This document shows, piece by piece, positions 1 to 44,317 of a stretch of DNA of 44,317 bases; positions within the stretch are counted from its first letter, which is position 1, and every line of letters begins with the position of its first letter. The notes under the pieces are model-generated. The model made no database searches, had not been told where the DNA came from, and saw only the letters and a program-made list of their open reading frames with translations. A program made the translations under genes and the position numbers. Origin of the DNA: an uncultured Candidatus Saccharibacteria bacterium (lineage in GTDB: Bacteria; Patescibacteriota; Saccharimonadia; UBA4664; CAYXHD01); NCBI GenBank assembly GCA_964585425.1, contig CAZPDI010000003.1, positions 1-44,317 on the forward strand. The letters are read 5' to 3'.

Positions 1-666
1 ACTCACTACGTTATTGGATCATGTTTAGGTCCAGATCCATATCCACGCATGAACCGCGACTTTCAGTCAGTCATTGGTAAAGAAATTCATGAGCAGTTGA
101 ATGCACTACCTGATTACGTTGTTGCTTGTGTGGGCGGTGGTAGTAATGCACTGGGTGCGTTTACAAAATTCATTGAGCATCCCACCGTCAAGCTGATTGG
201 AGTAGAGGCGGGTGGCATAAGTAACAAGCTGGGTGATCACGCCACGCGCTTCCCGGATGCAAAAATTGGCATTATCGATGGATACAAATCATATTTTTTA
301 CAAGATGATGATGGTAATACATCAGAGACACATAGTATAGCAGCTGGCTTAGACTACATTGGTATTGGTCCAGAGCTCGCCGAACTGCACGATAGTGGTC
401 GTGTAGAATTTACGAGTATCACTGATGATGAGGCGTTGGATGCCGTTAAAAGGTTAACATTAAATGAGGGAATAATTCCGGCACTGGAATCAGCTCATGC
501 CGTAGCTCATGCAATCCGGCTGGCCCCCACCCTATCTCCAAATAAAGTCTTAGTGGTTAACGTATCGGGTAGGGGAGATAAAGATCTATTTACATTGGCA
601 CGACACTTTGATGCCAATAAATTTAAGCAATTCCTTAGCCAAGAGGAGGCTCGCTATGAGCAATAA
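1..666 (+). CDS. trpB: tryptophan synthase beta chain, 5'-truncated by window edge
   Basis: Frame 1 is open from nt 1 (THYVIGSCLGPDPYPRMNRDFQSVIG...). It shows the typical TrpB C-terminal half (GGGSNA, GVEAGG, SIAAGLDYIGIGPE, SGRGDKD). The stop TAA at 664-666 overlaps the trpA start. Confidence 0.9.
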   Translation, partial: THYVIGSCLGPDPYPRMNRDFQSVIGKEIHEQLNALPDYVVACVGGGSNALGAFTKFIEHPTVKLIGVEAGGISNKLGDHATRFPDAKIGIIDGYKSYFLQDDDGNTSETHSIAAGLDYIGIGPELAELHDSGRVEFTSITDDEALDAVKRLTLNEGIIPALESAHAVAHAIRLAPTLSPNKVLVVNVSGRGDKDLFTLARHFDANKFKQFLSQEEARYEQ

Positions 667-1396
667 GATAATGACGCATGTAGTTGCTGGCTACCCAGCA
701 GAGGATAGATGCGTAGAACTTATGCTTGGTATGCAAAAAGCTGGTGTTGCTATGATCGAAATCCAAATCCCTTTCTCCGATCCGAGTGCCGATGGTCCAG
801 TTATCATGAGGGCTAACGACATCGCGCTAGAGAATGGTATGAGCATTCAAGGTTGCTTTGATATGATCAGCAATGCTCGCGAGCATGGTCTAAACGTACC
901 AGTCTATGTCATGACCTATGCCAATAAAGTAGTGAGCTTTGGTGCCCGAGAGTTTTGCAAACAAGCGCAAAAACACACTATTGCTGGGTTAATCATTCCT
1001 GACCTTCCTTTCGAAACAACTGACTATATAGAGTTGAGCGCACAGTGCACTCAACTTGGGGTTGATCTAGTGCCGGTCATTTCTCCAGGTATATTGCAAA
1101 ATAGATTGCGTGGCTATGATCTGAGTATTCATAAGTTGGTCTATGTCACCAGTACCCAAGGGATTACTGGCAAAGAGCTCAATATTAAGACTGATCTCCA
1201 AGACCTCATCAAGAACATTCGAACTACAACTGAAGCGCAAATAGCCCTCGGTTTTGGTGTACGAATGCAGGCTGATGTCGAGCAGGCATTACAAATAGCT
1301 GATGTGGCAGTGGTAGGGAGCGCTGTAATCGAAAAAGTCGATCAACTAGGTGTAGATGGTGCCCTACAATTTATTCAGAGTATAATTGAACAGTGA
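656..1396 (+). CDS. trpA: tryptophan synthase alpha chain
   Basis: ATG at 656 is preceded by AGGAGG (644-649) and overlaps the trpB stop (ATGAGCAATAA). TIM-barrel TrpA-like sequence (IEIQIPFSDPSADGPVI, GFGV). The track start at 608 lies inside trpB and lacks an RBS. Confidence 0.85.
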   Translation: MSNKIMTHVVAGYPAEDRCVELMLGMQKAGVAMIEIQIPFSDPSADGPVIMRANDIALENGMSIQGCFDMISNAREHGLNVPVYVMTYANKVVSFGAREFCKQAQKHTIAGLIIPDLPFETTDYIELSAQCTQLGVDLVPVISPGILQNRLRGYDLSIHKLVYVTSTQGITGKELNIKTDLQDLIKNIRTTTEAQIALGFGVRMQADVEQALQIADVAVVGSAVIEKVDQLGVDGALQFIQSIIEQ

Positions 1397-2295
1397 AGAT
1401 ACCAAAACTAAACAGCGGTTATATATACGGATTACTGGCTTCAGCAACATTTGCAGTATATCTCTTGATCAACCGCTACATCTACTTGAATTATCATGTT
1501 GATGGGCTGAAATACACCATTACCTTTGCAGTGGCAGGTGGCGTCTTCGCTCTATTTAGCGCACTTCATAACAACATTAAGGGTGATACAAAAATCCCAT
1601 TTAACAAGTCATTACTGCCGGTAATATTCAATGGAATCCTTGCCGGGATTGCCCTCGGTGTATTTGTGTTTGGGCAAAGCTACACCTCGGCAGCAAATGC
1701 TAGTATCCTTGCAACGACAACCATGGCAACAACGGCAGCCTTCTCGTGGTTTCTAATAAAAGGAGATAGATTTCATAGGCGACAACTTGCCTGGTTTGGT
1801 TGTATGTTTGTCGGCCTTTATCTCGCAATTGTAGGGCTTCATACACTTTCTATCAGCAAGGGTGATCTTATCATTCTGGCCTCATGCATCTTGCTCGGCT
1901 TTGTAAACGTTAACTCAAAACTACTCATGAGAAATCATAGCAGTAAAGTAGTTACTGATGTACGTCTTATTAGCGGAGCACTATTCCTGGCAATTGTAGG
2001 GATGGCTCTTTATGGCACAGGTTTCTTGATTACAAATTCCGGACTATTGCCGCTATTAGCTGGATTCTTCTTTTGGCTAACGATTCGTTTCTTCTATGCT
2101 GCCGTAGATCATATTAATCCAAGTCGAGCGATCATCCTTGCTAACATGCACTCGGCAGTTACGCCTATTATTGGTGCGTTGCTGTTGGCTGAGCCTTACG
2201 GCCCACTGAAGTTTGTGGGGGCAGTATTAATCATTATTAGCGTCATTAATATAAACAGCAAAAATCAGTCAAAGAATAAACTTCGGACTACTTAA
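1393..2295 (+). CDS. EamA/DMT-superfamily transporter (about 10 TM helices)
   Basis: GTG start overlaps the trpA stop (GTGA). The 300-aa protein is very hydrophobic, with two-fold repeat-like organisation typical of EamA-domain permeases. Confidence 0.7.
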   Translation: MKIPKLNSGYIYGLLASATFAVYLLINRYIYLNYHVDGLKYTITFAVAGGVFALFSALHNNIKGDTKIPFNKSLLPVIFNGILAGIALGVFVFGQSYTSAANASILATTTMATTAAFSWFLIKGDRFHRRQLAWFGCMFVGLYLAIVGLHTLSISKGDLIILASCILLGFVNVNSKLLMRNHSSKVVTDVRLISGALFLAIVGMALYGTGFLITNSGLLPLLAGFFFWLTIRFFYAAVDHINPSRAIILANMHSAVTPIIGALLLAEPYGPLKFVGAVLIIISVININSKNQSKNKLRTT

Positions 2296-2367
2296 AACAG
2301 TCTGCATATCCGTTAGCATCTTCTCTTCGGTTCGAAACAAGACAACTAGCTGGAGCCAGAGAGCTCA
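2279..2367 (+). repeat. U repeat, full copy A (89 nt); includes the last 17 nt of the EamA CDS
   Basis: Hand alignment to 3551..3639 gives 72/89 identical positions, ungapped (AACTTCGG...AAAAYAGTCTGCATATC...CTTCGGTTCGAAACA...TAGCYGGA...GAGAGCTCA). Confidence 0.85.
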
Positions 2368-2370
2368 ATT

Positions 2371-3405
2371 TTATAACTTCTCGACCCTGTCGAGCATAAA
2401 CTTAACACCAGTATTAGTATTGATTGCTATAATTTCAATCTCAGGATGCCTAGAGTGGAAAACACGAAAGATTTCATCGGCAAAGGCCTGGCCCACCGTT
2501 GGTACCTTGTCAAAGTCTAAGATAATTCGTTTGAACTTGGTAAAATTAGTTAACACACGACGCGCCTGGGATCGCGATACATAAATGGTACCCATAGTGT
2601 AGAGGCGCACAAGCACCTCAGTTTTATCAAAAGCCGGTTCTTCCGGGTCAATTTGATAGTCACGGAATATATCACTCAAATGCAGCTTAGATTTGGTATT
2701 GATGATAAAGGTTACCTTTGTGCCCCTAACTTCTGACTTTACTTCTTCTACAAAGATATCTGGAAGTGTATTGTCGATCCGTAAACGATAGTTATAGCTT
2801 TCTAGTATAAACAAGTTACCTGCCTTTGACGTAAAGAAAATACCTTCACCGGAGTGTGCCTTTGGAGCCGTAGTTGTTTTGCCTTTTAAGAGGTCTTGTA
2901 TCGCCTCAATTTCTGATGCTAGGCCACGTTTATTCATAATGCTTCTAAATACACCAATACCCGAATCCTTCACAATAAAGGCCAGGTTATCTTTTTCTTG
3001 TTTTATCTCTACTTCAATATTCTTGCTCTCAGAGTGTTCTATGGCGTTATTAAGCATTTCAGAAAATGCATAAGCTAAAATACTCTGAACATTTTCTCGG
3101 AGGCTACTGATAAAACCCTTTTCTCTACGTAGGCTATCGAATACCTCGTATTCTTCCAGGTTAGTATTGCTGAGTCGTTTTTTTATGCGCTTTCCTAGCG
3201 TGTCTGCATATCGTGGCAGGGCATAGACCGACCACCGGCCAGAACTTTCTCTTACTAGTACGCCCCGTTCAACCATAGAGTTGATCACCGTGCTGGCGTA
3301 CGAGCGAGTTACGTCATTATTGAGCGCCTCTAGCACATCAGAGGTTTTGAAATGATGTTTCTTATGAGCTACTTCTAGGATGGTATCTTTTATGGTTGAG
3401 GACAT
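2371..3405 (-). CDS. fusion regulator: N-terminal winged-HTH, GHKL (SpoIIAB/RsbW-like) ATPase, C-terminal STAS-like (DUF4325-like) domain
   Basis: RBS AGGAGAAAG lies upstream. N-box EMLNNAIEHS, G1 box KDSGIGV, G2 box SGEGIFF. The C-terminal part (FDKVPTVGQAFADEIFRVF) resembles the DUF4325/STAS-like family, recalled from memory. Confidence 0.6.
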   Translation of the reverse strand: MSSTIKDTILEVAHKKHHFKTSDVLEALNNDVTRSYASTVINSMVERGVLVRESSGRWSVYALPRYADTLGKRIKKRLSNTNLEEYEVFDSLRREKGFISSLRENVQSILAYAFSEMLNNAIEHSESKNIEVEIKQEKDNLAFIVKDSGIGVFRSIMNKRGLASEIEAIQDLLKGKTTTAPKAHSGEGIFFTSKAGNLFILESYNYRLRIDNTLPDIFVEEVKSEVRGTKVTFIINTKSKLHLSDIFRDYQIDPEEPAFDKTEVLVRLYTMGTIYVSRSQARRVLTNFTKFKRIILDFDKVPTVGQAFADEIFRVFHSRHPEIEIIAINTNTGVKFMLDRVEKL

Positions 3406-3440
3406 GACTTTCTCCTATACACATAGTATCAAAAGAGGTT

Positions 3441-3544
3441 TTCTATGTCAACTAGATAATTTTCTATGTCAACTACTATGTTGACCATAAGCGCTCTGGT
3501 TCTATGTCACAGAACTATTTATCTACGTTTGATTCTATGTTGAG
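3441..3544. promoter_or_regulatory. cluster of four TTCTATGT(C/T) direct repeats plus a GTCAAC-N6-GTTGAC palindrome (operator or iteron-like)
   Basis: TTCTATGTCAAC occurs at 3441..3452 and 3462..3473, TTCTATGTCAC at 3500..3510, and TTCTATGTTGAG at 3533..3544. The palindrome spans 3468..3485. The cluster lies immediately upstream of the wHTH regulator gene. Confidence 0.6.
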
Positions 3545-3550
3545 TTATGC

Positions 3551-3639
3551 AACTTCGGCCCACTCAAAATAGTCTGCATATCTGTCAACATCTTTTCTTC
3601 GGTTCGAAACACGCACCTTAGCCGGACCGAGAGAGCTCA
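3551..3639 (+). repeat. U repeat, full copy B (89 nt)
   Basis: Direct repeat of 2279..2367 (see that feature). Confidence 0.85.
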
Positions 3640-3725
3640 GTGCGACATTCTTGCATTATTAGTTACTTGATGTGAATCTTCATATGCTGCATACTATAGC
3701 CATATAGATAAAACGAGGGGCTATT

Positions 3726-4334
3726 ATGGTTAACGGCGGGGATTCGGAATTACAAGTACCAAGACAAACAGACAACGAAGGCTCTGAAGGTTTTGCGGGT
3801 AAAGACTTGGCAGATAGCTTGGCTCGACAAGGCGATATAAACGAACAAGGTGAATCTTCTGCGGAGCAGCAGCACTTTAACGAGACACTTGCCGCTTTTG
3901 AACAAGCTTTGCCTGATGCTATTGAACGTGTGCTACCAACCATGCAGGGCCGTACAAAACTAGCCAAAGCCAGGCAAATGCCCCTGGTTAAGGAACGCTC
4001 GGGCGTACAAAAATTAGTACTTAGACGGGATCCTAAGAGGGGCCCAGGTGTTATGGTGAGTGACGCATCAGAAGAATACACATATGGTACCGAAAGTAAG
4101 GACTGGCAGTACACAAACCATAAGTACGTTAGTAATAGTGCCGACAGCTGGTCGCTCCGTACGGTTACCAAGACGGGCGATATAATCACTATGGAAGAAA
4201 CCGAGAGTAGGCCATACCGACCTGGCCCAGAACCAACGCAGCAGATTGATTCGAGTACGCCAGAAGGTAGAGAAAAGATAGAATCATGGCTGCGTACATC
4301 CACGCAACAACTACAAGATTTATTGAGCGAATAG
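3726..4334 (+). CDS. hypothetical acidic cytoplasmic protein (202 aa)
   Basis: ATG is preceded by ACGAGGGG. The composition is hydrophilic and protein-like. The overlapping minus-strand ORF (3680..4303) is Ser/Cys/Leu-rich, typical of an antisense artefact. Confidence 0.6.
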   Translation: MVNGGDSELQVPRQTDNEGSEGFAGKDLADSLARQGDINEQGESSAEQQHFNETLAAFEQALPDAIERVLPTMQGRTKLAKARQMPLVKERSGVQKLVLRRDPKRGPGVMVSDASEEYTYGTESKDWQYTNHKYVSNSADSWSLRTVTKTGDIITMEETESRPYRPGPEPTQQIDSSTPEGREKIESWLRTSTQQLQDLLSE

Positions 4335-4367
4335 CCTAAACAGTTTTCATGCTGCTATACTAAACCT

Positions 4368-4745
4368 ATGAAGAAAAAAACGAGTATTCGGCTAGCCATT
4401 ATTGCGGGGATTGTCCTTGTGGCGCTCGGGGGTCTCTTTTACTTCCAGAGCGCAAAAAGAAGCAGCAATACTTTTACCGGCACCGTAACGAGTAGCAAAG
4501 ATTGCTCAGCCAACATCGGCGCTTCCTCGTGCACATGGCAGGTGCAGGTTAACGATACGGATACAAGAACCGTATATTGGAGCCAAACCGTGGGTGCTGA
4601 CAGTAGTGCAACCGGCGGCCCCAGTGGCTTTGAATTTACCGACGATATTACCGGGAAGCAAGTCGAGGTATATGGCGAAAAAACGGGCGATAACAGCTAT
4701 TCGGTGAGTCAAAAAGGTTATTACATTAAACTGACAGAAAATTAG
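4368..4745 (+). CDS. hypothetical membrane-anchored/secreted small protein
   Basis: N-terminal MKKKTSIRLAIIAGIVLVALGGLF signal/anchor. TGCTATACT box lies 6 nt upstream of the ATG. Confidence 0.65.
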   Translation: MKKKTSIRLAIIAGIVLVALGGLFYFQSAKRSSNTFTGTVTSSKDCSANIGASSCTWQVQVNDTDTRTVYWSQTVGADSSATGGPSGFEFTDDITGKQVEVYGEKTGDNSYSVSQKGYYIKLTEN

Positions 4746-4761
4746 TAAGGAGAAGATACGT

Positions 4762-4953
4762 ATGGCAAAGCATACCAAAACCGCAGTAGATAATGGACCA
4801 ATCGGGTTTGTGCTGTTTACCGCCTGGATAGGTGCCGTGATTTACTTTGTTGGTAAAGCCGATGGTTTTTGGAACGTCATCGTCGCCTTTTTGCAGGCCT
4901 GTGTCTGGCCTGCGTATGTGCTGTATCATGTTCTGCTGGTGTTGAAGGTATAG
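4762..4953 (+). CDS. hypothetical small membrane protein (2 TM)
   Basis: AAGGAGAAG RBS at 4747-4755. Two hydrophobic helices. Confidence 0.55.
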   Translation: MAKHTKTAVDNGPIGFVLFTAWIGAVIYFVGKADGFWNVIVAFLQACVWPAYVLYHVLLVLKV

Positions 4954-5000
4954 TCGTAGTCCATCCTAACTGGTAGAATACAGACATTTTTATAAAACGG

Positions 5001-6518
5001 GTGGTAGCCAAGTTAGCCCTTTCGCTAGCGATAATTATCGTGCTGTTTGGCATCACTTTATCTGCCCAGGCTGCGGGTGAGTCGTTGACTGGGGCTGCTA
5101 GTTACAGCGGTAGTCGGGATGATGCCATCCCTATTAATAACTTGCAGGTCGGCGGCACTGGTAATGACACCGTCACTATAAACCTTTTTGTACCGAGCGG
5201 CACCTTGGCGATGGGGACGACTACCGGTATTACGTTCTCTCGTGATCATACCGGTAAAAATTTACATTTTAGCGGTACGCGCTCCGACGTTAATGCCGCG
5301 CTAGCAACCCTCACGTTTAAACCGGGCAAGACGGCTGACGTACAGCTACAGGTAACCATCGATGGTTTGCCGAACGCCCTGTATGATCCGAGCACGCATC
5401 ACGTATATCAGTTCGTAGACCTTCAGGTTAACTGGAACGAAGCCAAGACTCGTGCCGAATCAGGTACTTTTCAGGATGTGCCCGGGTACCTCACGACCAT
5501 TACCAGCTCACAGGAGGCAAATGTAGTGGCCGGCTTAGGTGTGGGCGGCTGGCTGGGTGGAAGTGACAGTGCTGTAGAAGGCGAGTGGAACTGGGTAGGT
5601 GGCCCCGACGCTGGTACCAATTTTTGGAATGGTGGCGTAGAGGGTACGGCTCCAGATGGAGCTTATACCAACTGGGTCGAAGGCATGCCCGACAATTACA
5701 CCGGATCCAATGAAGCGGGTGAGAATTGTCTACAAATGTACGACGTAGCCGGAGCAATCTCTTTTAAATGGAACGATCAGAACTGTGATAGTGGTGAGGC
5801 GAGTCGCTATATTATTGAATATGGTGGTGATACGACGCCAAGCTTAACCTACAAGAATATTAATATACACGTGACGCCGGGTCGCGATTTAAATAATGAC
5901 GGTACCGAAGATGCCGATCAGCCCAGGGTGGCCAACGTGCAGACTGCTCAGGGCAAGTGGGTGGGCATTGAGCTTAATTATGACTGTGACATTACCTTGG
6001 CTGAGGCCATAGACGAATCGAGCCTTGATGCTCAAGATGCCAATTATGATTATCCGGGTGGCTTGGTGGATTTTGCGGCCGAATGTGGCTACAGCTATAT
6101 GAACACCCAGGTAAAATTGTACTTTTATGATGAGCAGTCGAGCGATATACTGCTGCGCAAGTACAATCCAAATACCCGGCAGTATGCCGATATGACCAGT
6201 TTTATTGCTGCTACCAGTGATCTTACAATTGATGGTCATAATGTCGCGATTTTAACGTATCAAATCACCAGCGAAAACGGGTTAGACGTGGACCCCAATC
6301 CTGATGACAACATCATTGCTGATCCGCTTGGGATTGCCGTGGCGGCCAGTCCGCAGAGCGAAGGCCAAGACGACCAAGGTGCCGGTCAATCATCGCCGAC
6401 TACTACCGCGAGCGGTTTGGCGAGTACGGGTCAAAGCCAAAACCAGCTGGTGGTACTTGCCCTTATGATGCTTGGTGGCGCCAGCATTGCTATTACGAGG
6501 CTCACTGCAAAAAAATAA
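5001..6518 (+). CDS. secreted surface protein with canonical C-type lectin domain and LAxTG (LASTG) cell-wall sorting signal
   Basis: GTG start followed by a signal peptide (...LSAQA/AG). CTLD motifs: GWLGGSD, EGEWNWVGGPD, MPDN, ENCLQM, KWNDQNCD. The C-terminus has LASTG, then a hydrophobic stretch, then RLTAKK. Confidence 0.75.
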   Translation: MVAKLALSLAIIIVLFGITLSAQAAGESLTGAASYSGSRDDAIPINNLQVGGTGNDTVTINLFVPSGTLAMGTTTGITFSRDHTGKNLHFSGTRSDVNAALATLTFKPGKTADVQLQVTIDGLPNALYDPSTHHVYQFVDLQVNWNEAKTRAESGTFQDVPGYLTTITSSQEANVVAGLGVGGWLGGSDSAVEGEWNWVGGPDAGTNFWNGGVEGTAPDGAYTNWVEGMPDNYTGSNEAGENCLQMYDVAGAISFKWNDQNCDSGEASRYIIEYGGDTTPSLTYKNINIHVTPGRDLNNDGTEDADQPRVANVQTAQGKWVGIELNYDCDITLAEAIDESSLDAQDANYDYPGGLVDFAAECGYSYMNTQVKLYFYDEQSSDILLRKYNPNTRQYADMTSFIAATSDLTIDGHNVAILTYQITSENGLDVDPNPDDNIIADPLGIAVAASPQSEGQDDQGAGQSSPTTTASGLASTGQSQNQLVVLALMMLGGASIAITRLTAKK

Positions 6519-6542
6519 GAAACGTGCTAGTCTACTTCTGGT

Positions 6543-7073
6543 ATGCATGAATTATTCCAGTCATTCGACACTACGGTTGCTCGTCAGATAGCTAAGCTAC
6601 CGGCTTGGTCGATGCCATTCTTTGCGGTTATTACGTATGCGGGCATTCCAGCTGTAGTGGTGACGGCCTCGCTGGTGCTGAGCATATTGTTGTATGCCCA
6701 AGGTAAAAAGAATGTTTCGGCAGCTTTTGTGCTGGTAGTTGCGGCACTTGGTGCCAATAGCGTGGTCAAGCATCTTATTCATCGGGAGCGACCAGACACC
6801 ATGTATGTGCAGTCCATGGCCATTAGAAGTTATAGCTTTCCTAGCGGCCATGCCTTTGGCAGTATGGTGTTTTATGGCCTGATTGCTTACTTGTGTTATC
6901 GTCATCTGCCGCAGCCATTTGGCGCTCTTGTTCCAGTGTGTTTAGCGATTCTGATTCTTTTGATTGGCCTGTCGCGAGTCTTTTTGGGCGCCCATTTTCC
7001 GTCTGATGTTGTTGTTGGCTGGTTGCTCGGCGGTGTTGCGCTGGCGATCATTATTAAGATCTGTGGCCTGTGA
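6543..7073 (+). CDS. PAP2-family phosphatase (undecaprenyl-diphosphatase/phosphatidate phosphatase-like)
   Basis: The three PAP2 motifs are present: KHLIHRERP, PSGH, SRVFLGAHFPSD. The protein is polytopic. Confidence 0.8.
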   Translation: MHELFQSFDTTVARQIAKLPAWSMPFFAVITYAGIPAVVVTASLVLSILLYAQGKKNVSAAFVLVVAALGANSVVKHLIHRERPDTMYVQSMAIRSYSFPSGHAFGSMVFYGLIAYLCYRHLPQPFGALVPVCLAILILLIGLSRVFLGAHFPSDVVVGWLLGGVALAIIIKICGL

Positions 7074-7939
7074 TGCGCCGCCTAGCCATTGTTCTTAATC
7101 CAAATTCCGGAAGCAGCGAGACATCTGAGCAAGAAATTACCAAGTTATTTAGCATTAAGCGTTTTGAGTTAAAGTTTTTTGATATCACCAAGGGATTGCC
7201 GGTGCTCAAAAAATCCATCAATGCCTACAAAGCCGAAGCAGTGATAGCGGTTGGTGGCGATGGTACCGTTAATGCCGTGGCTACTATTGCTACTCAGCTT
7301 GATTTGCCAATGGGAGTGATTGCTTCGGGCACGCTCAATCATTTTGCCAAGGATATGAATCTGCCGCTCGATCCATCTCAGGCTGCTAAGGTTATTACGC
7401 AGGGCAAGCTAGTGGATATCGATTATGCCACGGTTAACGATCGAGTGTTTGTAAACAACAGCAGTCTTGGTGCCTACCCCGAAGTTGTAATAAAGCGCGA
7501 CAAGCTGTCGATTCTTAATAGTAAGTGGCTTTCGGCCATAGTTGCAGCTTTACAGACCCTGCGCCAACATCGCAAACAACCTTTTGAAGTAGTTATTGAT
7601 GGGAAATCGCGCAAGGTTCGAGCTGGGAGTATATTTGTTGGTAATAATCGTTATACGTTAAAGGGCACAGATTTAAGCTCCCGCCGTAAATTGGATGCTA
7701 GCCTGCTGCAACTTGTGGTAGTTAGGACCGGTCGTTTACGCCATCTGCTCGGTATTATGCTTAGTTTTGCAGTGAAAAAATCTCACGAAAAAGTCACCAT
7801 AACGACTGCTCAGCATATCCAAATTAGATCTACTTGCCAGCGCTATAACGTGGCGATTGATGGGGAAGTGATAGATTTGAAGATGCCTTTAGACTATAAA
7901 ATCCACGCCAAGGCTCTGCGTGTTTTTGGCAAAGAGTAG
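7070..7939 (+). CDS. diacylglycerol-kinase-family lipid kinase (YegS/BmrU-like)
   Basis: ATGA overlap with the PAP2 gene. GGDGTVN nucleotide-binding motif and overall DAGK_cat layout. Confidence 0.8.
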   Translation: MMRRLAIVLNPNSGSSETSEQEITKLFSIKRFELKFFDITKGLPVLKKSINAYKAEAVIAVGGDGTVNAVATIATQLDLPMGVIASGTLNHFAKDMNLPLDPSQAAKVITQGKLVDIDYATVNDRVFVNNSSLGAYPEVVIKRDKLSILNSKWLSAIVAALQTLRQHRKQPFEVVIDGKSRKVRAGSIFVGNNRYTLKGTDLSSRRKLDASLLQLVVVRTGRLRHLLGIMLSFAVKKSHEKVTITTAQHIQIRSTCQRYNVAIDGEVIDLKMPLDYKIHAKALRVFGKE

Positions 7940-7958
7940 ACACTTTTTATAACCCTTA

Positions 7959-7967
7959 TGCTATAGT
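7959..7967 (+). promoter_or_regulatory. extended -10 box (TGCTATAGT) 6 nt upstream of the heliorhodopsin ATG (leaderless-type promoter)
   Basis: TATAGT at 7962..7967, spacer aacagt, ATG at 7974. No SD sequence. Confidence 0.55.
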
Positions 7968-7973
7968 AACAGT

Positions 7974-8738
7974 ATGAGTAAAACAATCACTACCACCAGC
8001 CTTAAAAAATTTAATCTGCGCATGGCTATTTTGCACGCGGTGCAGGCCGTGGCCATCGTCGTATTGAGTAAAAGCTTTAGTCTGCCTATTACCGGGAACT
8101 ACTTACGTTTCGATAACGTTACGCAATCGCTACAACCAGCCTCTACCGAGCTATTTAAGCTATCGCTGCCATTGTTGCTCGTGATCTTTTTTGTGCTGTC
8201 AGCACTGGCTCATCTGATTATCGCCACGATATATAACAAGCGCTATAACACAGATCTTAAAAATGGCATTAACAAGGCGCGCTGGATAGAATATTCGCTT
8301 TCGGCCAGCACCATGATGGTGGCTATTAGTTTGCTCGTCGGCATCTACGACTTGGTAAGTCTGGTAATGATCTTTGCCCTAACGGCCGTCATGAACCTCT
8401 GTGGTCTCGTTATGGAGGTGCATAATCAAACTACCAAAAAGACTAATTGGGTAAGTTATTGGATTGGCTGCTTGGCCGGTATTGTTCCGTGGTTTGCCAT
8501 TGCCTTTTATATGTGGCTGGGTGCCGATAAGGGGAGCGCTGCGCCAACCTTTGTATATTGGATCTTTGTTTCGATCTTTGTATTCTTTAACTGCTTTGCC
8601 ATTAATATGGTGTTGCAGTACAAGAAAATCGGGCCATGGAAGGATTACCTGTATGGCGAACGCGCCTACATTATCTTGAGCTTAGTTGCTAAGTCGCTGC
8701 TCGCCTGGCAGGTATTTGCCGGCACATTGCGTCCATAA
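7974..8738 (+). CDS. heliorhodopsin (7-TM, retinal-binding Lys conserved)
   Basis: Strong resemblance to heliorhodopsin 48C12 as I remember it: RWIEYSLSAS (counter-ion Glu), GCLAGIVPW, GERAYIILSLVAKSLLAWQVFAGTL (Schiff-base Lys). Confidence 0.85.
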   Translation: MSKTITTTSLKKFNLRMAILHAVQAVAIVVLSKSFSLPITGNYLRFDNVTQSLQPASTELFKLSLPLLLVIFFVLSALAHLIIATIYNKRYNTDLKNGINKARWIEYSLSASTMMVAISLLVGIYDLVSLVMIFALTAVMNLCGLVMEVHNQTTKKTNWVSYWIGCLAGIVPWFAIAFYMWLGADKGSAAPTFVYWIFVSIFVFFNCFAINMVLQYKKIGPWKDYLYGERAYIILSLVAKSLLAWQVFAGTLRP

Positions 8739-8757
8739 TATAACGGAGGAGGGGGTC

Positions 8758-9150
8758 ATGGCATATTTTGTTAAGGACATTCAAAAACTAACTACCGAAA
8801 ATACTGATTATCGGCGAGTAGTTTACACGGCCGACTACACGCAATTTGTCGTGATGAGCCTGCCGCCCGGAGTCGAGATCGGCAATGAGGTTCATGGACT
8901 CGACCAGTTCATTCGCGTCGAGAGCGGTAAGGCCAAATTGATATTGGATAATGGCGCTGAAGAGCATGAGCTAACTGACGACTGGGGTGTTATTGTACCG
9001 GCCGGGACATATCATAACCTTATAAATATTGGCGATGGCGATCTCAAACTCTACACACTCTATTCGCCACCTGATCACGAAAAAACTACCGTCCAGCCAA
9101 CTAAAGCCGACGAAGTCGAAGATCACTTTGACGGTCGAACCGATACATAA
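8758..9150 (+). CDS. cupin-domain protein (131 aa)
   Basis: ATG at 8758 is preceded by GGAGGAGGGGG. Cupin motif 2 PAGTYHNLIN (PxGxxHxxxN) and motif-1-like GNEVHGLDQFIRVESG. The track start at 8686 overlaps the heliorhodopsin gene and has no RBS. Confidence 0.7.
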   Translation: MAYFVKDIQKLTTENTDYRRVVYTADYTQFVVMSLPPGVEIGNEVHGLDQFIRVESGKAKLILDNGAEEHELTDDWGVIVPAGTYHNLINIGDGDLKLYTLYSPPDHEKTTVQPTKADEVEDHFDGRTDT

Positions 9151-9159
9151 GGGGATTTC

Positions 9160-9930
9160 ATGCAATCGATTAACCAATTATTAGACTTGCAAGCTAAAGC
9201 CGCCATTGTAACTGGTGGAGGTAAAGGAATAGGTAGGGGCATCGCGGCGCGTTTAGCTGAGGCTGGCGCCAAGGTTCTGGTGGCCGATCTGGATGAGCAG
9301 GCCGCCGTACAAACCGCCCAAGAGATTGGTGGACAACCGTTTCGTGTTGATGTTGCGGACGAAACTCAGGTTCAGGCCATGATTAACGCCTGTAAAGAGG
9401 CCTTTGGATCAGTAGACATCTTGGTAAACAACGCTGGCATATATCCACCCGCACCTATTGCGCAGCTTACTGCCGAGCAATTCGAAAACGTCATTCATGT
9501 AAATCTGCGAAGCGTTTTCTTAACTACCAAGTACGTTACCGAGATTATGAAGGCTCAGGGCGGGGGAAAGATTATTAACATAACCTCTATTGATGCCCTA
9601 CACCCTACGATGGTCGGCCTGGCGCATTACGATGCCAGCAAGCATGGCGTATGGGGCTTTACTAAAAACTCGGCATTGGAGCTCGCTGCGCATAACATCC
9701 AGGTTAATGCTATTGCGCCTGGTGGCATCGCCACGCCCGGGGTAGCGGCCATGAACCAGGGTGCTGCACCTAACGAGGAAGTCACCAAGGCGTTTTTGGC
9801 TAAAATCCCCATGCATCGCATGGGCGAGCCGGACGAAATTGGCAAAGTGGCATTATTCTTAGCCAGCGACATGGCTAGCTACATGACTGGCGAGCAAATC
9901 GTAGTTGATGGCGGCGCACTCCTTAGTTAG
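9160..9930 (+). CDS. SDR-family NAD(P)-dependent oxidoreductase
   Basis: TGGGKGIGRGIA Rossmann motif, NNAG, catalytic YDASKHG (YxxxK). Confidence 0.85.
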   Translation: MQSINQLLDLQAKAAIVTGGGKGIGRGIAARLAEAGAKVLVADLDEQAAVQTAQEIGGQPFRVDVADETQVQAMINACKEAFGSVDILVNNAGIYPPAPIAQLTAEQFENVIHVNLRSVFLTTKYVTEIMKAQGGGKIINITSIDALHPTMVGLAHYDASKHGVWGFTKNSALELAAHNIQVNAIAPGGIATPGVAAMNQGAAPNEEVTKAFLAKIPMHRMGEPDEIGKVALFLASDMASYMTGEQIVVDGGALLS

Positions 9931-10014
9931 GGGCATTTATGCTTGGGATAAGTTAAAAAATCAGAATATTACTATAGTGACCCAGGTAAGCAATGTTGAC
10001 TAAGGAGAAAACAA

Positions 10015-10452
10015 TTGAAAGAAGCTACATCCAAAGTAAAAAAAGCAGTCACAAGTAAACCGGCTAAAGTTGCTGGCCTTATACTTGTAGGTATTCTAGT
10101 TGGTGTAGCGAGCGGATATTTGGCATGGGGTCGAAAGGTTGCCAAGCGGGCCGCTTTCCCTAAAACATCGGCCGAAGTCCAAAAGCAGTTCGCTGAACGT
10201 CGCAAAGAACAGGCTGCGGCACAGGTTGAGCGAGTCAAGAAAATGGTCGAGACTGATCTTGATGCCAAACGGATTACCCAAAAGCAAGCCGACATGATCA
10301 ACAAAAAGATCGATGAAATAAAAGCCTATATCGATACGGCTGATCGAACGAGTGCAGAGGGGCGCGAAGAGCTCCGTAAAAAGCGAGAAGAATGGCGTGC
10401 ATGGGCCAAGGATAGCAACATCTCCTTGCGCTATATAGCGGTTAGTTATTAA
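10015..10452 (+). CDS. hypothetical membrane-anchored coiled-coil protein
   Basis: TTG start 7 nt after AAGGAG. One TM helix followed by a Lys/Glu-rich helical region. The antisense ORFs 9972..10304 and 10096..10518 are rejected. Confidence 0.5.
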   Translation: MKEATSKVKKAVTSKPAKVAGLILVGILVGVASGYLAWGRKVAKRAAFPKTSAEVQKQFAERRKEQAAAQVERVKKMVETDLDAKRITQKQADMINKKIDEIKAYIDTADRTSAEGREELRKKREEWRAWAKDSNISLRYIAVSY

Positions 10453-10467
10453 CGTAAAATTACCAAC

Positions 10468-10476
10468 TGCTATAAT
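10468..10476 (+). promoter_or_regulatory. extended -10 box (TGCTATAAT) 6 nt upstream of ATG 10483
   Basis: TATAAT at 10471..10476, spacer agacgt, ATG at 10483. Confidence 0.55.
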
Positions 10477-10482
10477 AGACGT

Positions 10483-10749
10483 ATGAATACGCAAGAAATA
10501 CAACAAGGTGTAGTCCATACCGTCCCCGAGGACCTTGAAGCGGCTCTTTTGGCAAGTCCTGCCGCCTTAGCAAAGTGGGATGATATTACGCCATTGGCTC
10601 GCAATGAATGGATATGCTGGACCACCTCTGTTAAGCAGCAAAAAACTCGTGACGAGCACGTCCAGCGGGTGATCCAGGAACTGATTGGCGGTAAGCGCCG
10701 ACCCTGCTGCTGGGCTGGTTGTATTCACCGTAATAAAGGGGATAAATAA
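10483..10749 (+). CDS. YdeI/OmpD-associated family protein (small)
   Basis: The pattern PEDLEAAL...W..ITPLARNEWICW......TR..R resembles the YdeI/OmdA C-terminal domain, recalled from memory. Confidence 0.55.
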   Translation: MNTQEIQQGVVHTVPEDLEAALLASPAALAKWDDITPLARNEWICWTTSVKQQKTRDEHVQRVIQELIGGKRRPCCWAGCIHRNKGDK

Positions 10750-10898
10750 GTATGGTACGAGTAATAATTATTGTTTTGCTGGCATTATTTTTAGTTGGTT
10801 CGATCGCTCCATTTTTGGCTCTGTAACGTAGCTGTTGGGAATCTCACAGACCTCCACCGCCTTTTATTGCTATGGTAAGGTCATAAAAGGAGTTCGTT

Positions 10899-11162
10899 AT
10901 GGGAATTATTGCCTGGATTGTGTTGGGTGCCTTAGCTGGCTGGATTGCCTCAATGATTATGAAGACAGATGCCGAGCAGGGTGCCATTGCTAACATTGTG
11001 GTTGGTATCGTGGGGGCACTTATCGGTGGTTTTGTAGTCGGTATGTTTGGCGGCTCAGAAGTGACTGGCTTGAATCTCTATAGCTTATTGGTTTCTGTGC
11101 TGGGTGCGGTCATCCTACTCTTTGTGTACAAGGCGCTTACCGGGCGTAATCGTACCGTCTAG
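10899..11162 (+). CDS. GlsB/YeaQ/YmgE-family (transglycosylase-associated) stress membrane protein
   Basis: MGIIAWIVLGALAGWIA... and Gly-rich TM helices are characteristic. AAAGGAG RBS. Confidence 0.8.
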   Translation: MGIIAWIVLGALAGWIASMIMKTDAEQGAIANIVVGIVGALIGGFVVGMFGGSEVTGLNLYSLLVSVLGAVILLFVYKALTGRNRTV

Positions 11163-11187
11163 AGGGTCCCTGTGCTAGAATAGGGGC

Positions 11188-11388
11188 ATGAGTAAAACTT
11201 CACATGCCCGTCATGAACACAAAAACCGTGAGCATTCAGAATCGCAGGAGATTGTGTCTGCGGAAAATATGAATCAAGATTTTAGTAAGCGCCATAAGGG
11301 TTTAATCATTGCCTTGATTGTAGTAATGATCATTGTGCTGCCATTATTGTTTGCGGCCGCCACATTGTTGCGCATGGTGAATTGGTAG
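11188..11388 (+). CDS. hypothetical small membrane protein
   Basis: TGCTAGAAT box lies 6 nt upstream of the ATG. One C-terminal TM helix. Confidence 0.45.
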   Translation: MSKTSHARHEHKNREHSESQEIVSAENMNQDFSKRHKGLIIALIVVMIIVLPLLFAAATLLRMVNW

Positions 11389-11391
11389 TCT

Positions 11392-12048
11392 ATGAAGGCC
11401 TATCGAGACTTTGTTGAACAGTATCCCGTTAAAACATTTCGTAAAGGTCAGACCATTCTGGAGCAGGGTGAGGTCCCGACATGCGGATACATTGTAAAAG
11501 CCGGTTTTGTAAAAACCTTTGATATTAGCCCTACGGGCGAGAGTTTACCACTTTCGTTTGATCATCAGTACGAGATATTGCCCATGGCCTGGGTATTTTC
11601 GCATATCGATAGTGCCCCGTATTTTTACGAAGCTTTCACCGATTGCGAGTTGTGGTGTGTACCGCGCGAAGACTTCATCGCGTTTTTAAAACAAAATGCT
11701 AATTCACAATTTCTTATCTTCGATTTCTTTGTTAAGCGCTACCTTATCACGCATCAGATGAAGATGCTGAGCCTCGAGCAAGCCAAGGCGACCGATAAGA
11801 TTCTGTATCTGCTTAAGTTTTTGACGATGCGATTTGGGGGAGATAAAACCGAAGGCGTCGTCGATATTGCACTACCACTTACGCAGCAAGATATTGCCAG
11901 TAGTGCTGGTCTGACGCGCGAAACAGCCAGTATTGAGCTTAAGCGCCTGGAAAAGCTTGGTATTATTTCGTATAACCGCCAGGACTACAGCGTTGATCTT
12001 ACCAGGCTCGACGAAGCATTAGAGTTTGGTCTGGACGCCGGTAACTAG
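11392..12048 (+). CDS. Crp/Fnr-family transcriptional regulator
   Basis: N-terminal cNMP-binding-like beta-roll and C-terminal HTH (QQDIASSAGLTRETASIELKRLEKLGII). Confidence 0.8.
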   Translation: MKAYRDFVEQYPVKTFRKGQTILEQGEVPTCGYIVKAGFVKTFDISPTGESLPLSFDHQYEILPMAWVFSHIDSAPYFYEAFTDCELWCVPREDFIAFLKQNANSQFLIFDFFVKRYLITHQMKMLSLEQAKATDKILYLLKFLTMRFGGDKTEGVVDIALPLTQQDIASSAGLTRETASIELKRLEKLGIISYNRQDYSVDLTRLDEALEFGLDAGN

Positions 12049-12230
12049 GCGTCGACTGTCTTTTTGTTCATAGAACGCAAACGCTCGACCTTCATTGCCC
12101 ATTTTGAGGCCAGTTCGTCGAGCATATCGGTCATGGTGTCATCGTAAATATCTATTTTTGGCATCGGGACACGCCGTTTGGCGATCTTTTTGATGCTATT
12201 TGCAGTCGTTTGGTAAGCTTTCATTTTCAT
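12045..12230 (-). CDS. hypothetical 61-aa protein
   Basis: Strong AAGGAGG RBS 5 nt upstream of the ATG at 12230. Convergent with the crp-like gene, with a 4-nt overlap. Confidence 0.5.
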   Translation of the reverse strand: MKMKAYQTTANSIKKIAKRRVPMPKIDIYDDTMTDMLDELASKWAMKVERLRSMNKKTVDA

Positions 12231-12349
12231 TGGGCCTCCTTAGATTATTGCTTCTTTAGTATAGATGGCCGCATAAGCGCTATGCAGTGAAGTGCCTAAC
12301 ACGGTGCCAATAGTTATACCATAAGTGGTATGTTTGCTATGATAGAAGC

Positions 12350-13705
12350 ATGTCATTATTTGTACAAAGCATACTCATTTTGCTCGCCATTCTGGTGAGC
12401 GCTCGATTTATTAAGCGCAAATCTAAATTTTTGCAGCGCATATCAATGCCTAGTTCGTTACTGGCTGGACTCATCGGTTTAGGTATGGGTCCGCAGGTAC
12501 TTAATCTTATTCCTGCGGAAATAACCAACTACTGGAACAGCTTGCCCAAGTTACTTATTATCGTGGTTTTCGCAGGACTCTTTTTGGGGCGTCATATTCC
12601 GTCGCGCAAAGATATATGGAAGATGGCTAGTGCTCAAATTGCCTTTGGCAATACCTTGGCTTGGGGGCAGTACGTAGTTGGTATTGCGCTAGCCGCGCTC
12701 GTATTGGGTCCAGTCTTTGGCGCTCCGCCACTCGCGGGCGCGCTTATAGAAATAAGTTTTGAGGGCGGTCATGGTACGTCGGCTGGTTTGGCGCCAGTTT
12801 TTGATAAGCTGGGCTGGTCGGCTGGCACAGATTTAGCCTTGGCACTGGCTACGCTGAGTATATTCGCGGCCATCATCTCCGGCATGCTCATTGTTAATTG
12901 GCATGAGCGCAAAACTGGCATTGATATTGATGAAGACGAAGAGCTTAAGCGGGAGCGCCAACGTATCCGCAGCGGCTATAATTTTAGTCGACTCGGCGAA
13001 AAAATCGTTAATAGTCCGTTGGTCGTGTTGCGCAGTATTTTGGCCTATGGCGCTTCCATTTTGTTGGGATGGATAATGTACCAAGGACTCATTATTTTAG
13101 AGGTTGTTACCCTGGATAAGTTTACCGATCTCCGTTTTATGCCCTATGTACCATTCTTCCCGCTGGCGATGGTTGGTGGCCTCCTGGTGCAGTTATTGCT
13201 CCGAAAGACCGAAAAGCAGCATCTTATTAGCCGACGCGTAGTAGAGATTATTGGGTCTATTTCTCTCGACATTCTTATTGCAAGCGCCGTTGCTACTGTT
13301 TCGCTTAAGGCCATTGCCTCAAACTGGGAGGTATTTGTTATCCTCGGTGTGGCAGGTATAGCTTGGATTTTATTTACCTTTTTTTACCTTGCCCCAAAAA
13401 TGTTTCCGGCACATTGGTTCGAAAAAGGACTTACCAATATCGGCCAATCTATGGGGACTACGGCAACGGGCTTTATGTTCCAGCGCCTTATTGATCCTGG
13501 TAACCGTACCAGCAGCCGAGAAAGCTTTGCCTATAAGCAACTGGTCTTTGAGCCATTTATGGGTGGGGGAATTATTACGGCCACATCGTTGGTAGTGATT
13601 AGCGAATTTGGTCTTGGGTTTGCCTTTGTAACGGCCTTCGCGGTGTTCCTTTTTTGGCTGATTGTTGGCTTGCGCATCGGTAATAAGGGGAGGGATAAAC
13701 TATGA
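12350..13705 (+). CDS. sodium/glutamate symporter-like permease (GltS/ESS family)
   Basis: Polytopic protein with two hydrophobic halves separated by a charged loop. The N-terminus resembles GltS (recalled from memory). TGCTATGAT box lies 6 nt upstream of the ATG. Confidence 0.5.
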   Translation: MSLFVQSILILLAILVSARFIKRKSKFLQRISMPSSLLAGLIGLGMGPQVLNLIPAEITNYWNSLPKLLIIVVFAGLFLGRHIPSRKDIWKMASAQIAFGNTLAWGQYVVGIALAALVLGPVFGAPPLAGALIEISFEGGHGTSAGLAPVFDKLGWSAGTDLALALATLSIFAAIISGMLIVNWHERKTGIDIDEDEELKRERQRIRSGYNFSRLGEKIVNSPLVVLRSILAYGASILLGWIMYQGLIILEVVTLDKFTDLRFMPYVPFFPLAMVGGLLVQLLLRKTEKQHLISRRVVEIIGSISLDILIASAVATVSLKAIASNWEVFVILGVAGIAWILFTFFYLAPKMFPAHWFEKGLTNIGQSMGTTATGFMFQRLIDPGNRTSSRESFAYKQLVFEPFMGGGIITATSLVVISEFGLGFAFVTAFAVFLFWLIVGLRIGNKGRDKL

Positions 13706-14733
13706 CGACACGTAAAAAAGCCTGGCCTTGGTTAATTGGCCTAGCTGTTTCGATCGCGGCCTTTGCGGTTTGGATTCCTGGACTAGCGGATACCGGGCTC
13801 ACGCTCTACTCGTGGTTTCCGCTTTTTGGTTTGCTCGCCTGGAGCCTAATGTGGACGCACTATATTAATGGCATTATGGTGCTGCGTTACGGGTTTTCAC
13901 GGAGTGTTACCTACAAGCGCGTTAGCCAGGTAATCGTATTTTTTTGCCTGTGGCTTCATCCCGGCCTGCTTATTTTGCAGCGCTGGGTTGATACGGGCAG
14001 TTTGCCGCCGCAAAGCCTGAGTAGCTACTTGGGGCAAAGCAAGCTCATCCTGATTGTGGCGGCCTTTGCGGCTTGGCTGGCATTCTTGTCTTACGATGTG
14101 CTAGTGCGCTATAAAAATCGACCGTTTTGGCAACGACATTGGTGGTGGGTGAGCCTTGCTCAAGCTGGTGCCATGGGCGTTATTTATATACACGCCATTT
14201 CGTTTGGGCGCCACATACAGGTTACGTGGTTTAAATTATATTGGGCGGTATTAGGACTTATTTTACTACCAATAATGGTGTATTTATTATGGGTAGAGTT
14301 ACCTGAATCAAGCAAACTAAAAGTAAGGATACGAACGAGCATGAAGAATACAAAATTGTTGGTGGCTGCCGGCATTGTTGGGCTGATTATAGTATCTATT
14401 GGCGGCTACGTGCTGATTAACGATAAAAAGGACGAGGCTCAGCAGTCTGCCGCCGCGCCAACCACTAGTCAGCAGGCTGCACCGTCAGGCTCGACTATTA
14501 CCTTGGCACAAGTCCAAGAGAACAATGGCAAAAATGGCAAAAAGTGCTGGGTTATCGTAGACACTACTGTTTACGAGATTAGTGGTTTTGCCCAGTGGGT
14601 GGATGGCGTGCATACTTCTTCTGGTGGTCAAGCTCGTTGCGGCAAAGATTTGACCAGCGTGATGGCTGATGCTCCGCATGGCCGATCGGTGCTTAAGCTG
14701 CTTACGGTCGTAGGCAGCTATAATCCTCAGTAA
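13702..14733 (+). CDS. membrane protein with polytopic His-containing N-domain and C-terminal cytochrome b5-like domain
   Basis: ATGA overlap with the upstream gene. The C-terminus KCWVIVDTTVYEISGF...GGQARCGKDLT...APHG matches the bacterial cyt-b5-like heme/steroid-binding pattern. Confidence 0.55.
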   Translation: MTTRKKAWPWLIGLAVSIAAFAVWIPGLADTGLTLYSWFPLFGLLAWSLMWTHYINGIMVLRYGFSRSVTYKRVSQVIVFFCLWLHPGLLILQRWVDTGSLPPQSLSSYLGQSKLILIVAAFAAWLAFLSYDVLVRYKNRPFWQRHWWWVSLAQAGAMGVIYIHAISFGRHIQVTWFKLYWAVLGLILLPIMVYLLWVELPESSKLKVRIRTSMKNTKLLVAAGIVGLIIVSIGGYVLINDKKDEAQQSAAAPTTSQQAAPSGSTITLAQVQENNGKNGKKCWVIVDTTVYEISGFAQWVDGVHTSSGGQARCGKDLTSVMADAPHGRSVLKLLTVVGSYNPQ

Positions 14734-14770
14734 TTTGCTATAATAAGCATAAGAGGAGTTAGCATACAAG

Positions 14771-15346
14771 ATGCCGCGTAAGCCTACCATTGGAGGAGAT
14801 GCTGGAACATGGGGAACTATCCTCAATGAGTATCTTGACGTATCTATTGATACTGATGGCACATTACGCGGCACGGCCGTATCGGCAGCCGGTGCCGAGC
14901 TAACGAGTAATAAAGATACCGACGGCACTTTGGCTGCCAATTCCGATACTAAGTATCCTAGCCAAAAGGCCGTTAAAACCTATGCCGATACCAAAGTAAG
15001 TTCCAGTGGCACGGCCACGCTCAGTAATAAGCGTATTACGCGGCGGGTAGTTACCGTGGCTCAAAGTGCCACGCCAAGTATTAATACCGACGCAACCGAT
15101 GTGGCCTCTATAACTGGATTAGCCCAGGCTATTACTTCGGTGAGTGTCAGCGGTGCACCCGTCGATGGCGATTTATTGATGGTTCGCATCACCGATAACG
15201 GTGTGGCTCGGACAATTAGCTGGGGTGGCTCTTTTGAGGCGAGCACTGTTGCCTTACCTACTACTACGGTTGCTTCAACAATGTTAGTAGTTGGATTTAT
15301 GTGGAATACGGCCACCAACAAGTGGCGCTGTATAGCGAGTGCCTAA
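14771..15346 (+). CDS. phage-tail-fibre-like protein (191 aa), no signal peptide
   Basis: GAGGAG RBS. The motifs GTWGTILNEYLD and DGTLAANSDTKYPSQKAVKTYAD are ones I associate with tail-fibre/minor-tail proteins (from memory). Confidence 0.5.
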   Translation: MPRKPTIGGDAGTWGTILNEYLDVSIDTDGTLRGTAVSAAGAELTSNKDTDGTLAANSDTKYPSQKAVKTYADTKVSSSGTATLSNKRITRRVVTVAQSATPSINTDATDVASITGLAQAITSVSVSGAPVDGDLLMVRITDNGVARTISWGGSFEASTVALPTTTVASTMLVVGFMWNTATNKWRCIASA

Positions 15347-18064
15347 ATGGCGACAATTACCGCTAACACAGGATCAAACAACTGGAACACTAATGCCGCC
15401 TGGGTTGGAGGTTCTCAGCCCACGGCTGCCGACGATGTTGTTATTCCGGCTTCGGCGGTCGTTACTATACCCTCTGCAACCAGCGTAGTGGGTAGGTCTT
15501 TGACCGTACAAGCTAGCGGGACATTAGCTTTTGCAGCAACAACCTCTACGTTATCTCTTGGTAATGCCACCGCAGGAGCTGGTAATGTGGCCCTGTCTAT
15601 TAGTGCGAGCGCCACAATTACCTTAACGGCAATAGGTACAATAAACTTAGTATCCACGTCCACCACACAGCAAACCATTGATGCCGGTGGTAAAACATTG
15701 CCAAACATTACGGTAAACGGCGCCGGTTCAAGCTATATATTGTCTAGCGCACTTACTTCATCAGGTAACTTAGTGCTCAACGCAGGTACGTTTAATACCA
15801 ATAATTTGGCGATGACCCTTGCGACTCTGTCCGTCGGTGCCAGCGGTGTAAGAACGATGACACTGGGCTCTTCGGCTATTACCTTAACAGGTTCATCTAG
15901 TGTTTTTTCATTTGGTAACCTAACTAACCTAACATTTACCGCCAATACTGCCGTACTGACGATAACCGCGGCGGTTGTTAGTTTTAATAACATTGTTGTG
16001 ATGAATAGCTTTAATTGGAACGGATTATCGCTCGTCATTACTGCGGCGCAGGCCGCCACAGTAAATATATCTGGAGCAACCATCCGCAATTTAACCATTA
16101 CCGGGACTGCCATAAAAACCACTGAGTTTCGTTTTAATGGTAGTTTTACCATCACCGACACATTATCTGTAGTGGGCAATTCATCTGTTAATAGAGTGTT
16201 ATTGTCCACGACTACCAGAGGTACGGCAGCTGCACTAACTACTACAACGCTCGGTACGATGTCCAATGTAGACTTAATGGATATTACTGCGGCAGGTGCT
16301 TCTTCCCCCTGGAATCTAGCCTCTATTACAGGCCTATCGGGGGATTGCGGTGGCAATTCTAATATTACCTTTACGGCTCCAGTCGCTCAGACTATCTCGG
16401 TCGCAGGATCGTGGGACGATTCAAGTAAATGGACATCACGTGTCCCGCTTCCGCAAGATGATGTTACGGTTAGTGGCTCATCTGCCATCACCCTTAACAT
16501 GCCTCGTTTTGGTAAAAGCATAAACATGTCCGGTTATACAGGCACCATGACCCTTACGAGTTCCACAGGAACATGCGAATTTTATGGCAGCATGACCCTC
16601 GGTTCTGGTATGAGCTGGGGAACATCTCCGACCACATTTAACATATCGGCTGGTGGACGTAGTTCGTACACGATAGCCTCTAATGGTAAAGACTTTTTTC
16701 CGGCAAGCACCACGGCATCTTTTGCCATCTCTGCTCCAAACGGAACATATACGCTTACGGATGCCCTCAAAACTAAAAGTCCCACATCGGGGTCATTTAA
16801 CATAAGTGCCGGATCATTTAATAGTGCTAATTACTCGATTGATACAGGTTTATTTTGGTCGCAGAGCACCACAACTCGGGCGGTAAGCTTGGGAACGTCA
16901 GTCGTAACATTATATGCCGTAGGTGGGTCTACTATTGTGTCATTTGCTGGTGCCGGAATTACCGGCAGTATGGAAAATGCTACTTTTACGGTCCTCAGTG
17001 CAAGTGCTAGTACTCGAACCGTAAATACTAACGATGTGACAATAGGCACCTTTACCTATACGGTGGCCGGATCGACGGGACCACTCTCCATAAGTGGCAA
17101 TAGTTCGTTTAACACGCTTAACTTTTCGGATGCTACTAATGCTCGAACATTGCAGATATCGGCGGGTATACGCCTTGCCGTAAACAGTAACTTTAACGTA
17201 TTTGGTACTTCGGGTAAGTTGGTAACGTTAAAGTCGGCAACGGGCGGATCAAAGGCATATGTTAGTAAACCGTATGGCGGACCAATAGCTGGCGTAGATT
17301 ACCTTTCGATACAAGACATACATGGTTATGAGGCGCTCAACTTTTATGTGGGTGCGAACTGTATTGATGTATCTGGCAATGCCAATATTTATTTTAATAC
17401 CACAACGACGTATAAGCATCGTCAAAGTACGATGAACATGACAGCCTCATTGGCCACCTCAGCTTCGGCTACATTCCCGACCTCTACCACAGCTGGCAAT
17501 TTACTGGTGGCCTTTGTGAATAGTGCTAATGCAACTGGTGGAGGCGTAACATTTACGTCAGGCTGGACACAAGCGGTAATATCAACAAGTGCCGGGTCGG
17601 CTTATCTCTATTATAAAAAAGCTGACGGTACAGAGACATCGGTAACACATACCCAAACAAGTGCCCGAATTATAACTATTGGCTTATTTGAATACCAGGG
17701 CTTTACCGGTGACCCAACGCTTGATGTGACAAGTAGTAATATAAGTACAGCAAGCGTATCAGCGCTCTCCACCACCTCTACTACGGGGCCTACAAACGTA
17801 AGTCAGCCAGCATTGGCATTAGCTTTTGTTGGGGGAACATCCAACCTGGCACAATGGGTGTCTGCTACTAATAGCTTTTTACCCGATTACACAACGGGTG
17901 TGCCAAGCACTGGTTACTTGCATGCCGTTGTCAAGGAGCTCACCACATCGGCAGCCGTAGAAACAACGATTGGCTGGACAACGGCTCGAGCTAATGTGTA
18001 TACCGGCCTGGCCGTGTTCAAAAATGTGATTACGAGCAACGGCAACTTCTTGCAATTTTTTTAA
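15347..18064 (+). CDS. large Thr/Ser/Asn/Ala-rich beta-helix/fibre-like protein (905 aa), no signal peptide
   Basis: The start abuts the upstream stop (TAAATG). The N-terminus reads NWNTNAAWVGGSQPTAADDVVIP, followed by a long repetitive beta-strand-like sequence and a non-repetitive C-terminal stretch of about 200 aa. Confidence 0.55.
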   Translation: MATITANTGSNNWNTNAAWVGGSQPTAADDVVIPASAVVTIPSATSVVGRSLTVQASGTLAFAATTSTLSLGNATAGAGNVALSISASATITLTAIGTINLVSTSTTQQTIDAGGKTLPNITVNGAGSSYILSSALTSSGNLVLNAGTFNTNNLAMTLATLSVGASGVRTMTLGSSAITLTGSSSVFSFGNLTNLTFTANTAVLTITAAVVSFNNIVVMNSFNWNGLSLVITAAQAATVNISGATIRNLTITGTAIKTTEFRFNGSFTITDTLSVVGNSSVNRVLLSTTTRGTAAALTTTTLGTMSNVDLMDITAAGASSPWNLASITGLSGDCGGNSNITFTAPVAQTISVAGSWDDSSKWTSRVPLPQDDVTVSGSSAITLNMPRFGKSINMSGYTGTMTLTSSTGTCEFYGSMTLGSGMSWGTSPTTFNISAGGRSSYTIASNGKDFFPASTTASFAISAPNGTYTLTDALKTKSPTSGSFNISAGSFNSANYSIDTGLFWSQSTTTRAVSLGTSVVTLYAVGGSTIVSFAGAGITGSMENATFTVLSASASTRTVNTNDVTIGTFTYTVAGSTGPLSISGNSSFNTLNFSDATNARTLQISAGIRLAVNSNFNVFGTSGKLVTLKSATGGSKAYVSKPYGGPIAGVDYLSIQDIHGYEALNFYVGANCIDVSGNANIYFNTTTTYKHRQSTMNMTASLATSASATFPTSTTAGNLLVAFVNSANATGGGVTFTSGWTQAVISTSAGSAYLYYKKADGTETSVTHTQTSARIITIGLFEYQGFTGDPTLDVTSSNISTASVSALSTTSTTGPTNVSQPALALAFVGGTSNLAQWVSATNSFLPDYTTGVPSTGYLHAVVKELTTSAAVETTIGWTTARANVYTGLAVFKNVITSNGNFLQFF

Positions 18065-18070
18065 GCTAAC

Positions 18071-18104
18071 AAAAAACAGCCGCGTGGTGTAAACGGCTGT
18101 TTTA
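18071..18104. terminator. bidirectional intrinsic terminator between convergent genes
   Basis: Stem AACAGCCG (18075..18082) pairs with CGGCTGTT (18094..18101). An A-run precedes it and a T-run follows. Confidence 0.7.
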
Positions 18105-18122
18105 AGGTTGTGATTGTGCTAA

Positions 18123-18680
18123 CTAAGCTTCGAGTTCGCGACGAGCTTCGGAAGCTAGGGCAATCATCAGTGGACCACTAATGAGGGCGTAGAGACCGAG
18201 CACCCACACAAAGGCGATACCGCCAGCCACTGGTTGGCGCAGAACAACTAAGCCTGCGATCAGGCCTACAAGACCACCGAGACCGTTTAGTACGCGGTGA
18301 CCAGCTTCGCTGCTGTCTACAAAGGCACGTACGATCTGCACGACACCACGGACGGTGAAGGCGATACCAACCAACAGGATGAAGGTGGCGAGGGTCACGG
18401 TGAGGTGACGTACCAGGTATACACCAATACCGAGTTCTAGGAAGCTGAGCAGCATATCCATGAACCAGTATTTATTATTACGTAGGGTTACAATTGACAT
18501 GATCATGCCAATCAGGCCGCCAACAATCATGAAGGCGCTAAAGACGTACACCAGGGTTACTAGGGTCAGGCCTGGCCAGAACAGGGCGACGAGACCAAAC
18601 AGAATTGCGACTACACCACGGACAGTCAGAGCGGTAATCTCTTGGCTGACCAGAGTCTTTTCGTTAGTTTGCTTTGCCAT
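18123..18680 (-). CDS. HdeD-family (DUF308) membrane protein
   Basis: Repeated DUF308-type TM hairpins (WPGLTLVTLVYVFSAFMIVGG). AAGGAG RBS. Confidence 0.7.
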   Translation of the reverse strand: MAKQTNEKTLVSQEITALTVRGVVAILFGLVALFWPGLTLVTLVYVFSAFMIVGGLIGMIMSIVTLRNNKYWFMDMLLSFLELGIGVYLVRHLTVTLATFILLVGIAFTVRGVVQIVRAFVDSSEAGHRVLNGLGGLVGLIAGLVVLRQPVAGGIAFVWVLGLYALISGPLMIALASEARRELEA

Positions 18681-18755
18681 TATGGGAAACTCCTTTTACA
18701 AAGGTATTATCTGCCCGCCGTTTACACCTGTCAATAGGTGTCGTATGCTAGATGA

Positions 18756-19292
18756 ATGAAGAAGCTTACCCTTATTATTGGCTTGGCACTGCTGAGCGCC
18801 GGCCTTTACTTGATGCTGATTATTGTATTGCCCTATATTCCGGCGCAAAAAAATCCTACAGAAAAGCAAAAAAGTGAACTTTCGGTCGACAGTGTTACCG
18901 TCCCTTCGGTGGGCATTTACGCGCCAATTATCCAGGGTAATGCCGATGCCCTAAACCAAGGGGCTTGGCATCGGTTCCCAGAGCGAGGTAATCCGGTTAA
19001 GGGCGGCACCTTTATTCTTTCGGCACATAGCTTTGTATTTCGTCTTAATCCACTCCAGAGTCGTCAAGACTCTTATTTCTTTAATCTTCATAAGGCAAAA
19101 GTAGGGGACAAGATACATGTTGTATGGGATAAAAAAGAGTATACCTACACGGTAAGTAAGCTTTACGAGGTGCAGCCAAATGCCGTGGAGATAGAAGAGG
19201 TGAATGGTACAGATCATCTGGTGATGTACACCTGTACACCAGGAGGCAGTGCCGATGGGCGAGTCGTGATCGAGGCCCTACCGGACTTTTAG
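18756..19292 (+). CDS. sortase-family transpeptidase (probably class E-like, LAxTG-specific)
   Basis: N-terminal TM anchor, catalytic His (ILSAHSF), TLxTC-type motif LVMYTCTP, and Arg (GRVVIEA). The LASTG substrates at 5001..6518 and 44075..44287 suggest the specificity. Confidence 0.8.
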   Translation: MKKLTLIIGLALLSAGLYLMLIIVLPYIPAQKNPTEKQKSELSVDSVTVPSVGIYAPIIQGNADALNQGAWHRFPERGNPVKGGTFILSAHSFVFRLNPLQSRQDSYFFNLHKAKVGDKIHVVWDKKEYTYTVSKLYEVQPNAVEIEEVNGTDHLVMYTCTPGGSADGRVVIEALPDF

Positions 19293-19505
19293 CTATTTTA
19301 TTTTATTCAAAAAGCTGGCTCGGTCAGTAGCACCGCCATAGGTACCGCTCCCATAGCCTTGATCCTGGCCCTTGGCCGTATTGAGTGCTCCAATAAACCT
19401 GGCAATGCCGATAATGCCAGCAACGGTCACGGCGGCAAGTTTTAAAAACTCACCACGGTCCATTTTTCGTTCCATTAACTCGTCAAGGCTTTCGCGGATG
19501 GCCAT
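19293..19505 (-). CDS. small protein with Tat-signal-like N-region (DRGEFLK) and one TM/h-region
   Basis: AAGGAG RBS 5 nt upstream. MERKMDRGEFLKLAAVTVAGIIGIARFIGA resembles an RRxFLK twin-arginine signal with Gly replacing the second Arg. Confidence 0.5.
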   Translation of the reverse strand: MAIRESLDELMERKMDRGEFLKLAAVTVAGIIGIARFIGALNTAKGQDQGYGSGTYGGATDRASFLNKIK

Positions 19506-19547
19506 GCTACTCCTTAGTTCTTGTGCTTATTATAGATCAATCGCTGG

Positions 19548-20156
19548 TTAGTTGGTAGTGGCGGTATAGGTTACTTGCGTGGTGTAGGTGCCGTTGAGCA
19601 CGCTCGTGTCGGCACATAATCCATACCAAACCGTGGTCGTAACGGCGGGATTAGCAGCCGAATTACTGCTTTGTATGGTTGCCGGCGCCGCATTGCTGGC
19701 TGGTACGCCCGCAAAACTCGAGATTGGAGCCGTAATATTGGATTGAGCGCTGGTAGGGCCGCTCCCAAAACCACTATAGCCATCGATTCTCCAGCCCCAG
19801 GCATTGGGATTCATAATGGCCGGACTGGCTGCGCTGCCTGACGACGTGGCAATGGTTGATGAGCCATTTACTAGATTTGTATCGGTGGTGCTGCTGGCCA
19901 GTTGCACGCTATAACCGGCGGTACTGTCGGTTAAGACGCTTACGGCGTCACTAGCAATCGAGCAGGCGCCTACTTGGGTGGGGGTTATGTCGAGGTTTAC
20001 GGCACCATCGCTGCTAAGCGTGATGGAGCATGAGCCGTAGTTACAATCGCCATAACTACCCGCTCCGTAGCTGGTGCTGTCGGTGGTGTTGGCCAGTGCG
20101 GTGGCCGGCAGTAGTATAAGTGCTGCGATTAGTAGCTTACGAGGTAACCTTATCAT
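19548..20156 (-). CDS. secreted beta-rich protein, paralogue of 21047..21634 (WxL/SCPU-like)
   Basis: Signal peptide (...PATALA). Collinear similarity to the 195-aa paralogue: SDxVxV, AGYxxxLA, WGxRxDG..GFGxGPT, WY...ADTS...GTYTxxVxYTAxTN. Confidence 0.6.
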   Translation of the reverse strand: MIRLPRKLLIAALILLPATALANTTDSTSYGAGSYGDCNYGSCSITLSSDGAVNLDITPTQVGACSIASDAVSVLTDSTAGYSVQLASSTTDTNLVNGSSTIATSSGSAASPAIMNPNAWGWRIDGYSGFGSGPTSAQSNITAPISSFAGVPASNAAPATIQSSNSAANPAVTTTVWYGLCADTSVLNGTYTTQVTYTATTN

Positions 20157-21045
20157 GTTCCTTTTTCTCTAACTTGCGAGCTTTGCGACGTCGATAGGTC
20201 TTTTTCGATACATACATTAGTACGACTAAACCAATCAGCAGGATGAGGCCACGCTGAATCTCCTGACTCATGACGAGTACATATTTAGTAGTTAGGGGAG
20301 TGCTTTTACCAAAGATTTCAACACTGCCCTGAACCTTAAAAATTCCCAATGCCGGAGTTTTTTCCCATTCGATGGTCACGCGACGATTTTTTTCTGGCAG
20401 AACATTACGTTTTTGAGCGTATGCCAGCTTGGTGTTGCCAAATACGTCTTGGACGGTAGTTTTAATGGTGGCCGCAAAGTGAACCGACCCAGTATTTTCG
20501 ATGCGCAGTAATTGCTGCAGATTAGGTTGCTGGAACCACGGTACCGACCAAGTCGCTACCGACCCTTGTTCTATGGCATCGCCAGCGACACGAATATAGG
20601 CGACGGTGCCAACCCGCTTTTGAGTTGTTACGCCAGTTCCTTCGGCTTTAGATTCGGTTTCGGCAAAAATGACTGCGTAGTATCCGCCCGGCTTAGTGTC
20701 GGCGGGCACAGAGATAGTGTAGGTAAGCGCTGATGTGCTAAATGGTTCAAGACGAGTCTTGGCCGGCTTAAGCGTAAACCAGCTGGCCACGTCAGCTGCT
20801 CCCGCAATGGGCGTAAAGCTTGGGTCGTAGTCTTCGCCAGTTATGCTGTAAGGAGCAGCGTATACTTTGAAGTCAAAAGGACTATCGGCTTGATTTAATA
20901 CCTGGGTCTGTCCGCTAATGGTTTGGCCCGGGATAATTACTTTATCGATCGATGTAGGCGTGACGGTAATTGCTTGGGCAGCCTGACTCGCTTGAGGTAT
21001 AAAGAGCGCAATAAGTACCCCCAGTGCAAGCACCAGATGCTTCAT
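20137..21045 (-). CDS. signal-peptide protein with C-terminal TM anchor and basic tail (DUF916/DUF3324-like or chaperone-like Ig fold)
   Basis: N-terminal signal (...SQAAQA), a beta-rich ectodomain, and a C-terminal LILLIGLVVLMYV helix followed by KKTYRRRKARK. This matches the layout of CscA-type proteins in WxL loci (from memory). Confidence 0.55.
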   Translation of the reverse strand: MKHLVLALGVLIALFIPQASQAAQAITVTPTSIDKVIIPGQTISGQTQVLNQADSPFDFKVYAAPYSITGEDYDPSFTPIAGAADVASWFTLKPAKTRLEPFSTSALTYTISVPADTKPGGYYAVIFAETESKAEGTGVTTQKRVGTVAYIRVAGDAIEQGSVATWSVPWFQQPNLQQLLRIENTGSVHFAATIKTTVQDVFGNTKLAYAQKRNVLPEKNRRVTIEWEKTPALGIFKVQGSVEIFGKSTPLTTKYVLVMSQEIQRGLILLIGLVVLMYVSKKTYRRRKARKLEKKEHDKVTS

Positions 21046-21046
21046 G

Positions 21047-21634
21047 CTAGTTGGTCACCGCAGTATACACTACCGTATTAGTGTAGGTGCCAGGAGGTGT
21101 ACTGGTATCGGCGCTCACTTGATACCAAATAGTGGTGACATCGTTGGTAGCCGGAGCCGATGTAGTTTTAAGAGTGTTTGGACTGGCTGTTGCCGGTACG
21201 GCGGCAAATGTACGACTGCCAATGGCCTGATTACTGGCCGAGGTAGTTGGTCCCGCGCCAAAACCACCAAGACCATCAACTCGGTAGCCCCAGGTATTAA
21301 CAGCGGCCACCACCGGGCTGGCTTGGGTGCCGGATGAGGCCGGAATGGTGTCTGAGCCCGAAACTAAGTCCGTCGAGGCACCTGCTTCTGCTAATTTGAG
21401 GGTGTAGCCGGCGGCGTTGTTGGTGCTAACCGTTACCGTGTCGCTGGCAATTGTTTGCGCGCCCGCACCAGAAGGGGCCACATCTACATTAATGGTGCCG
21501 CTGGTGGTAAAAAGGCCGATAACGCCACTAATATCGGAGCTAATAATGGTATTGCTCGTAGCTGCGCCAACGGCTACCGGAGCAAGGACGACCGCAGCAA
21601 GAGCCAAGCTAAATAAAGGTTTTTTGTATCTCAT
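21047..21634 (-). CDS. secreted beta-rich protein, paralogue of 19548..20156 (WxL/SCPU-like)
   Basis: Signal peptide (...VAVGAAT). See the paralogue alignment under 19548..20156. Confidence 0.6.
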   Translation of the reverse strand: MRYKKPLFSLALAAVVLAPVAVGAATSNTIISSDISGVIGLFTTSGTINVDVAPSGAGAQTIASDTVTVSTNNAAGYTLKLAEAGASTDLVSGSDTIPASSGTQASPVVAAVNTWGYRVDGLGGFGAGPTTSASNQAIGSRTFAAVPATASPNTLKTTSAPATNDVTTIWYQVSADTSTPPGTYTNTVVYTAVTN

Positions 21635-21670
21635 AGTAATCAGTACTTGTTATGCTTAAATTATACCCGA

Positions 21671-22627
21671 CTAATGGGCATTGCGTAAATCTAGAACCTT
21701 TGGATGGGGCTTATTGCTAAGTTTGGACGGGCCAATAAGCACCCGTCTTGTGGTTTTTTTTATGACGGGCGCAGGTGCAGTCGCCCTAGCAGCACGTACT
21801 AGCTGTTCGGGTTCCGGTTCTGGTTGCGGCGCCGGCGCACTGGCTGGCTCGATGTTTGCCTGATCAGCTTCGCGCAGCGCTTCTATAAGCATGGCGATTC
21901 GTACCTCTCGTTTTTGGGCTCGAGTCATACGATGATTCCAGCGCACCATTATAACCGAGAGCTCAAAGAGCAGAACAATTGGCAGGGCGATTACAAACTG
22001 CGTGACCGGATCATAGGTGAATGGCATAATTAGCGCCACAATCAGGCTACCCACAATAACGTGTCGACGATATTTGGTTAGTTGCCGGGGCTTGAGCGGA
22101 TGGATGCGATCGATAATAGAGATAATCAGTGGCAGTTGAAAGAGCAGGGCAAAGGTTGCCAGGATGCCTAATACAAAGTTGAGGTAGGAATCTGCAGATA
22201 TGAGGGGTCGAACGGCCTGACCACCAAACTCACTAAAGAACGTTAAGCTGGTTGGCAGAATCGCCAGGTAGGCAAAAACGATTCCAATAGCCGCCAACAC
22301 AAACGACCAAATCAGGGTTCGGCGCATCAATTTGCTTGTTAGTCGTTTGCCAACAGCCGGTTCTACAAAGTGCAAGAGCTGATGTACAATGACTGGCACG
22401 GCAGCGATAAAGCCAGCCGTCATAATCACGCGCATAAAAAATTCAAATCCACCTTGCGGCGTACTGTAGTACACCGATTGACCAAGGGGATTAAGTATGA
22501 GCTTGGTGAGTGGTTCACGCACGGCATACCCAACGCCACACCATACAATAAAGACAGCAACCACGCGCATCAGTCGCGATCGCAACTCATGAATATGTTC
22601 TCGCAAAGATGCTTCTTTTTTACTCAC
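21671..22627 (-). CDS. tatC: twin-arginine translocase subunit TatC
   Basis: N-terminal EHIHELRSRL motif and six TM helices. The extended Pro/Ala-rich C-terminal tail is unusual. Confidence 0.85.
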   Translation of the reverse strand: MSKKEASLREHIHELRSRLMRVVAVFIVWCGVGYAVREPLTKLILNPLGQSVYYSTPQGGFEFFMRVIMTAGFIAAVPVIVHQLLHFVEPAVGKRLTSKLMRRTLIWSFVLAAIGIVFAYLAILPTSLTFFSEFGGQAVRPLISADSYLNFVLGILATFALLFQLPLIISIIDRIHPLKPRQLTKYRRHVIVGSLIVALIMPFTYDPVTQFVIALPIVLLFELSVIMVRWNHRMTRAQKREVRIAMLIEALREADQANIEPASAPAPQPEPEPEQLVRAARATAPAPVIKKTTRRVLIGPSKLSNKPHPKVLDLRNAH

Positions 22628-22649
22628 ATTCCACCACTACTGTTAGCGC

Positions 22650-22820
22650 TTATTTTTTGGTAGATTTTTTGGTTGGGGTAGGCTCATCATCTTTAAAACC
22701 ATTGCGCAGTTCTTTAATAGACTGGCCAATGCTGCGTGATAACTCCGGAAGTTTCTTGCCGCCAAACAGCACCAGGATAATGATCAGGATAATTAATAGT
22801 TCTTCGACTTTGCCAAACAT
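22650..22820 (-). CDS. tatA: twin-arginine translocase subunit TatA/E (56 aa; below the ORF-track cutoff)
   Basis: My translation is MFGKVEELLIILIIILVLFGGKKLPELSRSIGQSIKELRNGFKDDEPTPTKKSTKK. It carries the hallmark FG(G)KKLPEL hinge. GTGAGG RBS 5 nt upstream. Confidence 0.8.
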   Translation of the reverse strand: MFGKVEELLIILIIILVLFGGKKLPELSRSIGQSIKELRNGFKDDEPTPTKKSTKK

Positions 22821-22841
22821 ATAACCTCACAATTGTTATGG

Positions 22842-23144
22842 TTACAGCATAGCATAAAGCTTCTCGATGAGGCTAGGGAGTTCTTGGCGGTAGGCTTGAT
22901 CTTGCTGGGCGATGTATGGCGTATAGGGGACTGTAGGACCAGCTTCATTACTGCGGTGTACTGTGGGGGTAATTTCCGCGGTGGTATTGTCGTAGATCCG
23001 GATAATTCTGTCTTGGTCATTAACGATAATAATCCGAACGGTACTAATTTGAGAACGAACTTCGGTGGTGGCAGCCCGAGCAAGCGGCGCCCATAGAGCT
23101 ACTATAAAAATACTTATTATTATCTGTTTGAGAACCTGCCGCAT
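22842..23144 (-). CDS. hypothetical secreted 100-aa protein
   Basis: Signal peptide MRQVLKQIIISIFIVALWAPLARA/A. First gene of the minus-strand run that ends at 19293. Confidence 0.5.
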   Translation of the reverse strand: MRQVLKQIIISIFIVALWAPLARAATTEVRSQISTVRIIIVNDQDRIIRIYDNTTAEITPTVHRSNEAGPTVPYTPYIAQQDQAYRQELPSLIEKLYAML

Positions 23145-23283
23145 AGTGGTCTCATAATACTAGTGAATCTGTGGATAACCATGAGCATCTTTGCGTAATA
23201 ATGTTGTAAAATGCCCAAAAGTTTAATAAATTTTTAATATGTGACGTTTATAGTAATCGTGGGGTGCATAAAGAAAGGGTTCT

Positions 23284-23400
23284 ATGAATCAACTATTACA
23301 AGACGTCCTCACCAACCCAACCGCGCGTAGCCAAGAACAAATGGCTGTATCGGCAGCAACAGCCACCGAAAAGTATTTACCGTGGAGCGACGAGGCATAA
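23284..23400 (+). CDS. candidate 38-aa peptide ORF with Trp near the C-terminus (ComX-like precursor?)
   Basis: My translation is MNQLLQDVLTNPTARSQEQMAVSAATATEKYLPWSDEA. GAAAGGG lies 4 nt upstream. The ORF ends 19 nt before the HK start. It is short, so coding status is unproven. Confidence 0.3.
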   Translation: MNQLLQDVLTNPTARSQEQMAVSAATATEKYLPWSDEA

Positions 23401-23419
23401 TTAGGAAGAGTAGGTACAT

Positions 23420-24856
23420 ATGACGCGGCGCTCAAGACTATACAATTTACTGTTACGACCTCGATCCAGCCATCCCGATAAGCAACGACGAGAGTATATT
23501 TTTACTATTCTCATCGGCCTCTTTACGACCAGTGCGGCAATAACGCTACTATCTTCTGTGCTGAATCATATTGCCGGCAACAGTCCGCATAATACCAACT
23601 CCATCCCAATCACGGCTGGTTTCTTGGTTATTACAGCTGGGTTGTGGTGGCTGGCGCGTAAAGGGCACTATGAATTTGGCGCCTATGTCTTGAGCGCCTT
23701 AGTCTGGATGGCGAGTCTGCAGTTAATGCTGACGTGGAGTTTTGAGCTGCCCATGTCGCAACTAGTTAATGTCCTTGTGATTGCCGTGGTGGGTGTGGTG
23801 CTCAGCTCTACTGCTGCCGCGATCTTTACTCTGCTCGTCGTGGCCACAACCCTGAGCGTTGGCTATTTGCAGGTTCAGGGTGTGCTGGTTGCTAATACGC
23901 AATGGATGACGCAGCCGCTGGAGTTTTCCGACGCCGTAGGCCAGGCCGTAATATACATCATTATTGGTGGTATTTTATGGCTAGCAAATCGCGAAATCGA
24001 TAATTTGCTGCGCCGAGCCTGGCGGTCCGAGGCGGCATTGGCAAAAGAGCGTGATGAGTTAGAGGTAACGGTGGCTCGTCGAACCCGTGAGTTAGAGCAA
24101 GAGCAAATGGCCCGTGTTTTGGAATTGCAACAGTTTGCTGAGTTTGGACGAGTCAGCGCTAGCTTGCTTCATGATTTAGCAAATCCACTGACTGCGGCAG
24201 TGTTGCACCTGGAGGAAGAAGGCGAACGGCGCAGATCAAAACTCGTTAATCAGGCCATGCGTAGCATCGGTCATATTGAGCGCTATATTCTGGCGGCTCG
24301 TAAGCAATTGCAAGGTAGCTCCGAACCGCAGGTCTTTGTGGCCGAGGACGAAATAGTCGAAGTCATCGAGCTTGTACGCAACCAGGCCATAAAAGCGGGG
24401 CTTGCGATTCAGTTTAAGCCACCCAAGGTTCATCGCTTGCATGGTGATCTCGTTGCCTTTCATCGCGTAGTAGCAAATTTGCTGGTCAATGCAATTCAGG
24501 CCTACAGTGCCAAGCCTGGTCGCAAGCAGCCAATTGTTGTCACGACTTGGGATGATAATGCGGTTTTGTACATTAGCATTAAAGATCACGGTAGCGGCAT
24601 CGCCCAAACCGATTTACCGCATATATTCGAAGAGTTTTACACCACTAAAAAGCGTCTTGGCACAGGCCTGGGCCTTGGTTTGGCAAGCGCCAAACAAGTG
24701 ATCGAACAAAATTTTGGCGGTAGCATTACGGCCACGAGCTCACCCACTACTGGAACAATCTTTACGTTAGGAATACCACTTCATGAATCAACACATCGAA
24801 CAATCTCTGCAACGCGCCCAAAACTTTCTGGTTCGCGCTCAAAATCCAAACGGTAG
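23420..24856 (+). CDS. polytopic sensor histidine kinase
   Basis: AGGAAGAG RBS. About 6 TM helices, a coiled-coil linker, H-box SASLLHDLANPL, N-box LLVNAIQAY, G1 box KDHGSGI, G2 box GTGLGLGLA. Confidence 0.85.
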   Translation: MTRRSRLYNLLLRPRSSHPDKQRREYIFTILIGLFTTSAAITLLSSVLNHIAGNSPHNTNSIPITAGFLVITAGLWWLARKGHYEFGAYVLSALVWMASLQLMLTWSFELPMSQLVNVLVIAVVGVVLSSTAAAIFTLLVVATTLSVGYLQVQGVLVANTQWMTQPLEFSDAVGQAVIYIIIGGILWLANREIDNLLRRAWRSEAALAKERDELEVTVARRTRELEQEQMARVLELQQFAEFGRVSASLLHDLANPLTAAVLHLEEEGERRRSKLVNQAMRSIGHIERYILAARKQLQGSSEPQVFVAEDEIVEVIELVRNQAIKAGLAIQFKPPKVHRLHGDLVAFHRVVANLLVNAIQAYSAKPGRKQPIVVTTWDDNAVLYISIKDHGSGIAQTDLPHIFEEFYTTKKRLGTGLGLGLASAKQVIEQNFGGSITATSSPTTGTIFTLGIPLHESTHRTISATRPKLSGSRSKSKR

Positions 24857-26558
24857 TTTTACGGGTCGGTCTGATGATCGTCCGACAGACACCGTTTTCT
24901 TTACAGCACTTATTTTGGATTGTCTCAACACTGCGCAAGCAAATAGTGCTGCCCGGCAAAAAGCTGCAGATTATTTGCTGCGCCATAAAAGCCGCCAATG
25001 GAGCTGGAACTACTGGGAGCGAGGCAGCACCTCTAGATCCTATCCAGACGACTTAGATGATTCGGCCTGCGCCATAGCCAGCATAGTTGGGGTCAATCCC
25101 GAATTGGTAGATGTCGATGCCCAGGCAGCTATTGCTAAGAATCTTATTCAATGCGAGACCAAGCCTGGTGGTCCATACGTCACGTGGTTGGTGCGCTCGG
25201 CAGACACGCGCTGGCAAGATGTTGATCCGGCGGTCAACGCCAATATTGGCTATATGTTATCGCGACTCGGAGTCCAGACACTAGCCTTGCAGGAGTACAT
25301 CGAAACATGTCTAAAAAATCGTACTTTGCAATCGCCATACTATGTTGGCGGAGTACCAGCGTTGTACTTTATCGCTCGCTGGTATAAAGGATCAGCGCTA
25401 CCATTGTTGCGTTCCTATATTGCCATAGAATTAAGTAAATCAGGCTTGTCGACGCTGCAGCGAGCCATGCTTATTACCGCTGGATTAAACGCTGGTTGTC
25501 GCTCGGATTTGCTGCAGAGACACGTAGAGTACTTAGTGCAGGAGCAACATGACGATCATTGGGCATCCGCACCATTGTATTATGAGCCGCCCGAAGGCGG
25601 GAAGCAGCGCTATGCAGGCTCGGCCGAGCTGACTACTGCGTTTGTGGTAGAGGCTTTGCAGGTATTTGGGCATCGGCAGGCATCTGTGGTGTCGTTAGCG
25701 TCAGAGAACCCAACATCGCCTAAGTCGGTATACAAACAACTCTTGATACGCCAGACAAGCTCAGAGGTCATCGATATCGCCAGCACTATTGCGCGCGCCG
25801 GCGGCTGGAGGTTGAACGAGGTAGCCTTGCGTCATCTCAATCGGGGGAGTCGTAATGGCTGGTTGGCATACAGCATTTATGATGATGTACTAGATGGCGA
25901 TGGTGAGGTCTTGCACCTTTCTGTTGCCAATATGGCCTTGCGTCGTTCATTACTGCACTTTACTAAGGCTATTCCAGATACTCGCTTTCATTCTTTTATC
26001 GCCAAGGTGTTTGATGAGGTAGATGCGGCCAATGCTTGGGAGCTTACTCACGCTCGAGATGCAAATCAGTTACCACGATACGGTGCCTACAAGATGTTGG
26101 CGCAACGATCTTGGGGCCATGTTATAGCTCCCACCGGTGTAATGGTTTTAGCCGGTTACGCACTTGACAGCCCCGAAGTTGCGCAGCTGCATACCTTTTT
26201 TCGCCAGTACATTATCGCCAAACAGCTCTGTGATGATGCTCATGACTGGTTACCCGATTTGCGTGCCGAGCATATAACTCCTATCGTGGCCTTGTTGCTT
26301 AGAGAGCTGCCGCAGGCGGATGAGGTATCTCATCAATTGCATTTTTGGCGACATACTATTGATGAGGTTAATAGCTTAATTCGTGAGCATCTCGCTCGAG
26401 CCGAACAAACGTTGCGCGAATGCAGATTTATTGTGCATAAAGATGAAATACTCCAATGGCTAACTGCCCTTGAACGCAGTTGCGCTCGGGCTGAGCAGGC
26501 CAGAGAGGAGGCACGCCAGTTTATTACGGCCTTTAGTGCCAGGAGTCTGGTAGACTAG
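24783..26558 (+). CDS. two-domain terpenoid enzyme: N-terminal squalene-cyclase/prenyltransferase-type alpha-alpha toroid with DxDD motif, fused to a C-terminal polyprenyl-synthase-like domain with two DDxxD motifs
   Basis: DDLDDSA at aa 89-95 (25047..25067). QW-like repeats (NPNGSF, QWSWNYWE, KPGGPYVTW). DDVLD at aa 367-371 (25881..25895). DDAHD at aa 484-488 (26232..26246). The start overlaps the HK 3' end by 74 nt. Confidence 0.6.
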   Translation: MNQHIEQSLQRAQNFLVRAQNPNGSFTGRSDDRPTDTVFFTALILDCLNTAQANSAARQKAADYLLRHKSRQWSWNYWERGSTSRSYPDDLDDSACAIASIVGVNPELVDVDAQAAIAKNLIQCETKPGGPYVTWLVRSADTRWQDVDPAVNANIGYMLSRLGVQTLALQEYIETCLKNRTLQSPYYVGGVPALYFIARWYKGSALPLLRSYIAIELSKSGLSTLQRAMLITAGLNAGCRSDLLQRHVEYLVQEQHDDHWASAPLYYEPPEGGKQRYAGSAELTTAFVVEALQVFGHRQASVVSLASENPTSPKSVYKQLLIRQTSSEVIDIASTIARAGGWRLNEVALRHLNRGSRNGWLAYSIYDDVLDGDGEVLHLSVANMALRRSLLHFTKAIPDTRFHSFIAKVFDEVDAANAWELTHARDANQLPRYGAYKMLAQRSWGHVIAPTGVMVLAGYALDSPEVAQLHTFFRQYIIAKQLCDDAHDWLPDLRAEHITPIVALLLRELPQADEVSHQLHFWRHTIDEVNSLIREHLARAEQTLRECRFIVHKDEILQWLTALERSCARAEQAREEARQFITAFSARSLVD

Positions 26559-26562
26559 TGAT

Positions 26563-26721
26563 ATGGCCATTACACCAACCTGCGATATATGTGGAACAGA
26601 GCTCAAGGACTTTGGGGCAATCGTACTTAGTCCTCCCGATGAGTCCGGGCAAGTTGATAAGTTTCATGTTTGTAAGTCATGCTATGATGGGCAGATTCTT
26701 GACTTGCTGCACTCCAGGTAG
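26563..26721 (+). CDS. candidate 52-aa zinc-ribbon protein (below the ORF-track cutoff)
   Basis: My translation is MAITPTCDICGTELKDFGAIVLSPPDESGQVDKFHVCKSCYDGQILDLLHSR, with two CxxC pairs. It starts 4 nt after the upstream stop. Confidence 0.4.
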   Translation: MAITPTCDICGTELKDFGAIVLSPPDESGQVDKFHVCKSCYDGQILDLLHSR

Positions 26722-26738
26722 AAACGTATAATATAGGT

Positions 26739-27485
26739 ATGAAAACACAAGCTCCAACTCGTTATACATTAGACGACCATGACCTTATTATGCATGACCC
26801 GGAAACGCCGTATGTGCTGCGGTTCCGAGACATTCCTGATGAAGATAAGCCCCGCGAGAAGCTACTAAAAGCGGGTGTTAAAAACCTAAGTGTCGCCGAG
26901 TTAATGGCGGTAGTTTTAGGGGTCGGCACATCCAAAGAGGACGTTTTGGCGATGTCCAGGCGCATTACCAAAGAATATGGCGAAAAAGCCCTTACGACCG
27001 AACTTAACCCTGAAGTTCTGGCCAATGCCTTAGATATTCCGCTTACCAAAGCTTGCCAGATTGTGGCTAGTTTTGAGATGGGGCGACGATACTTTGCTAA
27101 GCAACCAGGCACCGTATTTATTCGCCAGAGCAAACAGGCATACGATTACCTTAAAGATATGGGAAATTTGCGCAAGGAGCAGCTGCGCGGCTTGTACCTT
27201 AACAGTCGTTATCAGGTTATCCATGAGGAGGTTATTTCGATGGGTAGCTTAACTGCTAACATCGTTCATCCGCGCGAGGTCTTTCAGCCAGCTATCGAGC
27301 ATGGTGCTATTGCTATTATCTTGGCTCACAATCATCCGTCGGGTCGCATTAACCCAACACACGCTGATTTAGAGATAACTGATCTATTAGTTAAGGCCGG
27401 TCAACTTATGGGGATTGTTATTGTTGACCATCTTATTATCACAGCTACACGTCATGTTAGTTTGATGCAGACTATTTCGGAATAA
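26739..27485 (+). CDS. radC: RadC-family JAB-domain protein
   Basis: N-terminal HhH-like LSVAELMAVVLGVGT and the JAMM motif ILAHNHPSG...P...D. TATAAT box lies 6 nt upstream of the ATG. Confidence 0.85.
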   Translation: MKTQAPTRYTLDDHDLIMHDPETPYVLRFRDIPDEDKPREKLLKAGVKNLSVAELMAVVLGVGTSKEDVLAMSRRITKEYGEKALTTELNPEVLANALDIPLTKACQIVASFEMGRRYFAKQPGTVFIRQSKQAYDYLKDMGNLRKEQLRGLYLNSRYQVIHEEVISMGSLTANIVHPREVFQPAIEHGAIAIILAHNHPSGRINPTHADLEITDLLVKAGQLMGIVIVDHLIITATRHVSLMQTISE

Positions 27486-27523
27486 GCACGACAGTAAAAC
27501 AGCCTCAGCAACTTTTAGATTTG

Positions 27524-27967
27524 TTACTTTCCGTTTTGAATGGTCGTGGCCCCAAAAGTGCCAGTTGCGCCAATTGTGCCAACCACAATAACCGGCGTTC
27601 CAGTTTTTAGATTAATGGTGGGCTGTGTGGTCGACAGGTCGTCGGTAAAATAACGAGTCTTTTCGGTAATTGCCAATGCCACAACCGTACCGTCTGTAAG
27701 CTTGATCGTAAAACCATCTTTTTTACGAGACTGGACAACGCCGTTTAATCTAAAGAACCCAGAACTACGAGATCCTATGGTATTTTTTTGTTGAGCAGAC
27801 GGCTTGAGCTTGCTCGCGTCCGGCCATTGCATGACAGCCTTGCTCTTAGCGGTTCTGGAGCCTTGTTTGACACCTACCTTATAAGCAAGGGTAACTGCCA
27901 GTGCCAGGATTGCCAGCAGAGCTATGCCGGTCAAGATAAGCTTGCGATGACGCTTAATAGGTTTCAC
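27524..27967 (-). CDS. hypothetical membrane-anchored protein (DUF5666-like beta domain)
   Basis: GTG start after AAGGAG. One N-terminal TM helix, then a pattern of the form GFTIKLTDGTVVALAITEKT...GTPVIVVG. Confidence 0.5.
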   Translation of the reverse strand: MKPIKRHRKLILTGIALLAILALAVTLAYKVGVKQGSRTAKSKAVMQWPDASKLKPSAQQKNTIGSRSSGFFRLNGVVQSRKKDGFTIKLTDGTVVALAITEKTRYFTDDLSTTQPTINLKTGTPVIVVGTIGATGTFGATTIQNGK

Positions 27968-27987
27968 GTAGTATATCTCCTTGTTAA

Positions 27988-28320
27988 CTAACGGTTATCG
28001 CCGCTGCCGCCCAGTACGCCCCGCTCTTGGCGAGAGGCCAGCTTGGCAAGGTTGTTTTGTGCCACTTGATCTAAATTAATCTCCAGCTCGGTAGCTAGTT
28101 GGGCAATATACCAGAGGACGTCACCGAGCTCCTTGCCAATATCCTGACGACGCTCATCGTCGATGACACCCTGGTTGTCTCGGACGACCTTTTTGAGTTT
28201 GCCGGTAACTTCGCCGGCCTCATTTGCTAGGCCAAGTGCCGGATACATCCAGCCGTGCCCATCGACCTTAGGGTAGAGCGCTGTTTTTGTTGCCTTATCT
28301 TGGTATTCGCTAAAATTCAT
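27988..28320 (-). CDS. MazG-like nucleotide pyrophosphohydrolase (110 aa)
   Basis: EAGEVTGKLKK and ELGDVLWY motifs. I prefer ATG at 28320 because TGCTATACT-ggaggt-ATG fits the recurrent leaderless pattern. The track start (TTG at 28341) has no signal. Confidence 0.75.
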   Translation of the reverse strand: MNFSEYQDKATKTALYPKVDGHGWMYPALGLANEAGEVTGKLKKVVRDNQGVIDDERRQDIGKELGDVLWYIAQLATELEINLDQVAQNNLAKLASRQERGVLGGSGDNR

Positions 28321-28366
28321 ACCTCCAGTATAGCAGCCCAAGAATTGTTCGTGCTACAATACGCTT

Positions 28367-28537
28367 ATGGCAACTAAAAAAACTACTAAAAAACCAAGTT
28401 CAACCAAAGCTGGCGTGAGCGCAAAAGCAAAGCAGCAACAACAACTCGCCGCCTCGGTAGGCCCGTTACTGACCATTATTGGTGTTTTGGCGGTTGTAAC
28501 CCTACTGCTTGGTTGTTATATCATGATTATTCAATAA
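28367..28537 (+). CDS. candidate 56-aa Lys-rich N-terminus / single-TM protein (below the ORF-track cutoff)
   Basis: My translation is MATKKTTKKPSSTKAGVSAKAKQQQQLAASVGPLLTIIGVLAVVTLLLGCYIMIIQ. TGCTACAAT box lies 6 nt upstream of the ATG. Confidence 0.4.
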   Translation: MATKKTTKKPSSTKAGVSAKAKQQQQLAASVGPLLTIIGVLAVVTLLLGCYIMIIQ

Positions 28538-28540
28538 GAG

Positions 28541-29230
28541 TTATAACGGTTTCGCAGTAGAGGATACCACCGTATAGCCAACCCCGTGCACGGTTTTTAT
28601 GCTATGTGCGCCAAATGGTCGATCCACTTTATCGCGCAGATATTTTATATGCACATCAACGGTGTTATTCCACGTACTTTCGCTACTATCCCAGCCATTA
28701 TTGACCAGTTGTTCACGGCTCAGCACGGTGTAAGGGCTCAACATCAATTGCTCCAAAATAATATATTCCTTATTGCGTAACGGTATTTCTTTGCCTTGAC
28801 GGAAGGCAGAGTGTCGATCCAGGTCGAGCATCAAATCGCCTACAGTTATTTGGCGTGTCGGAGGCTGACGCAGCGCTTGGCGACGCAATAGGGCACGTAT
28901 CCTGGCAACTACTTCTTTTTTACGAAACGGTTTGGTTATGTAGTCGTCGGCGCCAGCCTCTAATAACTCAACCATAACAGTTGGTCGATCTTCGGCCGTA
29001 ATAACTAAAATGGGCATATTTTGGTCATTGCTGCGCAGTGCGCGGCACACTTCTAGACCGTGCATGTCGGGCAAGTGTAGATCTAATATAACAAGATTAA
29101 AATCGTTTTCTTCGGCGAGCTCCAGGGCTCGTTCGCCGCTGCAAGCAACCTCGACCACGTAATAGCCGCCAACCATCGTACGTAAACCGTCGGCTAGTTC
29201 TTGGTCGTCTTCAACGATCAATATCTTCAT
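28541..29230 (-). CDS. OmpR/PhoB-family response regulator
   Basis: Receiver domain (DD...D52-type LVILDLHLPDM, K in ITKPF) plus a winged-helix trans_reg_C domain (VDVHIKYLRDKV, IKTVHGVGY). Confidence 0.9.
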   Translation of the reverse strand: MKILIVEDDQELADGLRTMVGGYYVVEVACSGERALELAEENDFNLVILDLHLPDMHGLEVCRALRSNDQNMPILVITAEDRPTVMVELLEAGADDYITKPFRKKEVVARIRALLRRQALRQPPTRQITVGDLMLDLDRHSAFRQGKEIPLRNKEYIILEQLMLSPYTVLSREQLVNNGWDSSESTWNNTVDVHIKYLRDKVDRPFGAHSIKTVHGVGYTVVSSTAKPL

Positions 29231-29295
29231 CCTTCGCTCCCTTACTACATCGTATAGATATTAAAACAGTATTAAATACTTTGCACTACCAGCAT

Positions 29296-29465
29296 GGCCA
29301 GGCGGTACATATAGTAGTCAGCGACCACTACGTACCGCCTGAACAATAAGGAAAAAAACCAGGGGTCCCCGCGCCCAGGTGTGCCGAAGGTGGGCGCGTG
29401 CTAGCGATGGCAAGAATGGGGTGCGTTACTGTAGTTACTCGCCACTGCCAGTCAGATGGGACACT
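29296..29465. other. GC-rich, hairpin-dense intergenic element (candidate structured RNA; strand and identity unresolved)
   Basis: GGCGGTAC (29301..29308) pairs with GTACCGCC (29333..29340), with an inner GTAGT/ACTAC stem. CGCGCCCA pairs with TGGGCGCG around 29370..29398. The flanks on both sides are AT-rich. Confidence 0.3.
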
Positions 29466-29585
29466 TAAATAGTATTTGATACATATTAAAAAATTCTTAA
29501 ATATATCGCGATTTTTGAAATTTTCTTATCCATAAGCATTTTCGATAGCTTGGTGGAGGGATTATTACAGGTTATAATATGAAGC

Positions 29586-30827
29586 ATGAGCAAAAAGAAA
29601 GCCCCCGCATTGATTTTTCACAAGAGTGAGCGTGCTACGCAATTTATGGAGCTTCCACTCGCCGAACGCCTGGAGTTTTTTAGGCGCAGCACAATTGCGA
29701 GCAGAAAAGATATTGCTGTCCATGTGCCCGATATTGATTTGATACAACTGCTGGAGGCGGTTGACCCCGATGAGGCCACCGACATTCTGCAAATGCTCAG
29801 TAAGCATCGTCGCGATCGAGTGCTCGTTTTGCTGGGTGATGGTGTTAAGTCCTCGCTCGAGACGCTCTTAGAGTTTGACCCCGAGACAGCTGCTGGACTC
29901 ATGACTCTTGATTATATTCAGGTTGATGTTAAAGACAATATATCGAGTGTCGCCAAGCGGTTTAGGGAGCACGAAAAGCGCACTGGACGGCCGCCGGTCA
30001 TCCTGGCTATGAAGGAAGGGCGTCTGGCCGGCTTTTTGCCAGGTCATGAGCTCGGATTTGCGGCCCGTCATGAGTTGATTGGTAAGTACGTTAAGCGCAT
30101 GCCCTCTATTAAGCACACTGCCTCGCACGATGACGTATTGGAGCTGTTCCGATCGCATCCTCACGCCAAAGTAGCAGTTTATAACGAAGATAAAAATGTT
30201 TTAGGCATTATTTATTCGGATGACGTACTAAAGCTCATCGAAGATCAGCCTGCCTCCTCATTGTATGACTTTGCCGGTGTTAGCTCGGAGGAAGAAGTTG
30301 ATGACAGCGCGCGTAAAAAAGTTAAATTTCGTTACAAGTGGCTAATTATTAACCTCGCTACGGCCTTTTTGGCTTCGTTTGTCGTTAGTCAATTTGAATC
30401 GACTATTTCGCAGTATGTGCTTTTGGCGGTGTACATGCCCATCGTAGCTGGGATGGGTGGTAACTCGGCGACTCAAACGCTAGCCGTTATGGTGCGTGGT
30501 ATATCGTTGCGGAAGATTACGCTAGGATCAGCTTGGAAGACACTTAAAAGCGAAGTTGGTGCTGGTGCCCTGAACGGCGTTATTAATGGTGTGCTGGTTG
30601 CTTTGGTGGTTATCCTTAAAGACCATGATTATAAGATTGCCCTCATCTTGGCCTTGGCCATGATAATTAACCTACTGGTCGCTGCGATATTTGGAACAAT
30701 GGTTCCCTTGGTTATGTCTAAGCTCCATAAAGATCCAGCCTCTTCGGCGACCATTTTTATTACTACCGCTACTGATGTATTGGGGTTTTTAGCCTTCCTC
30801 GGCTTAGCAACCGTAATCTTGCGTTAA
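29586..30827 (+). CDS. mgtE: magnesium transporter MgtE
   Basis: N-domain, CBS pair and a 5-TM C-terminal domain with the characteristic PIVAGMGGNSATQTLAV motif. TATAAT box lies 7 nt upstream of the ATG. Confidence 0.9.
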   Translation: MSKKKAPALIFHKSERATQFMELPLAERLEFFRRSTIASRKDIAVHVPDIDLIQLLEAVDPDEATDILQMLSKHRRDRVLVLLGDGVKSSLETLLEFDPETAAGLMTLDYIQVDVKDNISSVAKRFREHEKRTGRPPVILAMKEGRLAGFLPGHELGFAARHELIGKYVKRMPSIKHTASHDDVLELFRSHPHAKVAVYNEDKNVLGIIYSDDVLKLIEDQPASSLYDFAGVSSEEEVDDSARKKVKFRYKWLIINLATAFLASFVVSQFESTISQYVLLAVYMPIVAGMGGNSATQTLAVMVRGISLRKITLGSAWKTLKSEVGAGALNGVINGVLVALVVILKDHDYKIALILALAMIINLLVAAIFGTMVPLVMSKLHKDPASSATIFITTATDVLGFLAFLGLATVILR

Positions 30828-30846
30828 AAGTTGCTATACTAGAGGC

Positions 30847-31374
30847 ATGAAACGACGTTACGGACTGATGCTCTTTATTGCTGCCATGGCTATTGTCTTG
30901 CTGGGCTGTAGTCTGTTGGTTAGAAACCGCCAGGAAGCTGCGAATCAGGCCAAGCAAATTATTGTTAATGACCAAGCAGGCGCGAATGTAGAGACCGAGC
31001 TGCTTAAACTTAAGGTGTACGCCGCCAGCCACATGAAGGTAAACGTCCAGTTTACGCTCACAGGTAGTTACAATCGTGCGGTCGAGGCGGCAAAGGCCGA
31101 GGCCAACAAATCAAATGCTACCTATGCCGCGGCGCAGGCCGCCTGCGATAAAAAAGGTGTTGATTCAATCCGGCAGTCAAAGTGTGTGGCCGCCTACATC
31201 GCCGCCAATCCTAGCCCAATGGCCGCTCCTAAAATGCCAGACATAGCAGTGTATCAGCGCAGCTACGTAGGGCCAGCCTGGAGTCTTGACTTGGCTGGTA
31301 TCCTCCTGCTTATTGGCTCGGGATTGGGAATATTTGCCGTCGCCAGTGTTGTACACCGTACTGTTACAAAATAA
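30847..31374 (+). CDS. hypothetical lipoprotein-like protein with C-terminal TM helix
   Basis: Lipobox-like VLLGCS after the signal h-region. TGCTATACT box lies 6 nt upstream of the ATG. Confidence 0.5.
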   Translation: MKRRYGLMLFIAAMAIVLLGCSLLVRNRQEAANQAKQIIVNDQAGANVETELLKLKVYAASHMKVNVQFTLTGSYNRAVEAAKAEANKSNATYAAAQAACDKKGVDSIRQSKCVAAYIAANPSPMAAPKMPDIAVYQRSYVGPAWSLDLAGILLLIGSGLGIFAVASVVHRTVTK

Positions 31375-31397
31375 TGCTTTAGCTTATAATAATGGTT

Positions 31398-31979
31398 ATG
31401 AATAAAAAACTGCTGCGTGATTTTATTACGCCGACCCCTACACAGGCTTTTTGGTGCTCAGTCTTGGCACTTACAAGTGTTTTCTTTGTATATCGGAACG
31501 TGCTGATTGATCGTTTATCCAATGGACAGGCCGTTTCGCCCGATCTGGTAGGGGAGACTTTTAAATCGCAGCTCGCCATGCTGAATCAATATCAGGGAGT
31601 GCAGACCGCGGTAATCGTGACCTTTTGGGCGCTGGTCGGCCTCTGTACATTCGCTATTTACGCGGCGATCCGCAATAGTGGTAGCACCGTCCTCGATGAA
31701 GTTACCATTAATCGAGAATATACTAATGGCAAGGCGCATCCCAAGCAGTACAGCTGGGTGGCCATCCGTATCGGTGCGGCCATTGGTTTGATAATTAGCT
31801 TGCAAGTTGCCTGGCGCTTCGCCTTGCCCGGCTGGTTTAGTCTTATAGAGCAATTTATGCTTGGTTCAATCAGTTTGGCTAGTATGGTCAGTTTGCTTAT
31901 TGGGCTGCTTGGCTTAACGGCCACTTATTATCTGTTATGGCTCTTCTTGCACACAGCCATTATTGCTGATCGAATATAA
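31398..31979 (+). CDS. hypothetical polytopic membrane protein
   Basis: Four or more TM helices. I prefer ATG at 31398 (TATAAT at 31385..31390 plus 7 nt). The track start at 31392 would lie only 1 nt after the -10 box. Confidence 0.5.
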   Translation: MNKKLLRDFITPTPTQAFWCSVLALTSVFFVYRNVLIDRLSNGQAVSPDLVGETFKSQLAMLNQYQGVQTAVIVTFWALVGLCTFAIYAAIRNSGSTVLDEVTINREYTNGKAHPKQYSWVAIRIGAAIGLIISLQVAWRFALPGWFSLIEQFMLGSISLASMVSLLIGLLGLTATYYLLWLFLHTAIIADRI

Positions 31980-32116
31980 GGTAATTTCATTGCTAATCTG
32001 AGTAATAGAGAGTATAGTAACAGTGTCCGAGTATTAATTGGTCTGCGAAACAGACCCTCGTCTCTTGTCCCAATCTCTGTGAGTTGGCTAGAACGAAAAG
32101 AAGGAGCCAACCACAT

Positions 32117-32377
32117 ATGGCAAAGAAACTATTTGTAGGAAATCTATCTTACAACGTAAACGACGAACAACTAGCAGAAATGTTTGCTAGCTTTGGTGAA
32201 GTAGCCTCAGCTGCCGTCATCATTGACCGTCAAACTGGCCGTAGCAAGGGCTTTGGTTTCGTTGAATTTAACGACGATGCCGCTGCTGACGCTGCTGTTG
32301 AAGCCATGAACGGTAAAGAAGAAGGCGGTCGCCCGCTGACCGTTAACGAAGCACGTCCTAAGACTGACCGCTTCTAA
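32117..32377 (+). CDS. RRM-type RNA-binding protein (86 aa)
   Basis: ATG at 32117 lies after AAGGAG (32101..32106). RNP-2 motif LFVGNL and RNP-1 motif KGFGFVEF. Confidence 0.85.
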   Translation: MAKKLFVGNLSYNVNDEQLAEMFASFGEVASAAVIIDRQTGRSKGFGFVEFNDDAAADAAVEAMNGKEEGGRPLTVNEARPKTDRF

Positions 32378-32397
32378 TTTAGTTTTACACTAAGTCC

Positions 32398-32428
32398 AAA
32401 AAATGCCGCTCACGAGAGCGGTTTTTTG
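32398..32428 (+). terminator. intrinsic terminator after the RRM gene
   Basis: CCGCTC (32406..32411) pairs with GAGCGG (32416..32421), followed by TTTTTT. Confidence 0.75.
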
Positions 32429-32505
32429 GTATCATAAGTTGACACAGAAAAGATAATTACTTAAGCTTAAGCGTAAGCAGTAAATTAATTACAAGGAAGC
32501 TTAGT

Positions 32506-32997
32506 ATGGCAACCACCGTTAAGAAAAAGTCCGTCGCAAAAAAGAAACCGGCTCTAAAAAAATCAAAAAAAGTTAACCCTTACCTCATAGCGGTTGGTGC
32601 AATTTTAGTTGCCATTGCCGGTGCTGTAATTGTCCGAGCCAGCTTTGCATCGACGTGGCCGCTCAGCGACGGAAGCTGCGGTTACATTACTACTCGTGTT
32701 GATAATTATACGAAGCCACCTACACTTCAGCAGGGGAGTAGAGGTAAGTGTGTCAAACTCTTGCAGCAAGGGCTAATAAGCACGGGATTCTTAAAGAGCT
32801 CTGCAGACGGAATCTATGGGCCCAAGACCGCAGATGCAGTCTTATTTGCCGAGACCGCGTACCGCTTTAAAGTAAAAGACCGCGTAGCCAATAAGTGTAC
32901 TTGGCTAGCCGTGCAAGGCGCTGCTATGTACGGTAGAGGTAGTGTTGATAAGGTTAGATTCTATACTAATCTCCATGGCGGTAACTGCACGTACTAG
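32506..32997 (+). CDS. membrane-anchored protein with peptidoglycan-binding (PG_binding_1-like) domain
   Basis: Lys-rich N-terminus, one TM helix, then CVKLLQQGLISTGFL..ADGIYGPKTADAV. Confidence 0.6.
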   Translation: MATTVKKKSVAKKKPALKKSKKVNPYLIAVGAILVAIAGAVIVRASFASTWPLSDGSCGYITTRVDNYTKPPTLQQGSRGKCVKLLQQGLISTGFLKSSADGIYGPKTADAVLFAETAYRFKVKDRVANKCTWLAVQGAAMYGRGSVDKVRFYTNLHGGNCTY

Positions 32998-33066
32998 GGA
33001 ATACTTCTTATCGTCGACATCCTACATCTCCAAGCCATAACCCTTTGGACTAGCTCCTTAGGGTTT

Positions 33067-34116
33067 TTGGTATATGCGGTATGGCGACCCGTGAGGCATG
33101 ATGAAAACCAGCGTAAAGTCATAATATTGATTGGTATCTTCGTGTACGCGCTTATCTCTACATTATTACTTGGCGGTCAATTCTACCAAGTTTTTTTTGC
33201 GGAAGACCAGATGTGGACAGGTGTATTAAGTTTACTGTCTATACTGGCGCTTGCCTGGCTAATTTCGCCGCGCATTAATCAGCGCGCATTGCGATATTTT
33301 TTTTGGTGTATGGTTATTATTGCGATAGTCTCACTGCTGAGCGCTATTCCCGGTATTGCTGCAGGGCAGCGTTTGGCTGGTATTGTATTGCAGCCTAATA
33401 TACTGGCGATTATGCTGGGGAGCGGATTTATTGCCGGAGTTTATGGTAAAGACAATGGGCAGCCTCAATTCCGCCTTGGCGGGTTAGCAATTCTATTAGT
33501 TGCGATACTTTTAACACAAACCCGCGGGGTTGTTATTTTATTGCCGATCGTACTTATACCATTTTTATTACAACTTCCGTTGAAGGTGCGCAAGTATGCA
33601 TGGCTTGGGTTGGCCGCAGGGGTTCTAGGTATTTTCTTGTGCGTTCCTCGAATTGCGAGCTCAGCTCGGTTTGTTTATGGGGCCACCTATCGCTATGACT
33701 TAGCAGCCTACGGAATTAAAAATATGGCGATTATGCCACCCTGGGGGTTTGGTCCTGATGCGTTAACCACTGTTTCCGGCACATATTATCCATTACCAGA
33801 GTCTTTGCGGGCAACCACGCTTGTCGATCAGAAGCTATTAGAAAGCTCCCATGTTATAGTCATTGATCGTTTTTTAGAGTATGGATGGCTTGGCGGTGCA
33901 TCCTATTTACTGCTTATTAGTCTGTTTATTATTCAGGGTATTAGAAAGCGACACGATTCTTTGCTTGTTGTCGTTTTCGCCATCGGTTGTTTTGTGCTAG
34001 TTCAGCAGCTATTAACGGTAGCAAGGTTTCAAACCGAGATTATCCTCTGGGTTGCTATGCTGACAGTTATAGGTAAGCGATCTACTGATGCGAAGGTCGA
34101 GACTAGTAATGGTTAG
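33067..34116 (+). CDS. O-antigen ligase/Wzy-like polytopic membrane protein
   Basis: More than 8 TM helices and LTQTRGVVILL (the T/SxxRG motif region of the Wzy_C family). The start is uncertain (TTG at 33067 or GTG at 33091). Confidence 0.55.
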   Translation: MVYAVWRPVRHDENQRKVIILIGIFVYALISTLLLGGQFYQVFFAEDQMWTGVLSLLSILALAWLISPRINQRALRYFFWCMVIIAIVSLLSAIPGIAAGQRLAGIVLQPNILAIMLGSGFIAGVYGKDNGQPQFRLGGLAILLVAILLTQTRGVVILLPIVLIPFLLQLPLKVRKYAWLGLAAGVLGIFLCVPRIASSARFVYGATYRYDLAAYGIKNMAIMPPWGFGPDALTTVSGTYYPLPESLRATTLVDQKLLESSHVIVIDRFLEYGWLGGASYLLLISLFIIQGIRKRHDSLLVVVFAIGCFVLVQQLLTVARFQTEIILWVAMLTVIGKRSTDAKVETSNG

Positions 34117-34705
34117 ACGTTTATTTCTTGCGACAGTTATAATTTACATGGCTATCTTCGGATGGTTTATGCAAATACGTCAGGATCGTGATGCTGCAAG
34201 ACTGCGTATCTCTCAAGATTTTATTTTTCCCTTAAGGACCACTAAGGCGGCAATTGCTCATGGGTCGGTGTATGGAGGTCAAACGCTCGCATGGGTCCCA
34301 GAAAGCCCTGAAAGTTATCATCATGATTATGTGGCTGCAGATATTCACGTAGCGGAAGGCACCATTGTGCAGGCAGCCAAGGGAGGTAGGGTGGTGGCTG
34401 TGCGCGATGTTAAGACTTGCACGCGGAAAAGTTTTCCCTATGTGCTTATTCATGCGGTTGATAATTATTATTACCTGTATAGCCATTTAAAGCCTGGAAG
34501 TATACAAGTTGGAGTTGAAGATGCGGTTGAGGCTGGTCAGGAAATAGCTCAAGTAGGTTCTTCGCAGTGCGCGCAAGCCACTGCGCCGCACCTCCACTTG
34601 GACGTTAGTCGTTTTAGGAGCGCGGTACGAGGCGGATTCTGGGGGCAGGTGACATTAATTGACCCGCAGCCCGCCTTAAATAAGTCCTACCTATTACTAC
34701 CATAA
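34088..34705 (+). CDS. M23-family metallopeptidase
   Basis: AADIHVAEGTIVQAAKGGRV (HxxxD region), YLYSHL, and APHLHLDV (HxH). An alternative start ATG at 34109 overlaps the upstream stop. Confidence 0.75.
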   Translation: MRRSRLVMVRRLFLATVIIYMAIFGWFMQIRQDRDAARLRISQDFIFPLRTTKAAIAHGSVYGGQTLAWVPESPESYHHDYVAADIHVAEGTIVQAAKGGRVVAVRDVKTCTRKSFPYVLIHAVDNYYYLYSHLKPGSIQVGVEDAVEAGQEIAQVGSSQCAQATAPHLHLDVSRFRSAVRGGFWGQVTLIDPQPALNKSYLLLP

Positions 34706-34835
34706 TATACTTTCACAAAAGCAAAATACATAAGCTCTATCAGGTGTATCGAGAGAAAATCTGTCCAACAGGTTGACAACAGGTAACCATAAGATTATTC
34801 TTATGAGTGTTACATAAGTAAGTGAGGGACATAAC

Positions 34836-35039
34836 ATGGCATTTTCACACACAAATTCACGTGGTCAAGAATATTTCTTGCACAGCAAAGACGTAACCCT
34901 TAAGGGTGGCCGCGTACAACGTATTTACTTCTTCGCACGCGAAGTTAAGCCCGAAGGTGGCTTGGACGCAGTTCCGGAAGGTATGCAGATCGTCGAGAAC
35001 GAACGAACTGGTCTTCCTATCCTCAAGAAAAAAGCCTAG
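34836..35039 (+). CDS. hypothetical 67-aa protein
   Basis: GAGGGA RBS. Hydrophilic, with a protein-like composition, and followed by a terminator. Confidence 0.55.
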   Translation: MAFSHTNSRGQEYFLHSKDVTLKGGRVQRIYFFAREVKPEGGLDAVPEGMQIVENERTGLPILKKKA

Positions 35040-35061
35040 TTTTTCTAACTAGCACAACAAG

Positions 35062-35090
35062 AGCCGCTGCAGAAGCGGCTTTTTGTTTTG
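35062..35090 (+). terminator. intrinsic terminator
   Basis: AGCCGCT (35062..35068) pairs with AGCGGCT (35074..35080), followed by TTTTGTTTT. Confidence 0.75.
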
Positions 35091-35103
35091 TTAATCGGAT
35101 GAT

Positions 35104-35133
35104 GGTTCGAAACACGCAAGCTAGCCGGAGTCA
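35104..35133 (+). repeat. U repeat, partial copy C (3' part: GGTTCGAAACACGCA..CTAGCCGGAGTCA)
   Basis: Matches the 3' part of copies A and B (2329.. and 3601..). It ends with the 13-nt core CTAGCCGGAGTCA. Confidence 0.75.
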
Positions 35134-35237
35134 TAGTATTGATTTTTTATGAAAATCCTGTATAATATTACAGTTTTGAGTTGATTCCGAATTTCTCACT
35201 ACGAACCCCACATCTCGTCTCGAAAGGACGTTTCACA

Positions 35238-35624
35238 ATGCAGGACCTCGAAGCCCTTCGTAACCCGCTCTACCTCAAGGGCATCACCATGAAGGATCTC
35301 AAGCCTGGGCGTCGGATCAGTCTCATCTGTCCGCATCTCAGCCCGAAGCCCGATCATTACACCATCGCCTCCGTTCCGTACACCAAGCTGGAGCATGAAG
35401 GTGGCGATCTGGAAGGAGTGCTCTGGGTGGAGCTGATCTGGGAAGAGGGCGATATCGCATGCGTGCACTCGCTTGCCGACCTCGGTATCATTCCCTACCC
35501 AAGCGGCCGCTGGAGTACCAACTTCAGCGTCTGGCGTTCTCATGCGGGCTTCGCAGGGCGACAGGTGTGTGACAGTGCGGCGTTCCACGAGGCGCGAGCG
35601 AGGCGTTCCGGCCTCGGGAAGTGA
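35238..35624 (+). CDS. hypothetical 128-aa protein with G/C-ending codon bias (probable recent acquisition)
   Basis: ATG at 35238 lies 10 nt after AAAGGA. In my hand count, 29 of the first 40 codons end in G/C, against 19 of 40 for the neighbouring ABC gene. CTC is the dominant Leu codon. A long antisense ORF (35199..35759) is typical of GC3-rich genes. Confidence 0.5.
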   Translation: MQDLEALRNPLYLKGITMKDLKPGRRISLICPHLSPKPDHYTIASVPYTKLEHEGGDLEGVLWVELIWEEGDIACVHSLADLGIIPYPSGRWSTNFSVWRSHAGFAGRQVCDSAAFHEARARRSGLGK

Positions 35625-35727
35625 GATGAGCGAACTGGTGGTGGTCCCGGTGTCTTGCACACTGGGACCACCCTCGTCCCAAGTCTTTAATGCCATTGAA
35701 GGTTTAGGCTGAGAATAGAAATTTACC

Positions 35728-35758
35728 TCACTCAAAACAGTCTGAGTAGCTGGAGTCA
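35728..35758 (+). repeat. U repeat, partial copy D (5' part TCACTCAAAACAGTCTG joined to TAGCTGGAGTCA)
   Basis: Matches the 5' end of copies A and B and their TAGCYGGAG segment. The internal ~45 nt are missing. Confidence 0.75.
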
Positions 35759-35887
35759 ATCATTAAAAATAACTATTCTCGTTATTGCAAAAAAGTCGCA
35801 ATAAACAAAAAGTAGTTTTATATAGTCGGTGGACTCCTCGAAGAAAAATGGTTTGCTTATCTGGCCGAATCTGTATAATTGTAGGTA

Positions 35888-36652
35888 ATGGCTAAAGCAA
35901 AATCTGTATTAAAGGTTAAGAATCTCAAAAAAGCGTATGGCGACTTTCAGGCCGTCAAGGGTGTCAGTTTTGATGTTGCCCGCGGCGAAGTCTTTGGTAT
36001 TCTCGGGCCAAACGGGGCAGGCAAGACGACCACACTCGAGATGATCGAGGGCATGCGCCCCATTGATAGCGGCAAAGTGACCGTTGACGGTATCGACGTT
36101 GCCAAGGATCCATACAAGGTTAAAGAGAAGATTGGTATACAGCTTCAAAGCTCCAGCTTCTTTGATAACCTTAATCTTGTTGAGCTCCTAAAGCTTTTCG
36201 GTGATCTGTATCACGAAAGTATTCATCCAATGCACTTACTGCGTGAAGTTAATCTGGAAGAAAAAGCCAAGAGTCGAGCTAAAAGCCTGTCCGGTGGCCA
36301 GCGTCAGCGCTTTAGTATCGCGACTACACTTGTGAATCAACCAGTCGTCGTGTTCCTTGATGAACCAACTACTGGGCTCGATCCACAAGCTCGTCGCAAC
36401 CTCTGGGACCTTGTAAAGCAGATCCAGGCTAAAGGCACCACCGTTGTTATTACCACGCATTATATGGAAGAGGCCGAAGTGCTCTGTGATCGTATCGCAA
36501 TTATGGATGATGGCAAGATTGTAGCCCTGGATACGCCCAAGGGTCTAATTGACGATTTGCTTAAACGCGGTTTTAAGCCCCGTAAGACGGTTGCCAAAGC
36601 TACGCTTGAGGATGTCTTCATAGATTTAACTGGCAAGGAGCTGAGGGACTAA
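35888..36652 (+). CDS. ABC transporter ATP-binding protein
   Basis: Walker A GPNGAGKTT, signature LSGGQRQR, Walker B VVFLDEPT, H-loop. Confidence 0.9.
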   Translation: MAKAKSVLKVKNLKKAYGDFQAVKGVSFDVARGEVFGILGPNGAGKTTTLEMIEGMRPIDSGKVTVDGIDVAKDPYKVKEKIGIQLQSSSFFDNLNLVELLKLFGDLYHESIHPMHLLREVNLEEKAKSRAKSLSGGQRQRFSIATTLVNQPVVVFLDEPTTGLDPQARRNLWDLVKQIQAKGTTVVITTHYMEEAEVLCDRIAIMDDGKIVALDTPKGLIDDLLKRGFKPRKTVAKATLEDVFIDLTGKELRD

Positions 36653-37752
36653 TGCATCGTAAATGGCAGGCCTTTAAAAGCCTCACAATCGCCAGTCTTA
36701 AAATGTATTTCCGTAACACTTCGGCGGTGTTCTTTACGCTGGTTATTCCGATTTTCTTGGTCGTCATTTTTGGCGTGCTTAATAACGGCGATGGTAGTGG
36801 CAGCATTCACATAGCGGTGACAAATAAGTCCAATACCGAAATTGCCAAAAACTTTGAAGGCACGCTTAAAAGCATCAAGACCTTTAAGATTGATGACAGC
36901 AGCGAAGCTGATGCCCGCGATAAACTGGGCAAGGGTAAGATCGATCTGCAAGTAGTCATCCCGGCCGACTTTGGAGCTAAGACTTCGACCGGACTCAAGC
37001 CCGGAGCTGTGCAGGCGTATTATAATCAGGCCAAGCCCCAGACTGGGCAAACTGCCGGGCTGATTATCAACCAGGTCGTATCGCAGTTTAATGCTAAGGT
37101 CACGAACGCACCGCAAGTATTCATATTCAAAAGTGAGGGCGTAAAAACCAATAATCTCGGGTACATCGACTATCTGTTACCTGGTATCATCGCCATGACC
37201 ATCATGCAGCTGGGCATTTTTAGCGTGGCATTTGCCTTTATTAGCTTTAAAACCAGCGGTGCCTTGCGACGCATGCAAGCTACGCCGCTGCACCCTATTA
37301 ACTTTATTGCAGCCCAAAGCGTTACTCGCATCTTGATTGGTGTCATGCAAGTTTTGATCTTGCTCGGTATTGGGGTCTACGCCTTTAATATGCACCTCAT
37401 CGGCAGCTTGTTTAACATGATCGCTATGGCACTGATTGGTATCGTGACGTTCTTGGCCTTTGGCTTTGGCATTGCTGGGTGGGCGAAGGACGAGAACCAA
37501 GCTGCCCCCGTGGCCAACCTCATCTCGTTCCCAATGTTGTTCTTGAGCGGTACCTTCTTCCCGCGCGAGTCCTTTCCGGAATACCTCAAAAAGATCACCG
37601 ATGTCTTGCCGCTAACGTTCTTGGCTGACGGCTTGCGTCGCATTGCTAACGAGGGCGCCACGCTCTGGACGGTCCGCGGTGACATCCTAGGCCTAGCTAT
37701 TTGGGCAGTCATCGCCTTCTTTATTGCCATACGTGTCTTTAAATGGGAATAG
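36652..37752 (+). CDS. ABC-2-type transporter permease
   Basis: The start overlaps the ATPase gene stop (TAATG). N-terminal TM helix, a large extracytoplasmic loop, then 5 TM helices (ABC-2 layout). Confidence 0.8.
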   Translation: MHRKWQAFKSLTIASLKMYFRNTSAVFFTLVIPIFLVVIFGVLNNGDGSGSIHIAVTNKSNTEIAKNFEGTLKSIKTFKIDDSSEADARDKLGKGKIDLQVVIPADFGAKTSTGLKPGAVQAYYNQAKPQTGQTAGLIINQVVSQFNAKVTNAPQVFIFKSEGVKTNNLGYIDYLLPGIIAMTIMQLGIFSVAFAFISFKTSGALRRMQATPLHPINFIAAQSVTRILIGVMQVLILLGIGVYAFNMHLIGSLFNMIAMALIGIVTFLAFGFGIAGWAKDENQAAPVANLISFPMLFLSGTFFPRESFPEYLKKITDVLPLTFLADGLRRIANEGATLWTVRGDILGLAIWAVIAFFIAIRVFKWE

Positions 37753-37768
37753 CATATAACCCCCGGAC

Positions 37769-37777
37769 TGCTATAAT
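37769..37777 (+). promoter_or_regulatory. extended -10 box (TGCTATAAT) 6 nt upstream of ATG 37784
   Basis: TATAAT at 37772..37777, spacer taaggt, ATG at 37784. Confidence 0.55.
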
Positions 37778-37783
37778 TAAGGT

Positions 37784-38212
37784 ATGAAGAAATTTTTTAC
37801 GAATTATAGTCTGTATATTGCTTTCGGTATCTCGCTGGCGGCTTCACTTATTAGCTTGAGCTTGAGCGAAATCTTTCATTTGCCGCCATGTGTGCTTTGC
37901 TGGTATCAGCGCTCGATGATGTACGCCATCCCATTTATTCTTGGCATCGGCATTTATTACAAAGATAAATTCGTGGATCGTTACGTGTGGCCACTAGCGA
38001 CCATTGGCTGGATAATTGCGCTTTATCATACTTTACTGCAGTGGAAGATTTTGCCGGAGTCGGTGGCGCCCTGCCAAGCGGGCATTAGTTGTACCACCGT
38101 ACAGATCAATTATTTTGGATTCATGACCATTCCCTTTGGCTCACTCGTGGCCTTTAGCGGAATTTTAATCAGTTTATACTTGTATAGGAGGTTTAATGGA
38201 AAAAGAAACTAA
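37784..38212 (+). CDS. disulfide-bond formation protein B (BdbC/DsbB family)
   Basis: Four TM helices, the CVLCWYQR CxxC motif, and a second Cys pair (C..GISC) in the distal loop. Confidence 0.8.
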   Translation: MKKFFTNYSLYIAFGISLAASLISLSLSEIFHLPPCVLCWYQRSMMYAIPFILGIGIYYKDKFVDRYVWPLATIGWIIALYHTLLQWKILPESVAPCQAGISCTTVQINYFGFMTIPFGSLVAFSGILISLYLYRRFNGKRN

Positions 38213-38825
38213 GATCCTGCTTGGTATTATCGCAGTCATTGTTGCCGGTTTGATCGGCGTATTTATGATGTTTAATAAATCAGGCACTACGGCCACTGTT
38301 GACCCTGGTAAATTAGTTCGGGCTGATAGTCAAAAAGAGGGGAGTGGTTCTGTGCAGCTCGTCGAGTTTGGTGATTACCAGTGTCCATCCTGTGGCGCTG
38401 CTCATCCGACCGTTCAAAAGATCCTCAAAGATTTTGAAGGTAAAGTTACCTTTGTATTCCGTAACTTCCCTCTAGAAACCATTCATAAGAACGCCATGGC
38501 AGCTGCTAAATACGCTCAGGCCTCATCTAAGCAGAATAAGTTTTGGGAAATGCATAATAAGCTCTACGAATCACAAGCCGAATGGAGCGAGCTAGCTGAC
38601 CCAACCACCAAATTTGCTGAATATGCCAAAGCTCTTGGTATGGATACTGATAAGCTTAAAAAAGATGCTAACGAGCAAAGCATCGCCGATTACATCCAGC
38701 GCGATATTGACGATGGTACGGCCCTAAGTGTATCGGGCACGCCAACCTTCTTTGTTAATGGCAAACAAGTCGCCAAGAACGATTACGACAGCCTCAAAGC
38801 TGCCATCGAAGCCGCCCAGAAGTAA
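38196..38825 (+). CDS. membrane-anchored DsbA/BdbD-like thiol:disulfide oxidoreductase
   Basis: N-terminal TM anchor, thioredoxin-fold CPSC active site (GDYQCPSCG), and the cis-Pro region GTPTFFVNG. Confidence 0.8.
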   Translation: MEKETKILLGIIAVIVAGLIGVFMMFNKSGTTATVDPGKLVRADSQKEGSGSVQLVEFGDYQCPSCGAAHPTVQKILKDFEGKVTFVFRNFPLETIHKNAMAAAKYAQASSKQNKFWEMHNKLYESQAEWSELADPTTKFAEYAKALGMDTDKLKKDANEQSIADYIQRDIDDGTALSVSGTPTFFVNGKQVAKNDYDSLKAAIEAAQK

Positions 38826-38893
38826 GAGACTGATTTCTGCATAAAATGCTTATGCTTGCTGTTCGGTTTTTGTTCGTATAACATGTAACTAGT

Positions 38894-38981
38894 GGGCGTG
38901 TGGCGGAATTGGTAGACGCGCTCAACTACCACTTGAGTATTACATTGTAATGTGTGGGTTCGAGTCCCATCATGCTCACCA
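38894..38981 (+). tRNA. type II (long variable arm) tRNA with Leu-type D-arm, A73 and encoded CCA, but anticodon ACC
   Basis: Hand-folded cloverleaf. Acceptor GGGCGTG/CATGCTC has 2 G-U pairs. The D-arm TGGCGGAATTGGTAGACGCG is identical to E. coli tRNA-Leu as I remember it. The anticodon stem is CTCAA/TTGAG with loop CTACCAC (anticodon at 38928..38930). The variable arm is ATTAC-ATT-GTAAT. The T-arm is GTGGG-TTCGAGT-CCCAT. Confidence 0.7.
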
Positions 38982-38996
38982 ATGCATCATGGTACT

Positions 38997-39022
38997 AAAA
39001 AGGACGCGTTCGCGTCCTTTTT
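38997..39022. terminator. bidirectional intrinsic terminator
   Basis: AAAAAGGACGCGTTCGCGTCCTTTTT is a near-perfect palindrome with A- and T-runs. Confidence 0.8.
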
Positions 39023-39028
39023 AGATCT

Positions 39029-39043
39029 ACTCAACTACCACTT
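39029..39043 (+). repeat. exact 15-nt copy of the tRNA anticodon arm (CTCAACTACCACTTG)
   Basis: Identical to 38921..38935. Weaker similarity extends about 12 nt upstream (TT..TAGA....). Confidence 0.85.
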
Positions 39044-39097
39044 GTGATAATAAGTATACTTTAATGGCTCTGTTTAATCAATGCAAAGTCAATTCAA

Positions 39098-39174
<77 letters not shown>

Positions 39175-39239
39175 GCAGCGGTACCTCAAGAGTATATCAA
39201 TAGCTATGCGCTTATGCCAAACTTCGGTACACTAGTAAG

Positions 39240-39614
39240 GTGAATAATCTTAGCCCGCAATCTCGTACATTGGCTTCTAACATCTTGCTCGGTCTACTGG
39301 GTGTGTATTTAGCTTTTGCCTTGTTTGGCACCATTCGTCGTAATTATGAATTGCAGCGCGAGATTAGTAAGATCGAGGAGTCCAACAAGGCCTTGGAGCA
39401 GAGTAATCTTGAGCTTACGTATCAAATCGCTTATTATCAAACTGATCTGTACAAAGATAAAGCTGCAAGAGCTAAGCTCGGCCTACAAGCACCTGGCGAA
39501 AGCGTGATCATCTTGCCTAAAGTCGAAGATAAACAGGTCGCGACTGATGATAAAAAGTCTAAGCGCTCCAATTTTGCGCAATGGATCGACTTCTTGCGAG
39601 GCATAACGCAGTGA
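39240..39614 (+). CDS. septum-formation initiator family protein (FtsB/DivIC-like)
   Basis: GTG start 6 nt after TACACT. One TM helix, a leucine-zipper-like coiled coil, then the ARAKLGLQAPGESVII motif. Confidence 0.65.
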   Translation: MNNLSPQSRTLASNILLGLLGVYLAFALFGTIRRNYELQREISKIEESNKALEQSNLELTYQIAYYQTDLYKDKAARAKLGLQAPGESVIILPKVEDKQVATDDKKSKRSNFAQWIDFLRGITQ

Positions 39615-41296
39615 AGTGGCTAGTGCGAACCGTTCTCGCTTCGCTTTTGATTCTGCTTGTAAGTACACCTGCTCGGGCGGCCGAACAAATCTCTGATTTT
39701 AATAGCGTCGTTACCGTTCAGCAATCCGGTAGGGTCGATGTGGTAGAGACGATTACCTATGATTTTGGTTACACCTCGCGTCACGGGATTTATCGCTACA
39801 TACCGGTTGTTTATACGAGTGACCAGGGCGTTACCTATAAGCCAGGGTTTAATTTTGATTCTGCGTCCGTGGATGGCAAGCCCGCTACATTCTCGACCAG
39901 CCATAAGGACGATAACCAGGCCATCAAAATTGGTGACGCCAATACGACGATCACTGGTTCGCATGTATACACCATTAAGTATCATTTTGATACGCTTGTC
40001 CTTAATAAGGATGGCGATTTGCTGCGGTTTAACGTAACCGGGAGTGGTTGGCAGGTGCCAATTGCTAATGCGACAGTTAAGGTAGTTGGTCCTAGCAATC
40101 CTAGCAATCCTAAGCTTGCCTGCTATACAGGTTCTGCAGGTAGTACCGAGAAAGAGTGTGAAATAAACGCTCAATCGAGCACAATTACGGCCCAACGTAT
40201 TTTTGGCGGTGACGATTTTACCATTGAGGCTCTCTGGCCCGGCGGTACCGTTGCTGGGCATCTTGAGCCATACAAAACACCCTGGTGGGCGAAGGCTTTG
40301 ATTGGTGCAGCGATTGCTTATGTGCTGGTGGGAGTGATTACCCTCATGGCTGCGCTGGTGCGCTGGCTCGGTATACGGGCGGCCGAAAAGCGAGCTCAAA
40401 ATAAGCAGACTATCATTGCGCAGTATGAGCCACCCAAGGGTATGACTGCCGGCGAAATTGGTTTTATCAGTGATAATAAAATAACCTTGGTCGAAGTTAC
40501 TGCAATGTTGATTCAGGCCGCGGTTGAGGGCTTTATTAAGATTGAGCAAGTACAAGAAAAATCATTGCTTAAAAAGGCTGAGTACAAGCTTACCAAACTC
40601 AAAGATTTTGCCAACATGAACATGCATGAGCAAGCGCTGTTGACGGTACTGTTTGATGGTAAGGCAGAAATAAACATGAAGGATATTGATAAAACAGTGG
40701 TACCGGTTGCAATCAAAAAATACCAGGATAGTCTGCGCGATAGCCTTAAAGATCAGGGGCTGTATACCAAGACGAGTAAGTTTACTAGCGCGGCAGTAGC
40801 TGGTGCCCTCTTTGTGCTCCTCTTTTTATCGTTCACGCCGTTTATCTTTGTTTCTATTATTTTTATTCTTCCTATTGCCCTGTATCTTTACAAACGAGCT
40901 GGCCAAACGCCGCGCCGAACGCCACAAGGCCTGACCGCCTGGAGCCACATCGAGGGGTTTAAGCTTTTTTTGAGTGTTACCGAAAAAGATCGCCTGGCTT
41001 TTAGCGATGCGCCAGCCCGTACGCCAAAACAATTTAGTACGTTTTTGCCGTATGCTATTGCGTTGGGGGTCGAAAAAGAGTGGGCTAAGCAATTTGAGGG
41101 CATCGATGTTACCAAGAATATAAACTGGTATGGTGGTGATACACGGGCATTTACCGCCGGGTATTTGGCTGGCAATTTGAGTGATTCATTTGCCTCAACG
41201 GTGGCTACAAGCGCTGCTTCGCCCACCAGTTCCGGTGGCTTTAGTGGCGGATCTTCGGGCGGGGGATTCAGTGGCGGCGGCGGGGGAAGTTGGTAG
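39611..41296 (+). CDS. DUF2207-family membrane protein
   Basis: I prefer GTG at 39611, which overlaps the upstream stop (GTGA) and gives the signal peptide MKWLVRTVLASLLILLVSTPARA. The protein has an extracellular N-domain, TM helices, and the typical Gly/Ser-rich tail GGFSGGSSGGGFSGGGGGSW. Confidence 0.75.
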   Translation: MKWLVRTVLASLLILLVSTPARAAEQISDFNSVVTVQQSGRVDVVETITYDFGYTSRHGIYRYIPVVYTSDQGVTYKPGFNFDSASVDGKPATFSTSHKDDNQAIKIGDANTTITGSHVYTIKYHFDTLVLNKDGDLLRFNVTGSGWQVPIANATVKVVGPSNPSNPKLACYTGSAGSTEKECEINAQSSTITAQRIFGGDDFTIEALWPGGTVAGHLEPYKTPWWAKALIGAAIAYVLVGVITLMAALVRWLGIRAAEKRAQNKQTIIAQYEPPKGMTAGEIGFISDNKITLVEVTAMLIQAAVEGFIKIEQVQEKSLLKKAEYKLTKLKDFANMNMHEQALLTVLFDGKAEINMKDIDKTVVPVAIKKYQDSLRDSLKDQGLYTKTSKFTSAAVAGALFVLLFLSFTPFIFVSIIFILPIALYLYKRAGQTPRRTPQGLTAWSHIEGFKLFLSVTEKDRLAFSDAPARTPKQFSTFLPYAIALGVEKEWAKQFEGIDVTKNINWYGGDTRAFTAGYLAGNLSDSFASTVATSAASPTSSGGFSGGSSGGGFSGGGGGSW

Positions 41297-41351
41297 GCTT
41301 GCCCCACTAATTTATTTTTGTTATGCTTACATCAACAAAGAGGGTGCCGAA

Positions 41352-44078
41352 ATAAAACATAAAGTTACAAGACTAGTAGTATTCTTGCCAGTAATTTTAA
41401 TACTGGTATTTTCGGTAATTGCCTCCAATCGACCTAAAACTGCCCATGCTGCCGATAACGACTTCTCTAACGGTATAACCGTTGACTCAACTCTAGACAC
41501 CCCAGATGCCAATGTTGGCGATAATATCTGCGACGACGGAGACGGCAACTGTACATTGCGTGCCGCCATCCAAGAAGCTAACTCTAATGCTGATGAAACG
41601 ACAATATCTTTTGGCATTGCCCCTTTTGATGGCTCAGTTAAAACAATTCAGCCGACTGTTAAGCTTCCCGAGATAAATGAAGCCACCATTATTGATGGCT
41701 ATAGTCAGGATGATGCAAGCGAGAACACGCAGGTGGCACCGTTGCCGGTTAATACCCAGTTACGTATTGAGCTTGACGGGTCATTGCTCCCAGATGTGAA
41801 TAGTGGAAATATCACTAGCTGCTTATATGTTGTTGATGCCGACAACACCAAGATTAGTGGCTTGATCATCAATAAATGTGGCGGCAGCGGTATTGATATT
41901 CTAAGATCTGACAATACTCAGGTGATGGGAAATTTTATTGGGACTGATGAAACTGGTCTGCTAGATGAAGGCAATGGTCGCGCTACACATAACGGCGTAG
42001 GGGTTTATAGTATCGCCAGTAATCAGGTGCGCATTGGCGGTACTGAGCCTGCAGACCGTAACGTAATTGCAGGTAATCAAAATCAGGATATCTACTGGGG
42101 TAATGAGGGTGACGATGCTAATGGTTCGGGAAATAATGTAGTACAGGGTAATTTTATTGGAGTGGGCGCAGATGGCCTAACGCCATTGCCGGCCGGTTGG
42201 CAAAACGGTAAAGGAAATGCTGTGCTTATGGGAAATACTCATGACGATAAAATTGGTGGCACTGAATCCGGTGCAGGTAATGTTATAGGCAGTAGTTATG
42301 AATACGGCATATCTTTACGTGACGGATGCACCGGCACAATCATTCAGGGTAATTATATTGGTACTGACTATACTGGTTTGGCGCCATTAATACATAATGA
42401 AGGTCAAGGAAATATTAGTAGCGGGATACATATCAGCACTATAACTGGATATTCTCGAGCATCACATGATGTCCTGGTCGGTGGAACTGATCCGGCGGCT
42501 CGCAACATCGTAAGTGGTAACGCTAACAATATTAATCCAGAGTTTGCCTCTGGTGTAGTTATCGATGAGGATGCTTATAACGTTCAAGTTCAAAACAATT
42601 ATCTTGGATTAGGTGTTGATGGCATAACGCCTGTTCCTAACAGCGGTTCTGGGCTGCACATTGGATCAAGTGCGCACGATGTGACTGCCGTGAATAATGT
42701 CATATCTGGAAATGAGCAGATGGGGGTGGGCTTGAATACCCCAACCGGTAGCATAGACAATATTGTGCTTCAGGGGAATTTTATCGGGACTGATGAAACC
42801 GGTAGTTTAGCTGTTGGAAATGGGAAGACCGGGATTGGTATTATTTCAAGAGTTCATAATGTAACTATTGGCGGCTCATCTGCTGGACAAGGGAACATTA
42901 TCGCCAGCAATGGGAATGATGGCATTACTTTGCTTGATAAAACATCATCATCCATTTCTATTAGAGGTAACAAAATAGGTACCGACGTAACGGGCAGCCA
43001 GGATTTAGGTAATTCGTATAATGGTATAGTGTCTGGCTCGGATGATGTAATGATCGGTGGTCCAAACGCCGCAGATGCTAATATTATTGCTTATAATTCT
43101 CAAATTGGCGTTGTTGTTCAGAATGCAGCTATGAATAACACGATCTTGCGTAATTCAATCCACGATAACAGTGGCATGGGGATTGATTTGAACTGGAATG
43201 GGCCGACAGCTAACGATACGCTGGATCCAGATAGTGGATCAAATAACTTACTTAATTACCCCGAAGATATCACCTATGAGGTGTCTGGGGGTGATACTGT
43301 GATACGCTATAATCTGGATGTTCCAGCCGGGAGCTACCGAGTCGAGTTCTTCTCTAATGCTAGTGCTGATGGTTCTGGTTATGGCGAAGGGCAGACCTTT
43401 ATCGGATCACAGGACGTTACATCCACCGGTACCGGCACCCAAAGCTTTACTCGGACTGTTTCCGGTTCATCGCACGCCAATATAGTTGCTACGGCTACCT
43501 TGATAAATACTAACCTTCCCTTTGATTTTGGTGAGACCAGCGAATTTAGTGCTGCAGCAACGGCTTATGAGCCGCCACCACCAGTTTCGGATATTTCATT
43601 AACCAAGACCTTGACGAATCCAAACGATATTGAAATTGGCGCCATGGCTAATTATCACTTGGTTTATAAGAATAATGGTCCCGATGATGCAGATCTGAGT
43701 GGCTATGTGGTTGGTGGTAACCCGTTTATGTACGACTATGTACCTGGAGAAGACTTAATTAACGCAGCAAACTATGTGGCTGATGGGCCATTCCCGGGCA
43801 CATATTTTATAGATGTTAACAACCCGCAGGTAGTCTGTCTGTATGGAGGAGCACCAGGAGCATCTGCATTGGGTCTAACCAGCGATACTAGTATTGGGGT
43901 GGTGGCTTGTTGGTTGGCTGGTGGTGACACAACGTTGGCTTCGGGTGCCTCACTTGCAATTGACTTAAGCTTTGAGGTTGCACCAGGTTCTGACTTGCAG
44001 TTTACTAATTACGCTTTCGCACTTCCTGCTGCAGGTGACCCTGATACCTCTATGCCTTTGCAGCTTTCAAGGCCATGA
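41352..44078 (+). CDS. large secreted right-handed beta-helix adhesin (CSLREA-type N-motif, PbH1 repeats, DUF11-like C-domain); start codon uncertain
   Basis: CTLRAAIQEAN motif. Many NxIxGNxxxGI repeats (NVISGNEQMGVGL, NIIASNGNDGITL, NSIHDNSGMGIDL). DISLTKTLTNP...YKNNGPDDA is DUF11-like. The signal peptide KHKVTRLVVFLPVILILVFSVIASNRPKTAHA/A begins at an ATA codon (41352), 2 nt after AAAGAGGGTGCCGA. The only upstream in-frame ATG (41181) lies inside the DUF2207 gene. Confidence 0.65.
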   Translation: MKHKVTRLVVFLPVILILVFSVIASNRPKTAHAADNDFSNGITVDSTLDTPDANVGDNICDDGDGNCTLRAAIQEANSNADETTISFGIAPFDGSVKTIQPTVKLPEINEATIIDGYSQDDASENTQVAPLPVNTQLRIELDGSLLPDVNSGNITSCLYVVDADNTKISGLIINKCGGSGIDILRSDNTQVMGNFIGTDETGLLDEGNGRATHNGVGVYSIASNQVRIGGTEPADRNVIAGNQNQDIYWGNEGDDANGSGNNVVQGNFIGVGADGLTPLPAGWQNGKGNAVLMGNTHDDKIGGTESGAGNVIGSSYEYGISLRDGCTGTIIQGNYIGTDYTGLAPLIHNEGQGNISSGIHISTITGYSRASHDVLVGGTDPAARNIVSGNANNINPEFASGVVIDEDAYNVQVQNNYLGLGVDGITPVPNSGSGLHIGSSAHDVTAVNNVISGNEQMGVGLNTPTGSIDNIVLQGNFIGTDETGSLAVGNGKTGIGIISRVHNVTIGGSSAGQGNIIASNGNDGITLLDKTSSSISIRGNKIGTDVTGSQDLGNSYNGIVSGSDDVMIGGPNAADANIIAYNSQIGVVVQNAAMNNTILRNSIHDNSGMGIDLNWNGPTANDTLDPDSGSNNLLNYPEDITYEVSGGDTVIRYNLDVPAGSYRVEFFSNASADGSGYGEGQTFIGSQDVTSTGTGTQSFTRTVSGSSHANIVATATLINTNLPFDFGETSEFSAAATAYEPPPPVSDISLTKTLTNPNDIEIGAMANYHLVYKNNGPDDADLSGYVVGGNPFMYDYVPGEDLINAANYVADGPFPGTYFIDVNNPQVVCLYGGAPGASALGLTSDTSIGVVACWLAGGDTTLASGASLAIDLSFEVAPGSDLQFTNYAFALPAAGDPDTSMPLQLSRP

Positions 44079-44287
44079 ACAATCCGCCCAACAATTTTGC
44101 AGCCGCTCCATATCCTATACCTCCAGATCCTGATCCCGGCGATGGTAACGGTCAAAACAGCGGTGGCAATAATGCCTCTGGTGGTGGCCCACTGGCTTCA
44201 ACCGGTGCCAGTACCTTAATCTTAGTTGGCATGGCCTCGTTATTGATACTATCCAGTGGTGTGGTAATATCGCGACGCTACCGCTAG
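44075..44287 (+). CDS. 70-aa ORF consisting only of a Pro/Gly-rich linker plus an LAxTG (PLASTG) sorting signal; probably the detached C-terminus of the upstream adhesin
   Basis: It has no signal peptide of its own. PLASTG is followed by a hydrophobic helix and RRYR. Its ATG overlaps the adhesin stop (ATGA), and its frame is open only from 44045. Confidence 0.5.
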   Translation: MNNPPNNFAAAPYPIPPDPDPGDGNGQNSGGNNASGGGPLASTGASTLILVGMASLLILSSGVVISRRYR

Positions 44288-44317
44288 ACTTGAAAAAACG
44301 TCTGCCATCTGCTAAAC

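What the first reader, a model, noticed from the sequence alone, without database searches (positions are those of the whole stretch)
24783..26558. One polypeptide combining a class II terpene-cyclase DxDD motif with class I/prenyl-synthase DDxxD motifs
Seen in sequence: DDLDDSA (aa 89-95) sits where squalene-hopene and class II diterpene cyclases have D(V/I)DDTA. It is embedded in QW-like repeats (NPNGSFTG, QWSWNYWE, KPGGPYVTW). The C-terminal ~260 aa have AYSIYDDVLDGD and QLCDDAHDW.

Established knowledge: DxDD is the protonation-initiating motif of class II cyclases, and DDxxD binds Mg-diphosphate in class I synthases and prenyl synthases. Bifunctional fusions are known mainly from plants and fungi, and bacterial class II enzymes normally have two toroid domains.

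Inference: a single ~320-aa toroid fused to a prenyl-synthase-like domain is an unusual architecture, particularly in what looks like a reduced genome with no isoprenoid pathway genes in this window.
Basis: partly seen in the sequence, partly recalled or inferred. Interest (0 to 1): 0.7.

Follow-up and report, generated by a model that had tools for sequence, protein, structure and literature searches.

The report
Peptide prenyl-cyclase in signalling operon
This gene encodes a two-domain enzyme (a terpene cyclase fused to a prenyltransferase) that, across thousands of ultrasmall CPR bacteria, sits beside a tiny tryptophan-containing peptide gene and a membrane sensor kinase, so it probably makes a terpene-decorated peptide signal, which would be a Bacillus-ComX-like communication system in bacteria where none is known.

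Summary
ORF 24783..26558(+) encodes 591 aa with DDLDDSA (aa 89-95) and two DDxxD strings, all invariant or nearly so in 76 homologues.

Profile and structure evidence give two domains:
- **N-terminal:** a single-barrel class II terpene cyclase β domain. The closest solved relative is drimenol synthase AsDMS (E=1.2e-19). The catalytic D331/D333/Y427 are conserved as D90/D92/Y187.
- **C-terminal:** a trans-prenyl-diphosphate-synthase fold (TM 0.70-0.73 to GGPPS/HexPPS). It has FARM and SARM but lacks the IPP-binding basic residues.

Context changes the reading. In ~80 loci from CPR/Patescibacteria the gene is translationally coupled to an upstream 6-TM histidine kinase. That kinase is preceded by a ~38-aa ORF (window 23284..23400) with a conserved leader (LTDxxxR) and one conserved Trp ("PW") 1-8 residues from the C-terminus. 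An OmpR-type regulator usually comes first, and in about a third of loci a genuine polyprenyl synthase follows.

This is the parts list of ComQXPA and PalPXQ, plus a cyclase domain as in the fused prenyltransferase-cyclase RiPP maturases ChrPC/NctPC (2024). The best reading is Trp prenylation of the peptide followed by class II cyclisation of the prenyl chain, with the product sensed by the kinase. This is inferred, not shown. I class it as a new variant of a known kind. The family is large (≥1,200 clusters at 50% identity) and unannotated.

The parts
23284..23400 (+). Small ORF 'X' (38 aa, MNQLLQDVLTNPTARSQEQMAVSAATATEKYLPWSDEA): putative precursor peptide with leader motif (V/I)LT(D/N)xxxR and a single Trp in 'PW', 4 residues from the C-terminus
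Evidence: The alignment is essentially gapless; among the 67 first-pass matches 62 have one Trp and 55 have PW. Background for the pattern in same-size ORFs is about 1.5%. A Shine-Dalgarno-like AAAGGG lies 5 nt upstream.
23420..24856 (+). Histidine kinase (478 aa): six predicted TM helices with very short loops, then an H-box (HDLANPL) and HATPase_c; putative receptor
   Evidence: Pfam HATPase_c 1.6e-23 and HATPase_c_5. TM prediction. An orthologous kinase lies immediately upstream on the same strand in 83 of 87 loci. Its 3' end overlaps the enzyme gene by 74 nt here and by 1-41 nt or abuts it elsewhere.
24783..25697 (+). Enzyme N-terminal domain (aa 1-305): single (alpha/alpha)6-barrel class II terpene cyclase beta domain
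   Evidence: Family profile vs PDB: AsDMS beta domain E=1.2e-19, AstC 8.8e-6. Foldseek: AsDMS 1.1e-9, rmsd 3.3 over 318 columns. AF2 pLDDT 94.6. Pfam PF28380 AstC-like_C gives a weak hit on some members.
25050..25061 (+). DxDD motif D90-L-D92-D93 (general-acid motif of class II cyclases)
   Evidence: D90 76/76, D92 75/76, D93 69/76. D90/D92 align with AsDMS D331/D333, both essential by mutagenesis. The Tyr H-bond partner Y427 corresponds to Y187 (75/76).
25698..26558 (+). Enzyme C-terminal domain (aa 306-591): trans-isoprenyl-diphosphate-synthase fold, putative Trp prenyltransferase ('P' domain)
   Evidence: AF2 of the domain alone: pLDDT 94.7, pTM 0.91. Foldseek: HexPPS 3aqb_B 1.4e-4 (TM 0.70), human GGPPS 6r4v TM 0.71-0.73 with rmsd 3.5-3.6, indole prenyltransferase Ord1 1.5e-3, class I cyclase TmS only TM 0.46. 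No significant sequence hit to Pfam, NCBIfam or PDB.
25881..25895 (+). First Asp-rich motif (FARM) D367-D368-V-L-D371 at the C-terminal end of helix 346-370
   Evidence: D367 and D371 invariant, D368 93%. Helix positions.
26223..26258 (+). Second Asp-rich region Q481-L-C-D484-D485-A-H487-D488-W489-L-P-D492 (SARM with the preceding Gln)
   Evidence: Q481, D484, D488, W489 and D492 invariant. hhalign places it on FQxxDD...D(I/L)xxGK of the neighbouring genuine polyprenyl synthases. A Gln just upstream of SARM plus the first SARM Asp is the proposed indole-NH recognition element of Trp prenyltransferases (PMC13290415).
28541..29230 (-). OmpR-type response regulator, probable partner of the kinase (displaced and inverted in this lineage)
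   Evidence: Pfam Response_reg + Trans_reg_C. Orthologues lie directly upstream of X and the kinase in most loci (75 of 87 loci within 5.5 kb). The syntenic locus L007 has the same displaced arrangement.

Best explanation
The gene encodes a bifunctional peptide maturase with a class II terpene cyclase (N-terminal, beta domain) and a ComQ-like, trans-IPPS-fold prenyltransferase (C-terminal).

Proposed mechanism:
1. The P domain binds an allylic prenyl diphosphate (probably C15-C20, from a polyprenyl synthase that is often encoded next door) through FARM/Mg2+, R387 and the R/K442-S443 pair. It ionises the diphosphate and alkylates the indole of the single conserved Trp near the C-terminus of the ~38-aa peptide encoded two genes upstream.
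2. The cyclase domain protonates the distal double bond of the attached chain with D92 (assisted by D90 and Y187) and folds it into a polycyclic terpene.
3. After release, the lipidated peptide is sensed in the membrane by the co-transcribed six-TM histidine kinase, which signals through the OmpR-type regulator. This would be a ComQXPA-like autoinducer circuit in CPR bacteria.

Shown here: the domain identities, conservation of catalytic residues, loss of the IPP site, and near-universal gene linkage.

Inferred: the acceptor (Trp of X), the order of the two reactions, the chain length, export and cleavage of the peptide, and the ligand-receptor relation.
For: Domains:
- N domain to AsDMS beta domain: E=1.2e-19, Foldseek 1e-9.
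- Catalytic D331/D333/Y427 = D90/D92/Y187. Aromatic pocket F281/F318/Y319/F328 = F39/Y77/W78/Y87, conserved.
- The four AsDMS diphosphate-binding arginines map to W144/D146/P185/variable. This fits a non-diphosphate (peptide-borne) substrate.
- C domain has the trans-IPPS fold with invariant FARM, SARM and the Gln before SARM.
- The P domain lacks the GKxxR and post-SARM Lys residues that the neighbouring genuine synthases conserve.

Context:
- Kinase immediately upstream in 83 of 87 loci, regulator in 75 of 87, polyprenyl_synt in 27 of 87 (22 directly downstream). No other conserved partner.
- X peptide present in 78-79 of 80 loci, with an invariant-position Trp.
- In L016, which lacks the kinase, X is still directly upstream of the enzyme.

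Precedents:
- ComQ/ComX/ComP/ComA.
- PalP (kinase)-PalX-PalQ (PMC10853753).
- StheQ/StheX.
- ChrPC and NctPC, which prenylate Trp and then cyclise the prenyl group (PMC13290415).
- 'All characterised trans-IDS-like PTs target tryptophan'.
Against: - There is no biochemical evidence.
- The P domain has no detectable sequence similarity to ComQ, PalQ or Pfam polyprenyl_synt. hhalign to IPPS is weak (probability 10.6%).
- Its fold is closer to canonical GGPPS (TM ~0.7) than to the one solved indole prenyltransferase, Ord1 (TM ~0.5).
- It has a full DDxxD SARM, whereas ComQ and StheQ have a pseudo-SARM (NDxxx).
- No exporter or leader peptidase is conserved in the neighbourhood.
- The acidic cluster E125/D146/D148 in the cyclase domain could bind a diphosphate through Mg2+, as in Streptomyces drimenyl-PP synthase. 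That would allow a free prenyl-PP substrate.
- The regulator is OmpR-type, not the NarL-type ComA. The kinase is not an orthologue of ComP.
Confidence: 0.55

Rival explanations
1. It is a free-terpenoid synthase. The beta domain cyclises FPP or GGPP to a bicyclic diphosphate (drimenyl- or copalyl-type). The C domain then ionises or removes the diphosphate, acting like a class I enzyme, to give a cyclic terpene or alcohol. That product serves as a membrane lipid or lipid signal sensed by the adjacent kinase. The small ORF is unrelated or only regulatory.
For: The closest solved relative, AsDMS, does class II cyclisation followed by diphosphate removal by a fused second domain. Both Asp-rich motifs are intact. 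A polyprenyl synthase is often adjacent. One family member gives a weak Terpene_syn_C_2 hit. The six-TM kinase could sense a lipid.
Against: The C domain resembles prenyltransferases, not class I cyclases (TM 0.70-0.73 vs 0.46). Its second motif aligns with SARM, not with an NSE/DTE triad. The diphosphate-binding arginines of AsDMS are not conserved in the beta domain. A drimenyl-type diphosphate is not allylic and so is a poor substrate for ionisation (established chemistry). This rival leaves unexplained the near-universal small ORF with a position-invariant Trp, which stays next to the enzyme even without the kinase.
Confidence: 0.2
2. The enzyme prenylates and cyclises, but on a different acceptor: free tryptophan or indole (like Ord1), a lipid or quinone-like head group (like MstE substrates), or another protein. 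The small peptide is a non-substrate modulator of the kinase, in the manner of small membrane-protein regulators such as MgrB.
For: Ord1, an all-alpha IPPS-fold enzyme, farnesylates free Trp and appears among the structural hits. In Microgenomates and Parcubacteria the peptide's middle segment is hydrophobic and signal-peptide- or TM-like. No leader peptidase or exporter is linked.
Against: The only position conserved in the variable C-terminal part of X is the Trp (with Pro before it), which is the residue every characterised trans-IDS-like PT modifies. In L016, X is adjacent to the enzyme and the kinase is absent, which argues against a purely kinase-directed role.
Confidence: 0.17
3. It is a chain-elongating prenyltransferase fused to a class II cyclase, like the fungal copalyl diphosphate synthase PvCPS. 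The C domain would make GGPP from IPP and DMAPP, and the beta domain would cyclise it.
For: The best structural matches are GGPP, hexaprenyl and solanesyl diphosphate synthases and the PvCPS prenyltransferase domain. FARM and SARM are both present.
Against: The IPP-binding GKxxR motif and the Lys residues after SARM are invariant in the neighbouring genuine synthases but absent here. Pfam polyprenyl_synt does not match any of 76 members. A separate genuine polyprenyl synthase is encoded immediately downstream in many loci, which would make this domain redundant.
Confidence: 0.05
4. It is a non-catalytic accessory or scaffold protein of the kinase that has merely kept an enzyme-like fold.
For: Tight translational coupling to the kinase.
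Against: Every canonical catalytic residue of both domains is invariant or nearly so across sequences only 26-67% identical to the window protein. That is the signature of retained catalysis.
Confidence: 0.03

Closest known systems
ChrPC (and NctPC): fused prenyltransferase-cyclase RiPP maturases (Hubrich et al. 2024, Chem 10:3224; known to me only through review PMC13290415)
   Same: [quoted passage not shown] ChrPC's P domain is trans-IDS-like, as here. It targets an internal Trp of a ribosomal peptide with C10-C20 donors and then cyclises the prenyl group.
   Different: No sequence relatives outside CPR were found, so this is a separate sequence family. Here the cyclase is N-terminal and the prenyltransferase C-terminal; ChrPC's domain order could not be checked. 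The precursor is a ~38-aa stand-alone peptide rather than a proteusin, Nif11 or lasso precursor (those precursor types are from my memory of the abstract). The gene is locked to a two-component system, so signalling rather than antibiotic function is implied. NctPC uses an ABBA-fold PT, which is not the case here.
[quoted passage not shown]
   Same: The same four parts are adjacent on one strand: an IPPS-superfamily enzyme with FARM, a short pre-peptide whose only conserved core residue is a Trp a few residues from the C-terminus, a polytopic membrane histidine kinase, and a response regulator.
   Different: An extra class II cyclase domain is present. Gene order is RR-X-HK-enzyme rather than Q-X-P-A. 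The regulator is OmpR-type, not NarL-type. The kinase has 6 TM helices and is not a ComP orthologue. There is a full DDxxD SARM rather than the pseudo-SARM NDxxx. No sequence similarity to ComQ is detectable. The phylum is CPR, whereas the census reported Firmicutes only (PMC4008528, as cited).
PalP-PalX-PalQ of Paenibacillus alvei and StheQ/StheX of Sphaerobacter
   Same: A histidine kinase, a Trp-terminated precursor and a trans-IDS-like Trp prenyltransferase form a small conserved cluster. StheQ shows that ComQ-type enzymes exist outside Firmicutes next to a short Trp peptide.
   Different: PalX has an NHLP leader and needs a strictly C-terminal Trp. There is no cyclase domain. There is no sequence similarity to this family.
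HAD-TCbeta drimenol/drimenyl synthases (AsDMS, AstC)
   Same: These are the closest solved relatives of the N domain: a single beta barrel, a DxD(D/T)T acid motif, a Tyr partner and an aromatic pocket, fused to a second domain that processes the diphosphate end.
   Different: The partner domain is a HAD phosphatase at the N-terminus, not an IPPS-fold domain at the C-terminus. The AsDMS diphosphate-binding arginines are not conserved here. AsDMS acts on free FPP.
PvCPS and fusicoccadiene-synthase-type prenyltransferase-cyclase fusions
   Same: An IPPS-fold domain is fused to a terpene cyclase. The PvCPS prenyltransferase domain is among the structural hits.
   Different: Those IPPS domains are true chain-elongating synthases with IPP sites. 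Their cyclases are beta-gamma or alpha domains. They are fungal and make free terpenes.

Membership tests
Class II terpene cyclase, monodomain (TC-beta; AstC/AsDMS/MstE type) | (alpha/alpha)6 barrel homologous to the SHC/CPS beta domain | tested here: met
   Profile hit to the AsDMS beta domain E=1.2e-19, AstC 8.8e-6, SHC 1e-4 to 1e-2. Foldseek 1e-9 to AsDMS, 3e-8 to 8paj, 1e-5 to SHC. 12 helices in aa 1-305.
Class II terpene cyclase, monodomain (TC-beta; AstC/AsDMS/MstE type) | DxDD/DxDTT general-acid motif at the catalytic position, with its Tyr hydrogen-bond partner | tested here: met
   D90-L-D92-D93-(T/S)94 aligns without gaps to AsDMS D331-L-D333-T-T. Y187 aligns with Y427. All are at least 91% conserved.
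Class II terpene cyclase, monodomain (TC-beta; AstC/AsDMS/MstE type) | Protonation-initiated polyene cyclisation activity | not testable with these tools
   Needs an enzyme assay.
HAD-TCbeta drimenol synthase (AsDMS) subfamily | N-terminal HAD phosphatase domain and Arg/Tyr diphosphate-binding set (R378, R380, R425, R513, Y373, Y426) | tested here: not met
   There is no HAD domain; the partner is an IPPS-fold domain. R378/R380/R425/R513 map to W144/D146/P185/variable; only Y426 (= Y186) is kept.
trans-Isoprenyl diphosphate synthase superfamily (fold level) | All-alpha IPPS fold with FARM and SARM on the two facing helices | tested here: met
   Foldseek TM 0.70-0.73 and rmsd 3.5-4.5 to GGPPS/HexPPS. 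DDxxD at the end of helix 346-370 and DDxxD at the end of helix 464-487. SARM region aligned by hhalign.
Chain-elongating trans-IPPS (Pfam PF00348 polyprenyl_synt) | Sequence membership plus IPP-binding basic residues (GKxxR, RRG, KT, post-SARM GK...K) | tested here: not met
   No PF00348 hit in any of 76 members. The conserved basic residues are only R387, R425, R/K442 and K/R480. GKxxR and the post-SARM lysines, invariant in the neighbouring synthases, are missing.
Class I terpene cyclase (alpha domain) | DDxxD plus NSE/DTE triad, with class I cyclase-like helical arrangement | tested here: not met
   The best class I match, T-muurolol synthase, has TM 0.46 and ranks 46th. The second motif aligns to SARM. 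The spacing D484/D488/D492 (i, i+4, i+8) superficially mimics a metal triad, so a class I-like ionisation cannot be fully excluded.
ComQ-type / trans-IDS-like tryptophan prenyltransferase | IPPS fold with FARM, loss of the IPP site, and a Gln just upstream of (pseudo-)SARM | tested here: met
   See above. Q481 and D484 are invariant. The criterion is from PMC13290415. Caveat: canonical IPPS also have FQxxDD, so the Gln does not discriminate on its own.
ComQ-type / trans-IDS-like tryptophan prenyltransferase | Adjacent short precursor peptide with a conserved Trp near the C-terminus | tested here: met
   The X ORF is present in 78-79 of 80 loci. Among the 67 first-pass matches, 62 have one Trp, 55 have PW, and 1-7 residues follow the Trp.
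ComQ-type / trans-IDS-like tryptophan prenyltransferase | Sequence membership in IPR033965/ComQ or the PalQ/ChrPC clusters | tested here: inconclusive
   No ComQ-like model was hit in Pfam or NCBIfam.
ComQ-type / trans-IDS-like tryptophan prenyltransferase | Demonstrated Trp prenylation | not testable with these tools
   Needs co-expression and mass spectrometry.
ComQXPA-type quorum-sensing locus | Enzyme, pre-peptide, membrane histidine kinase and response regulator adjacent on the same strand | tested here: met
   RR-X-HK-enzyme is on one strand in most of 87 loci. In the window the regulator is displaced to 28541..29230(-).
ComQXPA-type quorum-sensing locus | Orthology of the kinase and regulator to ComP and ComA (NarL/LuxR type) | tested here: not met
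   The regulator has Trans_reg_C (OmpR type). The kinase shows only HATPase_c and 6 TM helices.

The most novel reading that the evidence does not exclude
CPR/Patescibacteria, which have minimal genomes, an episymbiotic lifestyle and no known cell-cell signalling chemistry, broadly encode a dedicated autoinducer circuit. Its signal would be a ribosomal peptide carrying a polycyclic terpene on tryptophan. A lineage-specific cyclase-prenyltransferase fusion would make it, and a six-TM histidine kinase would read it. This would be the first quorum- or kin-sensing system of the radiation and a new clade of terpene-cyclised RiPP pheromones.
Probability: 0.4. Interest if true: 0.9.

Novelty: new variant of a known kind. 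Interest (0 to 1): 0.77.

Why it matters
If the reading is right, a very large protein family gets a concrete and testable function. The family has at least 1,872 clusters at 50% identity, occurs in at least 393 species-level genomes, and is almost entirely annotated 'hypothetical'.

For CPR biology, it would supply the first candidate peptide-pheromone or kin-recognition circuit in organisms whose regulation and host interaction are largely unknown. It comes with obvious genetic handles: X, the kinase, the enzyme and the regulator.

For natural-product enzymology, it adds a compact and highly conserved cyclase-prenyltransferase scaffold. This scaffold is unrelated in sequence to ChrPC/NctPC, has an AsDMS-like beta domain, and acts on a very short precursor. 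That makes it attractive for peptide lipidation and terpene cyclisation biocatalysis.

It would also extend ComX-type Trp prenylation, long thought to be Bacillus-specific, to a deep bacterial radiation.

Tried and rejected
- **Direct Pfam and NCBIfam scans of the protein.** Only sub-threshold squalene-cyclase hits on aa 3-89 and nothing for the C half. Scanning all 76 members gave scattered weak hits only.
- **Sequence profile of the C domain against PDB.** No meaningful hit; the top hits were coiled-coil-like noise. Only structure prediction and Foldseek resolved it.
- **hhalign of the C-domain profile against 21 neighbouring polyprenyl synthases.** Low probability (10.6%). I used it only for motif register, not as proof of homology.
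- **Class I cyclase reading of DDxxD...DDxxDxxxD.** Considered because D484/D488/D492 have NSE/DTE-like spacing. Rejected as the main reading on structural ranking.
- **Chain-elongating synthase reading.** Rejected on the missing IPP-site residues and the presence of a separate genuine synthase.
- **Search for non-CPR relatives with the C-domain profile.** None found in the 5.8-billion-protein set; all named hits are Patescibacteria. The exhaustive HMMER run lists only the top 150, all of the same architecture, so any distant tail (1,872 vs 1,238 hits) could not be inspected.
- **Promoter and terminator scan around the module.** Fewer sites than in shuffles, so uninformative.
- **Unbiased clustering of neighbouring ORFs for an exporter or protease.** None is conserved.
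- **Reading the primary ChrPC/NctPC paper (PMC11484575 and its DOI).** Not held, so the comparison relies on the 2026 review.
- **Literature searches for ComQXPA with CPR, and for Patescibacteria with terpene or RiPP.** No description of this module was found.

Full report
**1. The observation**

The ORF at 24783..26558(+) is real: 591 aa with an ATG start. Chance gives one DxDD plus at least two DDxxD in 0.24% of shuffles of this protein.

The more telling fact is conservation. A search of about 5.8 billion proteins returned 91 homologues. Nearly all are 580-670 aa and unannotated, and those with names are from Candidatus Saccharibacteria or Saccharimonadales.

In a 76-sequence alignment (26-67% identity to the window protein), the conserved positions are:
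- Invariant: D90, E125, G130-P131-Y132, N152, G359, W360, Y363, D367, D371, R387, E420, S443, Q481, D484, D488, W489, D492.
- At least 90% conserved: D92 (75/76), D93, T94, D368, D485, H487, Y186, Y187.

Both halves are therefore under strong constraint exactly at the Asp motifs.

**2. What the two halves are**

Library HMMs alone fail. Pfam and NCBIfam give only sub-threshold squalene-cyclase matches on aa 3-89.

A profile built from the family hits the beta (class II cyclase) domain of the bacterial drimenol synthase AsDMS at E=1.2e-19 over profile positions 28-307. It also hits fungal AstC at 8.8e-6 and squalene-hopene cyclases weakly. AlphaFold2 with the family alignment gives a very confident model (pLDDT 94.6, pTM 0.88) with 12 helices in aa 1-305, followed by an all-helical domain.

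Foldseek against the PDB matches the first half to:
- AsDMS (E=1.1e-9, rmsd 3.3 Å over 318 columns);
- a 342-residue Archangium cyclase;
- SHC and Streptomyces drimenyl-diphosphate synthase.

I used the gapless HMM alignment and the AsDMS mutagenesis paper (PMC12365925) to map residues. The chain index plus 10 gives the paper's numbering; this was verified because the D333N crystal sequence reads DDLN.
- The essential D331/D333/Y427 correspond to D90/D92/Y187.
- The pocket aromatics F281/F318/Y319/F328 correspond to F39/Y77/W78/Y87, all conserved.
- The four arginines that hold the FPP diphosphate in AsDMS (R378, R380, R425, R513) correspond to W144, D146, P185 and a variable position.

So the N domain is a bona fide, probably active, single-barrel class II cyclase. 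Its head-group site differs from that of the free-FPP enzyme.

The C half has no significant sequence match to Pfam, NCBIfam or PDB, even as a profile. Modelled alone (pLDDT 94.7, pTM 0.91), its structural neighbours are uniformly trans-prenyl diphosphate synthases:
- hexaprenyl-PP synthase 3aqb_B, E=1.4e-4, TM 0.70;
- human GGPPS 6r4v, TM 0.71-0.73, rmsd 3.5-3.6 Å;
- solanesyl-PP and heptaprenyl-PP synthases;
- the prenyltransferase domain of fungal PvCPS;
- the all-alpha indole prenyltransferase Ord1.

The first class I cyclase appears only at rank 46 with TM 0.46.

D367-D368-x-x-D371 closes helix 346-370 as FARM does. Q481-x-x-D484-D485-x-x-D488 closes helix 464-487 as SARM does. A profile-profile alignment with 21 genuine polyprenyl synthases from neighbouring genes is weak (probability 10.6%). 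It does put RQLNDDAHDW...DLxxG on FQxxDD...D(I/L)xEGK, and it shows that the Lys-bearing loop after SARM is deleted.

Those genuine synthases conserve K57/R60 (GKxxR), R106, K209 (KT) and K265/K275. The family keeps only R387, R425, R/K442-S443 (KT-like) and K/R480. So the allylic-diphosphate and Mg2+ machinery is retained while the IPP site is gone. This domain ionises a prenyl diphosphate but does not elongate it.

**3. The context that changes the interpretation**

Six homologues looked up on their contigs showed the same neighbourhood:
- an OmpR-type response regulator;
- a called ORF of 34-41 aa;
- a ~460-aa histidine kinase whose stop overlaps or abuts the enzyme's start;
- the enzyme;
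- in two cases, a Pfam polyprenyl_synt gene immediately downstream.

The 80 best are CPR/Patescibacteria MAGs: Saccharibacteria, Levyi-, Shapiro-, Roizman- and Daviesbacteria, Moraniibacteriota, Colwellbacteria, Paceibacterota and Doudnabacteria. Some bins are evidently mislabelled.

Across 87 loci, unbiased clustering of all neighbouring ORFs recovers only these recurrent partners:
- the kinase in 83 loci, at median position -8 nt from the enzyme start;
- the regulator in 75 loci;
- polyprenyl_synt in 27 loci, 22 of them directly downstream on the same strand.

Everything else is antisense shadow ORFs or lineage-specific genes.

The small ORF is present in 78 of the 80 loci with enough upstream DNA. 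Features of this ORF:
- The peptides align essentially without gaps as M-x2-(L/I/V)-x4-L-T-D-x3-R-x~19-P-W-x1-8.
- Of the 67 first-pass matches, 62 have exactly one Trp, 55 have Pro before it, and 1-7 residues follow it.
- Only about 1.5% of other ORFs of this size in the same loci fit the pattern.
- The window's copy is 23284..23400(+), MNQLLQDVLTNPTARSQEQMAVSAATATEKYLPWSDEA. It lies 19 nt upstream of the kinase (23420..24856), which overlaps the enzyme gene by 74 nt.
- In L016, the one locus lacking the kinase, the peptide ORF sits directly upstream of the enzyme. This ties the peptide to the enzyme rather than to the kinase.

The kinase has six predicted TM helices joined by very short loops, then an H-box and HATPase_c (also a HATPase_c_5 match, which Pfam describes only as a GHKL domain). 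It is therefore a membrane-embedded sensor.

In the window the regulator is displaced to 28541..29230(-), as in the syntenic locus L007.

**4. Mechanism proposed**

The parts are an IPPS-fold enzyme, a short peptide with a conserved sub-terminal Trp, a polytopic histidine kinase and a response regulator. These are the parts of the Bacillus ComQXPA pheromone system, in which ComQ geranylates or farnesylates the Trp of ComX. They also match the PalP-PalX-PalQ cluster of Paenibacillus (PMC10853753). ComQ-type enzymes have the trans-IPPS fold and occur outside Firmicutes next to a short Trp peptide (StheQ/StheX preprint).

According to a 2026 review, every characterised trans-IDS-like peptide prenyltransferase targets tryptophan. 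A Gln just before SARM, together with the first SARM Asp, is proposed to recognise the indole N-H (PMC13290415). Q481 and D484 are invariant here.

The same review reports two fused prenyltransferase-cyclase maturases, both from Hubrich et al. 2024:
- NctPC (ABBA-fold PT);
- ChrPC (trans-IDS-like PT), in which the P domain prenylates a peptide Trp with C10-C20 donors and the C domain, resembling the monodomain class II cyclase MstE, then cyclises the prenyl group.

I therefore propose three steps:
1. The C-terminal domain transfers a C15-C20 prenyl group to the 'PW' Trp of X.
2. The N-terminal domain, with D92 as the acid, cyclises the chain.
3. The lipopeptide is the ligand of the co-transcribed kinase.

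The loss of the AsDMS diphosphate-binding arginines fits a substrate whose head group is a peptide. The adjacent polyprenyl synthases fit a donor-supply role. The Saccharibacterial type has Phe at position -5 before a DDxxD FARM. From general knowledge of chain-length determination, this suggests a short product (C15-C20).

Shown here: fold assignments, residue conservation, loss of the IPP site, and gene linkage. Inferred: acceptor identity, order of reactions, chain length, export and cleavage, and the receptor-ligand relation.

**5. Rivals**

- **(a) A free-terpenoid synthase** in which the second domain removes or ionises the diphosphate, by analogy with AsDMS. This is not excluded, because the acidic cluster E125/D146/D148 could bind a diphosphate through Mg2+. 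It does not explain the Trp peptide, and the C domain is not class I-like.
- **(b) Prenylation and cyclisation of another acceptor**, with X acting as a kinase modulator. The signal-peptide-like middle of X in Microgenomates and Parcubacteria and the lack of any linked exporter or protease keep this open.
- **(c) A PvCPS-like GGPP synthase-cyclase.** This is contradicted by the missing IPP site and the separate synthase.
- **(d) A non-catalytic scaffold.** This is contradicted by the invariant catalytic residues.

**6. Comparison and novelty**

The architecture is not unprecedented. Monodomain class II cyclases (AstC, AsDMS, MstE) and prenyltransferase-cyclase RiPP maturases are known.

What appears new:
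- It is a distinct sequence family. No non-CPR relative was found, and there is no Pfam/NCBIfam model.
- It is very large: 1,872 clusters at 50% identity at E ≤ 1e-3 and 1,238 at E ≤ 1e-30. All 150 listed hits place the P domain at the C-terminal end of the protein; most are ~630-660 aa, with the domain at residues ~320-650.
- It is confined to CPR.
- Its cyclase is AsDMS-like and N-terminal.
- Its precursor is very short.
- It is nearly always wired to a two-component system.

I found no paper linking ComQXPA-type systems, or this enzyme, to CPR. I could not read Hubrich et al. 2024, so I cannot exclude that their genome mining touched this clade.

The window has none, but CPR lineages carry mevalonate-pathway and IDI genes (PMC6107057), and many homologous loci carry a polyprenyl synthase.

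**7. Verdict**

| Item | Verdict |
|---|---|
| Observation | Confirmed |
| Novelty | New variant of a known kind |
| Interest | High, because of the breadth of the family, the organisms involved and the direct testability |

Noticed in passing
window 7974..8738 (+): A full-length heliorhodopsin gene (Pfam PF18761, E=2.5e-100). It is followed by a cupin and an SDR, and preceded by a PAP2 phosphatase (6543..7073) and a DAG-kinase-like gene (7070..7939). No retinal or carotenoid biosynthesis gene is in the window.
   Followed up: no
L020, L022, L024, L025, L039, L044, L049, L050, L053, L062, L063, L066, L069, L070, L076 (X ORFs, about 5.3-5.6 kb in each locus): In Microgenomates and Parcubacteria-type loci the precursor peptide looks like a Sec signal peptide: a Lys/Arg-rich N-terminus, a hydrophobic core and small residues just before (N/S)PW. 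In Saccharibacteria, including the window, the same segment is polar or acidic. The release mechanism may therefore differ between lineages.
   Followed up: partly
L016 5691..8890: This variant locus has no histidine kinase. An alpha/beta-hydrolase (DUF1749/Hydrolase_4) is followed by the X ORF (6864..6971) and then the enzyme. The hydrolase might be a leader peptidase or esterase candidate.
   Followed up: partly
L001 3105..4505 and L002 5337..6712: Diversity-generating-retroelement genes (RVT_1 reverse transcriptase plus bAvd accessory protein) lie 4-6 kb upstream of the module in two unrelated CPR genomes. This is probably coincidental.
   Followed up: no
L005 9993..11090, L006 4305..5369, L010, L013, L015, L018, L021 versus L036, L041, L046, L047, L072-L074, L078: The polyprenyl synthases next to the module are of two types. 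The first has HDDxxDRDxxRWGG, with an unusual Trp in place of the second Arg of RRG and Phe at position -5 before FARM. The second has the canonical HDDxxDxxxxRRG with Ala at -5. These may supply different chain lengths.
   Followed up: partly
window 24783..24856: The kinase and enzyme genes overlap by 74 nt in different frames. In other loci the overlap is 1-41 nt or the genes abut, so translational coupling is likely. The last ~24 residues of the window kinase are a basic, Ser/Lys/Arg-rich tail.
   Followed up: partly
window 15347..18064 (+) and 18756..19292 (+): A 905-aa protein with only a weak G8-domain match lies next to a DUF308 membrane protein and a sortase, probably a surface protein and its anchoring enzyme. 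TatC (21671..22627, -) and three unannotated ORFs lie between these and the module. The arrangement is syntenic with L007.
   Followed up: no
window 2371..3405 (-): A 344-aa protein combines an N-terminal winged-helix-like region, a GHKL ATPase (HATPase_c / HATPase_c_2) and a C-terminal STAS-like DUF4325. This is an unusual stand-alone architecture of unknown role.
   Followed up: no
record titles of L015, L023, L030, L036-L038, L045, L065, L070, L083, L086: Several MAGs carrying this CPR-specific module are labelled Gammaproteobacteria, Verrucomicrobiia, Dormiibacterota or Sulfotelmatobacter in their records. This probably reflects mis-binning or mislabelling rather than real occurrence outside CPR.
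   Followed up: no
window 49..1396 (+): Tryptophan synthase beta (partial, cut by the window edge) and alpha genes are present, although CPR genomes are usually poor in biosynthetic genes. There is no evident link to the Trp-peptide module.
   Followed up: no

What the first reader, a model, noticed from the sequence alone, without database searches (positions are those of the whole stretch)
35104..35758. Gene with foreign codon usage inserted between partial U copies and flanked by a 12-13-nt direct repeat
Seen in sequence: CTAGCCGGAGTCA (35121..35133) and TAGCTGGAGTCA (35747..35758) flank a 613-bp insert.
- The left flank is the 3' part of U (GGTTCGAAACACGCA...).
- The right flank is the 5' part of U (TCACTCAAAACAGTCTG) fused directly to the core.
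- The interior has its own TATAAT, one 128-aa ORF, and a 9-bp GC hairpin.
- The ORF has 29 of its first 40 codons ending in G/C, against 19 of 40 in the adjacent ABC gene (my hand counts). It uses CTC almost exclusively for Leu, and a 186-aa antisense ORF is open across it.

Inference: this looks like a recently acquired cassette from a GC-richer donor, placed by the same U-associated mechanism as at 2.3-3.6 kb. If the organism is an episymbiont of Actinobacteria, the host would be a plausible donor, but that is speculation.
Basis: partly seen in the sequence, partly recalled or inferred. Interest (0 to 1): 0.65.

Follow-up and report, generated by a model that had tools for sequence, protein, structure and literature searches.

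The report
Strain-variable single-gene cassette in Saccharibacteria
A 625-base, self-contained gene of foreign composition sits in a hot spot for gene gain in a wastewater Saccharibacterium, flanked by a repeated 27-base site; it is a genuine recent insertion, but there is no sign that it came from the bacterium's actinobacterial host.

Summary
A 625-bp unit (35134-35758) has its own promoter, a 128-aa ORF (GC3 0.73 against 0.48 +/- 0.05 for the other window genes) and a 14-bp GC hairpin. It lies between a conserved 67-aa gene and an ABC operon.

Both junctions carry the bipartite motif TCRAAACA-N12-GGAGYCA. The only other copies in the window are the two U repeats at 2.3-3.6 kb.

Independent assemblies from at least six runs span the junctions. 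Relatives carry an empty site, and other strains and species carry different single-gene inserts at the same place, so the insertion is real and recent.

The ORF is not an orphan. Exhaustive HMMER finds a rare family at 30-47% identity. Where context could be read, each relative is a solitary, self-promoted gene with a GC hairpin, usually GC3-rich, sitting between conserved genes in about 50% GC genomes. The sites are 3' of tmRNA, rplL/next gene, and rpsH/rplF. This argues against a fresh import from Actinobacteria and for a mobile gene circulating in genomes of this kind.

A second strain shows an unrelated GC-rich cassette between the same kind of sites, next to the U-flanked gene, forming an array.

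No recombinase is in the window. The mechanism (site-directed or short-homology recombination, then spread by transformation) is inferred. Protein function is unknown.

The parts
34836..35039 (+). Conserved 67-aa gene (p67), left anchor of the hot spot
   Evidence: No Pfam match. It lies upstream of the ABC ATPase gene in 19 of 22 genome loci fetched with the permease (20 titled or labelled Saccharibacteria/Saccharimonadia or unnamed, 1 Parcubacteria, 1 Berkelbacteria), once inverted, at distances from 87 nt to 4.5 kb.
35059..35083 (+). Intrinsic terminator of p67; all alleles diverge just after it (about 35089)
   Evidence: Terminator scan and fold of -21.6 kcal/mol, z -5.2. Alternative alleles break at 35088/35089.
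35104..35133 (+). Left U-derived site: GGTTCGAAAC part plus core TAGCCGGAGTCA (bipartite motif 35107-35133)
   Evidence: nhmmer against the U profile, E = 3.6e-4. Motif search. The empty allele L030 keeps one degenerate copy, GGTTCGTAAC...GGAGTC.
35134..35758 (+). Inserted cassette as delimited by the repeat (625 bp, counting one copy of the site)
   Evidence: Absent from L030/L033 and from the more distant L024/L025. Direct-repeat spacing is 625. Compositional outlier.
35139..35166 (+). Cassette promoter TTGATT-16-TATAAT; the -35 box starts 5 nt after the core
   Evidence: Promoter scan, 10 of 12 matches. The sister cassette in L046 has the same 5-nt spacing from core to -35 (GGAGCCA-GATAC-TTGACT). 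An RNA-seq-labelled contig starts at 35180.
35238..35624 (+). 128-aa ORF, member of a rare uncharacterised family of small beta-rich proteins
   Evidence: GC3 > GC1 > GC2, as expected of real coding sequence. Eight further matches by exhaustive searches: seven by phmmer, of which six are used as relatives and one (P0006) is a repetitive sequence set aside, plus P0029 from a profile search. Eleven invariant residues. AF2 model with the alignment: pLDDT 75.7, five strands and a C-terminal helix. No Pfam, PHROG, PADLOC or PDB match.
35640..35672 (+). 14-bp GC-rich hairpin without a T-run, followed by CGTCCCAAGTCTTTA (35675-35689)
   Evidence: Fold of -29.3 kcal/mol, z -3.7. A similar hairpin and a 15-nt motif follow the unrelated ORF of the L046 cassette (13 of 15 identical; local-alignment p = 0.0045).
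35732..35758 (+). Right copy of the bipartite site (TCAAAACA-N12-GGAGTCA); core TAGCTGGAGTCA at 35747-35758
   Evidence: It resembles the 5' part of U by eye (my hand count 15 of 17 to U2). By profile the match is weak (E = 0.45).
35759..35887 (+). Resident upstream region and promoter of the ABC operon
   Evidence: 91% identical to the empty allele L030 over 35759-35800. Read from the sequence: TATAAT at 35874-35879, 8 nt before the ATG.
35888..37752 (+). ABC-2 transporter ATPase and permease, right anchor of the hot spot
   Evidence: Pfam ABC_tran, ABC2_membrane_3. Synteny.
2279..2367 (+). U1, full 89-nt copy of the repeat, directly after the EamA gene
2371..3405 (-). HATPase_c + DUF4325 gene between U1 and U2; AT-rich, top tetranucleotide outlier of the window
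   Evidence: Pfam. Tetranucleotide z up to 4.4. In strain L046 its left neighbour is different, and the breakpoint falls exactly at the GGTTCGAAAC part of U1 (position 2329).
3551..3639 (+). U2, second full copy of the repeat

Best explanation
Positions 35134-35758 are a small mobile accessory cassette. It has a promoter, a 71-nt leader, a 128-aa gene and a GC hairpin. It has entered the intergenic hot spot between the 67-aa gene and the ABC operon of a wastewater Saccharibacterium.

**Proposed insertion step.** The incoming DNA and the chromosome each carried a copy of a 27-nt bipartite site, TCRAAACA-N12-GGAGYCA, which is the 3' end of the U repeat. Exchange happened within or beside the 12-nt core, which left one copy of the site on each side of the insert. 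The enzyme is not in the cassette or in the window, so it must act in trans. It could be a dedicated or housekeeping recombinase, or RecA-type short-homology joining of DNA taken up by natural competence.

**Spread.** Once in place, the allele can spread between strains by transformation and homologous recombination in the conserved flanking genes. This would explain why occupied, empty and differently filled alleles coexist in the same samples.

**The gene.** It belongs to a rare family whose members, where context could be read, are solitary and self-promoted, carry a GC hairpin, are usually GC3-rich, and are wedged between conserved genes of about 50% GC genomes that look like CPR bacteria. 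It therefore behaves like a phage 'moron' or selfish islet circulating in genomes of this kind, not like a fresh import from the host.

**Shown:** the insertion polymorphism, the junction support, the composition, the repeated site, the protein family and its contexts.

**Inferred:** the crossover position, a circular or linear intermediate, the enzyme, and the role of transformation. The protein's function is unknown; it models as a small beta-barrel-like fold.
For: **The insertion is real.**
- A 905-bp contig of an independent assembly equals 34991-35895 exactly.
- Contigs from runs X2, X4, X5, X6, X12 and from ERZ650252 span one or both junctions.

**The site is polymorphic.**
- Empty site in L030/L033, which are 96% identical in the left flank.
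- Empty site in L024/L025.
- A 1173-nt alternative insert in the same sample, at depth 8.5 against 15.9.
- Further joints in X3 and X6.
- Different single-gene inserts in L002, L003 and L026.

**The composition is foreign.**

**The repeated site.**
- 4 hits against 0.23 expected, which are exactly the four cassette boundaries.
- 27-nt direct repeat.

**Sister case, L046.**
- An unrelated 179-aa ORF (GC 0.607, GC3 0.82) has a promoter 5 nt after the core, a GC hairpin and a similar 3' motif.
- It is flanked by GGGGAGCCAGA on both sides.
- It abuts the U-flanked HATPase gene, giving site-cassette-site-cassette-site.

**Protein family and contexts.**

**Competence.** Saccharibacteria are naturally competent and integrate DNA at intergenic sites by homologous recombination (PMC10633639).
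Against: - No integrase, transposase or other recombinase is found among the 47 window ORFs.
- The core repeat is only 12 nt with one mismatch. The 15 nt before the core agree at only 8 positions (my count from the two copies), so it is not a fresh target duplication.
- The empty allele is only 62% identical across the site, so the pre-insertion sequence cannot be reconstructed exactly.
- Other alleles (L002, L003, L026, and the alternative contig) begin at about 35089, not at the core. That pattern fits whole-region replacement better than site-specific entry.
- Family members elsewhere show no significant flanking repeats. The exception is a 9-nt copy of the tmRNA 3' end in L036, which is at chance length.
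- U is low-copy, with three full copies in the richest metagenome. It does not fold.
- The taxonomy of the relatives' genomes is inferred, not established.
Confidence: 0.6

Rival explanations
1. Pure allele replacement, as in minimal mobile elements. The whole intergenic region is swapped between strains by transformation and homologous recombination in p67 and the ABC genes. The U-like repeats are incidental remnants with no role in insertion.
For: - All alternative alleles diverge at the same left point (35088/35089) and rejoin near the ABC promoter (35832-35886).
- The gap is variable across Saccharibacteria.
- Natural competence and homologous-recombination insertion are demonstrated in the phylum (PMC10633639).
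- No mobility gene is present.
Against: - It does not explain how each cassette first arose.
- It does not explain why the window and L030 share one backbone that differs only by an insert bounded by the bipartite site.
- It does not explain why that site marks all four boundaries of the two compositional outliers, or why the pattern recurs in L046.
Confidence: 0.25
2. One reading: a very recent transfer from a GC-rich donor, plausibly the actinobacterial host of the episymbiont.
For: - ORF GC 0.61 and GC3 0.73.
- The hairpin lacks a T-run.
- Other cargo in this hot spot is also GC-rich: L003 0.59, L019 0.61-0.64, L023 0.61-0.67.
Against: - No close homologue anywhere.
- All six relatives whose context could be read lie in 49-53% GC contigs.
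- Relatives are 30-47% identical, yet most are GC3-rich (0.57-0.79). The bias therefore travels with the family rather than marking one recent donor.
- The promoter, leader and 3' end are native-like in composition.
Confidence: 0.08
3. A native gene lost in relatives. The direct repeats mediated deletion, and the unusual composition reflects the protein's amino-acid content or its expression level.
For: Flanking direct repeats can drive deletion. RNA-seq-labelled contigs cover parts of the cassette.
Against: - GC3, not only GC1/GC2, is the outlier.
- Neighbouring species have unrelated genes or nothing at the site.
- Family members occupy unrelated loci in other genomes.
- The empty allele is not the product of a precise repeat-mediated deletion.
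Confidence: 0.05
4. An assembly chimera that joins a GC-rich fragment of another organism into a Saccharibacteria contig.
For: In runs X10 and X20, interior fragments of the insert appear as short low-depth contigs without cassette-bearing flanks.
Against: Both junctions are reproduced with 100% identity in separate assemblies from several studies and years, at depths like the flanks.
Confidence: 0.02

Closest known systems
Minimal mobile elements (MMEs) of Neisseria (Saunders & Snyder 2002; Snyder 2007, as cited in PMC3787668)
   Same: A region between two specific conserved genes differs in gene content and composition among the closest relatives. It carries no mobility genes and occurs in a naturally competent lineage.
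   Different: Here one allele differs from its nearest empty allele by a discrete unit bounded by a repeated 27-nt site. That site also bounds another foreign gene 32 kb away. MMEs need no such site.
Phage 'morons' (my own knowledge: a gene with its own promoter and terminator, and often deviant GC, inserted between genes that are adjacent in related phages)
   Same: Promoter + one ORF + hairpin, deviant GC, inserted between genes that are adjacent in relatives.
   Different: It sits in a bacterial chromosome, no phage genes are nearby, and there is no match in the phage collections.
Integron gene cassettes / attC arrays
   Same: Single-gene units separated by a recurring short site, arranged in an array in L046. 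Cargo is unrelated and the enzyme would act in trans.
   Different: The site is not an imperfect palindrome and does not fold. The cassettes carry their own promoters. One cassette is in the opposite orientation. No IntI, attI or Pc lies within 44 kb.
Genomic islets integrated at tRNA/tmRNA 3' ends
   Same: Relatives P0002 and P0004 begin immediately after the CCA end of a tmRNA gene. In L036 a 9-nt copy of that end follows the cassette. U has a GGTTCGAA, T-loop-like word, and U1 ends in CCA.
   Different: No integrase, and no tRNA or tmRNA at either window locus. U has no Rfam match. Only U1 shows a weak similarity to a foreign tmRNA 3' region (p = 0.008; U2 p = 0.71).

Membership tests
Minimal mobile element (variable region between conserved flanking genes) | The same two conserved genes flank regions of different gene content and composition in the closest relatives | tested here: met
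   Occupied, empty and alternative alleles lie between p67 and the ABC ATPase in the same and related populations.
Minimal mobile element (variable region between conserved flanking genes) | No mobility genes or transposon ends of its own | tested here: met
   The single ORF has no Pfam or PADLOC hit. No significant terminal inverted repeats.
Minimal mobile element (variable region between conserved flanking genes) | Exchange by transformation and homologous recombination in the flanks | not testable with these tools
   Competence is shown for cultured Saccharibacteria (PMC10633639), not for this organism.
Integron gene cassette | attC site: an imperfect inverted repeat that folds as a hairpin, with RYYYAAC / GTTRRRY cores | tested here: not met
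   U and the junction sites fold no better than shuffles on either strand (z -0.2 to +0.5). Reading the sequence, no attC-type cores are present.
Integron gene cassette | Mostly promoterless cassettes expressed from Pc, next to intI and attI | tested here: not met
   The cassette has its own promoter. No tyrosine recombinase lies within the 44-kb window. The rest of the genome was not available.
Insertion sequence / MITE | Terminal inverted repeats and an identical target-site duplication; a transposase for autonomous copies | tested here: not met
   No terminal inverted repeats at the ends; the best internal pair (11 of 12) is at chance level. The flanking repeat is imperfect and part of a pre-existing site. 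No transposase.
tRNA/tmRNA-targeting integrative island | Integrase gene, and insertion into the 3' end of a tRNA or tmRNA gene with duplication of that end | tested here: not met
   No tRNA or tmRNA at 35.1 kb or at 2.3-3.6 kb, and no integrase. Two relatives of the ORF do sit 3' of a tmRNA gene.
Xer/dif-dependent elements (IMEX, pdif modules) | 28-nt dif-like site with two 11-nt partially palindromic arms around a 6-nt spacer | not tested
   By inspection the bipartite site has non-palindromic halves 12 nt apart. No dif model was available, and the organism's own dif site is unknown.
Known protein family for the 128-aa ORF | Significant match to a curated profile or a solved structure | tested here: not met
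   - Pfam, PHROGs and PADLOC: none.
- PDB by sequence: E = 0.68.
- PDB by fold: E >= 0.2.
- BFVD: only borderline hits to uncharacterised phage proteins (E 1.5e-3, TM 0.46-0.50).

The most novel reading that the evidence does not exclude
Saccharibacteria (and perhaps other CPR bacteria) may have a cassette-capture system of their own. In it, single-gene units carrying their own promoters are inserted, stacked and exchanged at a non-hairpin bipartite 27-nt site (TCRAAACA-N12-GGAGYCA) by a recombinase encoded elsewhere in the genome. The cargo would be a pool of GC3-rich orphan genes, able to settle even inside the ribosomal-protein operon and next to tmRNA.
Probability: 0.2. Interest if true: 0.8.

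Novelty: new variant of a known kind. Interest (0 to 1): 0.55.

Why it matters
Saccharibacteria have tiny genomes and depend on a host, and little is known about how they gain genes.

This locus shows gene gain at single-gene resolution: occupied, empty and alternative alleles coexist in the same wastewater communities. It also points to a short recurring site that marks where foreign genes enter. If that site is a true recombination target, it would be a natural landing pad. It could be used for genetics in the cultivable, naturally competent members of the phylum.

The gene family itself is unusual. Its members are rare, mostly keep a high GC3 inside genomes of about 50% GC, and are tolerated between some of the most conserved genes known. 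This raises the question of what these genes do for, or to, their carriers.

Tried and rejected
**Searches that found nothing**
- Word-indexed protein search: only the protein itself.
- tblastn of the ORF against phages and plasmids.
- tblastn of sister cargo against phages and plasmids.
- Family profile in IMG/VR and in JGI metagenomes.
- A 23-nt U pattern in JGI metagenomes.

**U as a structured RNA: rejected**
- No Rfam match, even at E = 10.
- Folding z is about 0 on both strands.

**U as a decayed tRNA or tmRNA 3' end: unresolved**
- No similarity to the two window tRNAs.
- Only U1 aligns to a foreign tmRNA (p = 0.008), and U2 does not.

**U as a high-copy dispersed repeat: rejected.** Only three full copies are present in the richest run.

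**Antisense 186-aa ORF as a gene: rejected.** It is not open in most relatives.

**Structure and flanking repeats**
- A single-sequence AF2 model was useless (pLDDT 36).
- A general target duplication around family members elsewhere was not found.

**Steps the tools would not allow or could not complete**
- The 1173-nt alternative insert seen in X1 could not be fetched.
- The taxonomy of the relatives' contigs could not be obtained; cluster look-up gave no names.
Full report
**1. What is in the sequence**

The window has about 47% GC, and its conserved genes place it in Saccharibacteria. The ABC permease is 82% and 78% identical to those of two Saccharibacteria MAGs, and nearly all of the 22 related genome loci carry Saccharibacteria-type titles.

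The repeat TAGCCGGAGTCA / TAGCTGGAGTCA is found at 35122 and 35747, with a third near-copy inside the U1 repeat. That is 3 hits against 0.28 expected.

The repeat is longer than reported. The repeat finder returns a 27-nt direct repeat, 35107-35133 / 35732-35758, 70% identical and spaced 625 nt. The bipartite pattern TCRAAACA-N12-GGAGYCA occurs four times in 44 kb against 0.23 expected. The four hits are U1, U2 and the two junctions of the insert, all on the + strand.

U itself is an 89-nt repeat at 2279-2367 and 3551-3639, 81% identical, bracketing a minus-strand HATPase_c/DUF4325 gene. The left junction matches the 3' part of a U profile (E = 3.6e-4). The right junction's match to the 5' part is weak (E = 0.45).

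**2. Composition**

- The 35201-35600 bin has the highest GC of the window, 0.595.
- The 128-aa ORF has GC 0.607 and GC3 0.727. The other 46 ORFs average 0.478 +/- 0.029 and 0.481 +/- 0.053, giving z = 4.4 and 4.6. The order GC3 > GC1 > GC2 is that expected of real coding sequence.
- Leu is CTC in 9 of 14 codons, against 14% in the background. 29 of the first 40 codons end in G/C, against 18 in the ABC gene.
- A synonymous-codon likelihood is less extreme (z = -1.8).
- In tetranucleotide space, the two most deviant stretches of the window are the two U-bounded inserts. The AT-rich HATPase gene reaches z = 4.4 and this cassette z = 3.6.

The insert carries these elements:
- a TTGATT-16-TATAAT promoter at 35139-35166;
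- a 71-nt leader with AAGGA (read);
- a 14-bp hairpin at 35640-35672 (-29.3 kcal/mol, z -3.7) without a T-run.

The 186-aa antisense ORF is open in only one of the six relatives examined, so it is a side effect of GC3-rich coding.

**3. It is a real and polymorphic insertion**

An independent 905-bp assembly contig equals 34991-35895 base for base. Contigs from runs X2, X4, X5, X6 and X12, and from an ENA assembly (L029), cross one or both junctions.

In the same sample a second contig, at depth 8.5 against 15.9, shares 34991-35089 and 35832-35895 but has 1173 other bases in between. Runs X3 and X6 show further joints, 35088>35834 and 35089>35763.

Contigs that encode the identical 67-aa protein show these states:
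- Empty sites in two ENA assemblies (L030, L033). These are 96% identical in the left flank and 91% just right of the site.
- An empty site in a more distant species (L024, L025).
- A 256-aa hydrolase in another (L026).

The two nearest MAG species carry unrelated single ORFs of 151 and 237 aa, each with what looks by eye like its own promoter and terminal hairpin.

The 67-aa gene lies upstream of the ABC ATPase gene in 19 of the 22 genome loci, once inverted. The distance between them ranges from 87 nt to 4.5 kb. The region is therefore a hot spot, and several of its occupants are GC-rich.

The empty allele reads GGTTCGTAAC...GGAGTC once. The occupied allele has the site on both sides.

**4. 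The gene**

The word-indexed search found only the protein itself. The exhaustive phmmer search of 1.84 billion representatives gave seven further matches. One (P0006) is a repetitive sequence that I set aside, leaving six relatives: three at 45-47% identity (E from 9e-29 to 1e-14) and three more distant. A profile search added one more, P0029.

The alignment has 11 invariant residues. With it, AF2 gives pLDDT 75.7 and pTM 0.70, with five strands and a C-terminal helix.

There is no Pfam, PHROG, PADLOC or PDB match. Fold search gives only generic small barrels in the PDB, and borderline hits to uncharacterised proteins of about 125-135 aa from large phages (E 1.5e-3, TM about 0.5). Function is unknown.

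**5. Where the relatives live**

- P0002 and P0004 start directly after the CCA end of a tmRNA gene.
- P0003 lies between rplL and the next gene, unnamed here and rpoB by position.
- P0005 and P0029 lie on the opposite strand between rpsH and rplF, inside a ribosomal-protein operon. That operon runs S5-L15 with no L30 called between them, a trait of CPR bacteria by my own knowledge.
- P0007 follows an epimerase gene; I did not read its promoter or hairpin.

In the five tmRNA and ribosomal-gene contexts above, the gene stands alone, has a TATAAT-type promoter and a long GC hairpin, and is richer in GC than its setting. Across all six relatives whose context was read, gene GC is 0.54-0.63 and GC3 0.57-0.79, in contigs of 0.49-0.53 GC. 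L036 is the weak case: gene GC 0.542 against a locus GC of 0.526, and GC3 0.565 against flanking genes at 0.676 and 0.468.

No member was found in a GC-rich genome, a phage or a plasmid. The GC bias therefore travels with the family rather than marking one recent donor. This weakens the host-donor idea.

**6. The link with U**

In a freshwater strain (L046) the HATPase gene and U2 are 99.7% identical to the window, but the sequence to the left changes exactly at the GGTTCGAAAC part of U1. There L046 has, in order:
- a reverse transcriptase that looks DGR-type by eye, with an AAC-rich stretch upstream;
- a diverged U ending in GGGGAGCCAGA;
- a promoter whose -35 box starts 5 nt after that core, the same spacing as in the window cassette;
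- an unrelated 179-aa ORF with GC 0.607 and GC3 0.82;
- a GC hairpin without a T-run;
- CGACCTAAGTCTTTA (the window has CGTCCCAAGTCTTTA; local alignment p = 0.0045);
- the site GGTTCGAAACACGTCCAGTAGGGGGAGCCAGA.

This gives site-cassette-site-cassette-site.

U is low-copy, with three full copies in the richest run. It does not fold and has no Rfam match. None of the 47 window ORFs is a recombinase.

**7. Mechanism**

The junction pattern is what a reciprocal exchange between two similar sites would leave. One site would be chromosomal: GGTTCGAAACACGCAAGC-TAGCCGGAGTCA-ATCATT. The other would be on the incoming DNA: CACTCAAAACAGTCTGAG-TAGCTGGAGTCA-TAGTATT. The crossover would lie in or next to GGAGTCA. 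The one mismatch in the core then keeps its parental side, as observed.

It is not a fresh target duplication, because the 15 nt before the core agree at only 8 positions (my count from the copies).

I cannot separate a site-specific enzyme acting in trans from short-homology joining of DNA taken up by competence. Saccharibacteria are naturally competent and integrate DNA by homologous recombination at intergenic sites (PMC10633639).

The other alleles replace the whole interval from about 35089 to the ABC promoter. That fits exchange through the flanking genes, as in the minimal mobile elements of Neisseria (PMC3787668).

My reading is a two-step history: entry at the U-type site, then spread by flank-mediated recombination.

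**8. Expression**

Contigs from four RNA-seq-labelled wastewater runs cover parts of the cassette. One starts at 35180, about 14 nt after the -10 box. These are assembled contigs at low depth, and DNA carry-over cannot be excluded, so this is only a hint.

**9. Verdict**

The insert is a recent cassette of foreign composition tied to U-type sites, but there is no evidence for an actinobacterial or other GC-rich donor.
- It is closest to minimal mobile elements and phage morons. It fails the defining tests for integron cassettes, IS/MITEs and tRNA-targeting islands.
- The recurring bipartite site, and the habit of this gene family of settling between highly conserved genes, are the features worth following.

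Noticed in passing
window 7974-8738: A heliorhodopsin gene (Pfam PF18761, E = 2.5e-100) in this Saccharibacteria contig.
   Followed up: no
window 38894-38981 and 39031-39045: ARAGORN and Rfam call a tRNA that has a Leu-type body (long variable arm, GGCGGAATTGGTAGACGC D-arm) but the anticodon ACC. Its anticodon stem-loop, CTCAACTACCACTTG, is repeated about 50 nt downstream of the gene.
   Followed up: partly
window 2371-3405 (-) and 3437-3545: The U1/U2-flanked HATPase_c + DUF4325 gene is AT-rich and is the window's strongest tetranucleotide outlier. By eye, its upstream region holds about five copies of TTCTATGT, which looks like an operator array.
   Followed up: partly
L046 1-1990; window 5001-6518: A freshwater strain has a 340-aa reverse transcriptase with LGNITSQ (DGR-like by eye) and an AAC-rich repeat-like stretch beside a diverged U. 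The window encodes a 505-aa protein with a weak C-type lectin match that could be a DGR target.
   Followed up: no
L048 48-449; L052 6110-6511: Relatives of the ORF sit on the opposite strand between rpsH and rplF inside the ribosomal-protein operon, together with a second small ORF (58-62 aa). The genome's operon has no L30 gene called.
   Followed up: partly
L036 5537-5924 and about 6584; L043: Two relatives of the ORF begin right after the CCA end of a tmRNA gene. In L036 the 9-mer GCTCCACCA recurs downstream of the cassette. It is at chance length but in a telling position.
   Followed up: partly
L023 3422-4459 (-): Cargo in the same hot spot of another Saccharibacterium is a 345-aa Thr-rich protein with GC 0.667. 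It ends in LACTG, a hydrophobic stretch and a basic tail, which looks like an LAxTG sortase signal.
   Followed up: no
window 4351-4372, 7954-7984, 10466-10487, 11168-11198, 30830-30851, 35871-35890, 37767-37788: Several resident genes have a TGnTATAAT-type box only 6-8 nt before the ATG, which looks leaderless. The inserted cassette instead has a 71-nt leader with a Shine-Dalgarno-like AAGGA.
   Followed up: no
window 35170-35181 vs 35730-35741; 35137-35152 vs 35760-35775: There are inverted copies (11 of 12 and 13 of 16) between the start of the cassette and the sequence at or after its right end. By my estimate they are at chance level in AT-rich DNA.
   Followed up: partly
L030 about 370-460; window 35752-35832: By eye, in the empty allele the core GAGGAGTC has a perfect inverted copy, GACTCCTC, about 75 nt downstream, just before the ABC promoter. 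The window keeps 6 of these bases. This may be an operator of the ABC operon.
   Followed up: no

What the first reader, a model, noticed from the sequence alone, without database searches (positions are those of the whole stretch)
38894..39043. Leu-type class II tRNA carrying an ACC (Gly GGU-reading) anticodon, with its anticodon arm duplicated after the terminator
Seen in sequence: an 88-nt cloverleaf has a D-arm identical to E. coli tRNA-Leu as I recall it, a long variable arm, A73 and an encoded CCA. Its 7-nt anticodon loop is CUACCAC, so the anticodon is ACC (38928..38930). No standard class II tRNA (Leu, Ser, Tyr, Sec) has that anticodon.

Established knowledge: bacterial LeuRS does not read the anticodon and relies on A73 and tertiary D/T features. 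Unmodified A34 is rare in bacteria, apart from tRNA-Arg(ACG).

Also seen: the exact 15-mer CTCAACTACCACTTG (anticodon stem-loop, 38921..38935) recurs at 39029..39043, just past the terminator. Faint similarity extends into the D-loop region.

Inference: the possibilities are (a) a tRNA-Leu whose anticodon arm was replaced by recombination, leaving a pseudo-tRNA; (b) a deliberately mis-pairing or recoding tRNA; or (c) an att-site remnant of an anticodon-loop-targeting integrase.
Basis: partly seen in the sequence, partly recalled or inferred. Interest (0 to 1): 0.6.

Follow-up and report, generated by a model that had tools for sequence, protein, structure and literature searches.

The report
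SOS-controlled miscoding tRNAs with antisense partners
A tiny uncultured bacterium carries several leucine-shaped transfer RNAs that would read glycine or aspartate codons, each behind a DNA-damage-type promoter and each facing its own small antisense RNA, which looks like a guarded device for garbling protein synthesis under stress.

Summary
An 88-nt class II tRNA lies at 38894-38981 with anticodon ACC, A73 and an encoded CCA.

It is neither a pseudogene nor an integration scar. It belongs to a family of 4-5 paralogues per genome in all three species of one Candidatus Saccharibacteria genus. The 13 full-length members have anticodons ACC, GCC, GUC or AUC only. The cloverleaf is kept by compensatory changes (17 of 24 pairs).

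Every locus has:
- a promoter carrying GTTC-N7-GTTC, the box also found before lexA, recA, radA, comM and a Y-family polymerase;
- a bidirectional terminator;
- a copy of the locus's own anticodon or variable arm;
- a convergent sigma-70-like promoter that would make a ~50-nt RNA antisense to that arm.

In Gemmatimonadota, Planctomycetota and Chitinophagaceae, Leu-bodied tRNAs with other non-Leu anticodons carry the same antisense RNA in tandem orientation. The pairing therefore looks functional.

Best reading (about 0.5): damage-induced, leucine-charged, Gly/Asp-reading tRNAs held in check by cognate anti-anticodon sRNAs. Charging, expression and toxicity are untested. I found no description in print.

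The parts
38856..38882 (+). Promoter of the odd tRNA gene. It comprises a -35-like TTGCTG (38856-38861), the operator (38861-38876) and a -10 TATAAC (38877-38882).
   Evidence: Read. The same arrangement is conserved in all 13 full-length family loci. The simple sigma-70 scan did not call it because the -35 is weak.
38861..38876 (.). LexA-type (SOS) box GTTCGGTTTTTGTTCG, a GTTC-N7-GTTC direct repeat lying between -35 and -10.
   Evidence: G000 has 11 exact GTTCG..TTTTGTTC sites. Six are tRNA-family loci: 4 intact, 1 cut by a contig end and 1 decayed. Three precede genes for a RadA-like protein, an LTD protein and an IVP/Y-family polymerase/NrdR operon, one precedes an unknown 319-aa ORF and one lies on C12. 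Variant boxes precede recA and comM. The box lies in the lexA promoters of G002 and G003. In other Patescibacteria it lies before recA x3, lexA x3, a Y-family polymerase and comM. It is upstream of 4 of 4 odd and 0 of 35 ordinary tRNAs.
38894..38981 (+). 88-nt class II tRNA with a Leu-type body (A73, A15:U48, G18G19, CCA encoded) and anticodon ACC.
   Evidence: An RNA model built from the family next hits genuine tRNA-Leu.
38928..38930 (+). Anticodon ACC, which reads GGU, within the loop CTACCAC (38926-38932).
   Evidence: U33, C36 and A37 are invariant in 13 of 13 family members.
38991..38994 (+). GGTA in the 3' trailer (cognate codon GGU plus A), complementary to U33-A34-C35-C36. It sits 2 nt before the terminator A-run.
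   Evidence: The trailer tetranucleotide matches the locus's own anticodon in 13 of 14 loci and never another class (0 of 42). Its function is unexplained.
38997..39022 (.). Bidirectional intrinsic terminator: A5, stem GGACGC, loop GTTC, stem GCGTCC, T5.
   Evidence: hairpin -15 kcal/mol on the minus-strand RNA. The stem changes by compensatory substitutions among paralogues. The simple terminator scan missed it.
39030..39044 (-). Seed of the predicted antisense RNA. The minus strand reads CAAGUGGUAGUUGAG, a perfect complement of tRNA positions 28-42 (5' stem strand, loop and start of the 3' strand).
   Evidence: The predicted cognate duplex is -28.3 kcal/mol, against at most -15.3 with the other three odd tRNAs of the same genome.
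38997..39047 (-). Predicted ~51-nt small RNA, with a 25-nt unpaired 5' seed region followed by the terminator hairpin and U-run.
   Evidence: One search gives the fold. The 5' end is inferred from the promoter position. No expression data were obtained.
39053..39081 (-). Sigma-70-like promoter of the antisense RNA: TTGATT (39081-39076), 17 nt, TATACT (39058-39053).
   Evidence: In one search the best-scoring candidate promoter in each of the 13 loci has its -10 ending 4-8 nt before the first complementary base. Nine of 13 score >=9.5, a value reached by 1% of 5000 random 57-nt windows. Three are weak (5.5, 6.5, 7.5).

Best explanation
The window holds one unit of a two-RNA module.

Part 1 is a genuine, structurally selected tRNA. 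Its body carries the bacterial leucine identity set (A73, A15:U48, G18G19 in a Leu-type D-loop, a long variable arm), but its anticodon is ACC. In the paralogues the anticodon is ACC, GCC, GUC or AUC. It is transcribed from a promoter whose spacer is the Patescibacteria LexA-type box, so it should be silent normally and induced by DNA damage. Bacterial LeuRS ignores the anticodon, so the tRNA would be charged with leucine and would insert Leu at GGU/GGC (Gly) or GAU/GAC (Asp) codons. Those four codons make up 11.4% of codons in this genome.

Part 2 is a convergently transcribed RNA of about 50 nt. It has its own sigma-70-like promoter, which carries no LexA box and may therefore be constitutive. 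Its single-stranded 5' end is complementary to the anticodon loop and one strand of the anticodon stem, or to the variable arm, of its own tRNA only. Pairing would mask the anticodon and open the stem, and could give RNase III a substrate. The small RNA would thus neutralise basal tRNA, so that the tRNA acts only when induction outruns it. This is the logic of SOS-induced type I toxin-antitoxin pairs such as tisB/istR-1, with a miscoding tRNA as the effector.

Shown: the tRNA family and its covariation; the box and its regulon context; the promoter, seed and terminator architecture in 13 of 13 loci; cognate specificity of the seeds; the same antisense logic in another gene order in other phyla.

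Inferred: LexA control, transcription of the small RNA, charging with Leu, miscoding, and the outcome (growth arrest, persistence, abortive infection or beneficial 'statistical' proteins).
For: (1) The tRNA is real and under selection. ARAGORN and Rfam call it. In the 13-member alignment 99.0% of cells pair, 17 of 24 pairs change on both sides, and 0 of 500 shuffles reach the observed values. Every pair of the anticodon stem (5 of 5) and variable-arm stem (4 of 4) covaries.

(2) The body is Leu-like. A73, A14, A15, G18, G19 and U48 are invariant in 13 of 13. This matches the E. coli identity set given in PMC9976931 section 12. Positions 7-28 are identical to the genome's own tRNA-Leu(CAA). After the family itself, the best hits of the family model are genuine tRNA-Leu. 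One LeuRS is present.

(3) The anticodon is constrained while the stems are hypervariable. Thirteen of 13 members have the loop YU-RYC-AM. Ordinary Gly (GCC, UCC, CCC) and Asp (GUC) tRNAs also exist in the genome.

(4) The family occurs in 3 of 3 species of the genus: 4, 5 and 4 copies by pattern, against 0 of 398 other genomes of the class. A fifth G000 copy is cut by a contig end.

(5) The box sits before lexA itself in G002 and G003 (Pfam LexA_DNA_bind plus Peptidase_S24). It also sits before recA, genes for a RadA-like protein, ComM and an LTD protein, and a Y-family polymerase operon. It is upstream of 4 of 4 odd and 0 of 35 ordinary tRNAs. GTTC-N7-GTTC is the published alphaproteobacterial LexA motif (PMC8565304). 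Patescibacteria LexA is cited as a direct-repeat binder (PMC7739468).

(6) The antisense gene is supported in several ways. A copy of the locus's own arm follows the terminator in 13 of 13 loci. In one search the best-scoring candidate minus-strand promoter of each of the 13 loci ends 4-8 nt from the seed, and 9 of 13 score in the top 1% of random windows. The seed is predicted unpaired. Mean cognate duplex energy is -30.6 against -16.5 kcal/mol for non-cognate pairs, and the cognate is best in 12 of 13.

(7) Other gene orders give independent support. Nine loci in Gemmatimonadota, Longimicrobiales, Planctomycetaceae and Chitinophagaceae carry, on the same strand, TTGACN-17/18-TAnnnT, then the reverse complement of their own anticodon arm, then a terminator. 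Eight more such loci occur in metagenomes.

(8) The probable orthologues C8 and L034 differ in the tRNA arm, and the downstream copy differs in parallel at three or more places.

(9) One locus (C2:8763) has lost exactly the tRNA while keeping its promoter, trailer, terminator, seed and antisense promoter. Toxin-antitoxin loci are known to decay this way.

(10) RNase III is present. No TadA-type deaminase was found and there is no tRNA-Arg(ACG), so A34 probably stays A.

(11) In E. coli, mistranslation and the SOS response are linked, and SOS-induced TisB causes persistence (PMC7082066 and PMC2826370; abstracts in the listing).
Against: No expression evidence was obtained. The runs that hold the locus are contigs, and the 'RNA' ones are probably DNA.

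lexA was not found in G000 (98% complete) or G001 (81% complete). The 3.35-kb lexA region of G002 has no counterpart in G000. Control by LexA in this very genome is therefore unproven.

Charging with leucine is inferred from E. coli rules.

The box-controlled genes do not avoid GGY codons: 0.69 against 0.77 genome-wide.

Mismatches between copy and tRNA show no excess of wobble-compatible changes, by my count (about 6 compatible and 5 incompatible transitions).

The extra metagenomic member L316 has only 16 of 21 identities in its copy and no clear antisense promoter. Three of the 13 antisense promoters score poorly: 5.5, 6.5 and 7.5.

Known LexA-box types are not enriched upstream of 166 unique Leu-bodied odd tRNAs of other taxa. 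Only a minority of those loci show a partner by simple alignment: 15 of 83 matches, several of which are tandem tRNA copies, and 12 of 85.

The single-sequence MFE fold does not give the cloverleaf (z = -0.9).

The trailer 'codon+A' element is not explained by this model.
Confidence: 0.5

Rival explanations
1. This is a non-decoding tRNA-shaped regulatory RNA. The Leu-tRNA body would serve only as a stable, RNase P/CCA-processed scaffold that displays a variable anticodon and variable-arm module for RNA-RNA pairing. The tRNA-like RNA and the small RNA would then be a regulator and anti-regulator (sponge) pair, and no amino acid would ever be misincorporated.
For: Leu-tRNA frames are reused widely for other purposes. 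Of 22 unique viral hits, 14 lack a proper anticodon stem. Several bacterial hits have degenerate acceptor stems, for example L181, L204 and L269. The hypervariable parts are exactly those matched by the partner RNA. An extra anti-anticodon element in the trailer suggests RNA-RNA or attenuator-type interactions of the anticodon outside the ribosome.
Against: In the Saccharibacteria family every feature needed for charging and decoding is retained in 13 of 13 members: a 7-bp acceptor stem with covariation, A73, an encoded CCA, U33, a 7-nt loop, a purine at position 37 and a 5-bp anticodon stem. The anticodon is confined to four triplets of two amino acids while the stems vary freely. A pure pairing module would not require that restriction.
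Confidence: 0.25
2. These are harmless extra Gly/Asp tRNAs. GlyRS and AspRS would recognise the anticodon and charge them correctly, so the family simply boosts Gly and Asp decoding capacity during the damage response.
For: From recalled knowledge of Gly and Asp identity rules, GlyRS (C35, C36) and AspRS (G34, U35, C36) use the anticodon as a major determinant. GGY and GAY are very frequent codons, 11.4% of the total.
Against: All members have A73, not U73 (Gly) or G73 (Asp). They also have a class II body, G2:C71 and a Leu-type D-loop. A34 versions (ACC x7, AUC x1) lack G34. The genome already has GCC, UCC and CCC Gly tRNAs and a GUC Asp tRNA. A dedicated neutralising antisense RNA for each copy is hard to justify for a harmless tRNA.
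Confidence: 0.08
3. This is a duplication or integration scar beside a decaying tRNA-Leu copy. The downstream 15-mer would be a leftover of recombination at the anticodon loop, without function.
For: The copy is in direct orientation and close to the gene. Mismatches in some copies show no clear wobble bias. Ordinary tRNA-Gly(GCC) and tRNA-Asp(GUC) of this genome do carry att-like repeats of their 3' ends.
Against: Thirteen of 13 loci in three species keep the same architecture with locus-specific sequences. Similarity ends sharply at a conserved promoter. No integrase lies nearby. The repeat never includes the tRNA 3' end. In other phyla the repeat is inverted, with its own promoter and terminator. 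The cloverleaf shows strong compensatory evolution.
Confidence: 0.03

Closest known systems
tRNAProX family (tRNAProA/N/T) of Streptomyces and Kitasatospora, natural bacterial dual-identity tRNAs (passages of PMC11415595)
   Same: It is a conserved bacterial tRNA family that combines the body identity of one amino acid with anticodons of others, including A34 anticodons (AGC, AUU, AGU). It is proposed to cause encoded mistranslation.
   Different: It has a class I proline body, and from recall it comes with a dedicated ProRSx paralogue. Here only one LeuRS is found. No LexA box or cognate antisense RNA is mentioned in the passages I read.
Nematode nev-tRNAs, class II tRNAs with Gly(CCC) or Ile(UAU) anticodons that are leucylated in vitro (PMC4300185, abstract in the listing)
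   Same: They have a leucine-type, long-variable-arm body with a glycine anticodon. LeuRS's blindness to the anticodon is the proposed basis.
   Different: They are eukaryotic nuclear genes with other anticodons. No damage-responsive promoter and no partner RNA are described.
SOS-induced type I toxin-antitoxin loci of E. coli (tisB/istR-1; also symE/symR and dinQ/agrB, from recall; TisB in PMC2826370, listing)
   Same: A LexA box sits in the effector's promoter, and a small antisense RNA with its own promoter is encoded next to it and neutralises basal expression. Multiple paralogous, mutually specific pairs occur.
   Different: The effector there is an mRNA for a small membrane or nuclease protein. 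Here the target of the antisense RNA is a tRNA's anticodon arm and no protein is encoded.
All-RNA (type VIII) toxin-antitoxin systems such as CreT/CreA and SdsR/RyeA (recalled; not looked up here)
   Same: Both toxin and antitoxin are RNAs. From recall, CreT acts on translation by sequestering a rare tRNA.
   Different: The toxin there is not a tRNA, and CreA works through Cascade on the promoter. There is no LexA control.
T-box riboswitch specifier (a codon followed by a conserved purine that reads a tRNA anticodon next to a terminator; recalled)
   Same: The 3' trailer carries the cognate codon plus A directly before the terminator, and it covaries with the anticodon (13 of 14 loci).
   Different: No Stem I, antiterminator or T-box sequence is present. 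Rfam finds no T-box at the locus. The only T-box-like hit in the genome precedes ileS.
tRNA-gene att sites of integrative elements
   Same: A direct repeat of part of a tRNA gene lies downstream of it.
   Different: att repeats run to the tRNA 3' end and bracket an element with an integrase. This genome's ordinary tRNA-Gly and tRNA-Asp carry repeats of their 3' ends. Here only the anticodon or variable arm is repeated, about 95 nt away.

Membership tests
Canonical tRNA (Rfam RF00005) | Score above the gathering threshold and a cloverleaf supported by covariation | tested here: met
   49.9 bits against 29. 99% of cells paired, 17 of 24 pairs compensatory, 0 of 500 shuffles reach the observed values.
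Canonical tRNA (Rfam RF00005) | Conserved core nucleotides (U8, A14, G18G19, U33, T-loop GTTCRA, C61) and a 3' CCA | tested here: met
   These columns are invariant or nearly invariant in 13 of 13 members.
Bacterial tRNA-Leu (isoacceptor) | LeuRS identity set: A73, A15:U48, G18G19 in a Leu-type D-loop, and intact D/T tertiary pairs (PMC9976931 section 12) | tested here: met
   Present in 13 of 13 by sequence. The D-arm is identical to the genome's own tRNA-Leu(CAA).
Bacterial tRNA-Leu (isoacceptor) | A leucine anticodon (NAG or YAA, with A35) | tested here: not met
   The anticodons are ACC, GCC, GUC and AUC. It is therefore not filed as a tRNA-Leu isoacceptor.
Bacterial tRNA-Leu (isoacceptor) | Aminoacylation with leucine | not testable with these tools
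   This needs a charging assay. One LeuRS gene is present.
tRNA-Gly / tRNA-Asp | Matching anticodon | tested here: met
tRNA-Gly / tRNA-Asp | Class I body with discriminator U73 (Gly) or G73 (Asp) (identity rules recalled) | tested here: not met
   The body is class II with A73 in 13 of 13.
Natural dual-identity (mistranslating) tRNAs such as tRNAProX and nev-tRNA | Body identity of one amino acid with the anticodon of another, conserved across species | tested here: met
   Three of 3 species of the genus, 13 full-length genes.
Natural dual-identity (mistranslating) tRNAs such as tRNAProX and nev-tRNA | Demonstrated mischarging or misincorporation | not testable with these tools
   No biochemical or proteomic data are available.
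Natural dual-identity (mistranslating) tRNAs such as tRNAProX and nev-tRNA | Dedicated synthetase paralogue (as ProRSx for tRNAProX; recalled) | tested here: not met
   Only one match to the LeuRS-specific domain is above the cut-off in G000.
SOS-regulated type I toxin-antitoxin | LexA operator in the effector promoter | tested here: met
   The box lies between -35 and -10 in 13 of 13 loci. The same box lies before lexA and recA. LexA binding itself is not tested.
SOS-regulated type I toxin-antitoxin | Adjacent small antisense RNA gene with its own promoter and terminator | tested here: inconclusive
   A promoter-like element, a seed and a terminator are predicted in 13 of 13 loci. Three of the promoters are weak, and transcription is not shown.
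SOS-regulated type I toxin-antitoxin | The toxin is a small protein whose mRNA is the antisense target | tested here: not met
   The target is a tRNA. The apparent leader ORFs fall in different frames in different loci and are not conserved (read).
Integrase att site at a tRNA gene | The repeat extends to the tRNA 3' end and brackets an element with an integrase | tested here: not met
   The repeat covers positions 28-42 only. The neighbours are DsbB, a DsbA-like protein, DivIC and DUF2207.
T-box riboswitch | Stem I with specifier loop plus an antiterminator/terminator switch (RF00230) | tested here: not met
   There is no Rfam hit at the locus. Only the codon+A next to a terminator resembles it.

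The most novel reading that the evidence does not exclude
A new class of all-RNA switch or toxin-antitoxin module. The effector is a leucine-charged tRNA with a foreign anticodon that miscodes abundant sense codons. The antidote is a dedicated small RNA that pairs with the tRNA's anticodon arm. In one Saccharibacteria genus the module has multiplied into 4-5 mutually orthogonal pairs wired to the SOS regulon. A codon-plus-A element beside the shared terminator may let the tRNA sense its own transcript. Related tRNA/anti-tRNA pairs with other anticodons (Arg, Ala, Ser, Asp, Gly, Pro) exist in Gemmatimonadota, Planctomycetota, Bacteroidota and metagenomes. Regulated, tRNA-borne mistranslation would then be a widespread bacterial stress or defence strategy.
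Probability: 0.4. Interest if true: 0.95.

Novelty: categorically new. Interest (0 to 1): 0.86.

Why it matters
If the reading holds, it would be the first tRNA gene family known to me under SOS (LexA-type) control. It would also be the first small RNAs whose dedicated target is a tRNA anticodon arm, and the first toxin-antitoxin-like module whose effector is a miscoding tRNA.

It would make directly testable the long-standing question of whether cells deliberately raise mistranslation under stress. The device would be encoded, inducible and titratable, rather than a side effect of damaged synthetases. It would also extend natural dual-identity tRNAs (tRNAProX, nev-tRNA) to leucine bodies in many bacterial phyla.

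On the practical side, the 13 naturally orthogonal tRNA/anti-tRNA pairs are ready-made parts for switchable codon reassignment. The finding also shows that annotation pipelines which label such genes 'tRNA-Gly' or 'tRNA-Asp' by anticodon are misleading.

Tried and rejected
- Expression. One search for public runs and one laying of four RNA-labelled runs. All are contigs, two are 'probably DNA', and coverage is patchy. Nothing can be said about transcription, ends or strand.
- T-box decoy idea (the odd tRNAs acting on glyQS/aspS T-boxes). The only T-box-like hit in G000 scores 32 bits, below the cut-off, and lies upstream of ileS. Rejected.
- Codon avoidance. Box-controlled genes have a GGY share of Gly codons of 0.69 against 0.77 genome-wide, and GGY+GAY of 10.1% against 11.4%. 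No meaningful depletion.
- Generality of SOS control. Cheo-type, GTTC-N7-GTTC and CTGT-N8-ACAG boxes are not enriched upstream of 166 unique odd-tRNA loci of other taxa compared with downstream controls. One AT-rich metagenomic locus (L366) does carry CGAATATATGTTCG.
- Promoter-motif scan of genome contigs. It was useful only because it exposed the box before recA and lexA elsewhere.
- Metagenome scan anchored on the box plus a type-A leader: 0 hits.
- Small ORFs in leader or trailer. Apparent ORFs fall in different frames in different loci and lack a consistent start (read). Rejected.
- lexA in G000. Pfam LexA_DNA_bind and Peptidase_S24 searches, tblastn with two Saccharibacteria LexA proteins, and blastn/tblastx of the G002 lexA neighbourhood all found nothing. 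An assembly gap and a true loss cannot be told apart. The flanking genes (VanW-like, SH3-like) are not informative.
- E. coli comparison of the D-arm: no blastn match.
- Single-sequence folding does not recover the cloverleaf.
- Literature. Searches found no paper describing LexA-controlled tRNAs, an sRNA antisense to a tRNA anticodon arm, or bacterial Leu-bodied tRNAs with non-Leu anticodons. The key Patescibacteria SOS paper (Sanchez-Osuna et al. 2017) is not held, so its exact motif and regulon are known to me only from recall and from citations.
- Earlier notes of this scan. Nothing on this locus or family.
Full report
**1. The observation.** The window is contig C3 of a 776-kb, 71-contig genome (G000, 49% GC). 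ARAGORN finds a tRNA at 38894..38981 (+) with anticodon acc. Rfam's tRNA model scores it at 49.9 bits against a gathering score of 29. The sequence has a 7-bp acceptor stem, a Leu-type D-arm, the anticodon stem CTCAA/TTGAG and the loop CTACCAC. It also has a 5-bp variable-arm stem, a canonical T-arm, A73 and an encoded CCA. The 15-mer CTCAACTACCACTTG occurs at 38921..38935 and again at 39030..39044. None of 100 shuffles gave two matches. Between the two copies lies a hairpin terminator with an A-run and a T-run (38997..39022).

**2. It is a gene family.** ARAGORN on the whole genome lists four long tRNAs with 'wrong' anticodons:

| Contig and position | Anticodon |
|---|---|
| C3:38894 | ACC |
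| C8:4852 | ACC |
| C5:4844 | AUC |
| C10:14774 | GUC |

The genome also has normal Leu (CAG, UAG, CAA), Gly (GCC, UCC, CCC) and Asp (GUC) tRNAs. A fifth copy (GUC) is cut by the end of contig C37, and a sixth locus has lost its tRNA. A covariance model built from the four and a family-derived pattern find the family only in the window's genus. G000, G001 and G002 have 4, 5 and 4 pattern hits. The other 398 genomes of the class have none, and a reversed-pattern control gives none. Outside the genus, the best model hits that I fetched (one locus per genome in 27 genomes, plus 7 further loci in G003 and G056) are ordinary tRNA-Leu. Titles of public records that carry the same loci call the organism an uncultured Candidatus Saccharibacteria bacterium. 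Runs that hold the stretch are mostly wastewater metagenomes.

**3. The tRNA is under selection and Leu-like.**
- In the 13-sequence alignment, 99.0% of cells form standard pairs and 17 of 24 pairs change on both sides. None of 500 shuffles reach the observed values, and sliding the 3' partner drops pairing to about 40%.
- All five anticodon-stem pairs and all four variable-arm pairs covary. These two arms differ in almost every paralogue.
- The loop is nevertheless fixed as YU-RYC-AM (U33, C36 and A37 invariant). The anticodon is only ACC (7), GUC (3), GCC (2) or AUC (1).
- A73, A14, A15, G18, G19 and U48 are invariant. These are the E. coli leucine identity elements, while the anticodon and variable arm are dispensable for LeuRS (PMC9976931, section 12, read as passages).
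- Positions 7-28 equal the genome's own tRNA-Leu(CAA). One LeuRS is encoded.
- No TadA-type deaminase domain was found and the Arg tRNAs lack ACG, so A34 probably stays unmodified.
- The body says leucine and the anticodon says Gly or Asp. GGU, GGC, GAU and GAC together are 11.4% of codons in long ORFs.

**4. The promoter carries the SOS box.** All 13 loci share GCTTG..GTTCGnnTTTTGTTCG followed by a -10. G000 has 11 exact copies of GTTCG..TTTTGTTC:
- six at the tRNA family loci;
- the others before genes for a RadA-like protein, a lamin-tail-domain protein, an operon of 23S-rRNA-IVP, a Y-family polymerase (IMS) and NrdR, an unknown 319-aa protein, and one site on C12.

One-mismatch variants precede recA and comM. 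In G002 (same genus) and G003 the box lies in the promoter of lexA itself (LexA_DNA_bind plus Peptidase_S24). In other Patescibacteria the same motif precedes recA (3), lexA (3), a Y-family polymerase and comM.

GTTC-N7-GTTC is the known alphaproteobacterial LexA motif (PMC8565304, introduction passage). The Patescibacteria LexA is cited among direct-repeat binders (PMC7739468, passage citing Sanchez-Osuna 2017). The primary paper is not held. In G000 the box is upstream of 4 of 4 odd tRNAs and 0 of 35 ordinary ones.

One caveat: lexA was not found in G000 (98% complete) or G001 (81% complete). The whole lexA neighbourhood of G002 is missing from G000.

**5. The 'duplicate' is the seed of a convergent small RNA.** After the terminator, each of the 13 loci repeats part of its own tRNA, and the repeat always includes the anticodon.
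- Short-leader loci repeat the 5' stem strand and the loop (positions about 25-42).
- Most of the other loci, including all six with a long leader, repeat the loop, the 3' stem strand and the variable arm (positions about 33-59).

Immediately beyond each repeat, on the opposite strand, one search's best-scoring sigma-70-like candidate has its -10 ending 4-8 nt before the first complementary base, in 13 of 13 loci. Nine of 13 score >=9.5, a value reached by 1% of 5000 random 57-nt windows. Three are weak. For L031 a better candidate is visible by eye. In the window the promoter is TTGATT-17-TATACT at 39081..39053. The predicted 51-nt RNA (39047 to 38997, minus strand) has a 25-nt unpaired 5' end and the shared hairpin. 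Seeds pair best with their own tRNA. Mean duplex energy is -30.6 against -16.5 kcal/mol, and the cognate is best in 12 of 13. Within G000 the window's pair gives -28.3 against at most -15.3.

The probable orthologues C8 and L034 differ in stem and variable arm, and their copies differ in parallel at three or more positions. Against selection for pairing, transitions in the copies show no wobble-compatible bias by my count. The metagenomic member L316 has a poor copy, 16 of 21 identities.

**6. Independent support from other phyla.** A scan of 185,579 species' genomes was unbiased for the anticodon apart from excluding A35. It used the Leu D-arm and a T-arm as anchors and gave 83 matches, 76 of them unique. 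Of these, 69 have a proper anticodon stem, and 47 of those have an acceptor stem of at least 6 bp with A73. Their anticodons are diverse (UUA, CGC, GGC, GGA, UGG, GCG and others). Leu-bodied tRNAs with non-Leu anticodons are therefore widespread, and the RYC restriction is peculiar to the Saccharibacteria genus.

Nine loci were examined in detail:

| Taxon | Loci |
|---|---|
| Gemmatimonadota | L202, L247, L264, L240, L219, L229 |
| Longimicrobiales | L276 |
| Planctomycetaceae | L252 |
| Chitinophagaceae | L190 |

Each carries, 40-70 nt downstream and on the same strand, TTGACN-17/18-TAnnnT, then the reverse complement of its own anticodon arm, then a terminator. The same antisense logic in two different gene orders argues that the RNA-RNA pairing is the selected feature.

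The SOS link, however, is not general. Most such tRNAs show no partner by simple alignment within 300-400 nt. In viral contigs the Leu frame mostly lacks an anticodon stem.

**7. An unexplained extra.** The 3' trailer carries a tetranucleotide complementary to U33 plus the locus's own anticodon, 0-3 nt before the terminator A-run. It is GGTA for ACC, GGCA for GCC, GACA for GUC and GATA for AUC. This holds in 13 of 14 loci and never for another class (0 of 42). The exception, L038, has GGTC. In most long-leader loci this is part of an extended palindrome of the terminator. In short-leader loci such as the window's (GGTA at 38991..38994) it is not. It resembles the codon-plus-purine specifier of T-boxes (recalled). 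It may let the tRNA act on its own terminator, but I cannot test this.

**8. Mechanism proposed.** On DNA damage the LexA-type operator is relieved and the tRNA accumulates. It is processed, since leader, CCA and trailer are all canonical, and LeuRS leucylates it. It then inserts Leu at very common Gly or Asp codons. The small RNA is made from a promoter that carries no LexA box and may therefore be constitutive. It binds the anticodon loop and invades the stem, blocking decoding and possibly triggering RNase III (present). Hypervariable arms keep the 4-5 pairs of a cell orthogonal. The decayed locus C2:8763 lost exactly the tRNA by deletion between short CGCCCA repeats and kept everything else, as toxin-antitoxin loci do. 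Whether the outcome is growth arrest or persistence (as with SOS-induced TisB, PMC2826370), help in surviving DNA damage (as reported for global mistranslation in E. coli, PMC7082066), or abortive infection is open. Both papers were seen only as abstracts in the listing.

**9. Rivals.**
- (i) A non-decoding tRNA-shaped regulator and its sponge (0.25).
- (ii) Correctly charged extra Gly/Asp tRNAs (0.08).
- (iii) A scar or pseudogene (0.03).

The retained charging and decoding features and the anticodon restriction weigh against (i). A73, the class II body and the need for an antidote weigh against (ii). Sections 3-6 weigh against (iii).

**10. Known relatives and novelty.** The closest known things are tRNAProX (a bacterial dual-identity tRNA family; PMC11415595 passages), nematode nev-tRNAs (Leu-charged Gly/Ile tRNAs; PMC4300185 abstract in the listing) and SOS-induced type I toxin-antitoxin pairs. 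None combines a tRNA effector, a LexA-type operator and a dedicated anti-anticodon RNA. Six literature searches and Rfam gave no description. My scans also find Leu-bodied UGC/UGG tRNAs in Acidobacteriota (L246, L266, L281). The wider phenomenon has thus been met before in this scan on other DNA, but the SOS box and the antisense partner have not. I rate the module categorically new, with the mechanism inferred rather than shown.

Noticed in passing
window 39098-39174 (-): An ordinary tRNA-Met(CAT) gene (74.4 bits) with its own promoter (TTGGCA-18-TATACT, 39220..39191) lies upstream of the antisense-RNA promoter on the minus strand. Its read-through would also cross the seed and stop at the shared terminator.
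   Followed up: partly
G000 contig C2:8763-8990 (locus L292): A decayed family locus. The LexA-type promoter, leader start, trailer, terminator, anticodon-arm copy (TACCAAACTAG...) and antisense promoter are all kept, but the tRNA is deleted between two short CGCCCA repeats.
   Followed up: yes
family loci of G000, G001, G002 and L316; in the window 38991-38994: The 3' trailer carries the cognate codon plus A (GGTA, GGCA, GACA or GATA) directly before the terminator. It matches each locus's own anticodon in 13 of 14 loci. The arrangement resembles a T-box specifier and is unexplained.
   Followed up: partly
G000 C1:208-283 and C8:16497-16574: The ordinary tRNA-Gly(GCC) and tRNA-Asp(GUC) genes are each followed within 200 nt by a 19-nt or 18-nt direct repeat of their own 3' end, as integrative-element att scars are.
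   Followed up: no
G000 C14:3916-3989 (-): A 74-nt tRNA-like gene that ARAGORN cannot assign. Its anticodon loop has only 6 nt (TCATCA) in a Met-like body. It may be a defective or unusual tRNA.
   Followed up: no
G000 C7:11021-11179 (-), locus L285: A sub-threshold T-box-like element (32 bits, E 6.7e-6) lies directly upstream of the isoleucyl-tRNA synthetase gene. From recall, this resembles the ileS T-boxes of Actinobacteria.
   Followed up: partly
Loci L209, L214, L216, L234, L238, L241, L248, L257, L258, L279, L282, L283 (Alphaproteobacteria): Leu-bodied tRNAs with a perfect acceptor stem and, in most, an encoded ACCA end. Their anticodons are UUA, UGA, UGU, AGA or UCC. Each is followed about 25 nt later by a conserved ORF of about 118 aa (N-terminal coiled-coil-like, C-terminal ...SRLKxDGA..Y motif). 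Several have TTGATA-type palindromes upstream. This is a different, apparently undescribed tRNA-plus-small-protein module.
   Followed up: partly
Loci L203, L206, L208, L212, L220, L222, L228, L251, L255, L256, L272, L275 (Gammaproteobacteria/Pseudomonadales MAGs): Leu-bodied tRNAs, in at least one case in a tandem array. They have a constant anticodon stem (GGGGA/TCCCC), 32-35-nt variable arms and anticodons CGC, GGC, GGA, GCC or CAC. Each is preceded by a hairpin and followed by a conserved ~60-nt sequence.
   Followed up: no
Loci L235 and L245: Upstream of a Leu-bodied tRNA with anticodon UGG sits a hairpin whose loop (GTTGGAT) copies the tRNA's anticodon loop on different stems. It looks like an anticodon stem-loop mimic.
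   Followed up: no
Locus L366 (metagenome): An AT-rich organism has a Leu-bodied tRNA(GGA) with a convergent copy of its anticodon arm after a bidirectional terminator, as in Saccharibacteria. A Cheo-type LexA box (CGAATATATGTTCG) lies upstream.
   Followed up: partly
G000 whole genome: No lexA (98% completeness) and no TadA-type deaminase domain were found. The tRNAs for Cys and Asn, Leu(UAA) and Ser(GGA) are missing from the 39 called, probably because of the 71-contig assembly.
   Followed up: partly
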